Shown here piece after piece: positions 1 through 63,283 of a stretch of DNA of 63,283 nt. Numbering within the stretch: position 1 is the first letter of the stretch; the number at the start of each line of letters is the position of its first letter. Position numbers and translations under genes: made by a program. This DNA is from Chara braunii. Taxonomy: Eukaryota; Plantae; Charophyceae. The notes beneath the pieces were generated by a model that ran no database searches, was not told where the DNA came from, and saw nothing but the letters and a program-made list of their open reading frames with translations. The stretch spans positions 1,757,567-1,820,849 of the forward strand of contig BFEA01000029.1 of NCBI GenBank assembly GCA_003427395.1, given 5' to 3'.

Positions 1-35
<35 letters not shown>
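1..35. repeat. (GT)n microsatellite
   Basis: Direct reading of the sequence. Confidence 0.95.
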
Positions 36-37
<2 letters not shown>

Positions 38-360
38 CCTGCCTGATATAAGATCACGTTGCCACTGTGTAAGCTGAGGTGCGATCCCACTTGAACTGAT
101 ACTGGCCGTCGATCTCTGTCATATACACACACACACAAGTTTTTTTTTTTTTTTTCCCCCACACACAAGTTTCACGCTGCCCGTACAACTATTATGCGGT
201 CTGCTGATCTGCATTAATGCGTGCCATCCTAGAAATCGCAGGGGCCGTGCTAATCTTTTTTTTTTTTTTTTTTTTTTTTTTTGTGCATGCTAATCTTCAT
301 GTTCTCTGTATGCTGAGCTCCTCGGTGTCCCTGTCTGCGTTCAGGCCCACGCTCTCTCGC

Positions 361-2400
361 TTTTTTTTTTTTTTTTTTTTTATGGAAAGTCTGTCCTTTA
401 TTGCCAAGGAACACATTAAAAAGAGACCGGGGACCTCACAATTCAACCCGGAGTTATCCTGGCAGCATCAGCCAGTTTCGCTTACGAGCCAAGCTCGCAG
501 AACTTCCCTTTGCTAGCACACTGGTAAATGTAACAGCTGGAAACCGGGTCCAGTGTCCCATCCAAAAAATACTTGCTTTCCAAAATCAACTTTAAAGCTC
601 ATGTAAAAAGGGCTCCAATGAGCCTAACTGAGAACCTGTCCCTATACAGAAGATCAAACATCAAGAACTGACTATCACAGGCCCTATACATCAAACAAAG
701 TTCCCCAGAAGAGAACTAATACGCAACAACACCTGACTCCTGTTTCGGGGGACTAACATAGTCCTCCTACAACCGACTCAGTCAACCAAGTAGGAAATTC
801 CATTTTCCCATCTGATGAGACTTTTGCACAATTCGTCATGGACCATGTCTTCAAAAACCAATAACGATTCTTCCTTCTCCAGTCCGCCCGAACAGCCAAT
901 CTGAGGGCCTCATTAATCCTGTTCTTTGTCCGGTGAAGGTTTATTTCCTCTTGCTGGAAGACCCGAGCGTTCCTCTCGGCCCACAGAGCCTCCATCACAA
1001 TCCCTCTACAGCACAAGGCCACATAGTTAACCCCAGCCCCAAAGCTGCCTTNAGTCTGAAGTTTACTGAATAATATGAACTCGTCACTCCAGATAAATTC
1101 CTGACTTAACCTCTTCCAAAATTCCTTCCACCACTCCCAGATTCTCATCGACATAGGGCAAGACAGCCACAGATGCATGGCTGTTTCCCATCCCCACTTA
1201 CAACGTTCACAAGTGGCAGGGATGTCCATACCCTTGCTATNCAACCAAGAGGCCGTTGGAGTAATCTGCAGAGATTGCAGCCACTGTAGTACTGCCTGTC
1301 TCTGTGACGGCATGGATTTTAATGCTTGCCAGAGTGTTAATAGATNTGCTTCCTCNACTGATCCAGACNATACCGGTGATACTTGGAGCTGANCAAGTCT
1401 CCTTAAGNCTGTATCNAGAGNTTTTTTCTTTACCCCATCCTGCTGAACNAGAACTCCCACCTTTGATCTGTACTGACAGACAGGCACCACTTGTTTGAGG
1501 GAGTTAGGTTTCCAACCGAAAAGTGCTGGTTCCACTATAAACTTCTCCTAAGAGGCCTTCAGTAACTGGCATGCAGTTCCTTTTCTTGTAAACTGCTCCA
1601 GTACTCTCACTTCCTGTAGGCCCCTNGTGGAACCAACTGTGTCCTCCTCCTTCCATGCCAAGGATCTGTTCTGGCCTCCAGCCTTAATCTCCCAAATCTG
1701 TATTTTCGTACCGGCTCTCAAGTCAGGCCCAACTATTTTCCAGAGTCTCTGTCTGTTACAAGGGTCCTCCACCCAACAACCTGCACTCAACTCACTATCA
1801 TTCTTAAGGGCATTAACCCAATGCAGTGGAACCGGCTGCTTTAGTTTGTTGTAGTTTTGTTCCACTCCTCTGAGCCGAGGTAACCGCCTTTTCACTGTTT
1901 TCAGGGGCAACCAATCTGAGGCTTCCCCATCCCACAGGTCTCGCATCTGCAGGATCCCATGTTCCACCCAGGACCTGCCGAAGGAACCAATGCTCCCATC
2001 CGCTTTCAATTCCTCCGAACCACTATGCAAGATATACTTATTTTCAAAAACAATTTGGTTCAAAATTTCTTCTCTAGATCTTGGTTCCTCCAACAACTGT
2101 GGGTGAATCTTCTTCCAGGCTTGTAAAATGCTCTTCCACAGTTGAGACTTCGGTCTCCTGGCCGCGTAGGAGGGGATCATTAGGCACAGGCAAACATGAT
2201 CCTGCTGCTGCGAAGACCATTCTTCCATCAGTATGTACTCGGCCAGGCTAATCCACGCTTTTTCTTCAGAAGAGAACATTGCAGCCACCGGCCATTTGGA
2301 CAGCAAAGCAATATTTTGCTGCATAGGATCAAGAACCCCCAGTCCTCCTTGATCCCTTGCCCCACAAATAAGCTCCCAAGCGGCCTACGCTCTCTCGTTT
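361..2400 (-). mobile_element. LINE-A: 5'-truncated L1/Tx1-type LINE (ORF2 C-terminus, 3' UTR, poly-A)
   Basis: ORFs 1548-2324 and 753-1535 align by eye with the ORF2 C-terminus of the LINE at 8061-11621 (ALLSKWP, RRPKSQLW, zf-RVT-like CERC..ETAMHLWLSC, WAERNARVF). The poly-T at 361-381 is the poly-A tail on the minus strand. Confidence 0.88.
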
Positions 2401-3136
2401 AGGAACTTCACAGACTGATACAGACTGATAATCCAGCCCACAGAGGGCTGAGAGGGGGCTACTCTGCTCTTCGATCTTTCCCTGTTGACTCTGTGTTGAG
2501 GCCTTTTTTTTTTTTTTTTTTTNNNNNNNNNNNNNNNNNNNNNNNNNNNNNNNNNNNNNNNNNNNNNNNNNNNNNNNTTTTTTTTCTCTCTTCCCCCCCC
2601 CCCTTCTACAGGGCCGAGGTCCCATTAGCAAAGAGGATCGGATTGAGCTCCTGAATCTGGACGTGCTGTCATCAGAGATGCAGAAAAGCAGTTCAATCTC
2701 GAGTTTCTGCACCTCTTCGCGAACAGGTCTAGATTCAGGCGTTCAACCCAAACCTTGTTGCCAGTGGGACCTCGCCCCAGAGGGCTACTTCGATCTCTCT
2801 CTGATGTGTCCGTTTTTGTCTTTTCTTTTTCCCTTGTACTCCTAATTTGGGTCGCATACCTTTGCTGAGCTCGCCGTTTTTGCTTCACCTTGGGCTCCAC
2901 CACTCACCATTCTACACGAATCGGGATGCCTTTCTCCTCCAGGTGCATTGGAAGGAGTCCAACATTTCGAATGTATCCGGACCACTACAGGCACGATGTC
3001 TGTCTATTTGTGAATGAACTGTGTGTGCATGCAGCAGTCGTTGCAGCCCGTCAGGAGCTGGGGGCTCGTGTTTTTTTTTTTTTTTTTTTTTTTTTCCCAA
3101 TCCCACCGCTGGCCCGGCGCTGGGGGCTGTTTGCTA

Positions 3137-3240
3137 CAGTCTTCCCCCGAATACAACGTACGGTCATTATAGCTGATTTAGACTAAAAGATGGACCAAAT
3201 TCGGCTATAATGACCGTGAGTTGTATTCGGGGGAAGGTTG
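3137..3240. mobile_element. 104-bp Tc1/mariner/pogo-type MITE
   Basis: Imperfect terminal inverted repeats of about 40 bp (CAGTCTTCCCCCGAATACAAC... / ...GTTGTATTCGGGGGAAGGTTG), flanked by TA at 3135-3136 and 3241-3242. Confidence 0.8.
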
Positions 3241-3616
3241 TAGTATGTGTCTACTTCAAGAGTGAGTGAGTTTGTCAGTATTTTTGTCAGACTGTCTGTC
3301 CACCAGCAATCTGTGCCCGTCCACCATTCGCCAAGATCTTGAATGCATCTGGATAGCAACGTGTCCAGATGCGCGCAAATCGTTGGCCTACGGCGAGCTG
3401 TGCAAGTAGGCCCTATGTGTCGTTAGAACCCAGTCCCTGCGCGATGCTGGGGGTCTTAAACCATAATTGGGATTTTCGTGTTTTTGGGACATATAAAAAA
3501 CAGACAGGGGACCGTTTCTCGATTTATGCATCCTGAAAACAACCTGTCCTTGAAAGCACAGGGGGCCAGCATCCCATCATTTGGAGTGACCCAACCGAAA
3601 TGAGCCAGGCACATGG

Positions 3617-3620
<4 letters not shown>

Positions 3621-3657
<37 letters not shown>

Positions 3658-3770
3658 GCCCCCATCAGTGTTAGTGATGCTGGTAAGAGCAGACATCACT
3701 AGCACCTTGGGGGGGGGGGTCCATATATTGGTGGGGAGCATCACTGCTGGAAAACGGTCCAGCGTCCCAT
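3621..3770 (-). mobile_element. 3' UTR and poly-A remnant of a LINE; target of LINE-C insertion
   Basis: Poly-T at 3621-3652. GCTGGAAAACGGTCCAGCGTCCCAT matches the 3' UTR motif at 536-561 and, reverse-complemented, at 12388-12411. Confidence 0.55.
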
Positions 3771-4441
3771 ATACAAACTGAATGAAACATACAAAAAAAA
3801 AAAAGCAAAAAAAACAAGGAAACAATGTGGAGGGTTCCTGCCAGCGTTGATTACCCTGGGATCCAGTGTATTAACTGAGCAGGAGATTAGAAAGAGGGGG
3901 GGAGAATCTCTTCACCCGAAAACAGGCGCCAGATACTAGCTGTTACACACTAATTCTTCCCTCCCCCAACATTGATTACCCTGGTAAACGAGTATTGAAC
4001 TGAGCAAAATATCAGAAATCAGAAAAGGCAACAATGGCGAGGGCGGACTCCGAGCGCTATTTTGGCGAAGCTAACGCTCCGCTCGAAGTGGCTGTCGTCA
4101 CCATGCTACGGCGGTGATTCGTCAACTCCCAGGTAACTGGGACGCCCCCCACCCGCCATAGTTAGGCTATGGTGGTTATGAGAGCTCCGCCGCTACCCCT
4201 TCCGGGGAAGCAACTGCTCACTGGTGGGCAGGGCAGTAGTCTCTCGCAGGGGGGCTCGGAGTTTCCGTGGCCTAGTCTGTTGAAACTGCCGCACATCCGC
4301 AAGAAGAAGAACTGTCAACCCTACGAAAAGTCTCGTGGGTAAGAAGCCTTTATACCTGGGCGGCATAATTACCCTGTACTTGTCCATAATTATTGAGGCC
4401 TTATATATATATATTGTCGCTGTTGTTTTGACACTGTATGT

Positions 4442-5881
4442 TTGATCTGGTCTGGACTCGATTCCGTCTCCTTTACGGCTGTCTCTCGTTCCGCTTTTAG
4501 GGAATCCGGAATGGAAACGAATCTTCCCAATTTGTACGCGGCGGACAGTACAGTCCCAGGTTCGGACACAAAACGAAACTACACGAATGAAGAGAAAGCG
4601 TATATTAGAGAACTGTTGGATGCTTGCTTTCACGAAGGACTTCTTCCATCGGGTCTGTGAATAGGCTCTACGGAACTGGGAGACAATTTTGCTAGACTGG
4701 ATCTCGATGAGGATTTCTCCGATGCCCAAACGGAATGGCTCAGAGAACACGCAGTTACCATTCAATTCCATCAGGAAGCGGGTAGTCTATCTAATGATAT
4801 CAAAAAGCAATTGGTGCGAGTGTGTGAAAACTCTTGGTACGATAGCGGGGATATCGACCTGGATACTAAACGGGGCCGTTATCAAAACGAAGGGAAAAAT
4901 CTTGCCTCATACGTGGCCGGCACCAAAGAAATCGCGGAATGGATGAGACAGGAGGGTGGAGTTTCAATCGAACTGAAAGGTAAAATGTATGAAGTGTCCT
5001 TCTTGTCGTGGATGGACCTAGCTGAGATGAAATTTTTCAAAACCACGGGGAAACCTAAGATTTTTTGGGTTTGCTGCCTAAACGTCCCAATGCAGTTGAT
5101 GGTGGCTCTTCACATTGCGGTTGAACGCAATTTTGGGAAGGTAATTAAACTTCACCCTTTTGAGGACTACACAGATGAGCCAGAACTAGGTAATGTCCGC
5201 TTTGATCTGGGTCCCCTGGCCGAGATGCGTGTCAGGAAGACAATAATCGTGGGAATCCCCAAAAAAGGGGAGTACCACGTAGAGGTCATATCGGCAGCCA
5301 CTCCCTGGTGCAACACGTGTCGTATGCACTACCACACGGAGATGGACACGTGCTGTTTGGCGAAGGAATCGGACCCCTTCGCTGACCCCTCTACGAAGGA
5401 GCCTCTCCCCCTCCCCCCCTTTTCTGGTTTTGTACCATGGGGCCAAACGGCTCCCACGTCCGGGTGGAACAGATACCAGAAACGAACAGGAGGGAAAGGA
5501 AGGGGAGCAGGGCAAAGTTCGACTGTGGGTAATTCAGGCCAAAAACAGAAGCCTGAGAAACCCACCTCACGGGATCAAAAGGGAGGGGGGAAGGGCAAGG
5601 GCCCCACCAGCAAATCAGAGATGAATTCATTGAGCAAGTCTGTCACAGAACAGAAAGTCAAACATACAGACTCTGTTCCTTCCTTATCGGAATCCTCCGA
5701 GAAATCGGAGAATTCTGATAGGGATATGAGAGATGCAGAGCACAGTCCGACGAACACAAAATCAACATTGATGCAGCAGATGCGGAAGCATCCAGAGCTT
5801 TGGAGGACTCGCGGAAAGGAAGCAAGGCCAAAGTCACGAAAGGCCCTAGCTCATCTCCACTCAAGAGGTCCCGATCCATGA
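4442..5881 (+). pseudogene. LINE-B ORF1 (gag-like, zinc knuckle), with an in-frame stop upstream of the 4811-5881 ORF
   Basis: PWCNTCRMHYH zinc-knuckle-like motif followed by a basic low-complexity tail; lies upstream of the endonuclease; homologous to 19690-20752. Confidence 0.75.
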
Positions 5882-6630
5882 TGAAACTCGGATCCCAAGA
5901 GCACAGTCGGAAGGGTTCCGGGGCGTCTAGTTCCAGCTCCAGTCTTGGCTCAAGCAGAGAATCGTCGGGGAATGACAGGGTTCACCGGAAAGGCTTAACC
6001 ACGTTGTCGGCAGCAGGCCCAGTACGTACGCTCTCAAAGGAGCAGATGGCTCTCCCTCGAATCCTGGTTCCGGTGATCTCAGTGGGAGGGGACAACCAGG
6101 TGGTTTTTTTTACCAGAACGAATGAGAACGGAGTAGTTTCCCTGCCAGCTACCCCCGTGGACACGAAAGACTGCCTAACTGAGTCGTTCATCTTACGAAA
6201 GGTAAGAACCTTGATCCACGATGGACTGTCGGTTAGGATGATTCCCGATCTGAGTGTTGGCATACACACGGTGGAAAGAAACAATGACCCGGTAGCTCGA
6301 CTATACCTGGCTTGTTTGGAGGGGAAAGTGGGTGATGCTCAGATCACGCATATGGAACAGGCAGGGTACACCTGGACTCCTCTCGTCCATCTTTCCTCCC
6401 CCGCTAATGAGAACCTGCACAGAATCAGCATTACTGATGGAATGCCTGCCACAGCAATCGCAGAATGGCTTGAAACTGCACCCCAAAAGGGAGTCCTCTT
6501 GGGGTCCTGCTTTTTGAGTTACCTGCGCCTCCCTTGGGAGCTTAATGCAAGTAAGAATAAAAGTAAGGGAAGCGCAGGGAGGGACCCCAAGATCAAGCCC
6601 TTAATGTCGTCCGCAAACCGAGTCCCCTAA
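5800..6630 (+). CDS. LINE-B extra ORF or frameshifted ORF1 C-terminal domain, function unknown
   Basis: 276-aa ORF between ORF1 and the endonuclease. A homologous remnant is at about 29640-29750 (KIFVPLILANCKG..MKLPTVDVD) and a positional equivalent is at 17207-17863. Confidence 0.6.
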   Translation: MEDSRKGSKAKVTKGPSSSPLKRSRSMMKLGSQEHSRKGSGASSSSSSLGSSRESSGNDRVHRKGLTTLSAAGPVRTLSKEQMALPRILVPVISVGGDNQVVFFTRTNENGVVSLPATPVDTKDCLTESFILRKVRTLIHDGLSVRMIPDLSVGIHTVERNNDPVARLYLACLEGKVGDAQITHMEQAGYTWTPLVHLSSPANENLHRISITDGMPATAIAEWLETAPQKGVLLGSCFLSYLRLPWELNASKNKSKGSAGRDPKIKPLMSSANRVP

Positions 6631-7068
6631 AGCACATAATTAATATAACCACTTGGAATGTCTGCGGTCTATGCGATACTGGAATAAGGAGGAAGAGAGA
6701 AAGACTCAAAACTTGGATGCATGAAAAGAAAACACACATTATGTGTTTGCAAGAAACCAAGTTAGATGAAGAACGACTCGCGGGGATTAACTGGTGGACT
6801 GACCCACAATTCTGGTCACCAGCGCGAGGGACCAAAGGGGGTGTGGGTATCTTGATTCACAAGGACCTGGAAATTTGCGTTACGGACAGCATGGCTGACT
6901 TGTGGGGCCGTTGGGTATGGGTCCAGTTTCTTTATTTTGACGAAATGTGGACAGTAATGTCCATCTATGTGCCTGCTACATATAATGAAAGAATAGCCTT
7001 TCTGGCAGATCTTCCGGCTATCCTACCGGATAGTCCCAATCTGCTAATTGCTGCAGATTGGAATACAG

Positions 7069-7834
7069 CTGGGTAGCACGGCGTACGTGTACGCGGGTTG
7101 CGCGTACACATGTACACATATTCCTGTACGCGACACGTACGCGCGTACACGTACTCCCGTACGTGGGAATACGTAAAAAAAAAAAAAAAAAAAACGTCAT
7201 CGAAAAAATCTGAAAAAACGTATGTTAGGAAAAATAATATTTCAAACAACTTTTGCCTGAGACTCATCTCGAGATTCTGTACCAAACTCGAGTTAAAAAT
7301 CAAAGACACAAAAACAAATAAATTTAAATAATTAAAAAAAAAACTAGGAAAAAAACATAAAAAAATAAAAACAAACTTCTATAACAAATATATGTTATGC
7401 AGAAACATGATACAAACAACTTTTGCCTGGGAGTCATCCCTGATTTCCCAACCAAACTGGAGTAAGAAATTAAAAACTAAAAAAAAGGTATTATTATCAT
7501 AATAATTAAAAAACTATTTAAAAATATATTTTTAATTTGTTAAGGTTTCTGATTTTTAAATCGAGCTTGGTCTGTAATTCGGGTATGACTCCCAGGCGAA
7601 TGTTGTTTGTATCATTATTCTGCACAACATACTTCTGTTTCAGATTTTTTGGAGTTTTTTTTTTTTTTTTTTTTACGTACGCGTACGCGTGATTTTGGGT
7701 TCGTACACGTACGCCGGAATACGTACGCGTACGCAGTGCGTATGTACGCCTGTCTCTTATACACATCTAGATGTGTATAAGAGACAGCGCGTACGCAGTG
7801 CGTACGTACGCACTGCGTACGGGGTGCTACCCAG
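7069..7834. mobile_element. hAT-type MITE inserted in the LINE-B endonuclease domain
   Basis: TIR CTGGGTAGCAC / GTGCTACCCAG; 8-bp TSD GAATACAG / GAAAACAG. Removing the element restores the DWNTVLN reading frame. CGTACG-rich subterminal repeats. Confidence 0.85.
7750..7787. other. Nextera mate-pair junction adapter (Tn5 mosaic ends), assembly artefact
   Basis: Exact CTGTCTCTTATACACATCT+AGATGTGTATAAGAGACAG, with a local duplication of the flanks. Confidence 0.97.
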
Positions 7835-10800
7835 GAAAACAGTTTTGAATGCTGGTTTATATTCCCCAAAAGTTGAACCTATTCGAGCAAACGGTCATTT
7901 ACTGCATATAGTTATAGAATCGCAGCAGTTAACTGATGCCTACAGAGCACTTCATCCGGATGCACAAGAATAAACGTGGCACGGTTCACAAGCCCCACCT
8001 GTAAGACGCCGCTTCGATTTCTTTCTAGTCAGAGGGACACTTTGGGACAGATGCCTGCGCGTGGAAATCGAAACAGCTTCTGTGTCTGACCATTATCTAG
8101 TAACAACAGAAATGGATGCTCAAAACCCATCCAAGGGGGGGAAGCCTCCCTTTCGGCTTAATACTGAACGCTTAAGAGATGACAAGCTGTTGGACTGGGC
8201 CAATAAGCACTGGAGAAAGTGGCAAGATGCACGTTTCTTATTCACCAATACGGAATCGTGGTTTGAAATAGGGCCGGATTTAATGAAAAACAATTTTGAG
8301 GTGTTCTCCAGGATTAAGGCAGTCGAAAGCAATCGTACGGAACAAAAACTGATATGTAGGATTAAGCAGGCAGAGGTCAATTTTGGTAAACACCCAATAT
8401 CAGACGCTTACTGGACGACAATACGGAAGAGAGCGATGACGGAGCTAGAATGTTTGGAAATCGCACAGCAGGAAAAGTGGAAGGCATGGTTATTCCAAAA
8501 AGGAATCATTACTAATGACCGCCTCAACCGAGACACATTTCGCAGGCTAATACTCAGAAAAACAAAACCTCTGGTTCGGAAACTGCCACACCCTTTCTCT
8601 AGCTCGACTCCGGTGAAATCTGACCCATTGGGCAAGAGTCAATATGCTCAACTCTATTTTGAAGATATTTTAACTACTAGACGTCCAAACGAATCTTTTC
8701 AAACAGATTTGAGAGAAAACTCAGCCTTTTGGTCTAGATCCAGAGCCAAGCTGACAAATGCAGGCAGACTGGATTTGGATCGCCCGTTTTCATTGGTAGA
8801 ACTCCGGTACGCCGCAGAGCAGATGGCATCCGGGAAATGCCCAGGATCAGATGGTTTGCCTGTGGAAGCTTATCTGGCCCTGTGGGATGCACTAGGCCCT
8901 TCTCTGGAAGAGGTATATAACGGGGTACTAACGGGGGGATCCTTGTCTAGAGGCATGCAAAAAGGGATCATCACGCTGCTATATAAAAAAGGTGACAAGT
9001 TAGATATTCGAAATTGGAGACCAATTTCATTATTAAACGTCTCATATAAAATTATAGCTAAAGTCCTGGCTCTACGCTTGGCCAAATACTTACCGGACTT
9101 GGGAGGGCCTGAGCAGGGAGCGTTTGTGAAACACAGATCTATTATGGACAATATAGTTGCTACCATCCAAGCACTCGAGGTTATAGCCCATGAGAACAGG
9201 GATGTGACTATTCTCCTAATAAATATGGAAAAGGCCTATGACAAAGTGGGTTGGGCCTTTGTAGGCACAACGCTATTGCATATGGGATTTGGCCTTAACT
9301 TCTGTATATGGGTCTCGATAATGTATTCGACTTTTACAGCGAGAGTAATGGTAAACAGTTACTTGTCCCAGAAATTTAACCTCTCCCGCTCACTGAGGAA
9401 GGGGTGTCTGCTAGCGCCCTTACTCTTTGTCCTATATTTGGAAGTTATGTTGGACAACATAAGATTCAATGACCAGATCACAGGGCTGGAACTGCATAAT
9501 AATTACCAATGGAAGGGAAACGCCTTGGCGGATGATTTGACAATAACATGTAGGAATGACAAAATCTCGCTGTTGTGTGTTCGTAACATACTTAATGACT
9601 ACTCATTATTATCTGAGACCTTTATAAATCTGAACAAGTCAGTGTTTTTTTTGCCTGCTCAATTTCACCTTCAAGTGGACTGGGGTATGAGGCGCATTCC
9701 CACGGAGACCTCTGACCATTACTTGGGGGTTCAAGTTTCACTCTCAGATAACTCGGACCTGCAGGACCAATTGTTGGTGGAAAAAGTTTGTCAACGAATT
9801 GATAAATGGGATTACACTCGTCACCTGTCGGTACTTGGTCGTGCCTTGGTGTTAACCTCGTCATCCTTTTCCATTTTGTGGTACCCCCTACAAGTCCACC
9901 GCCTGGGAGACCATGCGTACAAAAAGATAAGGAACAAAGCCTCTAAGTTCCTCTGGAAGCCTGAGGCGGAAGAGGATGACGGTTTTCTCTCCAAAATAGT
10001 CTGGGATTTTGTATCCTTTCCTAGAGCAGAAGGGGGGGTTGGGATCCTAAATCCTAAACATCATACTATTGCTCTTTTGGCTAAGTGGCCGATTAAAGCT
10101 ATCTTAGCCGACCACAAGCACGCATGGATTTGGCTTGCAGAGTATATCCTTAGTGTAAAATGGAACTTGTGTAACCCAGATGATGTTTGGTGCTGTATCT
10201 TTATGAAGTCATATAGCCAGAAGCGTCCGAAATCCAGGTTTTGGTGGGATATCATGTATGCATGGTCCAAGATCCTACCCGCCAACCTAGTACAACCGGA
10301 CTCCCTGGAAGAGGTACTTATGCAGCCTATATTTGAGAACGCTATGCTGTGTGACCCAGAAGACTCCCCCTTTTCAGCTCAGGATTCCCCTGGTTGCTTT
10401 GGGAAGGCATGGATTGAACGAGGAATCGTTCGACTGTTGGATCTGTGGGACACAGAAATAGGAGACTGGAGGACAGAAGCGGTCGTCCGCAGTCAGTTGT
10501 GTTACCTCCGTAATGTGGAAGAACACTTGGCGAATATTCAAAATGCAGTTCCTCCAAGATGGGCTCAGCTCCTTAATGGACACACAGGTGGAAGCCGTTG
10601 GCTCAAGGTAGCGGATACACAGCAACAACAACTACAGCAGAACCAGCAGCAAATGCAAGAGTATTGAAACTTGCTGGGGCCATAACCTAACGGAGAATAT
10701 GCAGTGGAAGTATGAACGGAAACAACAACTACATCTTTCGACAGACTCCTTCGCTTCAAGGAAAAAAAGCTAGTCATATCCTTAAGGAACACCACTCAGA

Positions 10801-11995
10801 TAGTAACAGACGTTAAACATAGAAGTGGAACCCCTGGGGGTTCTGATAATAATATAACGGACAGCTACCCAGAAGTAAGTTTAGTAGCTAAAGGAAAAGC
10901 CTTGCTGGTCATGGCCGTGAACTCCTCCTCAGTGGGTTGGACTGATCCGAAGACTCGGAAGTTTGTAGGCCTCAGTAGCTATTCTACCAAACGGGGAGTG
11001 GAACTCCTCAGACAAAAGTGTAAGAAGCAGGCGATAGATATAGTGTTGAAAAGAAAGAAGGAGCGATCGTTACCAGATATAGCAAGGAAAGACCTGCAGG
11101 CTCATTGGAAACAACTGAAGGCTCTTTCATCGCAACGTCAGGCCAGCATTCTTCTATTGCACTCACTGTTGGTGACAGCTTCGGCCGTGTGGCTACACTC
11201 AAGGGGTATGGAGGTCTCCACTACTTGTGGCCGGTGTAACTGGGCCTGGGAAACCACAAATCATTTGTGGCATGCCTGCCCCCTCTCGCGGAGAGTGTGG
11301 ACCTGGTGGGAACGATGGTGGAAGTAGATCACAAAGGACATATTTCCAGGGAATGAAAGCTGGGTTTTGAAAGGAATTCTACCGGGTGGTCTGTCTGCGA
11401 CAGTGGGCTGGGGGTATGTGGCTCAGGTGATCAGAGGTATCATTTACGGGGTCATCTGGACCGACCGTAATGAACAGGTGTTCAGGAACTCCTGCCTTTC
11501 GCTGAGAGCCATAATCAATAAAGTAAAGGCGAAAATTTGCCATACCATCATTGCCGACTGGAGGAGACGAACCCAAAGGAAAACTAGTGCAAGATCAGTA
11601 GGGTGGTTCTCGAGAACCTGAAATTTGAATGCTCAGTTGGTCCTGTTTAAACCCAATGGTGCTTTTCAGTTTCCCTCGTGGTTGCTGAAAGATGCGGAAT
11701 GAGAGTTCCTACCCCTCAGGGTTGGCTGTTCATTATCCGGGATAAATAGTGGTAGTGTCAGAAGCGTAGTCGGACCGCATTAGGTCCTTGAATAGGAACT
11801 AGTTGTGGAATAGTTTCATGAGTGGTTCCCCGGGTCCCAAGGGGTCTCGTAAAAAGCGAAACTGGGTAAGGCTCCCAGATTTTATTTTGTTTTCGGGCAG
11901 ACTGTGAGGACCCCGGCCTCAGGCAATTGTTATGTTTAATCTGAAGCCTTGGGCACTGGGCCCTTTTAAGAAAAGAAAAAAAAAAAGGCAACAAT

Positions 11996-12541
11996 AACCA
12001 AGAGCAGAAAGATATCTTCCCTCTGTCGTCTACTATTGCCAGACCTGTATTCCTCCCCCAGGTATCCTTAAACCATTTCAATTGATTAGCATTTAGTCCC
12101 CGAGATGTACGGGGAACGTTGTAGTACCCCACCCTGAGTAGTGAGTTTGGTCGTCCTTTGTTGTCGTAATGAGGATGTTTTTTTCTCCCTCAGGTTTGGT
12201 TTTCACATTTACCTGCTGGAAGTATGAGGTGTTGAGTCTGGGGGTTGGTTGGCATTTTGAAGTGTGGCAGGTAGATGTGTTTGAGAGCTTAGAAGCTAGC
12301 CCGGAGGCTTCCGAACTCCTCTCTTTATTTTCATGAGCTTCAGAGATCAACTTTTTTGGAGAATTTTTCAGAGGGTTAGGACAAGTTTGGGGACGCTGGA
12401 CCCGGTTTCCGGTACTGAGCCGAAGCTGGGTAATGGCCCCAATATATCCGGGTTGAATTGTGAGGTCACCGGCCTCAGCTTGTTTCTTTGTTCATAAAAG
12501 CTCACAAGTTTCTCCAAAAAAAAAAAAAAAAAAAAAAAAAA
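11996..12541 (+). mobile_element. LINE-B2: short LINE insertion with 5' inversion (twin-priming type) and poly-A
   Basis: About 11996-12093 is a reversed ORF2 C-terminus (WFKDTWG..GKISFCSWL), followed by a sense 3' UTR and poly-A at 12516-12541. Flanked by AAAAGGCAACAAT at 11983-11995 and 12538-12550. Confidence 0.72.
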
Positions 12542-12687
12542 GGCAACAATATTTTCATCGTACACAGATGTAACTCTCTTTAAGCGCCTGCATACCAAGT
12601 GGTCTCAACCATTGAGCTTGCTGATGGCGGAAAGGGATCAAGGAAATCAGAGAGAGGCCGCAATGGGGACGAGGAGTCAATTCTAGT

Positions 12688-15600
12688 CTAATCATGAAAC
12701 TGAAGGTGGTAGACCCTTTCAAAACTTTCCTTATTCCCTCTCTCCCCTCCCTCCCCCCCTTTCCATTGCACATTCGCTATCAGCCCCCCATGCTCCCCTC
12801 CCAGCCAGTCATTACAGAAGGATTGGATTTGCAATTTGACTTCTGTCCTTGAGTGTAAAAAAGCTATTTTTTCCTTAACCTTATCCCATTGAACCATGAG
12901 GTCAACCTGAATCTGTTGCTTGATTGCTTCTATAACGGCAGGTCCCTCAAAACGAACTCCTTCCATCTCCCTAGTGCATCTTTTCCACCAGATTGCCCAA
13001 AAGATTGCTCTTCGTCCCACAGTGAACATATTTCTTTCAAAATTGCTCGCGTGTTCCGACTGCCATGTTTCACACAGAATTGGTTTCCAGTCCCATGGCC
13101 AAGGGGTTGATGTGCCCAACAGGCGCCACACTCGATCCCACCATCTCCATAACCAAACTGACCCAGGGCACTGCAGAAAGATGTGTTCAATTATCTCAGG
13201 TCTCCGCCTGGCTGGGTATGATGTCACACATCGTTTACACCAGGGGAGAGCTAGGCCCTTCTGTTCCAAGGATGTACGGTCAATCAACCATTCCTTTGTG
13301 GGTAGGCAACAACGCTCCACTTGCCATTATAAGGATGCAAACTTGGCTGGTAGTGATTTACTGAGCCTGAACCATTTGATATGTCTCAGGGCATTCCTTT
13401 CCAGATTTAGGTGCTTGATTCAACGATCCATTACCACATCCTTTAGATTCACCCTTGGACGTAGCAGATGGTAGGCTCCTTTAACTGTCATTGAGAAAAG
13501 TTGTTGTCCTCCTGTTCTACCTCTACCAACTTGAAAGTTGGGTAGTCCAGACCCAAGAGGTCGGATCAAAGGCTAGATGTGCAATCGAGGTGTCGGGTGT
13601 ATACGCACACCACTGTTCTCCTTCCTTGAGCACCCTAATTCGAAAGATTTCCTCTTCTTTAAACCACCTTTCTCATCCGGATTTGTCCTGACCAAACAAT
13701 TTTTGTTCCTAATTTAAAAAAGATTTACCAACACATCGCCATTCGGGCTAGACACCACCACATTTCCCACCGGTCTACACCCCCCCTGATTCCTACCCAG
13801 TCACTTTCATTCAGAGTTCGTGCTTTCCTTAGGATCCTTACCCAGTCTAGTGGTATTGAAAAAATAATTATCTCAAAAACTTCTCTAATGTCATGACAAT
13901 ATCGCAGTCGCTCTCTCAACTGGGTTTCAGTGATTCAATCCCTGGTGTCCAAATCCCTGGTGTCCAAATCCCTGATGTCTCCCACTCTAAGAACGCCGTG
14001 ACTCACCCATCCCCTCCAGGGGGTTTCTGTGCAAAAAAGGGTTGTGCCCTGAGAATCAGTAATCCACCTGCTCCTGAATAACGGCTGCCTAAACACATCT
14101 TCCCACCGTTGTGGGATCATCTTGTCTGGGAGCAGTAGCTTACACCAAGTGTTGAGAAGTGTGGTCCAAAAGGGATCATTTTTTATGTCCCTCCTTCCCG
14201 ATTGTCTATCAGATTCTTGTTCTACATCCGACTCTGTCGTCCTTCTTGGTATACTCCAATACCTGTCTTCTAGCCACCCGGTCAGATCTATACTCTCGGG
14301 GGGGGGAAGCAGCCTTCTAATTTGTTGTAAGGCCAGCTGACGCAAGGGGATGTCTATATAAAAAATGAGGTTGTTTACCCATTTATAGGTCAATGCCATA
14401 ATTTGTGTGCCGGGATCCAAGATCCCCAAGCCCCCTTTGGATTTCGGCTGAATAATTGCGCGTCAAGCGACTCTGCTAATCACGTTGTTACATTCATAGT
14501 CCCCTCTCCAGATAAAGGTCGCTACCTGCTTCTTGAGCTGTACAATACTGACTTGTTGAGTGACCATATGGCTGTCCTATATCATAGCGATGCCAACACC
14601 ACGTTGTTGATGATAAGGGTCTTCCCCATTAATGATGTGCGGTGATTCTTCCATCATGACAATTTCTCCAGGACTGGTTGTGTCAACCACTCATCAGCGA
14701 ACATTTGTATCCCCAATATTCTGATAGGTGAATTGGTTGGAATCAATTTTACTCGTGGAGACTCTGGTGGCCTACACCCTTGGTAGTGAAGCCACCATCC
14801 CTCAGTTTTGCTCCCCCAGTTCACTCTCATATCAGACAAGAAGTAAAAGCGGCCCATCAATACTTCGATTTCTCGCATATTGTCAAGCGTTGCGTCTACC
14901 ATAATGGTGAGGTCATCTGCAAACAGAGAGCAAATTGAGATTGCCTGTTCCGGGATAGAGGTTACCCGTATTCTTTGAATTTTTTTATGTGTTCTCAGAT
15001 TTGCAACCAGTGCCTCCATGATTATAACAAATAAAAAGGGGCAATCGGATCCATTTAGCGTACCGAGCATTCCAAGCAAATAGGGGGAGTCAACCTCTCA
15101 TTTACCTGCACCGTTGTTGTGGCACTACGATGTACAATCTCCACCCACCTCCTAAAGCAAGGCCTAAAGTTTAACTTCTCCACACACTTATCAAGGAAGA
15201 ACCAATCAACGTGATCATAAGTTTTTTCAAAGTCAATAAAGATTATCGCCGCATTGTGCCTAGACTGACGTGACAATTTGATCACCTCGTTTATTACGAA
15301 GACATTATCCTGTATTTTTCTTCCTTTTATAAAACCAGTTTCTATTGGGTGGATAATATCCTCCATTATCGGGATCATGCAGTTTGTCAAAGCCTTCACC
15401 ACCATTTTGTATACCACTGTCAGTAAGGTAATAGGCCGGTAATTTTGAATATTCGTCTTATCACCTTTCTTGTACAAGAGAGATAGCACTCTTTGCCCCA
15501 CCACTTCCCCCATTTGCCCTGACTCCCAAACGGCTGGGTAGTAATTTATCAGGTTTCGCAACAGAGGGTTCCACATAGATTCTCAAAAATGTTTTGGGAG

Positions 15601-17189
15601 CCCATCAATGCCAGGGGTTTTTTCTTCCTCCATTTGTATGAGGGTTGTCCATATTTCAGATTTTTCCAAAGGTATCTCTAGCTTTTGCTTTTGTTCTTCC
15701 AACAGACTATTTTGCAAGAGTACGAGTAAATCGACCGTTTTTTTTTCTCTTCGCTCTTTTGGCTGACTTTTATACTCTGATTTAAATTGAAAAGTTCTTG
15801 AAAAAAACATCAGGCAATGTGCACGCACTGCGGGGTGGTAGTGGCCAGTTGGGCCCGTTCCTGAGTTGGATCGTCCAGAGCCTCAATAATGGTTCTCTCA
15901 GTTCTTGCCCTTGCCATGGCAAAAAAATGGGAGTCCACTGATCCTTCAGTTTGATGCTTTCGTATTTTTCCCCTAATGCGAGCCCCTTGCCACCGGTGTT
16001 CCATGCAGGCTACTACTCGAGTCTCCATCGACTGAATCGCTCTGAAAAATTTCTCTGACTCCTGATTCGCATTTTCTTCCTGTTGTTTTAATTGGTTTAA
16101 CTGATATTGCAATGCCATTTCATCAAAATGCCGCTTGGCCGCTAGAACTCTTGAGAATTCGCCACATTTTCTGGCAAAAAAAAACAGCCCATTGTTAAAC
16201 CATAGAACGTCATCGCAGAGAGTCTGCCGATGTGTTTGCCTGTGTGCTCAGGTTTCTTTGATATGTGTCTGGAACATTGGAAGAAACCATAACGATGTAT
16301 TTAGTTTATAATAGCCAGACCCTTGATCCGACCATTTGCGAAATGAAAAGATAGTGACACACATCGCGTGGTCCAGCCCGGGATACGGGCTCTGTGGGAA
16401 GATTTCAGCAATTTGCAAAGCCCCTTCTAAATCTTTCGAAGCAAGGATCAAGTCGATGCGCGATCTAGAAATCCTTTGTGACCCATTTTTTCTAAAGCAG
16501 GAGAAGGTGTGTTTTGTGGGGTGCGATATGCGATAAGTGTCATATACTTCTAACGACACACATAGGTGTGATATGGTGTCTTCATCCATTTCGATATATA
16601 CTGGGCATGGGGACATAATTTTCCACCTGTCCAGCCACCGATCCGGGGCTGCATTAAGATTTCCTGCCAATATGATTGGGATACCCTGCGAGACACGCTC
16701 CTTAATGAACTAAAAAAAACCGACTCTGGCTCCTGCCTCATTTGGGGCATAGATACAGAAAATAGCCACCACCTCTAGTTCTAACATCGCCAGAACATAC
16801 ACCCATCTTCCTTTCTCCTCATGGACGGCTCAATTGAGCGGGTCAATGCGTGAGTCCGGGGGTAGCCAAATGACCACCCCAACACTCCCTGGCCGCGGAG
16901 CGTGAGCTCGAAAGACCCGGTAGAACCATACTTCTTTATGCACTCGATGATGTTCCGCGGAGTCCATCAGGTGGGTTTCTTGGACACAGATTGCGTCCGG
17001 CCAGTCACTACCCTCCACCCCCCTATTCTGGTCCCAGATGGTTTGTTTCTTTGATGGAAAGGCTGATGCAAGGCCATTTACATTCAAAGATCGCATGTGA
17101 AGATCAACCTCCCTCTTCCCTTTTTCCCAATTTTTATCCCTACCATACAAGGCCCTGATAAAATCCAATTTTCTTCTCTTGTTAACCAA
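12688..17189 (-). pseudogene. LINE-C ORF2 (endonuclease, RT, zf-RVT), multiply frameshifted
   Basis: SLNVNGL, CVQETH, SRIDLIL, LDH, TPGIDG, NYRPITLL, DFEKTYD, LFADD and CKRC..EHIFLQC motifs across consecutive ORFs. Confidence 0.9.
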
Positions 17190-17206
17190 TTAAGACCGTA
17201 AGGACC

Positions 17207-19210
17207 TTAAAGACGTACCCAATTTATAGTGTTCCATTCCTCTGACCCCGAGAGGGGTCCCTCTCTAAGGAGTCTGATGAAGATATCCCGCACTTCCTCT
17301 CGTAACCAAGTATTGCTTGGTCTGATTTTAAGAAGCTGCAGATCAAGCAGCGAGTTCCCGGATACCCATTTCAGCCCCACCTCCTTGTTAGGGTCACAGA
17401 GGATGTACACAGTTCTTTCTGCAATATTTTGTTGTCCGTATGATGCGATTCTCGTGGCCACCGCACCCACCTGAAGGTTCTTTTGCACATAGGTTTGCAA
17501 GTCTTATTTGAACACTCCTTCGCCTGTTGGGTACCAGACGGGGAGCACCGAGGACCATCCCTGTAAGGTGATTTCCCCGTGCCTGGCATGACGGGGCTCA
17601 TTCAGACCTACCTCCCATTTCCCTTCCTTCTTCCAGATGGGTACGACCAGGATCTTCCCCCGAGGGGGGGAAGGTGGGGCAAAACCATTCTCTAACAGGT
17701 GGCGCATTTTTTGTCTTTTGCTAACCAGCTCCCCTTCCGGGGGGTCCGGGGGGTCCGGCGCTGTGTCCAAGAGGGGGGGGGAAGATTGTAGAACAGGGTC
17801 CCCTTGTTGCTTGTTCGCCTTGGACACATCTCTCTCTTCAGCCTTATTTTCAACACTAGTCACTTCAGACCCCTGACCCCCCTTGCCCCCCTTTTGAACT
17901 TACTGTCATGCCCACTGATGGTTGTGTTCCCCCTGACTGCTGTTGGACAGTTTCCTGTGTGGATACCAGGTCGTTGACCTCCCATTGTTTTGTCCTGGGT
18001 TCCTCTGATGTCTGGGGGCGAAAGCGGGCCAGTACTATTGTCAGCAGACAGTGACAAATGTTGGACCAATTGGCACTTTCAGGTAGGCTGTGTTCGAGGA
18101 CCTTTTTAAGTGTGGCACTACTCTCCAATAATGGGACCAGCTCCCTGTATGTACAGTCCCAGAAGTCATCCCCATGTCTCGGATACCTGGCCTGCAGATT
18201 TTGATAGAGCCAATGGGCCACTTTCGTCAATTTGTCCTCCACTGGGATTTGGGTATCTTTCTTTTTTTCGTCGTCCTTGTCCGCTTTCTTCATCTCTATG
18301 TCGGGGGGGGGGGGGACCCTCCTCCACCTCCATCGGGGCTAGCCCAAAGGTCTCCTCAAAAATATCCGTTTGATCCCTTCCTTCCCCTCCTTCCTAAGGA
18401 TGTGGGGGCTCTTGACTACCAACCTCCTTTCCTTCTTCTCCCCTTCCCCTGTCCTCGAGACCACCTTCCATCCCATCTTCCTTCTTCCCAGGCTGCTCCT
18501 CAATCTGCTTCCGGGTGCCCTGAACCTCTGGGCTCTGCCCCCCTGCCCCTGTTAGTGTCTTATCAGCAACTTGTGATTTCTGTTTCGGGTGGGGGAGTGG
18601 GAGGTCCCCTGGCTTCCCTCCCGGAGAGGGGGCCAGGGGGAAGGTTGGTTTGCCCTTGGTGATTTTGGCAGGGTCCAACTGTTCGGGGGCGTTTCTCCAA
18701 ACTTGGTTCTCCCTGCCCTTACCAGATTCATCCCCTTGCTCTCCCTTCCCCATCCTTTTCTTCTGGGTAAGCCTACCCCTCGTGGCCTGCATCGACAGTT
18801 CGCCATTTGGACATTGAGAATGGGTCACGCTGGAGTCGACCAGTGGACCTGTTTTGCCTCAAAGGGTGGTGAGGATACGCCGTATCGGTGCATAGATGAC
18901 CATATGCACGACCCTTAAAGCACCATGGCCTTAGCTTGTGGGCCGTGTGTATTTGATACACCTTCCCCCCCACTCGAAAAAGGATAATGTCGTCAAGGGA
19001 GAAGGGCTGATCTGGAGGGAGGTCAAGGACCAGCATGACATAATCATCCCTCTTGGCTACGTAAGCCGGAAGGGGGTCTATGAAATCGACTATGTTGTAT
19101 CGCTGGCCAAGGTCGTGTATAAATGTAGCTTGTATCTCTACTGGGATATGCCTTAATTCTACCAAGGCAGAAATGAGGACCACTTCCCAAAAACAGACAA
19201 AGCCAACCAA
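17207..19210 (-). pseudogene. LINE-C ORF1 remnants plus extra domain
   Basis: PWCFKGRAYGHLC knuckle-like motif in 18773-19210, a low-complexity linker, and a globular-looking domain at 17207-17660 just before the endonuclease. Confidence 0.6.
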
Positions 19211-19272
19211 ATCCCCTAATTATGAGAAAACCCTAATTTTAATCCCCTAATTACGATAAAACCCTAATTAGG
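19209..19272. repeat. Four CCCTAATT units (telomere or telo-box-like) at the LINE-C 5' junction
   Basis: ATCCCCTAATT, AAAACCCTAATT, ATCCCCTAATT, AAAACCCTAATT. Confidence 0.7.
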
Positions 19273-21849
19273 GGTCCAGCGTCCCATTGAAACATCTTGT
19301 AATGGCGGGCTGAGACGGGCCAGGACCGGACGCCGCTTGAGGTCGAGTAACGCGCAACTCGCCGCAGCAGTCACGGCGTGGGGAAAAGGATCGTCAACTT
19401 CCATGTTGCTTTATGACGCCGTGCCACTTAACCGCTATAGCATAGCTATGGTGGTAGGGCTATGAAGGCCTCCTCTCACATAGAGGGGAAATGACTTCTC
19501 TTGAAGTCGCGCATGTCCCCTGACAGTGGCTCGCTATCCTAGCCTACCCACCACTCGAGAAGCAGTGAATACCAGCGACATGAGAAAACCTTGGAGACTC
19601 AACGCTCCCAGATAGGAGTTCAGCAACACGAGCAACGTTTTGGCCCCTAAGGTACAACTCTAGTGACACTTTATGAATTAAACTGATGCTCAAAGGAATA
19701 TGATATTGGCTTACTCCATGATATTGAGGCCTTTGATTATATATATTCTCTCTCTTTTACTTAGTTTGTCTTTCTTAGAGATTTTGTAGAAGTTGGTTGG
19801 GACTGAGCTGATGGAACACCCTATACATGAGGAAATGGTGGTGGAAGGGAAGGAGATTGAGGTACCGGGTCGGGTATATACAGATGAAGAAAAATAACAA
19901 ATCAATAGACTTCTTGTTGAATGCTCTACTGATGGAATTATCCCATTCGGGTTGAATATCGAAGTTCCTACACTCACAGACAACCTGACTCGCTTTGACT
20001 TGGGCGAGGAATTCTAGGAATACAACGTTCAGTTCCTTAACGATGCCGCAGTTATCTCCAATAAGGTCAAAAAGCAGTTGGCGAGAATCTATGAAAACGC
20101 TTGGTATGATTCCGATCTGATTGACGGAGGTGTTAAACGTGGTCGATACCAAAGCGAAGGAGAAAACTTGTGCTCCTTCGTTTCATCTCAAACAAACGTC
20201 ATCGCACGGATGATTCACAAAGGGACTGATCTAATTTATGCAGAAGGGAACAAATATAAAGTACAGTTTATGCCATGGATGACGCTTGCTGAGATGAAAA
20301 TCTTCAAGGACTCCGCACAAAAAATATTTTGGATCAGATGCCCACGTATACCTCTCTAGCCAATGTCCATGTTATTAACCGTTGTGGAAAAAACATTTGG
20401 GACAGTTATTCCACAACACCCCATGAAATCTGATGATGAAGAACCTGAGTTGGGTACACTGAGGTTTGACTTGGAGCTTCGAGCGAGTGTCAGGGTAAAT
20501 CCACATATCTGGTAGGAATCTCGAACCAAGGGGATTATTACTTTTAAGTTATTCTGCGAGCACCCCTCGGTGTGGCCTCTGTCGTGCCTTTTACCAATAC
20601 GAAACACATGAGTGTTGCCTGGTACAGGTTAAGGCAAAGCATGACCCATTCGATGAGGAATTGGGAAAAAATCCCCCCCATGAACCACCCTTCTAAGGAT
20701 TCGTTCCGTTAGGAGAATGTCCTCTATTGACTGGATTTTGTAGGTTCTTCCCGCTGTCGAGCGCTTCGGCCCGGCACCTCACGCGGTGGCGCGGGACCCT
20801 CTCGGCCGCGTCACGCAGGAATTGGATCAACCTCGACATAACACGCGAATGGAGCTCCCTTAGGCCGCTCCGGCCGAGTGCGCCAGCCATACTTCTCGCG
20901 AGCCCCTACGACAGGGTAGGGCCTACGCGAGGCACGACTTACCTCCACCTTACGGGAGTTGTCACCTCCCATCGGTGGGTGTATCCTCGCCGAGCTACCA
21001 GTCCACAATACGAAAGTTAATCAGTTGCAATCGCAGAGGTGGACCAGCCGAGGGCGTTTCTCGTTCGCTGTAGCATAGGGGGTACGCGCGGTAATACGCC
21101 TATCGGACCCGCACGTGAACCGACATCTTGGGGGGCTAAAGTCCCAGGCGCGGCCCGTCGTCGGTCGACTAGGACGTATCCCACGCACCACGCTGCGAAC
21201 ACAAAAGCAAAACACACGCGCACACGCACACGCACATACAACGCGCCACAATACAAGTAACGCGGGCACTACGCGAACAACGCGACAACGCTCCTAGCCC
21301 CTCAGTAGTCGTCCCATAACTACCCAATACAGGAATCGAGTGGGCGTCGTGCGCGAGACTTAGTATAAAATCGCGCGGACGCAGGGCTTACTCATATCGA
21401 CTCGCAATGCAAGCGTACGCAAGCAGTCGCAATGATGGCGTACCAGGTAGTACCCATACTCGCACGGTCCTCGTTAATCTCGAGGGTCGCGTTCGACACT
21501 CAAGTGTCGGCTGACACGCACCTAGAGGATTGATCTCTCGACGCTGAACAATCGTCATGTGCGGTTGGAGACCACACACCCTCTTCTGCACCCTTATGCA
21601 AAGCGGGTGGTACACAGGCCCATGCATGTGGTGGTAGTCGTCTCTCGCGGCCCTAGGGGTGAGTCCTCCCCGGGGCCTGGGCGAAAGTCAAGGGGTTTGA
21701 CTTTGACGGCTGCCACGAACTACAACGTCCAACCATAAAAATCTCTAAGAAGCAACGAGACTCGCACGAACCCAAGGAGAGGGGATAGGGCAAGGGTCTC
21801 CTGGCCTTCTGAAACAAAACTTATGGCCTTGGGACGCACTCCCCTCCTA

Positions 21850-21887
21850 CTGTCTCTTATACACATCTAGATGTGTATAAGAGACAG
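21850..21887. other. Nextera mate-pair junction adapter, assembly artefact
   Basis: Exact 38-bp junction sequence; the flanks at about 21764-21849 and 21889-21974 are duplicated. Confidence 0.97.
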
Positions 21888-23209
21888 GGCACGAACCCAA
21901 GGAGAGGGGATAGGGCAAGGGTCTCCTGGCCTTCTGAAACAAAACTTATGGCCTTGGGACGCACTCCCCTCCTATGGGCGGTGCCGGCGGCCCACGATAA
22001 TCCCAAGCGTTGCGCCTGCGCGCAAGCCCGGCAGCCCCATAACTTTGGACGCCGGGGGCAGCGAGGCGTCGCGTGCAGGGCTTTGATATAAAATTGCGCA
22101 GCCGCAGGCCAACCTTATGTCAACCACTGCTGCCGATCATATATGGTAACTGCGGCTCCGACCTCGTGATATTGAATGGCTGAAGGAACTCTTCGCGGGG
22201 GGGGGGTACTCCTCACGATACTGAACGGCTGAAGGATTCGCCGTTCGGTCCTTGCGATATTTCCGCCTTTCAGGTGGAGTGTCCCGCCGGCCAAAGTAAA
22301 TAGGCTTTATGCAAGGGGGAGGCCCTCCCCTTCAGGGCCTAGGGCTTGGGATGTCCTGGACAAGGACCTCGAATCCCAGCCCAGGACTTACGTCCGACTA
22401 GAAAGTCCCAAGACGCAAGTAAGCAGAAGGGAGGGTCTTCCCTATCTATCAATCTCAACTTCCACGCGGTTATTAACACGGCCCTTTTGGGGGCCCTCGA
22501 ATACCCACCGTACGTATACCCACACGTACATGCAAAAAGGGACAAAGTTGTGACGATCACTCCTCACAGGCCCAGTGGGACGCCTCACGACCATGTATAC
22601 GTATATGGAATCGCAGACAGTCCAAATCCAAAATCCAAGCCACAGGACATACCTGCAACCACACCAAGGATCAATCAATGAAACAAGCACTACACGGAGT
22701 CAACCCCAACCATTCTCTATGCTCATACCCCTTCGCTTTAGCCATGCAGGCCCCAATTGCCGATCCAACCAACCTCAATTAAATACTCTGTACCTTTGTC
22801 AAATGACCATTCAATAAAAGTCCCGGTGAAACTCTTACTAAACAGTAAAACCACTAGGGCTAAAGCCTTTTAGGTTGAGTATGGAGAGTGAGTTGGAATT
22901 GAGTCGAAGACCGACGAATCGGCAACCGACCTGTTATCCATGATAACAGAAGACGATCCTCGTAGGATCAAGCCGGAACTAGTCCAAATCCGAAATCAAT
23001 TCGATCAAGATGGTCTGTAACACAAGACAGGTCAACCCCAGGCTAAACCTATAAGTCCATGGAGAGTGATCCCAATATCACGATCCCACTCAAATCACCT
23101 TAATTAACTAAGCCTGAATCTACCTATAAGATGCGCCCAAAGCAAGGGTAGACCCCGACATAATCTCCCCTTTCCAGGGTGGATTGTCAAAATCGCCACC
23201 TGTCAAAAT

Positions 23210-23900
23210 ATAATCTAACTCCTCTAAATCAAGAAAATTTCGGCAACGTTTCCCGTAGGAAAAGTGTCTTTCCAAAGTTTATATCAGCTCAAACATGGAA
23301 AACAGAAATAGTCTTCGACTGTCCAAAGTCCAATTTCGTCTAACTTCCCGAATTAGCAAAAAATTGGGCAGCATTCCCTTTAGAAGGGGAGACTTCTCAG
23401 ATTTATACTATGTCCGATGTGAACTCAAAAGACAACTTGAGTTCAACTTAGACAAGATCTAGCCAACTTCTTAGTTTTGCAGAAATTTTGGCAGCACTCG
23501 CTTTAGAAAACTGCTATTCCAAAATTTATACGAGGCTAAGCTCAAAATCTGGAAATAACTTTGACTTCTCAAAGTCCAATTTTGTCTAACTCCTTGAATT
23601 AGCAAACATTTGGGCAGCATTCCCTTTAGAAAATGAGACTTTCCAAATTTTCACTAAGCCAGATATAAAGAATAGACAAATTGAACTTTGACAAGTCACA
23701 AGTTAACTAACTCCTTGGATTTGTAGAAATTTCGGCAGCGCTTCCCGTAGAGAAAGTGGCTTGCCAAGATTTATACAAAGCCAGGTATAACAAAAGATCC
23801 CAGAAAATGCGAGAATTGATCTTGCCAAGATTTATACAAAGCCAGGTATAACAAAAGATCCCAGAAAATGCGATAATTGATCTAAGTAAAAAAAGACAGC
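23210..23900. repeat. Diverged tandem repeat (~123 bp, 5 copies) followed by a ~61-bp duplication
   Basis: AACT(C/T)C...GAAA(A)TTT(C/G)GGCA(A/G)C...TAGAA recurs near 23218, 23342, 23465, 23588 and 23709. 23761-23820 is repeated at 23822-23881. Confidence 0.75.
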
Positions 23901-24129
23901 TCAGAAAATGCAGGAATTGACCTAGCTGCTATCGCTCTAGCACGTGGCGAGCCTCTAAAACAACTACCTGTCAACCTGAAACTCAGACCAAGTAGTAACC
24001 TCACTTAGCCACATGCAGGCCAAACCACAAAGGTAAGTACTCTCACCAACCCCAAGCCCCTTTAACAAACAATATTTCATGCTTCCTCTGTGAATTATCC
24101 CGTCATACCCAAGCTTACATAAGGCATAA

Positions 24130-24307
24130 GCCAGGGCGCCTGAACTTACAGAGCGCACCCAACTCAGCCAGACCCACGGTTAAAATACCTAAACTTATAG
24201 AGCGTTCTGACTTGGCCGAGTATACACAAACAGAGGGCACAACCACTTTTCTCTTCTTTGGGCGTCTGACCAGACCACTCTAGTCGCCCTGAACTGTTTA
24301 AATAGCC

Positions 24308-24357
<50 letters not shown>

Positions 24358-25095
24358 CTTAGTCTTCAAAGGGACATAAGGCTGAGCCGCTCAACTTAGA
24401 ACATTGCTTAGCCTTCCCACAGTTACCCTCAATTATATCTCTTAATTATACTCTCTTATGTTGTGATAAGCTATAATCAGGCTACCTAAACTTATAGAGC
24501 GGTCTGACTAGCCTGTTCTTAATAACATAGCAATATAGTATAGCCAAGTTATACCCATAAGGTTCAACATGTGCGAGGCGTTGGGTCAGACCACCTAAAC
24601 TTATAGAGCGGTCTGATCCTCTGCCAGGTTCGTTTCTTTCTGATCCAATCCTTGCGAGGCAGTGGGGCAGGCTACCTAAACTTGTAGAGCGGTCCGTCCC
24701 TTGCCAAGATTATTCCCTCAAAACAAAACAGAAGAAGGGCTGAGCTACCTAAACTTATAGAGCGGCTCAGACCTCCTTGTTCAGAACCAAAGAAACTGAG
24801 AGAATCCAAAGTAAATGAGGCAACCCAAGGCACCTAAACTTCTACAGCGCCTTGGGTCCCTGAAAACCACTCACAGTCAAATCCCCACAAGTCAGAGTAG
24901 TCAGGATACCTAAACTTATAGAGCGTCCTGACCCTCCATGCAGTTCACAACACCAGGTCTCCCCAAACTTATGGGGACATCCCGACCTCCAGAGCTTCAG
25001 GCTACCTAAACTTATAGAGCGGCCTGAGGCTCCATGCAAACCAAAAATAAACAGAGCGTCGGGCTTCCCCAAACTTAAGGGGACCTCCCAGCCTT
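24130..25095 (+). repeat. Array of about 12 hairpins with conserved core ACCTA-AACTTA-TAGAGC and variable covarying stems
   Basis: Examples: GGGTCAGACC-core-GGTCTGATCC, CTGAGCT-core-GGCTCAG, CCCAAGGC-core-GCCTTGGG, GTCAGGAT-core-GTCCTGAC, TTCAGGCT-core-GGCCTGAG. Confidence 0.85.
24312..24354. repeat. (TA)n microsatellite
   Basis: Direct reading of the sequence. Confidence 0.95.
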
Positions 25096-26961
25096 AATGA
25101 CCCAGTCAAGCTGCACATAATACTGCCTTCCTCCCAACCTTCCCCCAGATGCAACCCATCTCATTCATAGTCTGTTTTCAGGCAATCAACAAACCTGAAA
25201 CTGAGATTGCACACACACTCCTTTACTTCAGTCTGACTTAAGTCCTGACGGTCAAACCAAAATTAGAGTACAGGAGTCACGCAGTACACTCAGTCAAACC
25301 ATAGAAAGATGTACAGGTAGGGGTTATAGTTGGGTTTATAGAGGGAGTCAAGGGATTACCACTCAGTTCCCTGCCTCCAGGACTCTGCTTGAGTCCCGGC
25401 AGAGCTCCCGCAATCGGTGGGGCAACCTCCCACAAAGGCCTTGGCGCGGATTACGGGCTACATGCTCGCCTGCCGCCTTCCTCCCAGAACCAAGGACCAG
25501 ACTTTAGAGTAAGAAGGGCAGGATAAGAGGGGTAAGACTCTCAGACTCAGGGAAGAACCACTCAGACTCGCTTGAGAGGGTCTTCAATCCTTCCGCGCCT
25601 GAGGGCCCCGCAATGGCAGCCTAGTGACAACCGCTTGATCCAACACCAGTCACGATACTGACGTCAACCTTCCCCTTCTAATCATGCCCAAGTACAATCA
25701 CTGCCTTGTGTAAAAACCGTACCCCGGCCTCGCTCACAACCCCCAAGCTGCCCCGAGCCTTACCCCCTTTCTTGCTGCCTCACACACTGCGGTCACTAGA
25801 ACAGGCAGCCCACCAGTCGACCAAGCAAGCCTCCAACCCCACAACTAGCTTCACGTTACTCCCATTGGCAGGTTGCGCAAGCCGAAATGAATACTTAGCC
25901 AGACCGCAGAAAGACACTCCTTAGTAATCCAACCTCCCTCTCGATACAGTTGTGCCGTGCCTTCACAAGCTAGAGTGAACCTTCCGCTACCCCACGGAGG
26001 AATGCACCGTTCTGCAGTCGTGCGCACAGAAATGGCAGGAAGGCGCCGGTTCCGTCAATAGGATGGGAAGCACATCGGCCTAGTGGTGAGTCTCCAACCT
26101 CGCGGCTCACTCCTCCCCGCCACTGTCTTCGTTCGGAGGGGCGTCACACTGGCCGAAAGGTAAGCCGCTCACCCCTCAATTCGCTCCTGGTTACTTGTTC
26201 AACAGAATGAGGAAAATTACGTGAATCTTCCGCTAGAACACGGAGAGATACAGATTCGACGATTTCCTTCCTTCAGGCGCAGCTCTTAACACCCATACTG
26301 CCTAATCTAAGCCCCAACCCACGAATCCTATTCCCTCATTAGTCTCCCTCGCCCTCAAAGCCTTTAGAATGCCCTTCCCCTTTTCCGATTTCATCAAAGA
26401 TCGGGTGAGTATCGTGTTGCATGCTTCCCCCCATCCCCGTTTCTCAACACCTCCGCGCAGCCTATAAGTTACACTGCGCAAAAAACTACTACTCTGCTGC
26501 TAATTCGGGCCACCCCAATGGATTCGCCCTGACCCAAACATCAGATTAGCTTTTGCCCCTCCGCCCGAGTTCACAGAGAATCGAGTAGTAATCTCGATTT
26601 CTCCTCCCTTCTTCCTTAGCTTCCACCATAGCCTGGCGCACCATCTTTCTCTATTGACTCCATATCCGCTAACCTACCGCCCGAACTACCCTCACTAGTA
26701 AACTCGCCATGGCCGAACTGCTAGGAACGAGCCCTTATTCGCCCATTTCCGTCGAGGAACGGGCGTAAAACCGTCTTCCCTCCGGCCATAGCTCGCCGCT
26801 CCTTCTTCGCTGCGCCCCTTCCTATCTCGCACGCACCCCACGCTAGATCGCGTCCCGGTTCACCTCCTTCACAATGGTGCCCGCCACTCCGTTCTTCGTT
26901 TTTCAACCGGCCCCGCTGCCCGTCGGTCCGTCCAGAAGCACGTAACAAGAGGTGAGCGAGC

Positions 26962-27074
26962 AAAAAATCCCGAGCACTCGGGTCTCCGCTTGACTTATGC
27001 GTGTCAGCTTCGCGTCGAGGCCACGCTGAACTTCTCTGTATCGTTCCAATTTCGACAGATGTCCCAAAGGACAC
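26962..27074 (-). ncRNA. U6 snRNA-like unit A (best preserved; intact ACAGAGA, ends in T6)
   Basis: Minus strand reads GTGTCCTTTGGGACATCTGTCGAAATTGGAACGATACAGAGAAGTTCAGCGTGGCCTCGACGCGAAGCTGACACGCATAAGTC...TTTTTT, collinear with U6. Confidence 0.88.
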
Positions 27075-27164
27075 GGGCCGGGGCAGCACCTTCCTCAGCA
27101 CTCCTAACCCTACACGGCTGAGACCCCGCCCCTTTTTAACACAGGAACCCACCCTCCTTCTTGG

Positions 27165-27248
27165 GGATCGTGCACTTCGACTTTACCCTGGGCCAAGCTG
27201 ACCTTCTCCGTATCGGCCCGAATCCCCCACAGGTGCCCCAATACGATC
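27165..27248 (-). ncRNA. U6-like unit B (ACGGAGA)
   Basis: CGATACGGAGAAGGTCAGCTTGGCCCAGGGTAAAG. Confidence 0.65.
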
Positions 27249-27312
27249 CTTCGTGGCCATACCCCCACCCACTTCGCTATTCTTGCACGGACCTGGCCCT
27301 TCCTTCGGGCTT

Positions 27313-27365
27313 CATGCATGCGAACCTTGCACAGGGCCGTGCAAGTCTTCCCCGTCTCCTCTTTG
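27313..27365 (-). ncRNA. U6-like unit C, partial (ACGGGGA)
   Basis: GAGACGGGGAAGACTTGCACGGCCCTGTGCAAGGTTCGCATGCAT. Confidence 0.6.
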
Positions 27366-27410
27366 CGGGCCCCCCTGGCCACGTCTCGCGCTCGTGTTCA
27401 TCCCCGGGCT

Positions 27411-27491
27411 TCGCAAGCACTCCCTTTGCACGGCTGGCCAAGCAGATCCTCCTTGTATCGTACCGATTTCAACAGATATTCCGAAGGACCC
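27411..27491 (-). ncRNA. U6-like unit D (ACAAGGA)
   Basis: GGGTCCTTCGGAATATCTGTTGAAATCGGTACGATACAAGGAGGATCTGCTTGGCCAGCCGTGCAAAGG. Confidence 0.75.
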
Positions 27492-27559
27492 CACTTACAA
27501 TGGCCCTCCACGCCCCTTTCCCTTAACCTGTTTTTCGTCCGGGTTCATTCCCGGACTTT

Positions 27560-27640
27560 CCCCCGTTACCCTACATAGCAGCCAGACAGTTATTCCCGAT
27601 ATCACTTCAATCTCCACGGATGACTTCCGGATTTCCGCAC
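27560..27640 (-). ncRNA. U6-like unit G, highly diverged (ATCGGGA)
   Basis: ATCCGTGGAGATTGAAGTGATATCGGGAATAACTGTCTGGCTGCTATGTAGGG aligns without gaps to the U6 core. Confidence 0.45.
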
Positions 27641-27690
27641 GGCCACAGCCCCATTCTACCCCGACGCACGCACCTGACCCCTCCGTTGGG

Positions 27691-27773
27691 GTCCATACGC
27701 GTCAAACTTGCGCCGGGGCCAAGCGAACCTCCTGTGCACCGTTCCAATTTTTAACAGATGTCCCGAAGGACTC
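27691..27773 (-). ncRNA. U6-like unit E
   Basis: GAGTCCTTCGGGACATCTGTTAAAAATTGGAACGGTGCACAGGAGGTTCGCTTGGCCCCGGCGCAAGTTTGACGCGTATGG. Confidence 0.8.
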
Positions 27774-27825
27774 GCGCGGCTGCAGCCTCGCCCTGCTTTG
27801 GCATGCGAACCCGGGCCCTTTTTTG

Positions 27826-27909
27826 GGATCTATACGTATCGTCCTTACGCAGGGGCCATGCTACTCTTCCCCATATCATTTTGAATCTAGCGAGTATCCC
27901 GTAGGACTC
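27826..27909 (-). ncRNA. U6-like unit F (ATGGGGA; near-canonical internal stem-loop)
   Basis: GAGTCCTACGGGATAC...GATATGGGGAAGAGTAGCATGGCCCCTGCGTAAGGACGATACGTATAGATC. Confidence 0.8.
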
Positions 27910-29057
27910 GCGCTGCGCGACACTCGTCTGAGCGGCTAGCGGTCTCATGGCCCCCTGTCCTTAGTCCGTTTTCTCGTCCGGGTTCGTTCCCGGCCCCCCC
28001 CCCTTCCGCGGTTGCTGCGTCAGCAAGTCCGACCAGCCAAGAGAAAAAAAATCTAAGAACAAAGATCTCCCGTGGGCTCTTTCAAAATTCTCTCGTTCCA
28101 CCACCCTGTTGCTCCCCCAGAACTTATTCACCCCTCCCTTCTACCCCTAACCCTAGGATCGTAAACAGGGGATGAGGTAAAACAAGGTGGACTTAGACAT
28201 TAGCCCCCGGGGCTGCTTAGCGAAGGGGGTCGCCAAATGGCTACAGGCCGCGGGCATCCCCAAGGCCCCCCTTGCCCCGCGGCCGGGCCCGTGACCGAAC
28301 TGCCTCAGCAAAACAAAAGGGGGATAGTCCTACGGGACCCTCGACCCCTCGGCTTCTCCGCTCCATAGCTCCCGTGCCTCCGTCTGCCGGTCTCGAACCT
28401 CGTACCTCTGCCAAAACAATCCAGTGTCGTAACCGATAGGGTTAAGCCCAAGCCTGTGACCAGCAGGCGCGGCTTCCCACATAAGGCGGTCTCACTCGGC
28501 GTCTCCGGGCCAGGGTACCGCCTCGGCCACTCCTTTGGCCCCCACCTACATTCGCGGTCCCTTGGCGTCTGCGCCACCCTGCCAGCCTGGGCCTGGGCCA
28601 TCCCATGCACCTACTGGCGTGTCAACCCTACCGCTGGACCACGCGCTCCGATCAAAAACAGACTTTTACCCCCAATCCAAGCTCGCAACATGGTCTGGGC
28701 CGGTCGGCTAGACCGACCGCCTATCTCAACCAGAAAAAATCACACGCGTGCCTCAAAATTTGCGCGCCCACATACTCCATACCGGGACAAGGCAGACCTT
28801 GGCCCGCACGCGGACGATCCTCACATTTTTCCCGTACGAGCACCCAAAAGCCAGGCTAACCGAGCCTTTCTGTCACTTGCAAAAAACAGGGCGGATACCC
28901 TTGTAAGGGTATTCGCGCCGACAGCGCAGGAGACAAGCGGAACATTTCTGCAAGCACCCCTTGGTGTAGCCTCTGTCGTGCCTTTTACCATGACGAAACA
29001 GATGAGTGCTGCCTGGTAAAGGCTGAGGTAGAGCATGATCCATTCAATGAGGAATTG

Positions 29058-29111
<54 letters not shown>

Positions 29112-30360
29112 AACAACCCTTCTCAAGATTCGCTCCGTTAGAAGAATGTCCTTCATTGATTGCATTTTGTAGGTTCTTCCCTCCAGGAGATAAGTGAAAC
29201 AAAAATCGAAACTGGAATCAAAAGAGCGGAAGAGAAAATGAAAGAATGATGAACTAATCAAACAGTCACAAATTATGAAGCAGCGGAGGAAAAGGAAATA
29301 AAACCGGAAGGTATCAACCAGGACCATGGGGAAGATCGAAAATGAGGAAGAAGAGGATCTGGAAGAAGAGGAGGAATAGGAAAATATAGAATCTACTCCG
29401 GATCTGGCTGAAAAGGCAGCAAGAGTATTGGCGAGAGAGAAAAAGAATGGAAAGGGAAAAAACGATCACAAAAATGGGTACCAAAGAGTAAAGGGGGCAG
29501 ACACAGGTCGGAGGGCGAAGGGATGGAAAGTGGGAAGAGTACAGGAATAGGAAAGATGGAAGGAGCCCATGGCTTGATAAAAGCGGGTCCCGTAATGACC
29601 TTGGCAAGTTGGCCGTTCTAGAATACCAAAATATTTCAAAATTTTTTGTCCCCCTAATTCTTGCCAATTGCAAAGGAGTAACGGTGATGTCTAACCTACT
29701 TGCGGATGGGACGATGAAACTTCCTACAGTAGACGTCGACGCAACCTTAATGATTGAATATAAGATAATTGCTTAAAACATAGGATTCATGAAACCCCCC
29801 CCAAAAAAAATGTTGGGTTTGAACTAAATTTATTTAGGATTTTGAGAGTACAATTTTTAGGTCTTCTACAGGAGCAAGATTCTTTGCAAAGTAAAAAAAA
29901 ATAAAAATAAAAAAAATAGAAAAATATTTTTGAGACCCACTGAAAGTGGCGAGGAAAAAAAAATAAAAATTCACAGTAAATAATTACTAGCCGGAGCATC
30001 GTATATTTATTAATTAAAATATCCATGTTTTCTTTGAATCTTAAAAGATCATGTATATAGTCCTATAAGTTGTGTATTACGATGAACATGTTCGAGGGTT
30101 TGGCGAACATGCGAACATGTTATCTTGTTTACTTATAGTACTTAATACGTTCCCATAACATATTCTCCCATCTGTGGGTAAACTTTCTTTTTTTTAAATG
30201 TTATTTTTATTTTTTTTCTTTTGTTTTTTTTTATTTTTAACTTGCGTTTGACTAAGAATTTGAAGATGTCCCCAAGATAAAAGTTGTTTGGGTTATCATT
30301 TTACATAACATATTTTTTTGACAAAGATTTTACTGTTAACTTCAAAATTGCTTTGTAGAG

Positions 30361-30443
30361 CTAGGTTGTTGGGTCGGATGTCCGGGATGTCCGACCGGAC
30401 GTCTGGTCGGACGTCCGACTGGACAGGGGTTGTCCGGCCTAGC

Positions 30444-30484
<41 letters not shown>

Positions 30485-30717
30485 CAGAAAAATCTGAAAA
30501 CACTTCATGTTATGTAACATAACAATACAAGCAACTTTTGCCTTAGAGTCATGTTCAAATTCGCAGTCAATCATGAGTTAAAAATCGAAAACCAAAACAA
30601 AAATATATTTTTTTTTACGGAAAAAAAAAAACTTTTTTTCCTGGACGACGGGGGTACCGGACGTATGGGGGAGACGTCCGGGGGAGACGACCGGCCCTCG
30701 GACCATTGGTAACCTAG
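30361..30717. mobile_element. hAT-type MITE
   Basis: TIR CTAGGTT / AACCTAG; perfect 8-bp TSD TTGTAGAG at 30353-30360 and 30718-30725. Shares the internal CAACTTTTGCC..GAGTCAT motif with the MITE at 7069-7834. Confidence 0.85.
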
Positions 30718-32992
30718 TTGTAGAGTCTATAAATGTACTATATGCCAGAATTAACAAAAACTGTTTTTTTACAACTTTCGAGTTTGTTTTACTGGAGCTC
30801 TGCTTTTCTGCAAGTCAATTGACAATGAGTTATATTCCTATAACATGATATTTGCAAGAAAGAGTTTTCCTTCACATCTTGAGGATCGCTTAACTGTTTG
30901 CTTGATTTTTTGCCTTGTCTTTCGGAAAGTGCTCGAAAATGTGTTTTTTTTTTTAATCAGACATAAAAGTTTGACTTTTACTTTTTCACTATATACAAAA
31001 TGTTGGGTTTGGTGGTTTTGTTGGGTTTTTACGAATCCTGTTCTTTAAGTAAAAAAAACAGGTTCCCGCCTGTTTAAACCTTCGAATGATCCCCTCCCGT
31101 CGAGTATGAGTTGACTTGACCCAAAGCATTAATGGTTATAAAGTTAGACTCTATTATGTTTTCCTATATGCCATAATGACCAATAAGATTAAGCAACAAC
31201 TAACACAACTCGATAAAGGGTGGTTCTCACCGATGTGCGTGAATTCAACAATGAACGAGGGGCTGGACAATATAATCTTTAAGAGTTGTTTTTTTACTCG
31301 AACGAAAGCAAAATGGCTATTCCACTCAAGTCAGAGGCAAGTCTTGTTCGATAGATACTTTGTGGATACCCTGCGGTTGTCATGGGATGAGGCAGGTGCC
31401 AAAGATGTTGAAGGAATTAAAAGAAGGAAGAAGGGGGAACTGGAGACCGAGGGAGATAGTCAAATCCTAGGCAAACTTAGTCAGACAATTAGTTATGCCT
31501 CTTAGAGGCACGCTATGCATTGGATTGTGTGAAACAGACTAGAAACAAAGGAGAAACAAATTGAAATCATTCCTTCACACGAATAAGGTCCAAGTCCTAC
31601 GTATCCAGGAATCCAAGGTAGATGAATATCGAATGCGAAATGATACGAAATTGTGGGACGAGCCTCAACATTGGGCTTCTGCACGCGGGGCAACTTATAA
31701 TCAGGGAACACGAGGAAGGGTGGCATAAAGAGCTAAAAATCTTCATCCTTGATTAATTGATAAACACATGGGGTCAATGGATATGAATACAATTCACCTT
31801 GAAAAACATCATCTGGACTGTAATGTCAATTTATACACCTTCTGACTATAATGAAAGAATCTCCTTTCTTTTAGAACTGCCGAGTTGTTTACTTGACTTT
31901 AAAAATTTAGTTATTGATGCAGACTGGAACGTGGTCATGAAACACCGCGTTATACATGGCATGAGTCCCAGACCCCCCCCCGTACGTAGACGTTTAGATT
32001 TTTTCTGATGAGGGGGGAGACATGGAATATGTGCACTCAGGTTGAAACCTCTATCTTATCACTCTCCGATCATAATTCGGGAACAACAACTTTCAAAATT
32101 GCAGACAAGGAGAAGTTTGGTAAATCATACTTCAAACTAAATACTGTTCATCTGGAGGGTCCCGAAGTGGTTTGGTGGATTCAACGACATTTTGAACAAT
32201 GAGAAGAAGCAAAATATTTGTTTAAAAAGGAAACCGATTGGACTGAAGTAAGCATGCGTATTCAACAGGGATCGTTAAATGTCATCTCTCAATTGAAAGT
32301 TAGAAGTAGAAATCAACTAGAAAGAAAACTATTGAGAAATGTAGCCCAGGTCGAGCAATCCTTTGGTAATTACCCGATCTCATATATTTATTGGTCCACC
32401 AAAAGGAAAAGAACTCTGCTGAAATTGGAGTTGGAGAGCAAACAACAACTTGAAGAACAATGACAGACATGGTTGGCACAAAGAAATATCGCAGTAGGTG
32501 ACAAAATGGAAAAAGAAACCTTTCGCAGACTAATACTTTATAACCCAGAATGCCAATGAAAGAATTGACACATCCCTTCGCACTTAATTCAATAGTCTAA
32601 GATGATCTTGAAAAAATGTGTGGATTCGCAAGCTTATATTTTCAAGAGGCACTCGCTCTGGGACTAGCTCATTATTTACCAACACTTGAATGGGGAACCT
32701 TCATTATTTTACCAACACTTGAACGGGGATTATTTCCGCGGAGAGACGAGATGTAACAATTCTACTCTTGGATATGGAAAAGGCATACGATAAGTTGGGT
32801 GGGCCTTTGTAATGACAACGCTAAGACATAAGAGATTTTGAGAAAAGTTTTGCAAATGGGTTGTGATAATGTATTCCATTGCAACAACATCAGTCATGGT
32901 GAATGAGCAGATTTTTCAAGATTTTTGTTTGACTAGGTCACTTCGTTAGGGTTGTCCCCTAGCTCCCCTCCTACTTGTCGTCCATCTAGAGG

Positions 32993-33283
32993 TTGTGTAA
33001 CACCCCGTACAGATACGAGGCATCCGTACGGCCCATACGGCTTTACGTACGGGCCCGCAGGCGGCTGTACGGGTTGTACGTACTGCTCTATGAGTCGTTT
33101 CGGCAACCCTCCCGGCAACTTTCTGACACATGAGGGGGTAGGGGGGGGGGGGGGGGGGCTGGGGTTTCGGGAAAAAAAAAAATTGATTGATTGATTGATT
33201 GATTTTTTTTTTATTGATTGATTGATTGATTGATTGCTCGATTGATTGATTAGGGGTGGTTGGTTGGGTGACGTGTTTCACAA
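32993..33283. mobile_element. hAT-type MITE inserted in LINE-D RT
   Basis: TIR TTGTGTAACAC / GTGTTTCACAA; 8-bp TSD TCTAGAGG; internal (GATT)n repeats. Confidence 0.82.
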
Positions 33284-35732
33284 TCTAGAGGTGCTATTGG
33301 ATAACATACGTCATAATGATAATATTGAGGGACTGAGCCAAACCATCAAGAATAAAAAGGAAGTGCCCTGACCGATGACCTGACCTTAGTATGTAAAAAT
33401 ACCAAAGTTAATTCAGTAAATCTCAGAAAAATACTTAATCTATATTGTGAGTTATCCGAAACCTCTATTAATTGGAGTACATCAATGTATTTTCTCCTTG
33501 ACGAGTTCCAGTTGAAAGTGAACTTGGAATTAAAGGCGGTACATGCAAATTCATCGGAATGGTTTCTGGGAATTCAAGTATCTCTGACTAACAATGAGAT
33601 GTTTCAAAACCATAATATTTTGGAAGAAAAACTCGTGAACAGGTTGTCAAGCTGGAAGTACACAAGATACTTGTCTTTGATGGACTGAGCTTTTGTGATC
33701 TCTTCGACAAGATTCTCGGTCATATGGTTTACCTTTGTAGTGCATCTTTGGATGATACAGCTTATAAGAACCCTAAGAAGGCAGCGACTAAGTTAATGTT
33801 AAAACCAGAAGTAGGTGAAGAAGAAGGGTTTATGACTAAGGTCGCATGGGAGTCAGTCACCTTTCCACGATTTGAATGGGGTCTGGGCCTAGTGGACCCA
33901 CAATGTCAGAACCTGACCCAATTACGAAGTGGCCTGTTAAAGCACTTTTGGAAGAGGGCAGGCCGCCATGGCTAACAATGACCCTTTACATTTTGGCCTA
34001 AGAGTGGTCGTTGAGTTGTGAGGGAGATGTACTACCATGCATGTTAATTAAGTCATATACCAATAAGAGACTAAAGTCAGTGTTTTGAAGAAACATTATG
34101 CATGCATGACACTAGTTATTTCCCATGAGAGATTGCACCATAATATGAAAGACTCGATGCTAAATTAAATTTTGTTTGAAAATCCGTGAATATTATATTT
34201 GGATGGATAGGAATTATCGGCTCATAATTCAACAAGTCATTTTGGTAAATCATGGATTCATGGGTAGAAAAAGGAGTGGTGAGAGGAACGACATGTGGAA
34301 TAAGGAAACCAAATTATTGAGAAGAGAACAACAAATTATAATTAGTCTGGGCAAGCTGAGAAAAATAGGGAGGAGACTGCAAACACTGATAGACGGTATT
34401 CCTTGGTCGCAGAAACAAATTTTAATAGACAATAGAATTTCAGATACTGGATTATGGTGCCGTAATTTTACGGATGGAACGAATGTTATTTACGAAGTTA
34501 AAGATGAGCTTAGGACTAAGGACTATGATGCGAAAAAGTGGGATGTGCAAGATACTTTTTGGTACTCCAAGGAATTGTCCTCTTTCACAATTGGAGGCAA
34601 TCCGCTTTGGAAGGTCTGTTGGAGATAACAACTAAACTTAAATTTAAATAAGAAAGACGCAGTTGGAGCGCAAGCTAATTTACACTGTTGTTCTTCCTAT
34701 GAGAGTTCATATAGTAAAGGCAATTGCAGTAGACTTTCGAGCTTTAGGTTGACTCCTAGGCCATCAAACTATCCTATTAGATGAATACAAGTCGAAGGTG
34801 GAAACAAGTCTACCGTGACTGAGATCCAAAGGAAAAAAACAGCCAAACCAGTCTATTATTAAATGAAGGCAGAAGCATGACTTGTTGACCATGTCTACGT
34901 TTCAATTACATTCAATATGCCAGCAACTTCGTAGACTGCCCTGACAGAAGAGAACCAATTTGCTCTGGCTTCATAGCTTCTGAACATCATCATCGGCAGT
35001 GAATCGGGTCCAAAGGGGAATGTATATCTCATAGACATGTGTACGCTGCAAATGGATTTGAAAAAACGACTGTCATCTATGGTTACAATAGAAAAATTAT
35101 CGCCGTTTTTTTTTTGTGTTTATCACGGGTCCTTGACCTCTGTCATCTGTTAATAAACTGTTTATAATCTGTTTTTCATGGCACATGCACCGTGGTCAAC
35201 TGGAAGTCAAGGAAACCAACGTTTGCGAATTATGTCGTGCACATGAAGTGACAGGACAAACAGTTGAACAAAGTGTTGGTAAACAGTTTGTAATCTGTTT
35301 ATAATGTGTTGAACTGCGTAGGGCACGTTGAACTGTGTGTTGGTAAATAGTTGTTAAACAACTGAACACAAGACTTCATGTTGGATATCAAATTCGATTT
35401 GTGATGGAAATGGGATGGAAATAAGATGAAAATGTGATGAATTGTATTGAAAATGTGATGGTGCTGTGTTTGGAATGAATGTGTCTGCCTGTTGATGGGA
35501 TGACCATTCGTCTCGACGCATGCATGCGTCGATCGGAGCAATGTGGAGCATTCGATTGAGGACTCGCGTGACTCGATCATTGTTGATAAAACGTGGTGTT
35601 TGTTGGGGATCTTCATTTTGCACCATGAATGAGAAAAGAATACGATCTTTTATGAGACTATGTTGACGCCTTAATTGGTGAACCTTCGTGCAATCGGACA
35701 ATGCACTTTTACGACTGAGCCCTCCCGTCCCC

Positions 35733-36670
35733 NNNNNNNNNNNNNNNNNNNNNNNNNNNNNNNNNNNNNNNNNNNNNNNNNNNNNNNNNNNNNNNNNNNN
35801 NNNNNNNNNNNNNNNNNNNNNNNNNNNNNNNNNNNNNNNNNNNNNNNNNNNNNNNNNNNNNNNNNNNNNNNNNNNNNNNNNNNNNNNNNNNNNNNNNNNN
35901 NNNNNNNNNNNNNNNNNNNNNNNNNNNNNNNNNNNNNNNNNNNNNNNNNNNNNNNNNNNNNNNNNNNNNNNNNNNNNNNNNNNNNNNNNNNNNNNNNNNN
36001 NNNNNNNNNNNNNNNNNNNNNNNNNNNNNNNNNNNNNNNNNNNNNNNNNNNNNNNNNNNNNNNNNNNNNNNNNNNNNNNNNNNNNNNNNNNNNNNNNNNN
36101 NNNNNNNNNNNNNNNNNNNNNNNNNNNNNNNNNNNNNNNNNNNNNNNNNNNNNNNNNNNNNNNNNNNNNNNNNNNNNNNNNNNNNNNNNNNNNNNNNNNN
36201 NNNNNNNNNNNNNNNNNNNNNNNNNNNNNNNNNNNNNNNNNNNNNNNNNNNNNNNNNNNNNNNNNNNNNNNNNNNNNNNNNNNNNNNNNNNNNNNNNNNN
36301 NNNNNNNNNNNNNNNNNNNNNNNNNNNNNNNNNNNNNNNNNNNNNNNNNNNNNNNNNNNNNNNNNNNNNNNNNNNNNNNNNNNNNNNNNNNNNNNNNNNN
36401 NNNNNNNNNNNNNNNNNNNNNNNNNNNNNNNNNNNNNNNNNNNNNNNNNNNNNNNNNNNNNNNNNNNNNNNNNNNNNNNNNNNNNNNNNNNNNNNNNNNN
36501 NNNNNNNNNNNNNNNNNNNNNNNNNNNNNNNNNNNNNNNNNNNNNNNNNNNNNNNNNNNNNNNNNNNNNNNNNNNNNNNNNNNNNNNNNNNNNNNNNNNN
36601 NNNNNNNNNNNNNNNNNNNNNNNNNNNNNNNNNNNNNNNNNNNNNNNNNNNNNNNNNNNNNNNNNNNNNN
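35733..36670. other. Assembly gap (N run); further large gaps at 48291-48590 and 58260-58760
   Basis: Runs of N, mostly adjacent to microsatellites. Confidence 0.99.
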
Positions 36671-36728
<58 letters not shown>

Positions 36729-37080
36729 ACGTCTTCTTGTGGTAGGAGTTGCAGACACGCAGTACCACCACGTCTTTCACCATGCGTCATCTGTCTGAAG
36801 AACAGGAGTGCCAGTCCGGGACAGGTTTCCAAGGTCCTCAGCACGAAGCTCGTGATTGTGTGTGTGGTACCAGCACTTCGAATTCAAAGTTTTGTGCGTT
36901 GTCGCTGTTGTTGTCAACCGCACGCATGTCTCTCCTTGTGTTCCCTGTTCTGTTCTACCGTGCCGCCACATCTGCCACGTGGGTATCAGTGTCGAGCTTG
37001 AAAATGCAGAAACTCATAAATGTGTCCCGGCTCCGGGCTGTGTTCACTATGTCATTCTTCATACTGGCCATTTGCAGCAA

Positions 37081-37764
37081 CTAATCCGACGCCTTGCTTG
37101 ACTTCTTCGCCTGCTCGATTTCTGTGCGGATCACAAGTTCGGTAAACGCTAGTTGTTGCAATGTCACGCCCATCTTCTCACCGTCTTTTCTTATTTGGAA
37201 CACTTTTGTGAGTGCCCTCTTGAAATGCGATGCTTCCCATGGCTCGTCGTCCTTCCTCCTCCACGTTTTGTCTTTGCTCATCTGGCAACGCAGTTCGTTG
37301 CGCATGGTGTTATTATGATCCATTTGTGCGCCGCGTACGAGGGGGGCACCTCTCTCTCCCCAGAACCAGTGTCTCAAGTGCCAAGACAACTCTCCGCGGA
37401 CCGTTGTCATCATTCGGTTGCACTCTATGAGCACATTCCGCAAACCCTTCTTCTCTACATGCTTCCCCCATCCTGCCCTTACATCTTCTCCCAAAAGGGT
37501 AGCAGCCAACTTCACCGCACTGAAGAAGTCGTCCTCTGAAGGGTAGAAAATTGCGTCCTTCCCTGTTGAGTGCACAAAAGCTTTCACGACGGACCTCAGC
37601 AGTCTGTCTTTTTCCTTTTTCCCAAATAATTCGTTTTCCTCTCCTGTGGCAACCCCTGATTGCTTGACCACTTTCGTGTCGTCCTTGCGCTGTCTCCCTC
37701 CTTGTAATATGTGCCGACCTGCAACAACGCGCGCGATACCCACAAGTTTGAAGTTGTTATGCAC
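37081..37764 (-). CDS. Hypothetical protein, probable transposon cargo (possibly an exon joined to 37936-38949)
   Basis: 227-aa open frame with globular composition, co-oriented with the Ulp1 and transposase genes. No family recognised. Confidence 0.5.
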   Translation of the reverse strand: MHNNFKLVGIARVVAGRHILQGGRQRKDDTKVVKQSGVATGEENELFGKKEKDRLLRSVVKAFVHSTGKDAIFYPSEDDFFSAVKLAATLLGEDVRAGWGKHVEKKGLRNVLIECNRMMTTVRGELSWHLRHWFWGERGAPLVRGAQMDHNNTMRNELRCQMSKDKTWRRKDDEPWEASHFKRALTKVFQIRKDGEKMGVTLQQLAFTELVIRTEIEQAKKSSKASD

Positions 37765-37935
37765 CCCATTCGCACAATGGCTTCACAAGAGAAACAACTG
37801 CAACTGTGGTTAGTTATTTGCAGTGTATCTCAGATTTTCTTATCCTACAACGCATACAGTTCTCTACCATTTTGCACTACGTCCACGCAATGACAACAGT
37901 TTGAGCGAAACAACATGTCGAGTGACCATTTGTCT

Positions 37936-38949
37936 TCAGTTTTTTTTTTTTTTTTTTTTTTTCCTTTCCTCGACCATTCTATACTTACGTCCTTTGTTTG
38001 CCTTCTCCTTTAGGACTAACTGCTTGTCCGCGTTGTTTTCCTCGCTGCGTCCGTCACTTGTTCCTTCATGCGTTCTTCGATACGTGTTTTGTGTATTGTC
38101 TTCGCTACATCTTTCTTCCGTGCCGCTGCTCCGGGATCCGTCTTCCTCCTCTTCATCGTCATCATCGCTATTCTCGTTGTTGCGGGACCCACTATCGTTG
38201 TTCTCCTCTTCGTTGCTCGCATCTTTTCCGTACGATTCTCCTTCGTTGCATGTGCCCTCGCTACGTCTACCGCTGCCCTCGGTATCATTGTGCGGGTCGG
38301 ACTGTTGTGTCTTACGAACTGCATCCCGTGACACGTCTCGTTTTCCGGTGTCGCCTGCCACGACACCATCGGAACCCCTCAGATCAATTGCCTCCTTCTC
38401 CTCTCCCACCCTCTCAATTATTCTCCTCCTCTTCGGATTTTCGATATTGCGTCGAGGTTGATCGGTTGTATCGTGTGCCCTCGGTATCATCGTGCGGGTC
38501 GGACTGTTTTCGTGTGCGATTCTTCACGGAGGCCGGCAATGATTCTACCCCTTTTGCACATGACGTTTTCCTTGGCACCCGTGGCGGTTATCGGTTGTGT
38601 CGTGTGCGATTCTTCACGGAGGCCGGCGAGGTGGGGGCCGACTCTCGTTGTCGTTTGTTACCTTCAGACTGTTTCGCCTTTTGTCGCTTCGTGACCGCAG
38701 CACAGTCCGCTCGGGACTTCATCAAAGCCTCAAAGGTGACGTCTTACTTTTTCCCTGGGGACGTCTCTTGATTTTCCTCTTCTCTTTCCTGACTGCAGTG
38801 TGTTTGCTCTGCCGTGCTGGTGGCTGTCTTTCCTGTATTTGCAATAAGGATGAGGCAAGATCTTCATACCTGCGGCGGGGTGTCATTGCAAAGCTACATG
38901 ACACACACAACATTCCAGTTATGAGCTTTTTACTCAAACGCTCCATCAT
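37936..38949 (-). pseudogene. Acidic/basic low-complexity coding remnant with internal repeats
   Basis: ORFs 38722-38949 and 37936-38490. Duplicated CGTGTGCGATTCTTCACGGAGGCCGGC and CCCTCGGTATCA(T/C)GTGCGGGTCGGACTGTT segments. Confidence 0.4.
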
Positions 38950-38995
38950 GTATAGACCACTTTACAATGCGGTTCAGCCTGGACATTCTTGAAGG

Positions 38996-39076
<81 letters not shown>

Positions 39077-39273
39077 TTTCTCATATTATATGTTGACAGG
39101 GTAAGATATCTCGTCCATGCAAGAAAAAGAAAAAAAAATTGGCGCATTCAATATTGTTCTCCAAATTCCTCGTAATATACACCTCCAGTCCTCCTCCGTT
39201 TTTCGAAATCACGATCCCCCCCCCCCCCNCCCCCCCNANCATCGNCCCNCCGGCATGCCACTTGCGTCGTTGT

Positions 39274-40684
39274 CTAAGGCAATTCGCCACCGTCTTTTCT
39301 TATCTTCACTCTCATCGCACGAGCTAGTGTGCGGTGTGCTCCAAGACTCTTGTGACCTTTTGCTGCTGCTGCGCACTCTGCAATGCGATCGAGAGCTCTG
39401 ACGCGGAAGTTTCGAACAGTTCTTTCATCGATGTGCATCTTCTCTACAATCTCCAGTACGTCGTCTTTCGAGATGTCATTCTGTGTTGGGGGATGTGCAA
39501 GCTTAGTTATCAACTCTTCTGCCATGCAACATACATACACACCACAATCCTCTCTGTTGCTTTGTTGTGAATACCTCGCATGGATGAGTCCACGACCGAA
39601 CACGTCTCTGCAAGTGTTCCACGACTTGTCCACCAGTTGTCGTGTGACATCCGGACCCCTTCTGTTGTCGTTGAGGTATTCGTGCCACAATAATGTCCGC
39701 AACGCCTTCCAATCCGGACTTGCATACCCGTGACATGAGTCAACGATTATGGCGTTCGGGCAATGTGCCGTCGGTCCAAAACTCCCTTACATTCAACAAT
39801 ATGAGCAGCATCCAATGATGTTTGTGGTTAATTGGAATAAGCACAACCGGTGCAACCTCGAGGTCTTTACACTGTCGATGGACTTTGGTCGTCCGACTCT
39901 TCATACGCAACTCCCATCCTCTTTTCGCTGTGTCACCTTGCTGATTAGCGAGCAATTGCGGATTCCAAAACGTTGTGCACACATGCACTTCTGCGGTGTT
40001 CTTACCTTGACATTGCTCTTCGTATACTGACTGCAAATACATGTCCATTACATTGTCATTGAGCCACTTCCCAACGGCCAAGCACATTATATCGGCCTCT
40101 CCCAGTCGAATCTCCTCCCCTCTGCGTTGCCATGTGAGTGATTTTATTTTGGACTCGTCAACAACCTCCAACCCGTCCGACGAGCTTGATGTATTCTCGC
40201 CCTTCTTTCCCTATCTCGTCTTCCCACACGACTCTGAACGTCCCAGATCCACTGACCGGGTTATTCCCCTTGTTGTATACAAGTACATCCTGTTGTACCA
40301 CGGGTCCTTCCGGGACAGGTGCTCCCATCTCTCCAACATAGCCTCCATTGTCATTATTCTGCAATTCGCCGTTGTCCTCTCTGTTGTTTCTTCGACTTCT
40401 GTCATTGTGGCTTCTGGGCTCTTCTCCGTGTGCGTCGCTCCCTTGTCCAACTTTTGCATTTCCACTTCGCTGCGCTCAACATGGTCTTCTTTCCTCGGTA
40501 TTGTTTTCTCTCGATTACTCTCCATCGTGACATCGGCCACGCTCTCACGACCAGGGTTGTTCCCTTCTGTTGTCCGCATTCGTGTTGTTCTTGATCGTTT
40601 CCCTCTTCTCGTGGTCACATCTCCTGCCACTGCTGATAGGTCAGTGTTGTTCCTCGTGATGAGTGACATTCTACCGGTGAACAA
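39274..40684 (-). pseudogene. Ulp1-like C48 (SUMO) protease, frameshifted
   Basis: KWLNDNVMDMYL, VLIPINHKHHWMLLIL (catalytic His) and QQSNREDCGVYVC (oxyanion Gln and catalytic Cys), spread over three frames. Confidence 0.9.
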
Positions 40685-40744
40685 GCCAGCAGCATTTTCA
40701 CGAGCTTTTTAGCGTCAGTTTTGGTTGTCGTTCCTTGGTCAAGC

Positions 40745-40816
<72 letters not shown>

Positions 40817-40926
40817 ATTTGGGTGGTGGGGGCCATAAAGAGGTGGTGCGTGAGAGGTGTTCCTTTGATTGGCACGTACTACCCAGCCGGACCGTGCTGT
40901 CACCGTTCAGCGCCGCGAGCGACATA

Positions 40927-43703
40927 TCACAATACAAATCTGTTCAAGTAAAAAGTGTCGTCACGTTGTCTTCCATATGTTGATGAACCCCACATCAGTT
41001 TTGCGAAATATGGAACAATGTGTACAGTGTTCGTGATGCTGTCAACGGAGATGACGCTGCACAGTTGGCGACCATTTATCACTTCCCATTTCAATTTTTT
41101 GCACCCTGTCACATCTGCTCTTTCAGTGTCTGCCTCTTTGTACCATTTCACAAAGGCGCACTCGTGCGTGGTGGGCACTCCTTCCGTACAGGTGTTCATG
41201 GCAAAAAACATTGCCACAGATGCATACCACATACTTCCTGTCTGTGCCCTCACAGACACATCACTGTGCACCGCTTTCCCGTGGAAGTTGGGTGAAGCCC
41301 TCGCAGTTTGCACAAGTGCGCCCCTGGTTGTTCTTTCGCCTGTTGCTACGATGGCCAGATGCGTTCTAGTGCGTATTAACATGTCCTCTGGCGGTGGATT
41401 GCACCCGTTTTCCGACATGTATGTGTGAAGAGCTTCTGGAAATAACTCCTTACACGGGAGGGCATCCAATATTGCTTTGGTGGTTCCCGTCGCACCTTCG
41501 TTCCCATTTATTCCTTCATTTTCTTGGGGGAAATATCAGAGTTGCATCTTTGCCGTGTCGTGTGCGGCAAGTGTGTTCATTCCACGTGCCGAGCACTCCA
41601 TGACCGACGACCAATTTTCAGTTGTCCTCTTCCTGTGTTTCCGTGCACGGTCAATGTCGTCGTCGAATGCGACTGTCCTTCGCACGTGATTTACCATTTG
41701 AAACGAGGCTTTGCGTTTGTTCGACGACAGGAAAGGCTGTTTGCAAAACTTCTGGTGGTGGTGCTCCTAGACATCGGCCGCGAAGCTATCAGGGAGACCT
41801 GAACGTTCGATGCACGCCCTCAAATGCANAAGGTCATGTAACTTCGNCACTTTCCNGTTNGAGGTTTNATAACGACCCAGGACNTGTTTGAGGGTTGTTA
41901 TGAAGTCCGTCATCAGATTGTCACATGCGTCAAGCGAATGACTTGAATGCTTTGTGCACCGGAACATTGAGATGTACAGTTCTATTAGTTTCTTGAAACA
42001 AGATGTTATTCGTTTCCCTACTGAACCGGGGACTATGTTGGACACTATGAATACGCACACTGTCATGACCGACTGGTTCTGCTTAGCTTCGAAACGGCCC
42101 TCTCGTGAAAAGTAGTCGCAACCTGTTGCAACAGGTAGCACAAGTTGCGGATACGTAGTACTCCTTCTCTTGCTCAATGTTTGCAACCTCGCATCCAACT
42201 CCTTCAACACATGGCTTTGTGGGACGTGGCTTAACTTGTCAAAGGGAGCTGCTTTGAAAGCGTCTAACATGTGCAAAAAAATGTCATGCTCGATGGTGTG
42301 CATGCGGTCCGGTTGCAGAGCCAGGTGGTAGTCGAACATCAGATCATCGTCTTCAAGACCTCTATGAAACCCCCACAGGCCGTTCTCTTTCAAATGTGTG
42401 TGCATGTTCAAGTTCGACAATTGTGTCTTCGCCAAGCGACGAACATCATCGTTGTCTGTCGTGTGGAATTCTATTAGAAGTGCACGTTCCCTGCTTTGTG
42501 ATCGACGATAGTTATTGAAGTCCGCAATGACATCAAAATGTGATTTTGACACTGTGCATGTCGCGTAAACACCGTATCGAACCGTTGCGATGGCGCACCT
42601 CTCAGGGTAATCTTTAATATAATTCAGTAGGAAAGGGTGCACTGTTACTTCTCCCCAGCGCTCATCGTCATAAACAATGCCATCATGCGACGCGTGCTTC
42701 GCAGCCTGCAACACCGCAGACAGAGCTGAGTGCAATATGACGGCTTTGCGTTGCCTGAACGCGGTGCTTTGCAAACCCCATCCCTTGTCTCTTGGGCGGT
42801 GATGGAGGACAGGAAGATACGCGAGAAGTGTCGCGTAATGTGCATGGTCACCTATTGACATCATTAATGGATATGTTGTCTGTTTTTGCCGTCCATCTAC
42901 ATGTGTCTTGTCAGAATACATACAGATTGGCACTGCATACCGTGTTCTGCCATTCTTATTTACGCCTTTGTGCGCTCTGATGATGGTCTGCACGTGATGC
43001 TCCAACACAGCGAGCGCTGTCTATTGTGGGTTCTGGCTGGGGGGGAGGGGGCCGAGAGACACGACACCGTTTCCATATTCCTCGTCGCTGCTTTGAGCAG
43101 TGACGTGAAAGTCGTGCGCCAATCTCGGTACCATAGCACGGCATGTGCATCCGGTGGCCAGTCATCACTTCTGAGATCTATCTCCCGCCACCCGTTCGTC
43201 TCTGCCTGCCTGCTCGTCCAACGTAAAAACTCACAGCTGTTGCGATACACGATTTCCTACGGCGAAAAACTTGGATCTCTCAGTACTAAGAGAAGAGCGT
43301 CGATGTCGTTAAGTGACATCCCTAAGCTACTCCTAGAGGACAATATGATCGCAGCCAGTCTGCGGGATGTGTCAAACGCCCGCACGTCGGGGGGATCTTC
43401 CTCGGAACCACATTCCATTTCGGCTTCCACAGCGAGGTCGACGATGTTCTCTCCCAGACCATTGCCATCCGGCGCGCCGTCCTCCCCCTCGGATCTGTTG
43501 TCCCGACTCTGTCCGTCGTCATCGTTTGATCTACGACTCGTTGGCACCAGACATGCCCTCGCGCGATAAGAGTTTAATGTCCTTAATGAACTGAAAGGTC
43601 GACCGCATTCACACACCATGTGGTCGTCCGTCATCTGCTCTGTCGACTCTATAGGATATGAAATGCCCTCACACCTACAATGCCAAATGCTTTGCACACA
43701 CAA
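40927..43703 (-). pseudogene. Plavaka-type (CACTA/CMC-related) transposase with N-terminal zinc finger and C-terminal BAH-like part, frameshifted
   Basis: CECGRPFSSLRTLNSY zinc finger; LWYRD; MYSDKT..YPLMMSIG..LLAYLP; HPFLLNYIKDYPERCAIA; PDRMHTIEH; KLHDLxH; CAFVKWY..SVDSITNTVHIVPYF..FYLNRF. Confidence 0.82.
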
Positions 43704-43997
43704 TGGACTTACTACTTGGCCCTTCCACGAAGTTCGTTTTTTTATCCTACCTCGCTACCACAAACACAACAATAAAAAGACACGTTCAGTGTTCCATTCC
43801 TAACTGAGCACCGAAAAGTGGAATCCCGTTTTTCGAGACATACCACTGCCTCTCGTGATGTTCATTTCCATTCATATTTTATCCACCTGCCAATGAGCCA
43901 CAATACCCTGCGGCAGAGTTTTGAGCTATGGTCATTGTGGACACATTATCGCAGTCTTTTAACCGCACCAACACTCACGAGACAGAGAGAGAGATAG

Positions 43998-44060
<63 letters not shown>

Positions 44061-44109
44061 ATCACACAGTATCCCTACAGTATCACACAGACTCACACAT
44101 GCAGGTTTG

Positions 44110-44288
44110 CATAAACATCATGCAATATTAACAAAGTTGCGAAAGGAAAATCCCGCTTTTCGACATGGTTGGGTAGTGGGTGTCACTTATGTCGTAAGAC
44201 GGCAACGACGTCTTCAAATACGGCCCCACCTTCCCAACCACATCGTCATAAGCAATCGACATGTGATATGGTTATAAGAATATGTAAT
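44110..44288 (+). repeat. Dispersed element-internal repeat (left arm of a ~175-bp inverted pair with 48671-48850)
   Basis: Core GGTTGGG(T/A)AGTGGGTG(T/C)CACTTA...CGTCTTCA...TCCCAACC also occurs at about 58118-58188, 58761-58819 and 63089-63162, with partial copies at about 59321, 59400 and 62906. Confidence 0.8.
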
Positions 44289-44338
44289 NNNNNNNNNNNN
44301 NNNNNNNNNNNNNNNNNNNNNNNNNNNNGGGGGGGGGG

Positions 44339-44432
<94 letters not shown>

Positions 44433-44559
44433 TGAATTCTGAACCAAATCACTTACGGCGGGAGGAAAGATGGTTAATGGAGGCTATATATTCCGCCGAA
44501 TGTATAGTGAAAAGAGTCTTATATATGGTATACCGAAGACAAACACATCCATGAAGTGA

Positions 44560-47252
44560 CAATACACTTCAGGATTTACTTAGTCATTTTTTTTTATTTG
44601 GCATATTATATCTCGACGTGTATTCGGTGTTTCGTTACCTAAATACACTTCGGGATTTTCGGGATTTCACTTAGGGATTTTTTTCAATGTGGCATATTAT
44701 ATCCCAACGTGTATTCGGTGTTTCGTTACCGAAATACACTTCGGGATTTTCAGGATTTCACTTCGTTATTTTTTTCAATCTTGCATATTATATCCCGACG
44801 TGTATTCGATGTTTCGTAACCGAAATACACTTCGGGATTTTTGGGACTTTACTTAGTCATTTTTTTCAATCTGGCATATTATATCTCGACGTGTATTCGG
44901 GGTTTCGTTACTGAAATACACTTCGGGATTTTCGGGATTTTACTTAGTCATTTTTTTTTATCTCGCACATTATATCCCGACGTGTATTCAGTGTTTCGTT
45001 ACCGAAATACACTTCGGCATTTTGGGGATTTTAATTAGTCATTTTTTTCGATCTGGCATATTATATCCCAACGTGTATTCGGTGTTTCGTTACCGAAATA
45101 CACTTCGGGATTTTCAGGATTTTACTTAGTTGTTTTTTTCAATCTGGCATATTGTATCCCGACGTGTATTCGATGTTTCGTTACCGAAATTCACTTCGGG
45201 ATTTTTGGGATTTTACTTAGTTATTTTTTTCGATCTGGCATATTGTATCCCGATGTGTATTCGGTGTTTCGTTACCGAAATACACTTCGGGATTTTCGGG
45301 ACTTTACTTAGTCATTTTTTTCGATCTGGCATATTGTATCCCGACATGTATTCGGTGTTTCGTTACCGAAATACACTTCGGGATTTTCGTAATCTTACTT
45401 AGTCATTTTTTTCGATCTGGCATATTGTATCCCGACGTGTATTCGGTGTTTCGTTACCGAAATACACGTCGGGATTTTCGGGATTTTACTTAGTCATTTT
45501 TTTCGATCTGGCATATTGTATCCCGACGTGTATTCGATGTTCCGTAACCGAAATACACTTTGGCATTTCCGGGATTTTACTTAGTCATTTCTTTCGATCT
45601 GGCATATTATACCCGATGTGTATTCGGTGTTTCGTTACCGAAATACACTTAGGGATTTTCGGGATTTTACTACGTCATTTTTTTAGATATGACATATTGT
45701 ATCCCGACGTATATTCGGTGTTTCGTTACCGAAATACACTTCGGGATTCTCGGGATTTTACTTAGTTATTTTTTTCAATCTGGCATATTGTATCCCGACG
45801 TATATTCGGTGTTTCGTTACCGAAATACACTTCGGGATTTTCGGGATTTTACTACGTCATTTTTTTTTATCTGGCATATTATATCCCGACGTGTATTCGG
45901 TGTTTCGTTACCGAAATACACTCTGGGATTTTCGGGATTTTACTTAGTCATTTTTTTTAATCTTACATATTATATCCCGATGTGTATTCAGTGTTTCGTT
46001 ACCGAAGTACACTTTGGGAGTTTTGGGATTTTACTTAGTTATTTTTCTCGATCTTGCATATTGTATCCCGACGTGTATTCGGTGTTTCGTTACCAAAATA
46101 CACTTCGGGATTTTTCGGATTTTACTTGATTATTTTTCTCAATCTGGCATATTGTATCCCGACGTGTGTTCGGTGTTTCGTTACCGAACTACACTTCGGG
46201 ATTTTCGAGATTTTACTTAGTCATTTTTTTCGATCTGACATATTGTATCCCGACCTGTATTCGTTGTTTCATTACCGAAATACACCTCGGGATTCTCGGG
46301 ATTTTACTTAGTTTTGTTTCTACGTTATATCCCAAAGTATTTTCAGTGTTTCGTTACCGAAATACACTTCGGGATTTTTGGGATTTTACTTGGTCATTTT
46401 TTTCGATCTGCCATATTGTATCCCAACGTGTATTCAGTGTTTCGTTACCAAAATACACCTCGGGATTTTTAGGATTTTACTTAGTCATTTTTTTCAATTT
46501 GGCATATTGTATCCCGACGTGTATTCGGTGTTTCGTTACCGAAATACACTTCGAGATTTTCGGGATTTTACTTAGTCATTTTTTTTCTGTCTGGCATATT
46601 ATATCCCGACGTGTATTCGGTGTTTCGTTACCGAAATGCACTTCGGGATTTTCGGGATTTTACTTAGTCATTTTTCTTGATCTGGCATATTGTATCCCGA
46701 CGTGTATTCGGTGTTTCGTTACCGAAATACACTTTGGGATTTTTTGGATTTTACGTAGTCATTTTTTTCAATCTGGCATATTGTATCTCGATGTGTATTC
46801 GGTGTTTCGTTACCGAAATACACTTCGGGATTTTTAGGATTTTACTTAGTCATTTTTTTCGATCTGGCATATTGTATCCCGACGTGTATTCGGTGTTTCG
46901 TTACCGAAATACACTTCGAAAATTTCGGGATTTTACTTAGTCATTTTTTTCGATCTGACATTTTACTTAGTCATTTNNNNNNNNNNNNNNNNNNNNNNNN
47001 NNNNNNNNNNNTTTTTTCGATCTGACATTTTACTTAGTCATTTTTTTCGATCTGGCGTATTGTATCCCAACGTGTATTCGGTGTTTCGTTACCGAAATAC
47101 ACTTCGGGATTTTTGGGATTACACTTGGTCATTTTTTTCGATCCGGCATATTATATCGCGACGTGTATTCGGTGTTTCGTTACCGAAATACACTTCGGGA
47201 TCTTCGAGATTTTACTTAGTCATTTTTCTTGATCTGGTATATTGTATCCCGA

Positions 47253-47253
<1 letters not shown>
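44560..47253 (+). repeat. Satellite array 1, 91-bp palindromic monomer, about 29 copies
   Basis: Unit TTTTACTTAGTCATTTTTTTCGATCTGGCATATTGTATCCCGACGTGTATTCGGTGTTTCGTTACCGAAATACACTTCGGGATTTTCGGGA; unit starts at 45211, 45302 and 45393. Confidence 0.95.
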
Positions 47254-47320
<67 letters not shown>

Positions 47321-47419
47321 TTCTCTTTCACACACTCTCTTTCTCTCTCTCTCATGCGCACCCACCCTCGCTCAAGTTGGTCCACACAACCACTCCCAAT
47401 AAACTTTGGAATATAACGC

Positions 47420-47992
47420 ACAAACGGGATTAAGTAATTGAAACTCTCGATGTGTATTTCGGTAATGAAACACCGAAAACACTTTAGGATATAACATAGA
47501 AACGAGACCAAGTAAATCTCAAAAAATCCCAAAGTCTATTTCGGTAATGAAACACCAAACACACTTCAAGATATAACATAAAAACAAGACTAAGTAAATC
47601 CCGAAAATCCCGAAGTCTATTTCGGTAACGAAATACCGAAAACACTTCGGGATGTAACATGCCAAATGAAGTAAAATGACGAAGTAAATCTCGAAAAATC
47701 CCGAAGTCTATTTCGGTAATGAAAAACCGAAAACACTTCGGGGTATAATGTAGAAACAGGACTAAGTAAATCCCTAAAATCCCGAAGTGTATTTCGATAA
47801 TGAAGCACCAAAAACACTTCTGCATATAACGTAGAAACGAGACTAAGTAAATCCCGAAAATCCCGAATTGTATTTCGGTAACAAAACACTAAAAATACTT
47901 CAGGATATAATGTAGAAACAAGACTAAGTCAGATCCCGAAAATCCCGAAGTGTATTTCGGTAACAAAACACCGATTACACGTCGGGATACAA
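47420..47992 (-). repeat. Inverted block of the same satellite, about 6-7 diverged copies
   Basis: ACTAAGTAAATCCCGAAAATCCCGAAGTGTATTTCGGTAA is the reverse complement of the array 1 monomer. Confidence 0.9.
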
Positions 47993-48225
47993 TCATGGTT
48001 TGTTCTCATACAGAAGGAGACCATTCTGACGACATCGATGTCATGGGGTGTGAACCTGAGTTGCGTCATACACGGAGCAGCTGCCACAACCCACAATGTC
48101 AACAGCGGCTGCAATTATACATGCACAACCAACACTCCTTCTGCGTGCCGCGAAAGACGACAATATCGATGCTGCTATGGACATGGGTTGAACATCACAG
48201 GAACAATTGAAACGAAGAAAATTAT

Positions 48226-48290
<65 letters not shown>

Positions 48291-48590
48291 NNNNNNNNNN
48301 NNNNNNNNNNNNNNNNNNNNNNNNNNNNNNNNNNNNNNNNNNNNNNNNNNNNNNNNNNNNNNNNNNNNNNNNNNNNNNNNNNNNNNNNNNNNNNNNNNNN
48401 NNNNNNNNNNNNNNNNNNNNNNNNNNNNNNNNNNNNNNNNNNNNNNNNNNNNNNNNNNNNNNNNNNNNNNNNNNNNNNNNNNNNNNNNNNNNNNNNNNNN
48501 NNNNNNNNNNNNNNNNNNNNNNNNNNNNNNNNNNNNNNNNNNNNNNNNNNNNNNNNNNNNNNNNNNNNNNNNNNNNNNNNNNNNNNNNNN

Positions 48591-48670
<80 letters not shown>

Positions 48671-48674
<4 letters not shown>

Positions 48675-48850
48675 TAGATATTCTTATTACCATATCACAT
48701 GTCCATTGCATGTGACGATGTGGTTGGGAAGTCGGAGCCGTATATGAAGACGTTGTTGTCGTCTCGCGACATAAGTGGCACCCACTTCCCAACCGTGTTG
48801 AAAACCGGGATTTTCCTTACGCTGCAGTGTTAATATTGCATGGTGTTTAT
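48671..48850 (-). repeat. Right arm of the ~175-bp inverted repeat
   Basis: Reverse complement of 44110-44288 with scattered substitutions. Confidence 0.8.
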
Positions 48851-49124
48851 TCATACACACCTTCCAGATTCATTCCTGAAGATGTGGTTAGGAACTGAAG
48901 ATGCATTATGGCCACGTTGATGTCGTGTCCCGCCCACTCGTAACCAATGGACCTCGGAAAATACGCCGAATTGCATAGCAAAGCTTATTTACGAAGGGTT
49001 GGCGAAATCGCTAAAACCGTTTCGCGAAGAGGAAATGTCCATTTATGAGTTCGTATTTTGAGAGCAACAAAGTGTCATTTTTCAGAGAATTACAAGTTAT
49101 GGGCAATCACGAATATCTCAGAAT

Positions 49125-52100
49125 TGCACTTCCGGTTTCACTTAGTCGTTTTTTTGGCGGGGGGGGATTATATCCCGGCGTGCGTTCGGGATTTCGTTAC
49201 CGAAACGCACTTCGGGATTCCGGGATTTTACTTAGTTTTTTTTTTGGCGGAGGGGGATTATATCCCGACGTGCGTTCAAGATTTCGGTACCGTAAACACA
49301 CTTCGGGATTTCGGAATTTTACTTAGTCGTTTCTTTTGGGGGGGGGGATTATATCCCGACGTGCGTTCGGGATTTCGGTACCGAAAACGCACTTCAGGAT
49401 TTCGGGATCTTACTTTTTTTTTTTTTGGCGGGGGGGATTATATCCCGACGTGTGTTCGGGATTTCGGTACCGAAAACGCACTTCAGGATTTCGGGATTTT
49501 ACTTAGTCGTTTTTTTGGGTGGGGATGATTATATCTCAACATGCGTTCGGGATTTCGGTACCGAAAACGCACTTAGAGATTTCGGGATTTTACTTGGTTG
49601 TTTTTTTTGGGGGGGGGTGATTATATCCCGACGTGCGTTCGGGATTTCGGTACGGAAAACAAACTTCGGGATTTCGGGATTTTACTTAGTCGTTTTTTTT
49701 CGCTGGGGTGATTATATCCCGACGTGCGTTCCTGATTTCGGTACCGAAAATGCACTTCGCGCTTTCGGGATTTTACTTAATCGTTTTTTTTGGGGGGGGG
49801 GGTTATTTCCCGACGTGCGTTCGGGATTTCGGTACCGAAAACGTACTTCCGGATTTCGGGATTTTACTTAGTTGTTTTTTTGGCGGGGGGGATTATATCC
49901 CGGCGTGCGTTTGGGATTTCGGTACCGAAACGCACTTCGGGATTTCGGGATTTTACTAAGGCGTTTTTTTTTGGTGGGGGTATTATATCCCGACGTGCGT
50001 TCGGGATTTTGGTACCAAAAACGCACTTCGGGATTTCAGGATGTTATTTAGCTTTTTTTTTGGCGGGGAGGGATTATATCCCGACGTGTGTTCGAGATTT
50101 CGGTGCCGAAAACGCACTTCGGGATTTCGGGATTTATCTTATTTTGTTTTTTGGCGGGGAGGGATTATATCCCGACGTGCGTTCGGGATTTCGGTACCGA
50201 AACGGACTTCAGGATTTCAGGATTTTACTAGGGCATTTTTTTTAGGGGGGGGATTATATCCCGACGTGCGTTCGGGATTTTGGTACCGAAAACGCACTTC
50301 GGGATTTTGGGATTTTACTCAGTTGTTTTTTTGGCGGGGGGGGGTTATATCCTGACGTGCGTTCGGGATCTCGGTACAAAAAACGCAGTTCGGGATTTCG
50401 GGATCTTACTTAGTTTTTTTTTTGGTGGGCCGGGGATTATATCATGACGTGCGTTCGGGATTTCGGTACCGAAAACGCACTTCGGGATTTCGAGATTTTA
50501 CTTAGTTGTTTTTTTTTGGGGGGGACGGATTATATCCCGACGTGCGTTCGGGATTTCGGTACCGAAACGCACTTCGGGATTTCGGGATCTTACTTAGTCG
50601 TTTTTTTGGGAGGGAGAGATTACATCCCGACGTGGGTTCGGGATTTCGGTACCGAAAAGGCACTTCGGGATTTCGGGATTTCACTTAGTTTTTTTTTTGG
50701 CGGCGCGGGATTATATCCCGACGTGCGTTTCGGATTTCGGTACCAAAACGCACTTCGGGATCTTGGGATTTTACTAAGGCATTTTTTTTGGAGGGAGGAT
50801 TATATCCCGATGTGCGTTCCGCATTTTGGTACCGAAAATGCACTTCGGGATTTCGGGATCTTACATAGTTTTTTTTTTGGCGGGGGGGGGATTATATCCC
50901 GACGTGCGTTCGGGATTTCGGTACCGAAAACCCACTTCGGGATTTCGGGATTTTACTTAGTTGTTTTTTTTTTAAGGGGGAGGGTTATATCCCGACGTGC
51001 GTTCGGGATTTCGGTACTGAAAATGCACTTCGGGATTTCGGGATTTTACTTAGTCGTTTTTTTGTGGGGGATGATTATATCCCGACGTGCGTTCGCGATT
51101 TCGGTACCAAAAACACACTTCGGGATTTCGGAATTTTACTTAGTTTTTTTTTGGCGGGGGGGGATTATATCCCGACGTGCGTTCGGGATTTTGGTTCCGA
51201 AAACGCACTTCGGGATTTCGGGATTTTACTTAGTTNTTTTTTTGGCGGGGGGGATTATATCCCGACGTGCGTTCAAGATTTCGGTACCGAAATGCACTTC
51301 GGGATTTCAGGATTTTACTTAGGCTTTTTTTTTCGGGGGGGGATTATATCCCGACGTGAGTTCACGATTTTGGTACCGAAAATGCACTTCGGGATTTCGG
51401 GATTTTACTTAGTCGTTTTTTTGGGGGGGGGTGAGTATATCCCGAGCTGCGTTCGCGATTTCGGTACCAAAAACGCACTTCGGGATTTCAGAATTTTACT
51501 TAGATTTTTTTTTCGCGGGGGGGGATTATATCTCGACATGCGTTCGGGATTTCGGTTCCGAAAATGCTCTTCGGGATTTCTAGATTTTACTTGGTTGTTT
51601 TTTTGGCGGGGGGGATTATATCCCGACGTGCGTTCAAGATTTCGGTACCGAAACGCACTGCGGGATTTCAGGATTTTACTTAGGCGTTTTTTTTGGGGGG
51701 GGGATTATATCCCGACGTGAGTTCACGATTTTGGTACCGAAAACGCACTTCGGGATTTCGGGATTTTACTTAGCCGTTTTTTTGGGAGGGGGTGATTATA
51801 TCGTGACGTGTGTTCGAGATTTCGGTACCTAAAACGCACTTCGAGATTTTGGGATTTCACTTTTTTTTTTTTTTTTGTCGGGGGGGGATTATATCCCGAC
51901 GTGCGTTCGGGATTTCGGTACTGAAAACGCACTTCGNGATTTCGGGATTTTACTTAGTTGTTTTTTTTTGGAGGGTGGGGCTGATATCTCGACGTGCGTT
52001 CGGGATTTCGGTACCGAAAACGCACTTCGGGATTTCGGGATTTTACTTGGTCGTTTTTTTTTGGGGGGGCTGATTATATCCCGACGTGCGTTCGGGATTT

Positions 52101-55100
52101 CAGTACCGAAAACGCACTTCGGGATTTCGGGATTTTACTTTGTTTTTTTTTTTGGCGGGGTGGGATAATATACCGACTTGCGTTCGGGATTTCGGTATTT
52201 TTCTTAGTTGTTTTTTTGGTGGTGGGGGATTATATCCCGACGTGCGTTCGGTTTTTGGTACCAAAACGCACTTCGGGATATCGGGATTTTACTTAGGCGT
52301 TTTTTTGGGGGGGGGCCTTATATCCCGACGTGCATTCGGGATTTCGGTACCGAAAAAACAGTTCGGGATTTCGGGATTTTACTTAGTCGTTTTTTTTGGA
52401 GGGGAAGGATTATATCCCAACGCGCGTTCGGGATTTCGGTACCGAAAACGCACTTCGGGATTTCGGGATTTTAATTAGTCGTTTTTTTGGGAGGGGGTGA
52501 TTATATCTCGACGTGCGTTCGGGATTTCGGTACCGAAAATGCAATTCGGGATTTAGGGATTTCACTTAGTTTTTTTTTTGGCAGGGGGGGATTATATCCT
52601 CACGTGCGTTCCGGATTTCGTTGCCGAAAACGCACTTCGGGATTTCGGGATTTTACTTAGTTTTTTTTTTGGCGGGTAGGGATTATATCCCGACGTGCGT
52701 TCGGGATTTCGGTACCGCAAACACACTTCGGGATTTCGGGATTTCACTTAGTCGTTTTTTTTTTGGGGGGGGGTGATTATATCCCGACGTGTGTTCGGGA
52801 TTTCGGTACCGAAAACGCACTTAGGAATTTTAGGATTTTTTTTTTTTTTTTTTCGGGGGGGGGACTATATCCTGACCTGCATTCGAGATCTCGGTACTGA
52901 AAACGCACTTCGGGATTTCGAGATTTTACCTACTCGTTTTTTTGGCGGGGTCGGATTATATCCCGACGTACGTTCGGGATTTCGGTATCGAAAACGCACT
53001 TCAGCATTTCGGGATTTTACTCAGGTATTTTTTTGGCGGGGGGGGATTATATCCCGATGTGCGTTTGGGATTTCGGTGCCAAAAATGCACTTCAGGATCT
53101 CGGGATTTTACTTTTTTTTTTTTTTTTGGCGGGGGAAGATTATATCGCGACCTTGTGTTTAGGATTTCGGCACCGAAAACGCACTTCGGGATTTCGGGAT
53201 TTTACTTGGTCGTTTTTTTGGCGGGGGTGGATTATATCCCGACGTGCGTTCGGGATTTCAGTACTGAAAACGCACTTCGGGATTTCAGGATCTTACTTAG
53301 GTTTTTTTTTGGCAGGAGGGGATTATATCCCGATGTGCATTCGGGATTTCAGTGCCGAAAACGCACTTCGGGATTTCGGTGTCGAAAACGCACTTCGGGA
53401 TTTCGGGATCTTACTTCGTTGTTTTTTTGGCAGGGGGGGACTATATCCCGACGTGCGTTCGGGATTTAGGTACCGAAATGCACTTCGGAATTTTACTGAG
53501 GCGTTTTTTTGGGGGGGGGGATTACATCCTGATGTGCGTTCGGGATTTTGGTACCGAAAACGCACTTTGGGATTTCGGGATTTTGCTTAGTTGTTTTTTT
53601 GGCGTGGGGGGATTATATCCTGACGTGCGTTTAGGATTTCGGTACGGAAACCGCACTTTGGGATTTCGAGATTTTACTTAGTTTTTTTTAGTGGTGGGGA
53701 GGGCAATTATATCCCGGTCTGCGTTCGGGATTTCGGTACCAAAAACGCACTTCGAAATTTCGGGATTTTTCTTAGCTGTTTTTTTTTTTGGGGGGGGTGC
53801 TTATATCCCGACGTGCGTTCGGGATTTCAGTACTGAAAACGCACTTCGAGATTTCGAGATTTTACCTAGTAATTTTTTTTTGCGGGGAGTACTTATATCC
53901 CGACGTGCGTTCGGGATTTCGGTACCAAAAACGCACTTCGGGATTTCGGGATTTTACTTAGTTATTTTTTTGGCGGAGAGGGATTATATCCCGACGTGCG
54001 TTCGGGATTTCGGTGCCGAAAACGCATTTTGGGATTTCGGGATTTTTCTTAGTTGTTTTTTTGGCGGGGAGGAATTATATCCCAACGTGCATTCGGGATT
54101 TCGGTACCGAAACGCACTTCGGGATTTCGGAATTTTACTTGGGCATTTTTTTGGGGGGAGGGCTTATATCCCGACGTGCATTGGGGATCTCGGTACCGAA
54201 AACGCACTTCGGGATTTCGGAATTTTACTTGGTTGTTTTTTTTGGGTGGGGGGCTTATATCCCAACGTGCGTTCGGGATTTTGGTAATGAAAACGCACTT
54301 CGGGATTTCGGGATTTTACTTAGTCGTTTTTTTGGGGGGGGGGTGATTCTATCGCGACGTGCGTTCGGGATTTCGGTACCGAAAACGCACTTCGGGATTT
54401 CAGGATTTTAATTAGTCATTTTTTTTGGGGGGGGTGATTATATCCCGACGTGCGTTCGGGATTTCGGTACTGAAAACGTACTTCGGGATTTTGGGATTTT
54501 ACTCAATTTTTTTTTTGGTGGGGGGGGGATTATATCCTGACGTGCGTTCGGGATTTCGGTACCAAAAACGCATTTCGGGATTTCGGGATTTTACTTAGTT
54601 GTTTTTTTTTGGGGGGGAGGGCTTATATCCCGACGTGCGTTCGGGATTTCGGTACCGAAAACGTACTTCGGCATTTCGGGATTGTACTTAGTCATTTTTT
54701 TTTGGGGGAGGTGATTATATCCCGACGTGCGTTCGGGATTTCGGTACCGAAAACGCACTTCGGGATTTCGGGATTTTACTTAGTTTTTTTTTTGGCAGGG
54801 GGGATTATATCCCGACGTGCGTTCGGGATTTCGGTGTCGAAAACGCACGTCGGGATATCGGGATTTTTCTTACTTGTTTTTTTGGTAGGGGGGGATTATA
54901 TCCCGGCGTGCGTTCGGGATTTCGGTACCGGAACGCACTTCGGGATTTCGAGATTTTACTTAGGCGTTTTTTTGGGGGGGGGGCTTATATCCCGACGTGC
55001 GTTCGGGATTTCGGTATCAAAAACTCACTTCGGGATTTCGGAATCTTACTTAGTCGTTTTTTTGGGGGGGGGGTGATTATACCCCGACGTGCGTTCGGGA

Positions 55101-56113
55101 TTTCGGGATTTTTCTTAGTTATTTTTTTGGCGGGGGGGGATTATATCCCGATGTGCGTTCGGGATTTCGGTGCCGAAAGCGCACTTCGGGATTTCGGGAT
55201 TTTTCGTAGCTGTTTTTTTGGCGGGGGGGGATTATATCCCGACGTGCGTTCGGGATTTCGGTACCGAAACGCACTTCGGGATTTCGGGAGCTTACTTAGG
55301 CGTTTTTTTGTGGGGGGGGATTATTTCACGACGTGCGTTCGGGATTTTGGTACCGAAAATGCACTTCGGGACTTCGGGATTTTACTTGGTCGTTTTTTTG
55401 GGGGGGGGGGATTATATCCCGACGTGCGTTCGGGATTTCGGTACCGGAAATGCACTTCGGGATTTCGGGATTTTACTCAGTTTTTTTTTTTGGCGGGGTG
55501 GGGATTATATCGCGACGTACGTTCGGGATTTCGGTGCTGAAAACGCACTTCGGGATTTCGGGATCTTACTTTTTTTTTTTTTTGGTAGAGGGGGATTGTA
55601 TCCTGACGTGCGTTCGGGATTTCGGTACTGAAAACGCACTTCGGGATTTCGGGATTTTACTTGGTCGTTTTTTTGGCGGGGGGGGATTATATCCCGACGT
55701 GCGTTTGGGATTTCGGTACCGAAAACGCACTTCGGGATTTCGGGATTTTACTTAGTCATTTTTTTTGAGGGGGGGTGATTTTATCCCGACGTGCGTTCGG
55801 GATTTCAGTACCGAAAACGCACTTCAGGATTTCGTGATTTTACTTTTTTTTTTTTTTTTTTTGGCGGAGGGTGATTCTATCTCCACGTGCGTTCGGGATT
55901 TTGGACTTAGTCGTTTTTTTGGGGTGGGGGGGTGATTATATCCCGACGCGCGTTCGAGATTTTGGTACCGAAAACGCACTTCGGGATTTCGGGATTTTGG
56001 TTAGTCATTTTTTTTTGGGAGGGGGGGTATATCCTGATGCGCATTCGGTATTTCGGTGCCGAAAACGCACTTCGGGATTTTGTTTTTTTTGGGGGGGGGG
56101 TGATTATATCCTG

Positions 56114-56116
<3 letters not shown>
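49125..56116 (+). repeat. Satellite array 2, ~90-bp variant monomer, about 75 copies
   Basis: Unit TTTTACTTAGT.GTnGnATTATATCCCGACGTGCGTTCGGGATTTCGGTACCGAAAACGCACTTCGGGATTTCGGGA. Confidence 0.95.
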
Positions 56117-56193
<77 letters not shown>

Positions 56194-56197
56194 NNNN

Positions 56198-56264
<67 letters not shown>

Positions 56265-56496
56265 CAAAGTTTCAAGCTTTTTCGAACACATCCAAAAATC
56301 TGGTTGTGGAGAGGCTGCACCCTCTGGCATTGATTTGTGATTGGAATTCGTAGTTGTAATTTGCTTTTTCTTCCCCTGTTTCTTGTTTTTGCCTAGTTTT
56401 TTATTTTTGGCTTTAAGTATTGGAAGGTAAATACTCGAATGGGCTCGTGCTCTCTCTCTCTCTATGTATCTATCTATCTATCTATCTATCTATTTA

Positions 56497-56538
<42 letters not shown>

Positions 56539-56655
56539 TGACGCACACCTGCGGCCCCTTCCTTCGAAGACCATTTTAAAGATAAACCTTCAAATGTTGG
56601 TCCAATTCCGAGCTATCCTCGAATATTTAAAAAATAATAAAAATAAAAAACCTTT

Positions 56656-57735
56656 TTATTTTATTTTTTCAAGATTTGTAGTCATATTTTTCACTACGAT
56701 TTTTTTTTTTTTTCCTCCTCCCCCTGTTTCCTGTCTTTCGCTGCTTTTTTTTTTTTGGTTTTCCTCCTCGTCGCTGCTGATATCAATGCCACTCACCTCA
56801 AAGTCCCATAAAGTCGGGTACTCTTGTTGCGGTCGTGTCTGCGCATCGCCCTTGTCATCAGAACGAACCACCACATCATCTCCCTGCCGAGACGGTTGTT
56901 CACCCCCTTCGTTGAAGTCACCTGAAGGACGTACGGGTGCCAATCTCCACTCTCTGAATCCGCCATGGACAGTCTGGGCATCCACAGCAGGATTCTTCAA
57001 CACGGTCGTCACATCCGGGAGAGATACTGCGTCACCTACGTCCTGCATTGTTATGTCTCTTGTGTGTGTCCTTGCGCTATTGTGTTCTCGGACAACGATT
57101 TCCCATCCTTGCTTTCTCTTCCTCCTCCTATCGACGTCCGTCAATGTCGCGGTGAGCTCCTCTACAGCCTCGAATATGTTCCCTCGGGGCACAGGATCTC
57201 CCGATACAAGGTCGAGTGTGCAATCCTTTACACACTCGACATCGACAACCTCCGCTGCTGCTATTGCGTCCTCCGTCACCTCATGCAATGTCTCGTGAAT
57301 GAGGTTTTTGTCCTCACCTCCACTCTTCATGAAGTCCACAATTTGGTCAAGTACCACAAACTCGACACCGTCCACCACCATTGTCGCCAGTTCATGGTAG
57401 TCGACAGGATCACTTTGTGCCTCCTCGTTCATCCTGCTCAGCGCCAATATCTCCGCAGTGTTCGGCTTCAATTCTTCACCACCCCCTGTCTTCAACATTT
57501 TATTTTCCCTCGCCTGGGATCTCACAAACTTCTTGAACGTTGCCGTGTTGTACGAACCTCCTCCCTCTCTTTTCGTCATGTCGATGTCTTGGTCATTTCT
57601 CATCCAGTCCACAACTCCGTGAAGAGTGTTCGCAGAGCACTCCGTCATGATGTGGTCGTCATGCACGTCGGCATTTTGAGATAAGCGCAGCAGCAACTGC
57701 TGTGCTCTCGTTGACCTGTCTCCGTTTGCCGTCAC
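56656..57735 (-). CDS. Hypothetical acidic protein, probable transposon cargo
   Basis: 359-aa open frame with protein-like composition, co-oriented with its neighbours. No family recognised. Confidence 0.55.
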   Translation of the reverse strand: MTANGDRSTRAQQLLLRLSQNADVHDDHIMTECSANTLHGVVDWMRNDQDIDMTKREGGGSYNTATFKKFVRSQARENKMLKTGGGEELKPNTAEILALSRMNEEAQSDPVDYHELATMVVDGVEFVVLDQIVDFMKSGGEDKNLIHETLHEVTEDAIAAAEVVDVECVKDCTLDLVSGDPVPRGNIFEAVEELTATLTDVDRRRKRKQGWEIVVREHNSARTHTRDITMQDVGDAVSLPDVTTVLKNPAVDAQTVHGGFREWRLAPVRPSGDFNEGGEQPSRQGDDVVVRSDDKGDAQTRPQQEYPTLWDFEVSGIDISSDEEENQKKKSSERQETGGGGKKKKIVVKNMTTNLEKIK

Positions 57736-58206
57736 TGACTACTGAACGTCAACCCTCGTGTCAAAGTACGCCGGCGCTCTTTGCCGTCGTTGTAGTAGTG
57801 GATTCCCTTTGTTGCGTATCTCATTACCTCTCTCTCCGCTCTCTCCACTTGATCCACCGTCATCGGTGTCATTTTTCTGTGTTTTAATATGTCCGGCTGT
57901 CAGTGGCACCAGAACAGTCGCGGTAAGTCGAAAGACGGTGGTGGTGGTGGTGGTGGTGGTGGTGGTCCTTGGTGGGGGGTGGGGGTGGGGGAAGGCACGG
58001 AATGGCAAAGCCGATCGTTTCGGCCTCTCAAGAACACCTTAAAGGGACTCTCTCTCTCACACACAATATCAACAAGATTCTGCAAAAAAAAAAAAAAAAA
58101 TACCCTCACTTCCAGAAGGTTGGGAAGTGGGTGCCACTTACGCCGGTTCACAGCAACGTCTTCACATTCGCCCCCAACCTCCCAACCTCAAAATCGCAGA
58201 CACACA

Positions 58207-58259
<53 letters not shown>

Positions 58260-58827
58260 NNNNNNNNNNNNNNNNNNNNNNNNNNNNNNNNNNNNNNNNN
58301 NNNNNNNNNNNNNNNNNNNNNNNNNNNNNNNNNNNNNNNNNNNNNNNNNNNNNNNNNNNNNNNNNNNNNNNNNNNNNNNNNNNNNNNNNNNNNNNNNNNN
58401 NNNNNNNNNNNNNNNNNNNNNNNNNNNNNNNNNNNNNNNNNNNNNNNNNNNNNNNNNNNNNNNNNNNNNNNNNNNNNNNNNNNNNNNNNNNNNNNNNNNN
58501 NNNNNNNNNNNNNNNNNNNNNNNNNNNNNNNNNNNNNNNNNNNNNNNNNNNNNNNNNNNNNNNNNNNNNNNNNNNNNNNNNNNNNNNNNNNNNNNNNNNN
58601 NNNNNNNNNNNNNNNNNNNNNNNNNNNNNNNNNNNNNNNNNNNNNNNNNNNNNNNNNNNNNNNNNNNNNNNNNNNNNNNNNNNNNNNNNNNNNNNNNNNN
58701 NNNNNNNNNNNNNNNNNNNNNNNNNNNNNNNNNNNNNNNNNNNNNNNNNNNNNNNNNNNNGCCACTTACGCCGGTTAACGGCAACAACGTCTTCACATTC
58801 GTCCCCCACCTCCCAACCTCAACGTCG

Positions 58828-59245
58828 CAGACAGACACAGACTCGACCAGACAGACACAGACTCACCCAGACTCACACTGACTCATCCAGACTCACACAC
58901 AGTCACCCAGAATCACCCAGACTGACACAGACTCATCCAGACTTACACAGACTCACACAGACTCACACAGACTCATCCAGGCTCACACAGACTCACACAG
59001 TCTGACCCAGATTCGCACACACTCACACAGAGTGACGCAGACTCAAACACATTGAAGCACTATCAAACAGAGTCGAACAGACTGACGCCCAATTCATCAG
59101 AGAATAAAAAAGAGTGACACGGACTGAATGAAGCTCAAACGGACTCACCCAGACTGACACAAATTCAAAGACACTCACACAGACACACCAACACTCACAC
59201 AGAGTCACACACACTTGCTCACACCCACACACAGTCAAACACACT
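58828..59245. repeat. Degenerate 10-bp minisatellite (ACTCACACAG)n
   Basis: Direct reading of the sequence. Confidence 0.8.
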
Positions 59246-59881
59246 CATCATAGAGTGAGCAGGGCCAAGGCATGGCACTTTAGATGACGTATCCCTAAAG
59301 TATGGCCAACCTTTCAACACGGTTGGGTAGTGGGCATCGTTTACCGAACAATGGCGAGACCGTCCTTGTTGAAATGGACTGCATTTGGCAACCACACGAT
59401 TGGGTAGTGGGGGCCATTTAGCAAACGACTCAATAGTACCATGTTTCTCTTGCGTCTACAAGTCTGTGCACATGTGATCATGACTTATGATGCATCAAGA
59501 TATTTTTCAGTCACTGTATATGGAAGTGTTAACTTGCATGAAAACTCACCGATTCTTCTGTCGAGAAACAAGTGTGACAATCCATACGTCACGGTTGTCC
59601 ACACGACCATTGAGACACGCACAACGGGACAAACATAAGGAAGGAAAACAGAATGTCATTACCACACAACATCCTCACACACCGACCCACCCTCTTAATA
59701 TGAATTGCAGCAATAAAAGGAAAAACGACAGAGACACACAAAAGAAGCAGCAGACAAGGGTCTACAAATTTCCGTCTTAGTTCGTGGTCAACCAAAGACA
59801 TGATTAGAGAAAATGAATGTACAGATGTCATTGTCAATAACGGCATTACAAAAATCGAGGACATATGACCCGAACACATGA

Positions 59882-59933
<52 letters not shown>

Positions 59934-60064
59934 ACACACACATTTGTGCAAACACACAGACCCGTTCTCCTCCAACCAGACTCATTTCTTTTTTTCTGAG
60001 GCGCCCTGCTTTTCACCGGCCTTCCTTTTCTCTTTGACGCCCCCCTTGCCTCCCCTCTCCCCTG

Positions 60065-61471
60065 CTATTCAGGAGACCCGGGCGCTGCTCGTTGTCTGTT
60101 CGTCTCATTAGCGTTCGCCCTCCTCCTCTCCTGTCGTTGTCTGTTCAACTCTTTCTCGTCGAGGATGCCTTTGGTGAAAACTTGCCAACGCGGTTTTTGC
60201 AATGCGTCAACGAGCCTCATGCCCCGGGGCAAGATCGTGACCCACTTCAAATGGATTGCAACCTCGTTCGTGCTCTCCATAAAATGCACAACATAGGTTT
60301 CAGCTGCCTCCAGAAGTGCTCGAATGGCAAGCATCCCGAACCGCACAGGCTCTGTTGCGACCTCTTTTTTCTTCACAATGTCGCGCACAAGCCTCACAAA
60401 CGGTCTGTAAGGGATGCAAAGTTCTGTGTTGCGTTGCAGTCGGCGCATCTTTGCCATAGCAGCCTCTCTTGGCCGGCGATTGCGCCTCGGCGGCCCTTGA
60501 CTCCCTCCAATTTTCTGGCCTGTGTCACCATCCATTGCTGCCCCCCCCTGGCCCCCCCCACTTCCTCTTCCCCTCCCACCATCCAGTGGTGCCCCGCCCC
60601 CCCGTCCCTTACCTCGACCGCCTCTCCCTCGTACCGTCGTTGNCCCCTCGTTGNCGCGTTTGGTTGTTGCCTTCTGCTTCGTTCCTTGGGTCGTCCGCTT
60701 GCTGCCATCGGTGCACACTGTACCAGTCACTGGCGCACTCCTCCCCACAACAGTACGTCCTGCACCCGAGTCTGCAGTCGGACCGTCAACGTCGCATCCC
60801 CCGGGGCCGTCGTGTGGGGGTCCGTTCACCTCGCCTGCCGGTTGTCTCGGCTCTTCGGACTGAGGTTCTCCAATCCCCGCATTCTCATTGTTCCCTTTCA
60901 TGTCCTCCCCTGCCATGTACTCTATGTGTCGTAGCAAACCATCAGAGTACGTCACTAGAAACGGAACACCCAGAGGGTCTCTGAACTCCATGGACAGGTC
61001 TGCCCCGCAGGCATAATGCATGGGACAGACAACGGGTACCCATGCAAGAAGTGTTGACCGCCCGTGTCTGCGGTGAATGAGGCTAAGACAGTTATCAGGA
61101 TAATCTGCAAAGATGTATGCACCCGCGCCATCAGCCTGCAGTCCCCACATCTTCTCGTCCTCACGACTGTCATATCCACACAGCACCATCTGACGGTCCT
61201 CAACCTTCAGATTATCCGAACAGATCTTAGCATGTTCGCGCAATAACGCTTTGTCATTCACCCTTGCATTGCATATCGAAATATGAGCCAGGACAACCAT
61301 GAATTGCCAATGCTCAACAACACCTGAAGGGATCCAACCCATAGGTACCCACTCGCCTCCTCGAAGTCTGGCAGCCATCGTAACTTTGTTTTCAAAAATG
61401 GCAGGATGAAGGACACCAGGTACCCAATTCACATGATACCCGTACATCTCCGCAGATGAATGTGTGCTCAA
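60065..61471 (-). CDS. Unknown domain + Gly/Arg-rich linker + divergent histone H3 fold (fold at about 60198-60488)
   Basis: RRPREAAMAKMRRLQRNTELCIPYRPFVRLVRDI...VRFGMLAIRALLEAAETYVVHFMESTNEVAIHLKWVTILPRGMRLV is collinear with H3 [33 protein letters not shown]...[45 protein letters not shown]. Confidence 0.88.
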   Translation of the reverse strand: MSTHSSAEMYGYHVNWVPGVLHPAIFENKVTMAARLRGGEWVPMGWIPSGVVEHWQFMVVLAHISICNARVNDKALLREHAKICSDNLKVEDRQMVLCGYDSREDEKMWGLQADGAGAYIFADYPDNCLSLIHRRHGRSTLLAWVPVVCPMHYACGADLSMEFRDPLGVPFLVTYSDGLLRHIEYMAGEDMKGNNENAGIGEPQSEEPRQPAGEVNGPPHDGPGGCDVDGPTADSGAGRTVVGRSAPVTGTVCTDGSKRTTQGTKQKATTKRXNEGXTTVRGRGGRGKGRGGGAPLDGGRGRGSGGGQGGAAMDGDTGQKIGGSQGPPRRNRRPREAAMAKMRRLQRNTELCIPYRPFVRLVRDIVKKKEVATEPVRFGMLAIRALLEAAETYVVHFMESTNEVAIHLKWVTILPRGMRLVDALQKPRWQVFTKGILDEKELNRQRQERRRANANETNRQRAAPGSPE

Positions 61472-61565
61472 CTCCGTTTGTGGAAAACCAGTGCCAGATA
61501 TGTCAATATCTGGCAGCCTTTCCGTCGTTGTCCTCTCGGGGTCCCATATACTAACGAAGAGACCA

Positions 61566-62400
61566 TCATAAGTGACCTCCCTTCCTCTGATGTGCCGCAG
61601 ACAAATGTTGTCTTCCCCAGAAAAAAACTTTCCTCTCTACAGTTGGCGAAAACACGGGGTTCTGCAGTGGGATCAGACGTGTCCCTGTCGCAGCATCAAC
61701 GGACTCCGCCATCTCATACTCCAAACAATGAGACAAGAACTCCCCATTTACATAAACTGTGCTCCAACAGTTCCCCATGAGATCGCGCACAAGCATCCTT
61801 ATCTCCCCATATTCACAAGGAATGCTTGATGGCACCCAACCCCACCGCGCATCCCGCCTTGCATCATTCTCCTTACACACTCTCTCCCCAACCTGGTTTC
61901 CGTCAGAAATCACCCATTGTTGGTAGCACTCCTCATGATCGTAAAAGAAGTCATTGAGCCGTAACCCCCCCCTTTCTGCCAACGCCTCCCAAAGGACATG
62001 CGTGCTTTTGATCAAATCTAGAAGCGCAACGCCATCATTCAGCCTTGTCAGTCGGTCGGAAATAATGGCAGCCATTATGTACCGCCATGTTGCCGAATTT
62101 GGCGGAGAATAAGGAACCCATGTATCACCGGTCTTGAAGGCAAAGCGCTTGAAAGCAGTGCTGAGCCCCGATCAAGCCTGGCTGCACCTTGCCGGGCTCC
62201 CAGTTGATATCGTACAGGAAATGCGTTCCTGCTTCAGTCTTGGTGATTGTGTCACTCAGAACTGTGCACATCGGAGTGTCTCTGTCGCCTGTCCCTTTGC
62301 CATTATCCGCGTCCTTGGTGCCAGCCACGCTAATGACACCCAAGAGGCCCTCTGATTCCACTTGCAACGTCGATTCCAGGTTCATATCGTTACCTACCAC
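61566..62400 (-). pseudogene. Frameshifted upstream copy of the unknown domain found in 60065-61471
   Basis: YDINWEPGKVQP vs YHVNWVPGVLHP; WGWVPSSIPCEY..VRDLMGNCWSTVYVNGEFL vs LAWVPVVCPMHY..FRDPLGVPFLVTYSDGLL. Confidence 0.7.
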
Positions 62401-62593
62401 CCCTCTCCCATGACTGTGAACGCAGTGCTTCTGAGGACCGTCTCTTACTATGATGTTCGAGATATGTTAATGCAGGTCTTCGCTCGTGCATGCAATAGTC
62501 TCGCCCACCATGTTCGTGGAGACATTTGACTTCTCCATCTATAACACGAGACATGACAGACATGTTGCATAACATGTGACGGCCGGCACGTTA

Positions 62594-62669
<76 letters not shown>

Positions 62670-62754
62670 TACGTGAATCGAGGACATATGTGGCGGTGTG
62701 AGGGTTTGGCGATGCAATATGAACAATATGAACACAGGGAACCCCTGACATCAA

Positions 62755-62971
62755 CACGGTTGAGAACTTGGTGACAGGTATGCCCGGATGCAATGACAAA
62801 GTGTTACTAGACGGCCCCCGCATGCAGGCACACACACACAGGGACATACAATATCAACAGGATCGTGGAAAAAAAAAAAAAAAAAAAATTCCCTCACTTC
62901 GACACAGTTGGGAAGTGGGTGACAGGTATGCCCGGATACAATGACAAAGTGTTACTAGACGGCCCCCGCAT

Positions 62972-63025
<54 letters not shown>

Positions 63026-63100
63026 GGACACACAATATCAACAGGATCGTAAAAAAAAAAAAAAAAAAAAATTCCCTCCCTTCGACACGGTTGGGAAGTG
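62755..63100. repeat. Tandem duplication of about 150-180 bp containing (CA)n and poly-A
   Basis: GGTGACAGGTATGCCCGGAT(G/A)CAATGACAAAGTGTTACTAGACGGCCCCCGCATGCA occurs at 62770 and 62918. Confidence 0.8.
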
Positions 63101-63197
63101 GGTGCCACTTACGCCTGTTTACGGCAACAACGTCTTCAAAATCGGCCCCAATCTCCCAACCTCTACGGCATAGGTGTAAGTTATGTGATACGGTAAT

Positions 63198-63200
<3 letters not shown>

Positions 63201-63283
<83 letters not shown>
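63201..63283. repeat. (AG)n microsatellite; similar AG, CA and GATA tracts punctuate 36671-62670
   Basis: Direct reading of the sequence. Confidence 0.95.

Follow-up and report, generated by a model that had tools for sequence, protein, structure and literature searches.

The Chara braunii genome carries seven U6-derived units head to tail within an LTR-like mobile element, and the explanation that we favour, with a probability of about 0.74, is that U6 was captured into the LTR, multiplied by tandem duplication and has since been decaying as passive cargo. The window, the whole stretch of DNA analysed here, comprises 63,283 nt of contig BFEA01000029.1, and the array lies on its minus strand at 26962–27907 (Table 1). 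The LINE reverse transcriptase encoded in the window has its nearest relatives among Chara braunii proteins. Read in this way, the array shows giant Chara LTRs collecting and amplifying scraps of RNA, and it is a caution for the annotation of U6 in Chara, which dead copies overwhelm.

Table 1 Coordinates of the U6-derived array, its host element and the flanking host sequence (positions in the window)
Feature	Position	Strand	Remarks
Host sequence, first copy of older ~225-bp tandem duplication	20552..20752	+	LINE-ORF1-like zinc-knuckle as judged by eye; not part of the element
Left copy of probable 4-nt target duplication, CCGC	20751..20754	+	Clean empty-site rebuild
Solo-LTR-like element, 8.17 kb, without conserved ORF	20755..28923	-	Starts TGTCGGCGC, ends GCGCTCGACA
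Diverged ~121-bp repeats	23207..23926	-	Five or six repeats; near-perfect 61-nt tandem pair at 23760-23883
Nine hairpins	24140..25040	-	Constant 18-nt core, changing yet paired stems; internal positive control for selection; related copy L001
Highly conserved block, probable R region	25336..25491	-	Strongest RNA signal of relatives
U6 unit u7	26962..27072	-	82% to Chara U6; box and AGC intact; upper ISL altered; U6's own 3' U-tail (T6) kept; Rfam 50.1 bits (26972-27072)
U6 unit u6	27150..27241	-	58%; box ACGGAGA
U6 unit u5	27290..27377	-	68%; most of 5' part gone; box ACGGGGA here, ACAGGGA in sisters
U6 unit u4	27394..27489	-	70%; box ACAAGGA here, ACAGGGA in sisters
U6 unit u3	27541..27630	-	57%, most decayed; marginal alone; sisters nearer U6, differences at 27573-27592
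U6 unit u2	27677..27771	-	81%; 5' hairpin whole; triad CGC; ISL broken; Rfam 26.1 bits
U6 unit u1	27807..27907	-	73%; box ATGGGGA; AGC retained; bulged U gone; Rfam 46.1 bits
Copy of u3 tail (27513-27564, 75%)	27952..28003	-	Probably left over from an eighth unit or a block duplication
Terminal 57 nt common to very abundant LTR superfamily	28867..28923	-	Summed contig depth ~252,000 versus 60-180 over array (run X3); also in L008
Right copy of probable 4-nt target duplication, GCGC	28924..28927	+	One mismatch versus CCGC; empty-site rebuild
Host sequence, second copy of older ~225-bp duplication	28946..29181	+	Outside the element

The units are 57–82% identical to Chara U6. An earlier inspection of the letters without database searches (the sequence-only reading) had described seven collinear U6-like units on the minus strand, and Rfam together with a leave-one-out HMM, in which each unit was sought with a model built from the remaining units, confirmed them, u3 only marginally: six units (u1, u2 and u4–u7) were significant and were recovered at E≤1.2e-6, whereas u3 reached only E=0.61. 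A plant-type U6 pattern had no match in viral contigs and one in a bacterial MAG, a eukaryotic contaminant that was taken as the outside reference, and u3 aligned with this outside U6 at z=2.2 and with u1, u4 and u7 at z=4–6. The Rfam gathering score for U6 was passed by two units, and the Rfam and tRNA scan of the whole window yielded nothing besides U6 above threshold. Over the first 78 positions, identity to a dispersed Chara U6 copy was 0.73, 0.81, 0.57, 0.70, 0.68, 0.58 and 0.82 from u1 to u7, and the units differed from one another by 26–58%. The seven variant box sequences listed earlier are correct as read in the window, and the diversity claimed for them is present there, but the variants of u4 and u5 were created by private changes (27453 T>C and 27353 C>T, respectively). 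A 5' GTCC-NNNN-GGAC hairpin, said to be kept in several units, is intact solely in u1, u2 and u7, and GTCC-TTCG-GGAC is simply Chara U6's own 5' end; the loops TTAG and TTTG also occur among dead dispersed Chara U6 copies. A hammerhead reading of GTCC...GGAC-GAAA was rejected, the CTGANGA core being absent by eye and Rfam giving no match. As a separate observation, positions 1–2578 of locus L005 (NZ_JABSOU010000224.1), a eukaryotic contig of 2.6 kb in a Cognatishimia MAG, hold a very compact group of U6, U5, SRP RNA, two 5S rRNAs and ~11 tRNAs.

That the array sits within an inserted mobile element, as had been proposed, is borne out by shared ends, varied flanks and the rebuilding of the empty site. 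The minus strand of the element begins at 28923, its other end lies at 20755, and these TG...CA ends, which carry a short inverted repeat, recur in other Chara loci, for which a comparison set of twelve was drawn from GCA_003427395.1. For example, an LTR-like sequence in locus L008 opens with the same terminal 57 nt (95%), and locus L014 contains the 20755-end sequence twice, with different flanks. DNA contigs have many different flanks past 28923–28927, beside the very deep block 28867–28923. Deleting 20755–28923 plus one CCGC/GCGC copy restores continuous host sequence: of the 18 nt to the right of the element, 14 agree with the sequence that follows on from the second ~200-bp repeat, a score attained at only 2 of 60,938 window positions. 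Because the empty site rebuilds across the ~200-bp direct repeats, these are an older host tandem duplication outside the element, and they were rejected as its LTRs. Another placing of the right end, at 19514 with a duplication of 5 nt, was also rejected, since L014 ends twice at the 20755 sequence. The element 20755–28923 is solo-LTR-like, the labels LTR, U3 and solo being taken from end structure, and neither of the two matching ends in L014 is followed by a PBS, nor did a full copy with two LTRs, PBS and PPT come to light in the loci compared. The insertion point lies at the end of the older ~225-bp tandem duplication (about 87% alike; 20500–20754 and 28928–29200, plus strand) in LINE-ORF1-like sequence, and Pfam gave no match for the zinc-knuckle reading of this duplication.

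The array occurs in more than one copy. Contig depth is only a rough guide to copy number, with diverged single loci at 8–12 and contigs 95–99% like the window at 43–59 in run X3, and corresponding values of 7–10 and 18–27 in run X1, which suggests roughly three to five near-identical sisters bearing the array. Single-copy status had been named earlier as a sign of neutrally decayed tandem pseudogenes; the array is multi-copy, the extra copies being explained by the LTR's own transposition, and the view that it is no ordinary single processed U6 pseudogene is supported. A decayed tandem U6 gene cluster specific to this locus, or an assembly artefact, with no link to a mobile element, would fit the presence of a mate-pair adapter inside the element (21850–21887) and the lack of a contig spanning the whole stretch. 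However, the window-like contigs are collinear, of even depth several times that of a single copy and 2–4% different, and cover most of 25599–28695; the units are too divergent to resemble an assembly duplication, and both element ends recur elsewhere, all of which makes such an origin scarcely credible. The adapter, a Nextera mate-pair junction sequence, is found in the scaffold at 21850–21887 and 7750–7787 and also in locus L007 at ~9904, and marks the window as a draft assembly; the instance at 21850 is flanked by a 100% identical 86-nt duplication, an assembly artefact.

A more distant copy (run X3 record 13) reaches from u4 as far as the beginning of u7; over these 484 nt it shows 73 differences and 21 gaps. 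The element ends and the hairpin array are common to far more copies (depth 8,000–250,000) than the U6 array, and the LTR in L008 has collinear anchors flanking the array position on both sides and no U6 match. This relative without U6, taken with the few array-bearing copies, indicates that the array is specific to a sub-family. A spurious ORF across the array (27253–27936), used as bait for further copies, had no match in protein searches.

The units have drifted without regard to U6 structure. Expected changes were derived from the base-specific rates of the rest of the unit, with a dispersed Chara U6 copy as reference, and over the seven units, a number that limits the power of the test, observed and expected changes were 20 and 23.4 in the 5' hairpin, 14 and 14.7 in ACAGAGA, 7 and 7.6 in ACA, 5 and 5.9 in AGC, and 37 and 36.9 in the ISL. 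Columns showed no heterogeneity across units (P=0.22), and the outside U6 as reference agrees (ACAGAGA 14 against 15.0; P=0.18). With either reference the substitutions are random relative to U6 structure, which speaks against functional U6 variation. The most frequent change in the array is A>G (44 of 160; 9 of the 14 in the box), and AT>GC changes number 80 versus 45 for GC>AT; the array strand is 37% G, as in the rest of this LTR part and in the equivalent part of L008. The ACAGAGA box is intact in u7 alone, the AGC triad is found in u1, u6 and u7 only (u1 lacking the bulged U, u6 and u7 having broken ISL pairs), and the U4-pairing region is 25–35% changed, at random. Folding of the whole array showed no excess over shuffles (z=-0.86), and a tail hairpin visible in u2, u3 and u5 was not significant, the best of 22 offsets reaching -2.0 versus -7.9 for the nine-hairpin array. 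The window copy has about 2.5% private changes relative to its sisters. In the distant copy the array part has diverged by 15%, in addition to the 21 gaps, as compared with 9–12% for the non-U6 LTR parts of distant contigs, which possibly stem from different loci. Two findings count against passive cargo: the order of the array (u4–u7) is kept in the distant copy over at least 15% element divergence, and the pentamer TGGCC is over-retained, with 2 changes versus 8.8 expected, although this was a post-hoc pick and the units are non-independent.

Transcription was likewise considered. It had been proposed that the array might form a single Pol III polycistron, whose cleavage could release U6 variants able to direct the spliceosome to non-canonical 5' splice sites, a scheme with which the T8 (28051–28044) before and the T6 (26967–26962) after a T4-free 1.08-kb stretch of the minus strand, the roughly U6-like length of the units and the retention of box, AGC and U-tail in u7 are compatible. 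The T4-free run exists as described but is expected by chance, 1,076 nt of this kind arising in 47% of shuffles (P=0.47), and the T6 at the end of the run corresponds in the alignment to the U-tail of U6 itself, 3' oligo-U being present in u7 only. Functional U6 genes of the land-plant type have an upstream USE and TATA; no match to either was found near the array with motifs of that type, from which the Chara consensus may differ. Two runs of oligo-dT (poly(A)) RNA (0.9 and 1.6 Gb) contained no array read at ≥99% identity and had zero depth across 27208–27675, reads at the 5' end of u7 leave it for unrelated sequence, which is what U6 copies elsewhere within mRNAs would produce, and none of the array's sequence words is present in 17 RNA-like contig sets. 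The array is apparently silent, as judged within the poly(A) libraries. The ACA of ACAGAGA reads intron positions +4 to +6, but the commonest box change falls in the GAGA half and not in the ACA half; box changes occur at the background rate, and two of the variants are private to the window copy. The reading as alternative 5' splice-site guides is not supported. Box, triad and ISL occur together in none of the seven units, and as the U6 box and triad are essential for catalysis (PMC5855946), this argues against functional U6 guides and leaves a polycistron of variant U6 RNAs highly improbable.

In a complete element the array would belong to the 3' untranslated end of the genomic RNA made by Pol II and would not form a separate RNA. 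RNA reads from relatives pile up at 25336–25491, and their first mates map to the plus strand (36.8 versus 1.0, and 68.8 versus 0.35). A first mate on the plus strand denotes minus-strand RNA in the usual stranded libraries. This block is probably R, and the array would fall within U3, sense to the element RNA. Such 3'-end U6-like units might act in cis by binding U6 partners and altering how the retrotransposon RNA is retained in the nucleus, exported, stabilised or silenced, with Prp24/SART3, Lsm2-8, a METTL16-type methylase and U4 as candidates for which loose similarity would be enough. All units are sense to the strand transcribed in relatives, the array persists in the sisters and the distant copy, TGGCC is over-retained and arrayed RNA motifs are used elsewhere in the same LTR, as a cis-acting role would lead one to expect. 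We nevertheless consider it unlikely, given that the ACAGAGA context and the U-tail each survive in one of seven units, that the U4-pairing region has changed at random, that the array is conserved no better than its flanks and is absent from a related LTR, and that the background density of U6 makes repeated capture likely. The earlier idea of decoys for U6-binding proteins or U4 is compatible with the data but gains no positive support. Slightly less probable again is that the lineage turned captured U6 into a repeated cis module, in which imperfect U6 mimics change the host's nuclear handling or silencing of element RNA. If the array did act on element RNA, this would be a new way for a transposon to mimic spliceosomal RNA.

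Capture followed by passive decay begins from a genome rich in dead dispersed U6 copies, with 13 matches in twelve unrelated loci that total 409 kb (351 kb excluding N), or ~1 per 30 kb, a density from loci that were picked via LINE genes and are possibly biased. At this density an 8-kb LTR has a fair chance of receiving a copy, so that capture is unsurprising. Contigs matching the first 41 nt of u7 are of very high depth and have varied A-rich upstream flanks. One or a few copies would have reached the probable U3 of a single LTR lineage, in sense orientation; the route may have been a LINE-type insertion into an active element, or a switch of template to co-packaged U6 while the element was being reverse transcribed. 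Retroviruses package U6, at about one copy per MLV or RSV particle, and template switching can patch 7SL and other host RNAs into their genomes (PMC4997597); this is shown for retroviruses and only inferred for the Chara element. A handful of human snRNA pseudogenes are linked to LTR elements (Giles 2004, as cited in PMC4476161).

Unit and block duplications would then have built an array of seven to eight units, probably through template slippage or unequal recombination between two RNA copies, with only the last unit keeping the U-tail. The spacers had been described as unrelated; this does not hold, since the 3' tails are alike among u1, u2, u5 and u6 and among u3, u4 and 27952–28003 (p about 0.002), and these common non-U6 tails point to unit and block duplication. 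Furthermore, a ~440-nt block aligns with the next block with a score of 105 versus 32±7, partly from U6 itself. The same passive end state could have been reached by serial independent U6 retrocopies inserted one behind another, before or after LTR entry and with little duplication, since A-rich tails are favoured targets for more insertions of LINE type. The tree of the units has a star-like shape, with no single clade (p-AU 0.4) and no supported branch, and dispersed copies that are adjacent, internally repeated or inverted occur in L011, L009 and L010, both in keeping with serial insertion; however, the common tails and the block alignment, the single strand of all units and the lack of remaining A-tails or target duplications between them make it unlikely as the main route. 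No A-tails or target duplications were visible per unit or around the array, and divergence of 18–43% would erase the per-unit signs. Branch lengths are 0.19–0.89 for array units versus 0–0.12 for dispersed Chara copies. Drift with the A>G/T>C bias has carried the units toward the G-rich LTR strand, and the copy inserted here was reduced to a solo LTR, probably by recombination, and has since acquired its private changes.

The dispersed pairs lie at 10934–11124 in L011 (adjacent, with an A-rich run between the copies at 10934 and 11024), 2509–2626 in L009 (internally repeated) and 3614–3764 in L010 (inverted). Several dispersed copies have 4–7 extra bases after the ACAGAGA box. In the window itself, a decayed dispersed U6 at 208–330 on the minus strand, shortly after the poly(A) of a LINE, is split by a CAC plus A27 insertion with an apparent ~12-nt target duplication.

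Other parts of the LTR are also repetitive. The nine-hairpin array (24140–25040; loop NAAGUU) is present in very many copies and in L001, and selection is far more evident in it than in the U6 array; a search of metagenomes with the hairpin-core pattern returned one related piece (L001), which is free of U6. A 32-nt piece of an abundant hairpin-like Chara repeat lies at 26221–26252 and, more weakly, at 25975–26006. The loci compared contain this repeat at least 10 times, it is fused to the 5' end of a U6 in some contigs, and weak miRNA-family matches suggest that it may be a MITE. In L014, the same LTR superfamily is represented at 2903–6046 by its right-hand end (81% across 1 kb), and a second, inverted end fragment lies at 4532–4691 with a Gypsy pol remnant nearby.

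Sequences of small-RNA genes are known from LTRs. The TRIMp3 elements Cassandra (5S rRNA), Helenus (tRNA) and Ajax (5S) hold such a sequence inside the LTR, where the RNA itself is non-functional (PMC10886601), and the Chara element resembles them in this respect; however, TRIMp3 elements are short, with one unit and conserved internal Pol III promoter boxes, whereas the Chara element has seven units in an 8.17-kb LTR and no conserved sub-part. No internal promoter has been reported for snRNA genes (PMC4494074). SINEU of crocodilians, U1/U2-headed SINEs with a LINE-derived tail (PMC4494074), likewise amplify snRNA-derived sequence inside a retroelement, but there the snRNA part forms the 5' head, while the Chara array begins ~1 kb inside an element with TG...CA ends. 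The earlier suggestion of a U6-derived SINE head is not supported, the array being internal and having no A-tail or target duplication around it. U6 processed pseudogenes and U6/LINE chimeras (PMC4476161) are similarly RNA-derived, promoter-less and decaying and are the likely source of the Chara units, although processed U6 pseudogenes, which make up groups II–IV of that paper, are single and dispersed with A-tails or target duplications, in contrast to units arranged head to tail and spread by LTR transposition. We found no report of a tandem U6 array in an LTR in the open-access literature, and with the 5S and tRNA precedents known, it is apparently an unreported but minor variant. In plant Ty3/Gypsy elements such as Ogre/Tat, tandem repeats arise in variable non-coding regions. 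Like those arrays, the Chara array is a sub-family-specific, fast-changing non-coding part, though its monomer is recognisably U6.

Elsewhere in the window, the minus strand carries an ORF at 60065–61471, whose histone H3-type fold (Pfam Histone, E=1e-15) follows a long N-terminal part, and a Plavaka transposase remnant at 41767–43008 (Pfam E=9e-22). The segments 44568–47254 and 49136–56080 are long arrays of a 91-bp satellite, and the palindromic monomers of the two arrays are related.
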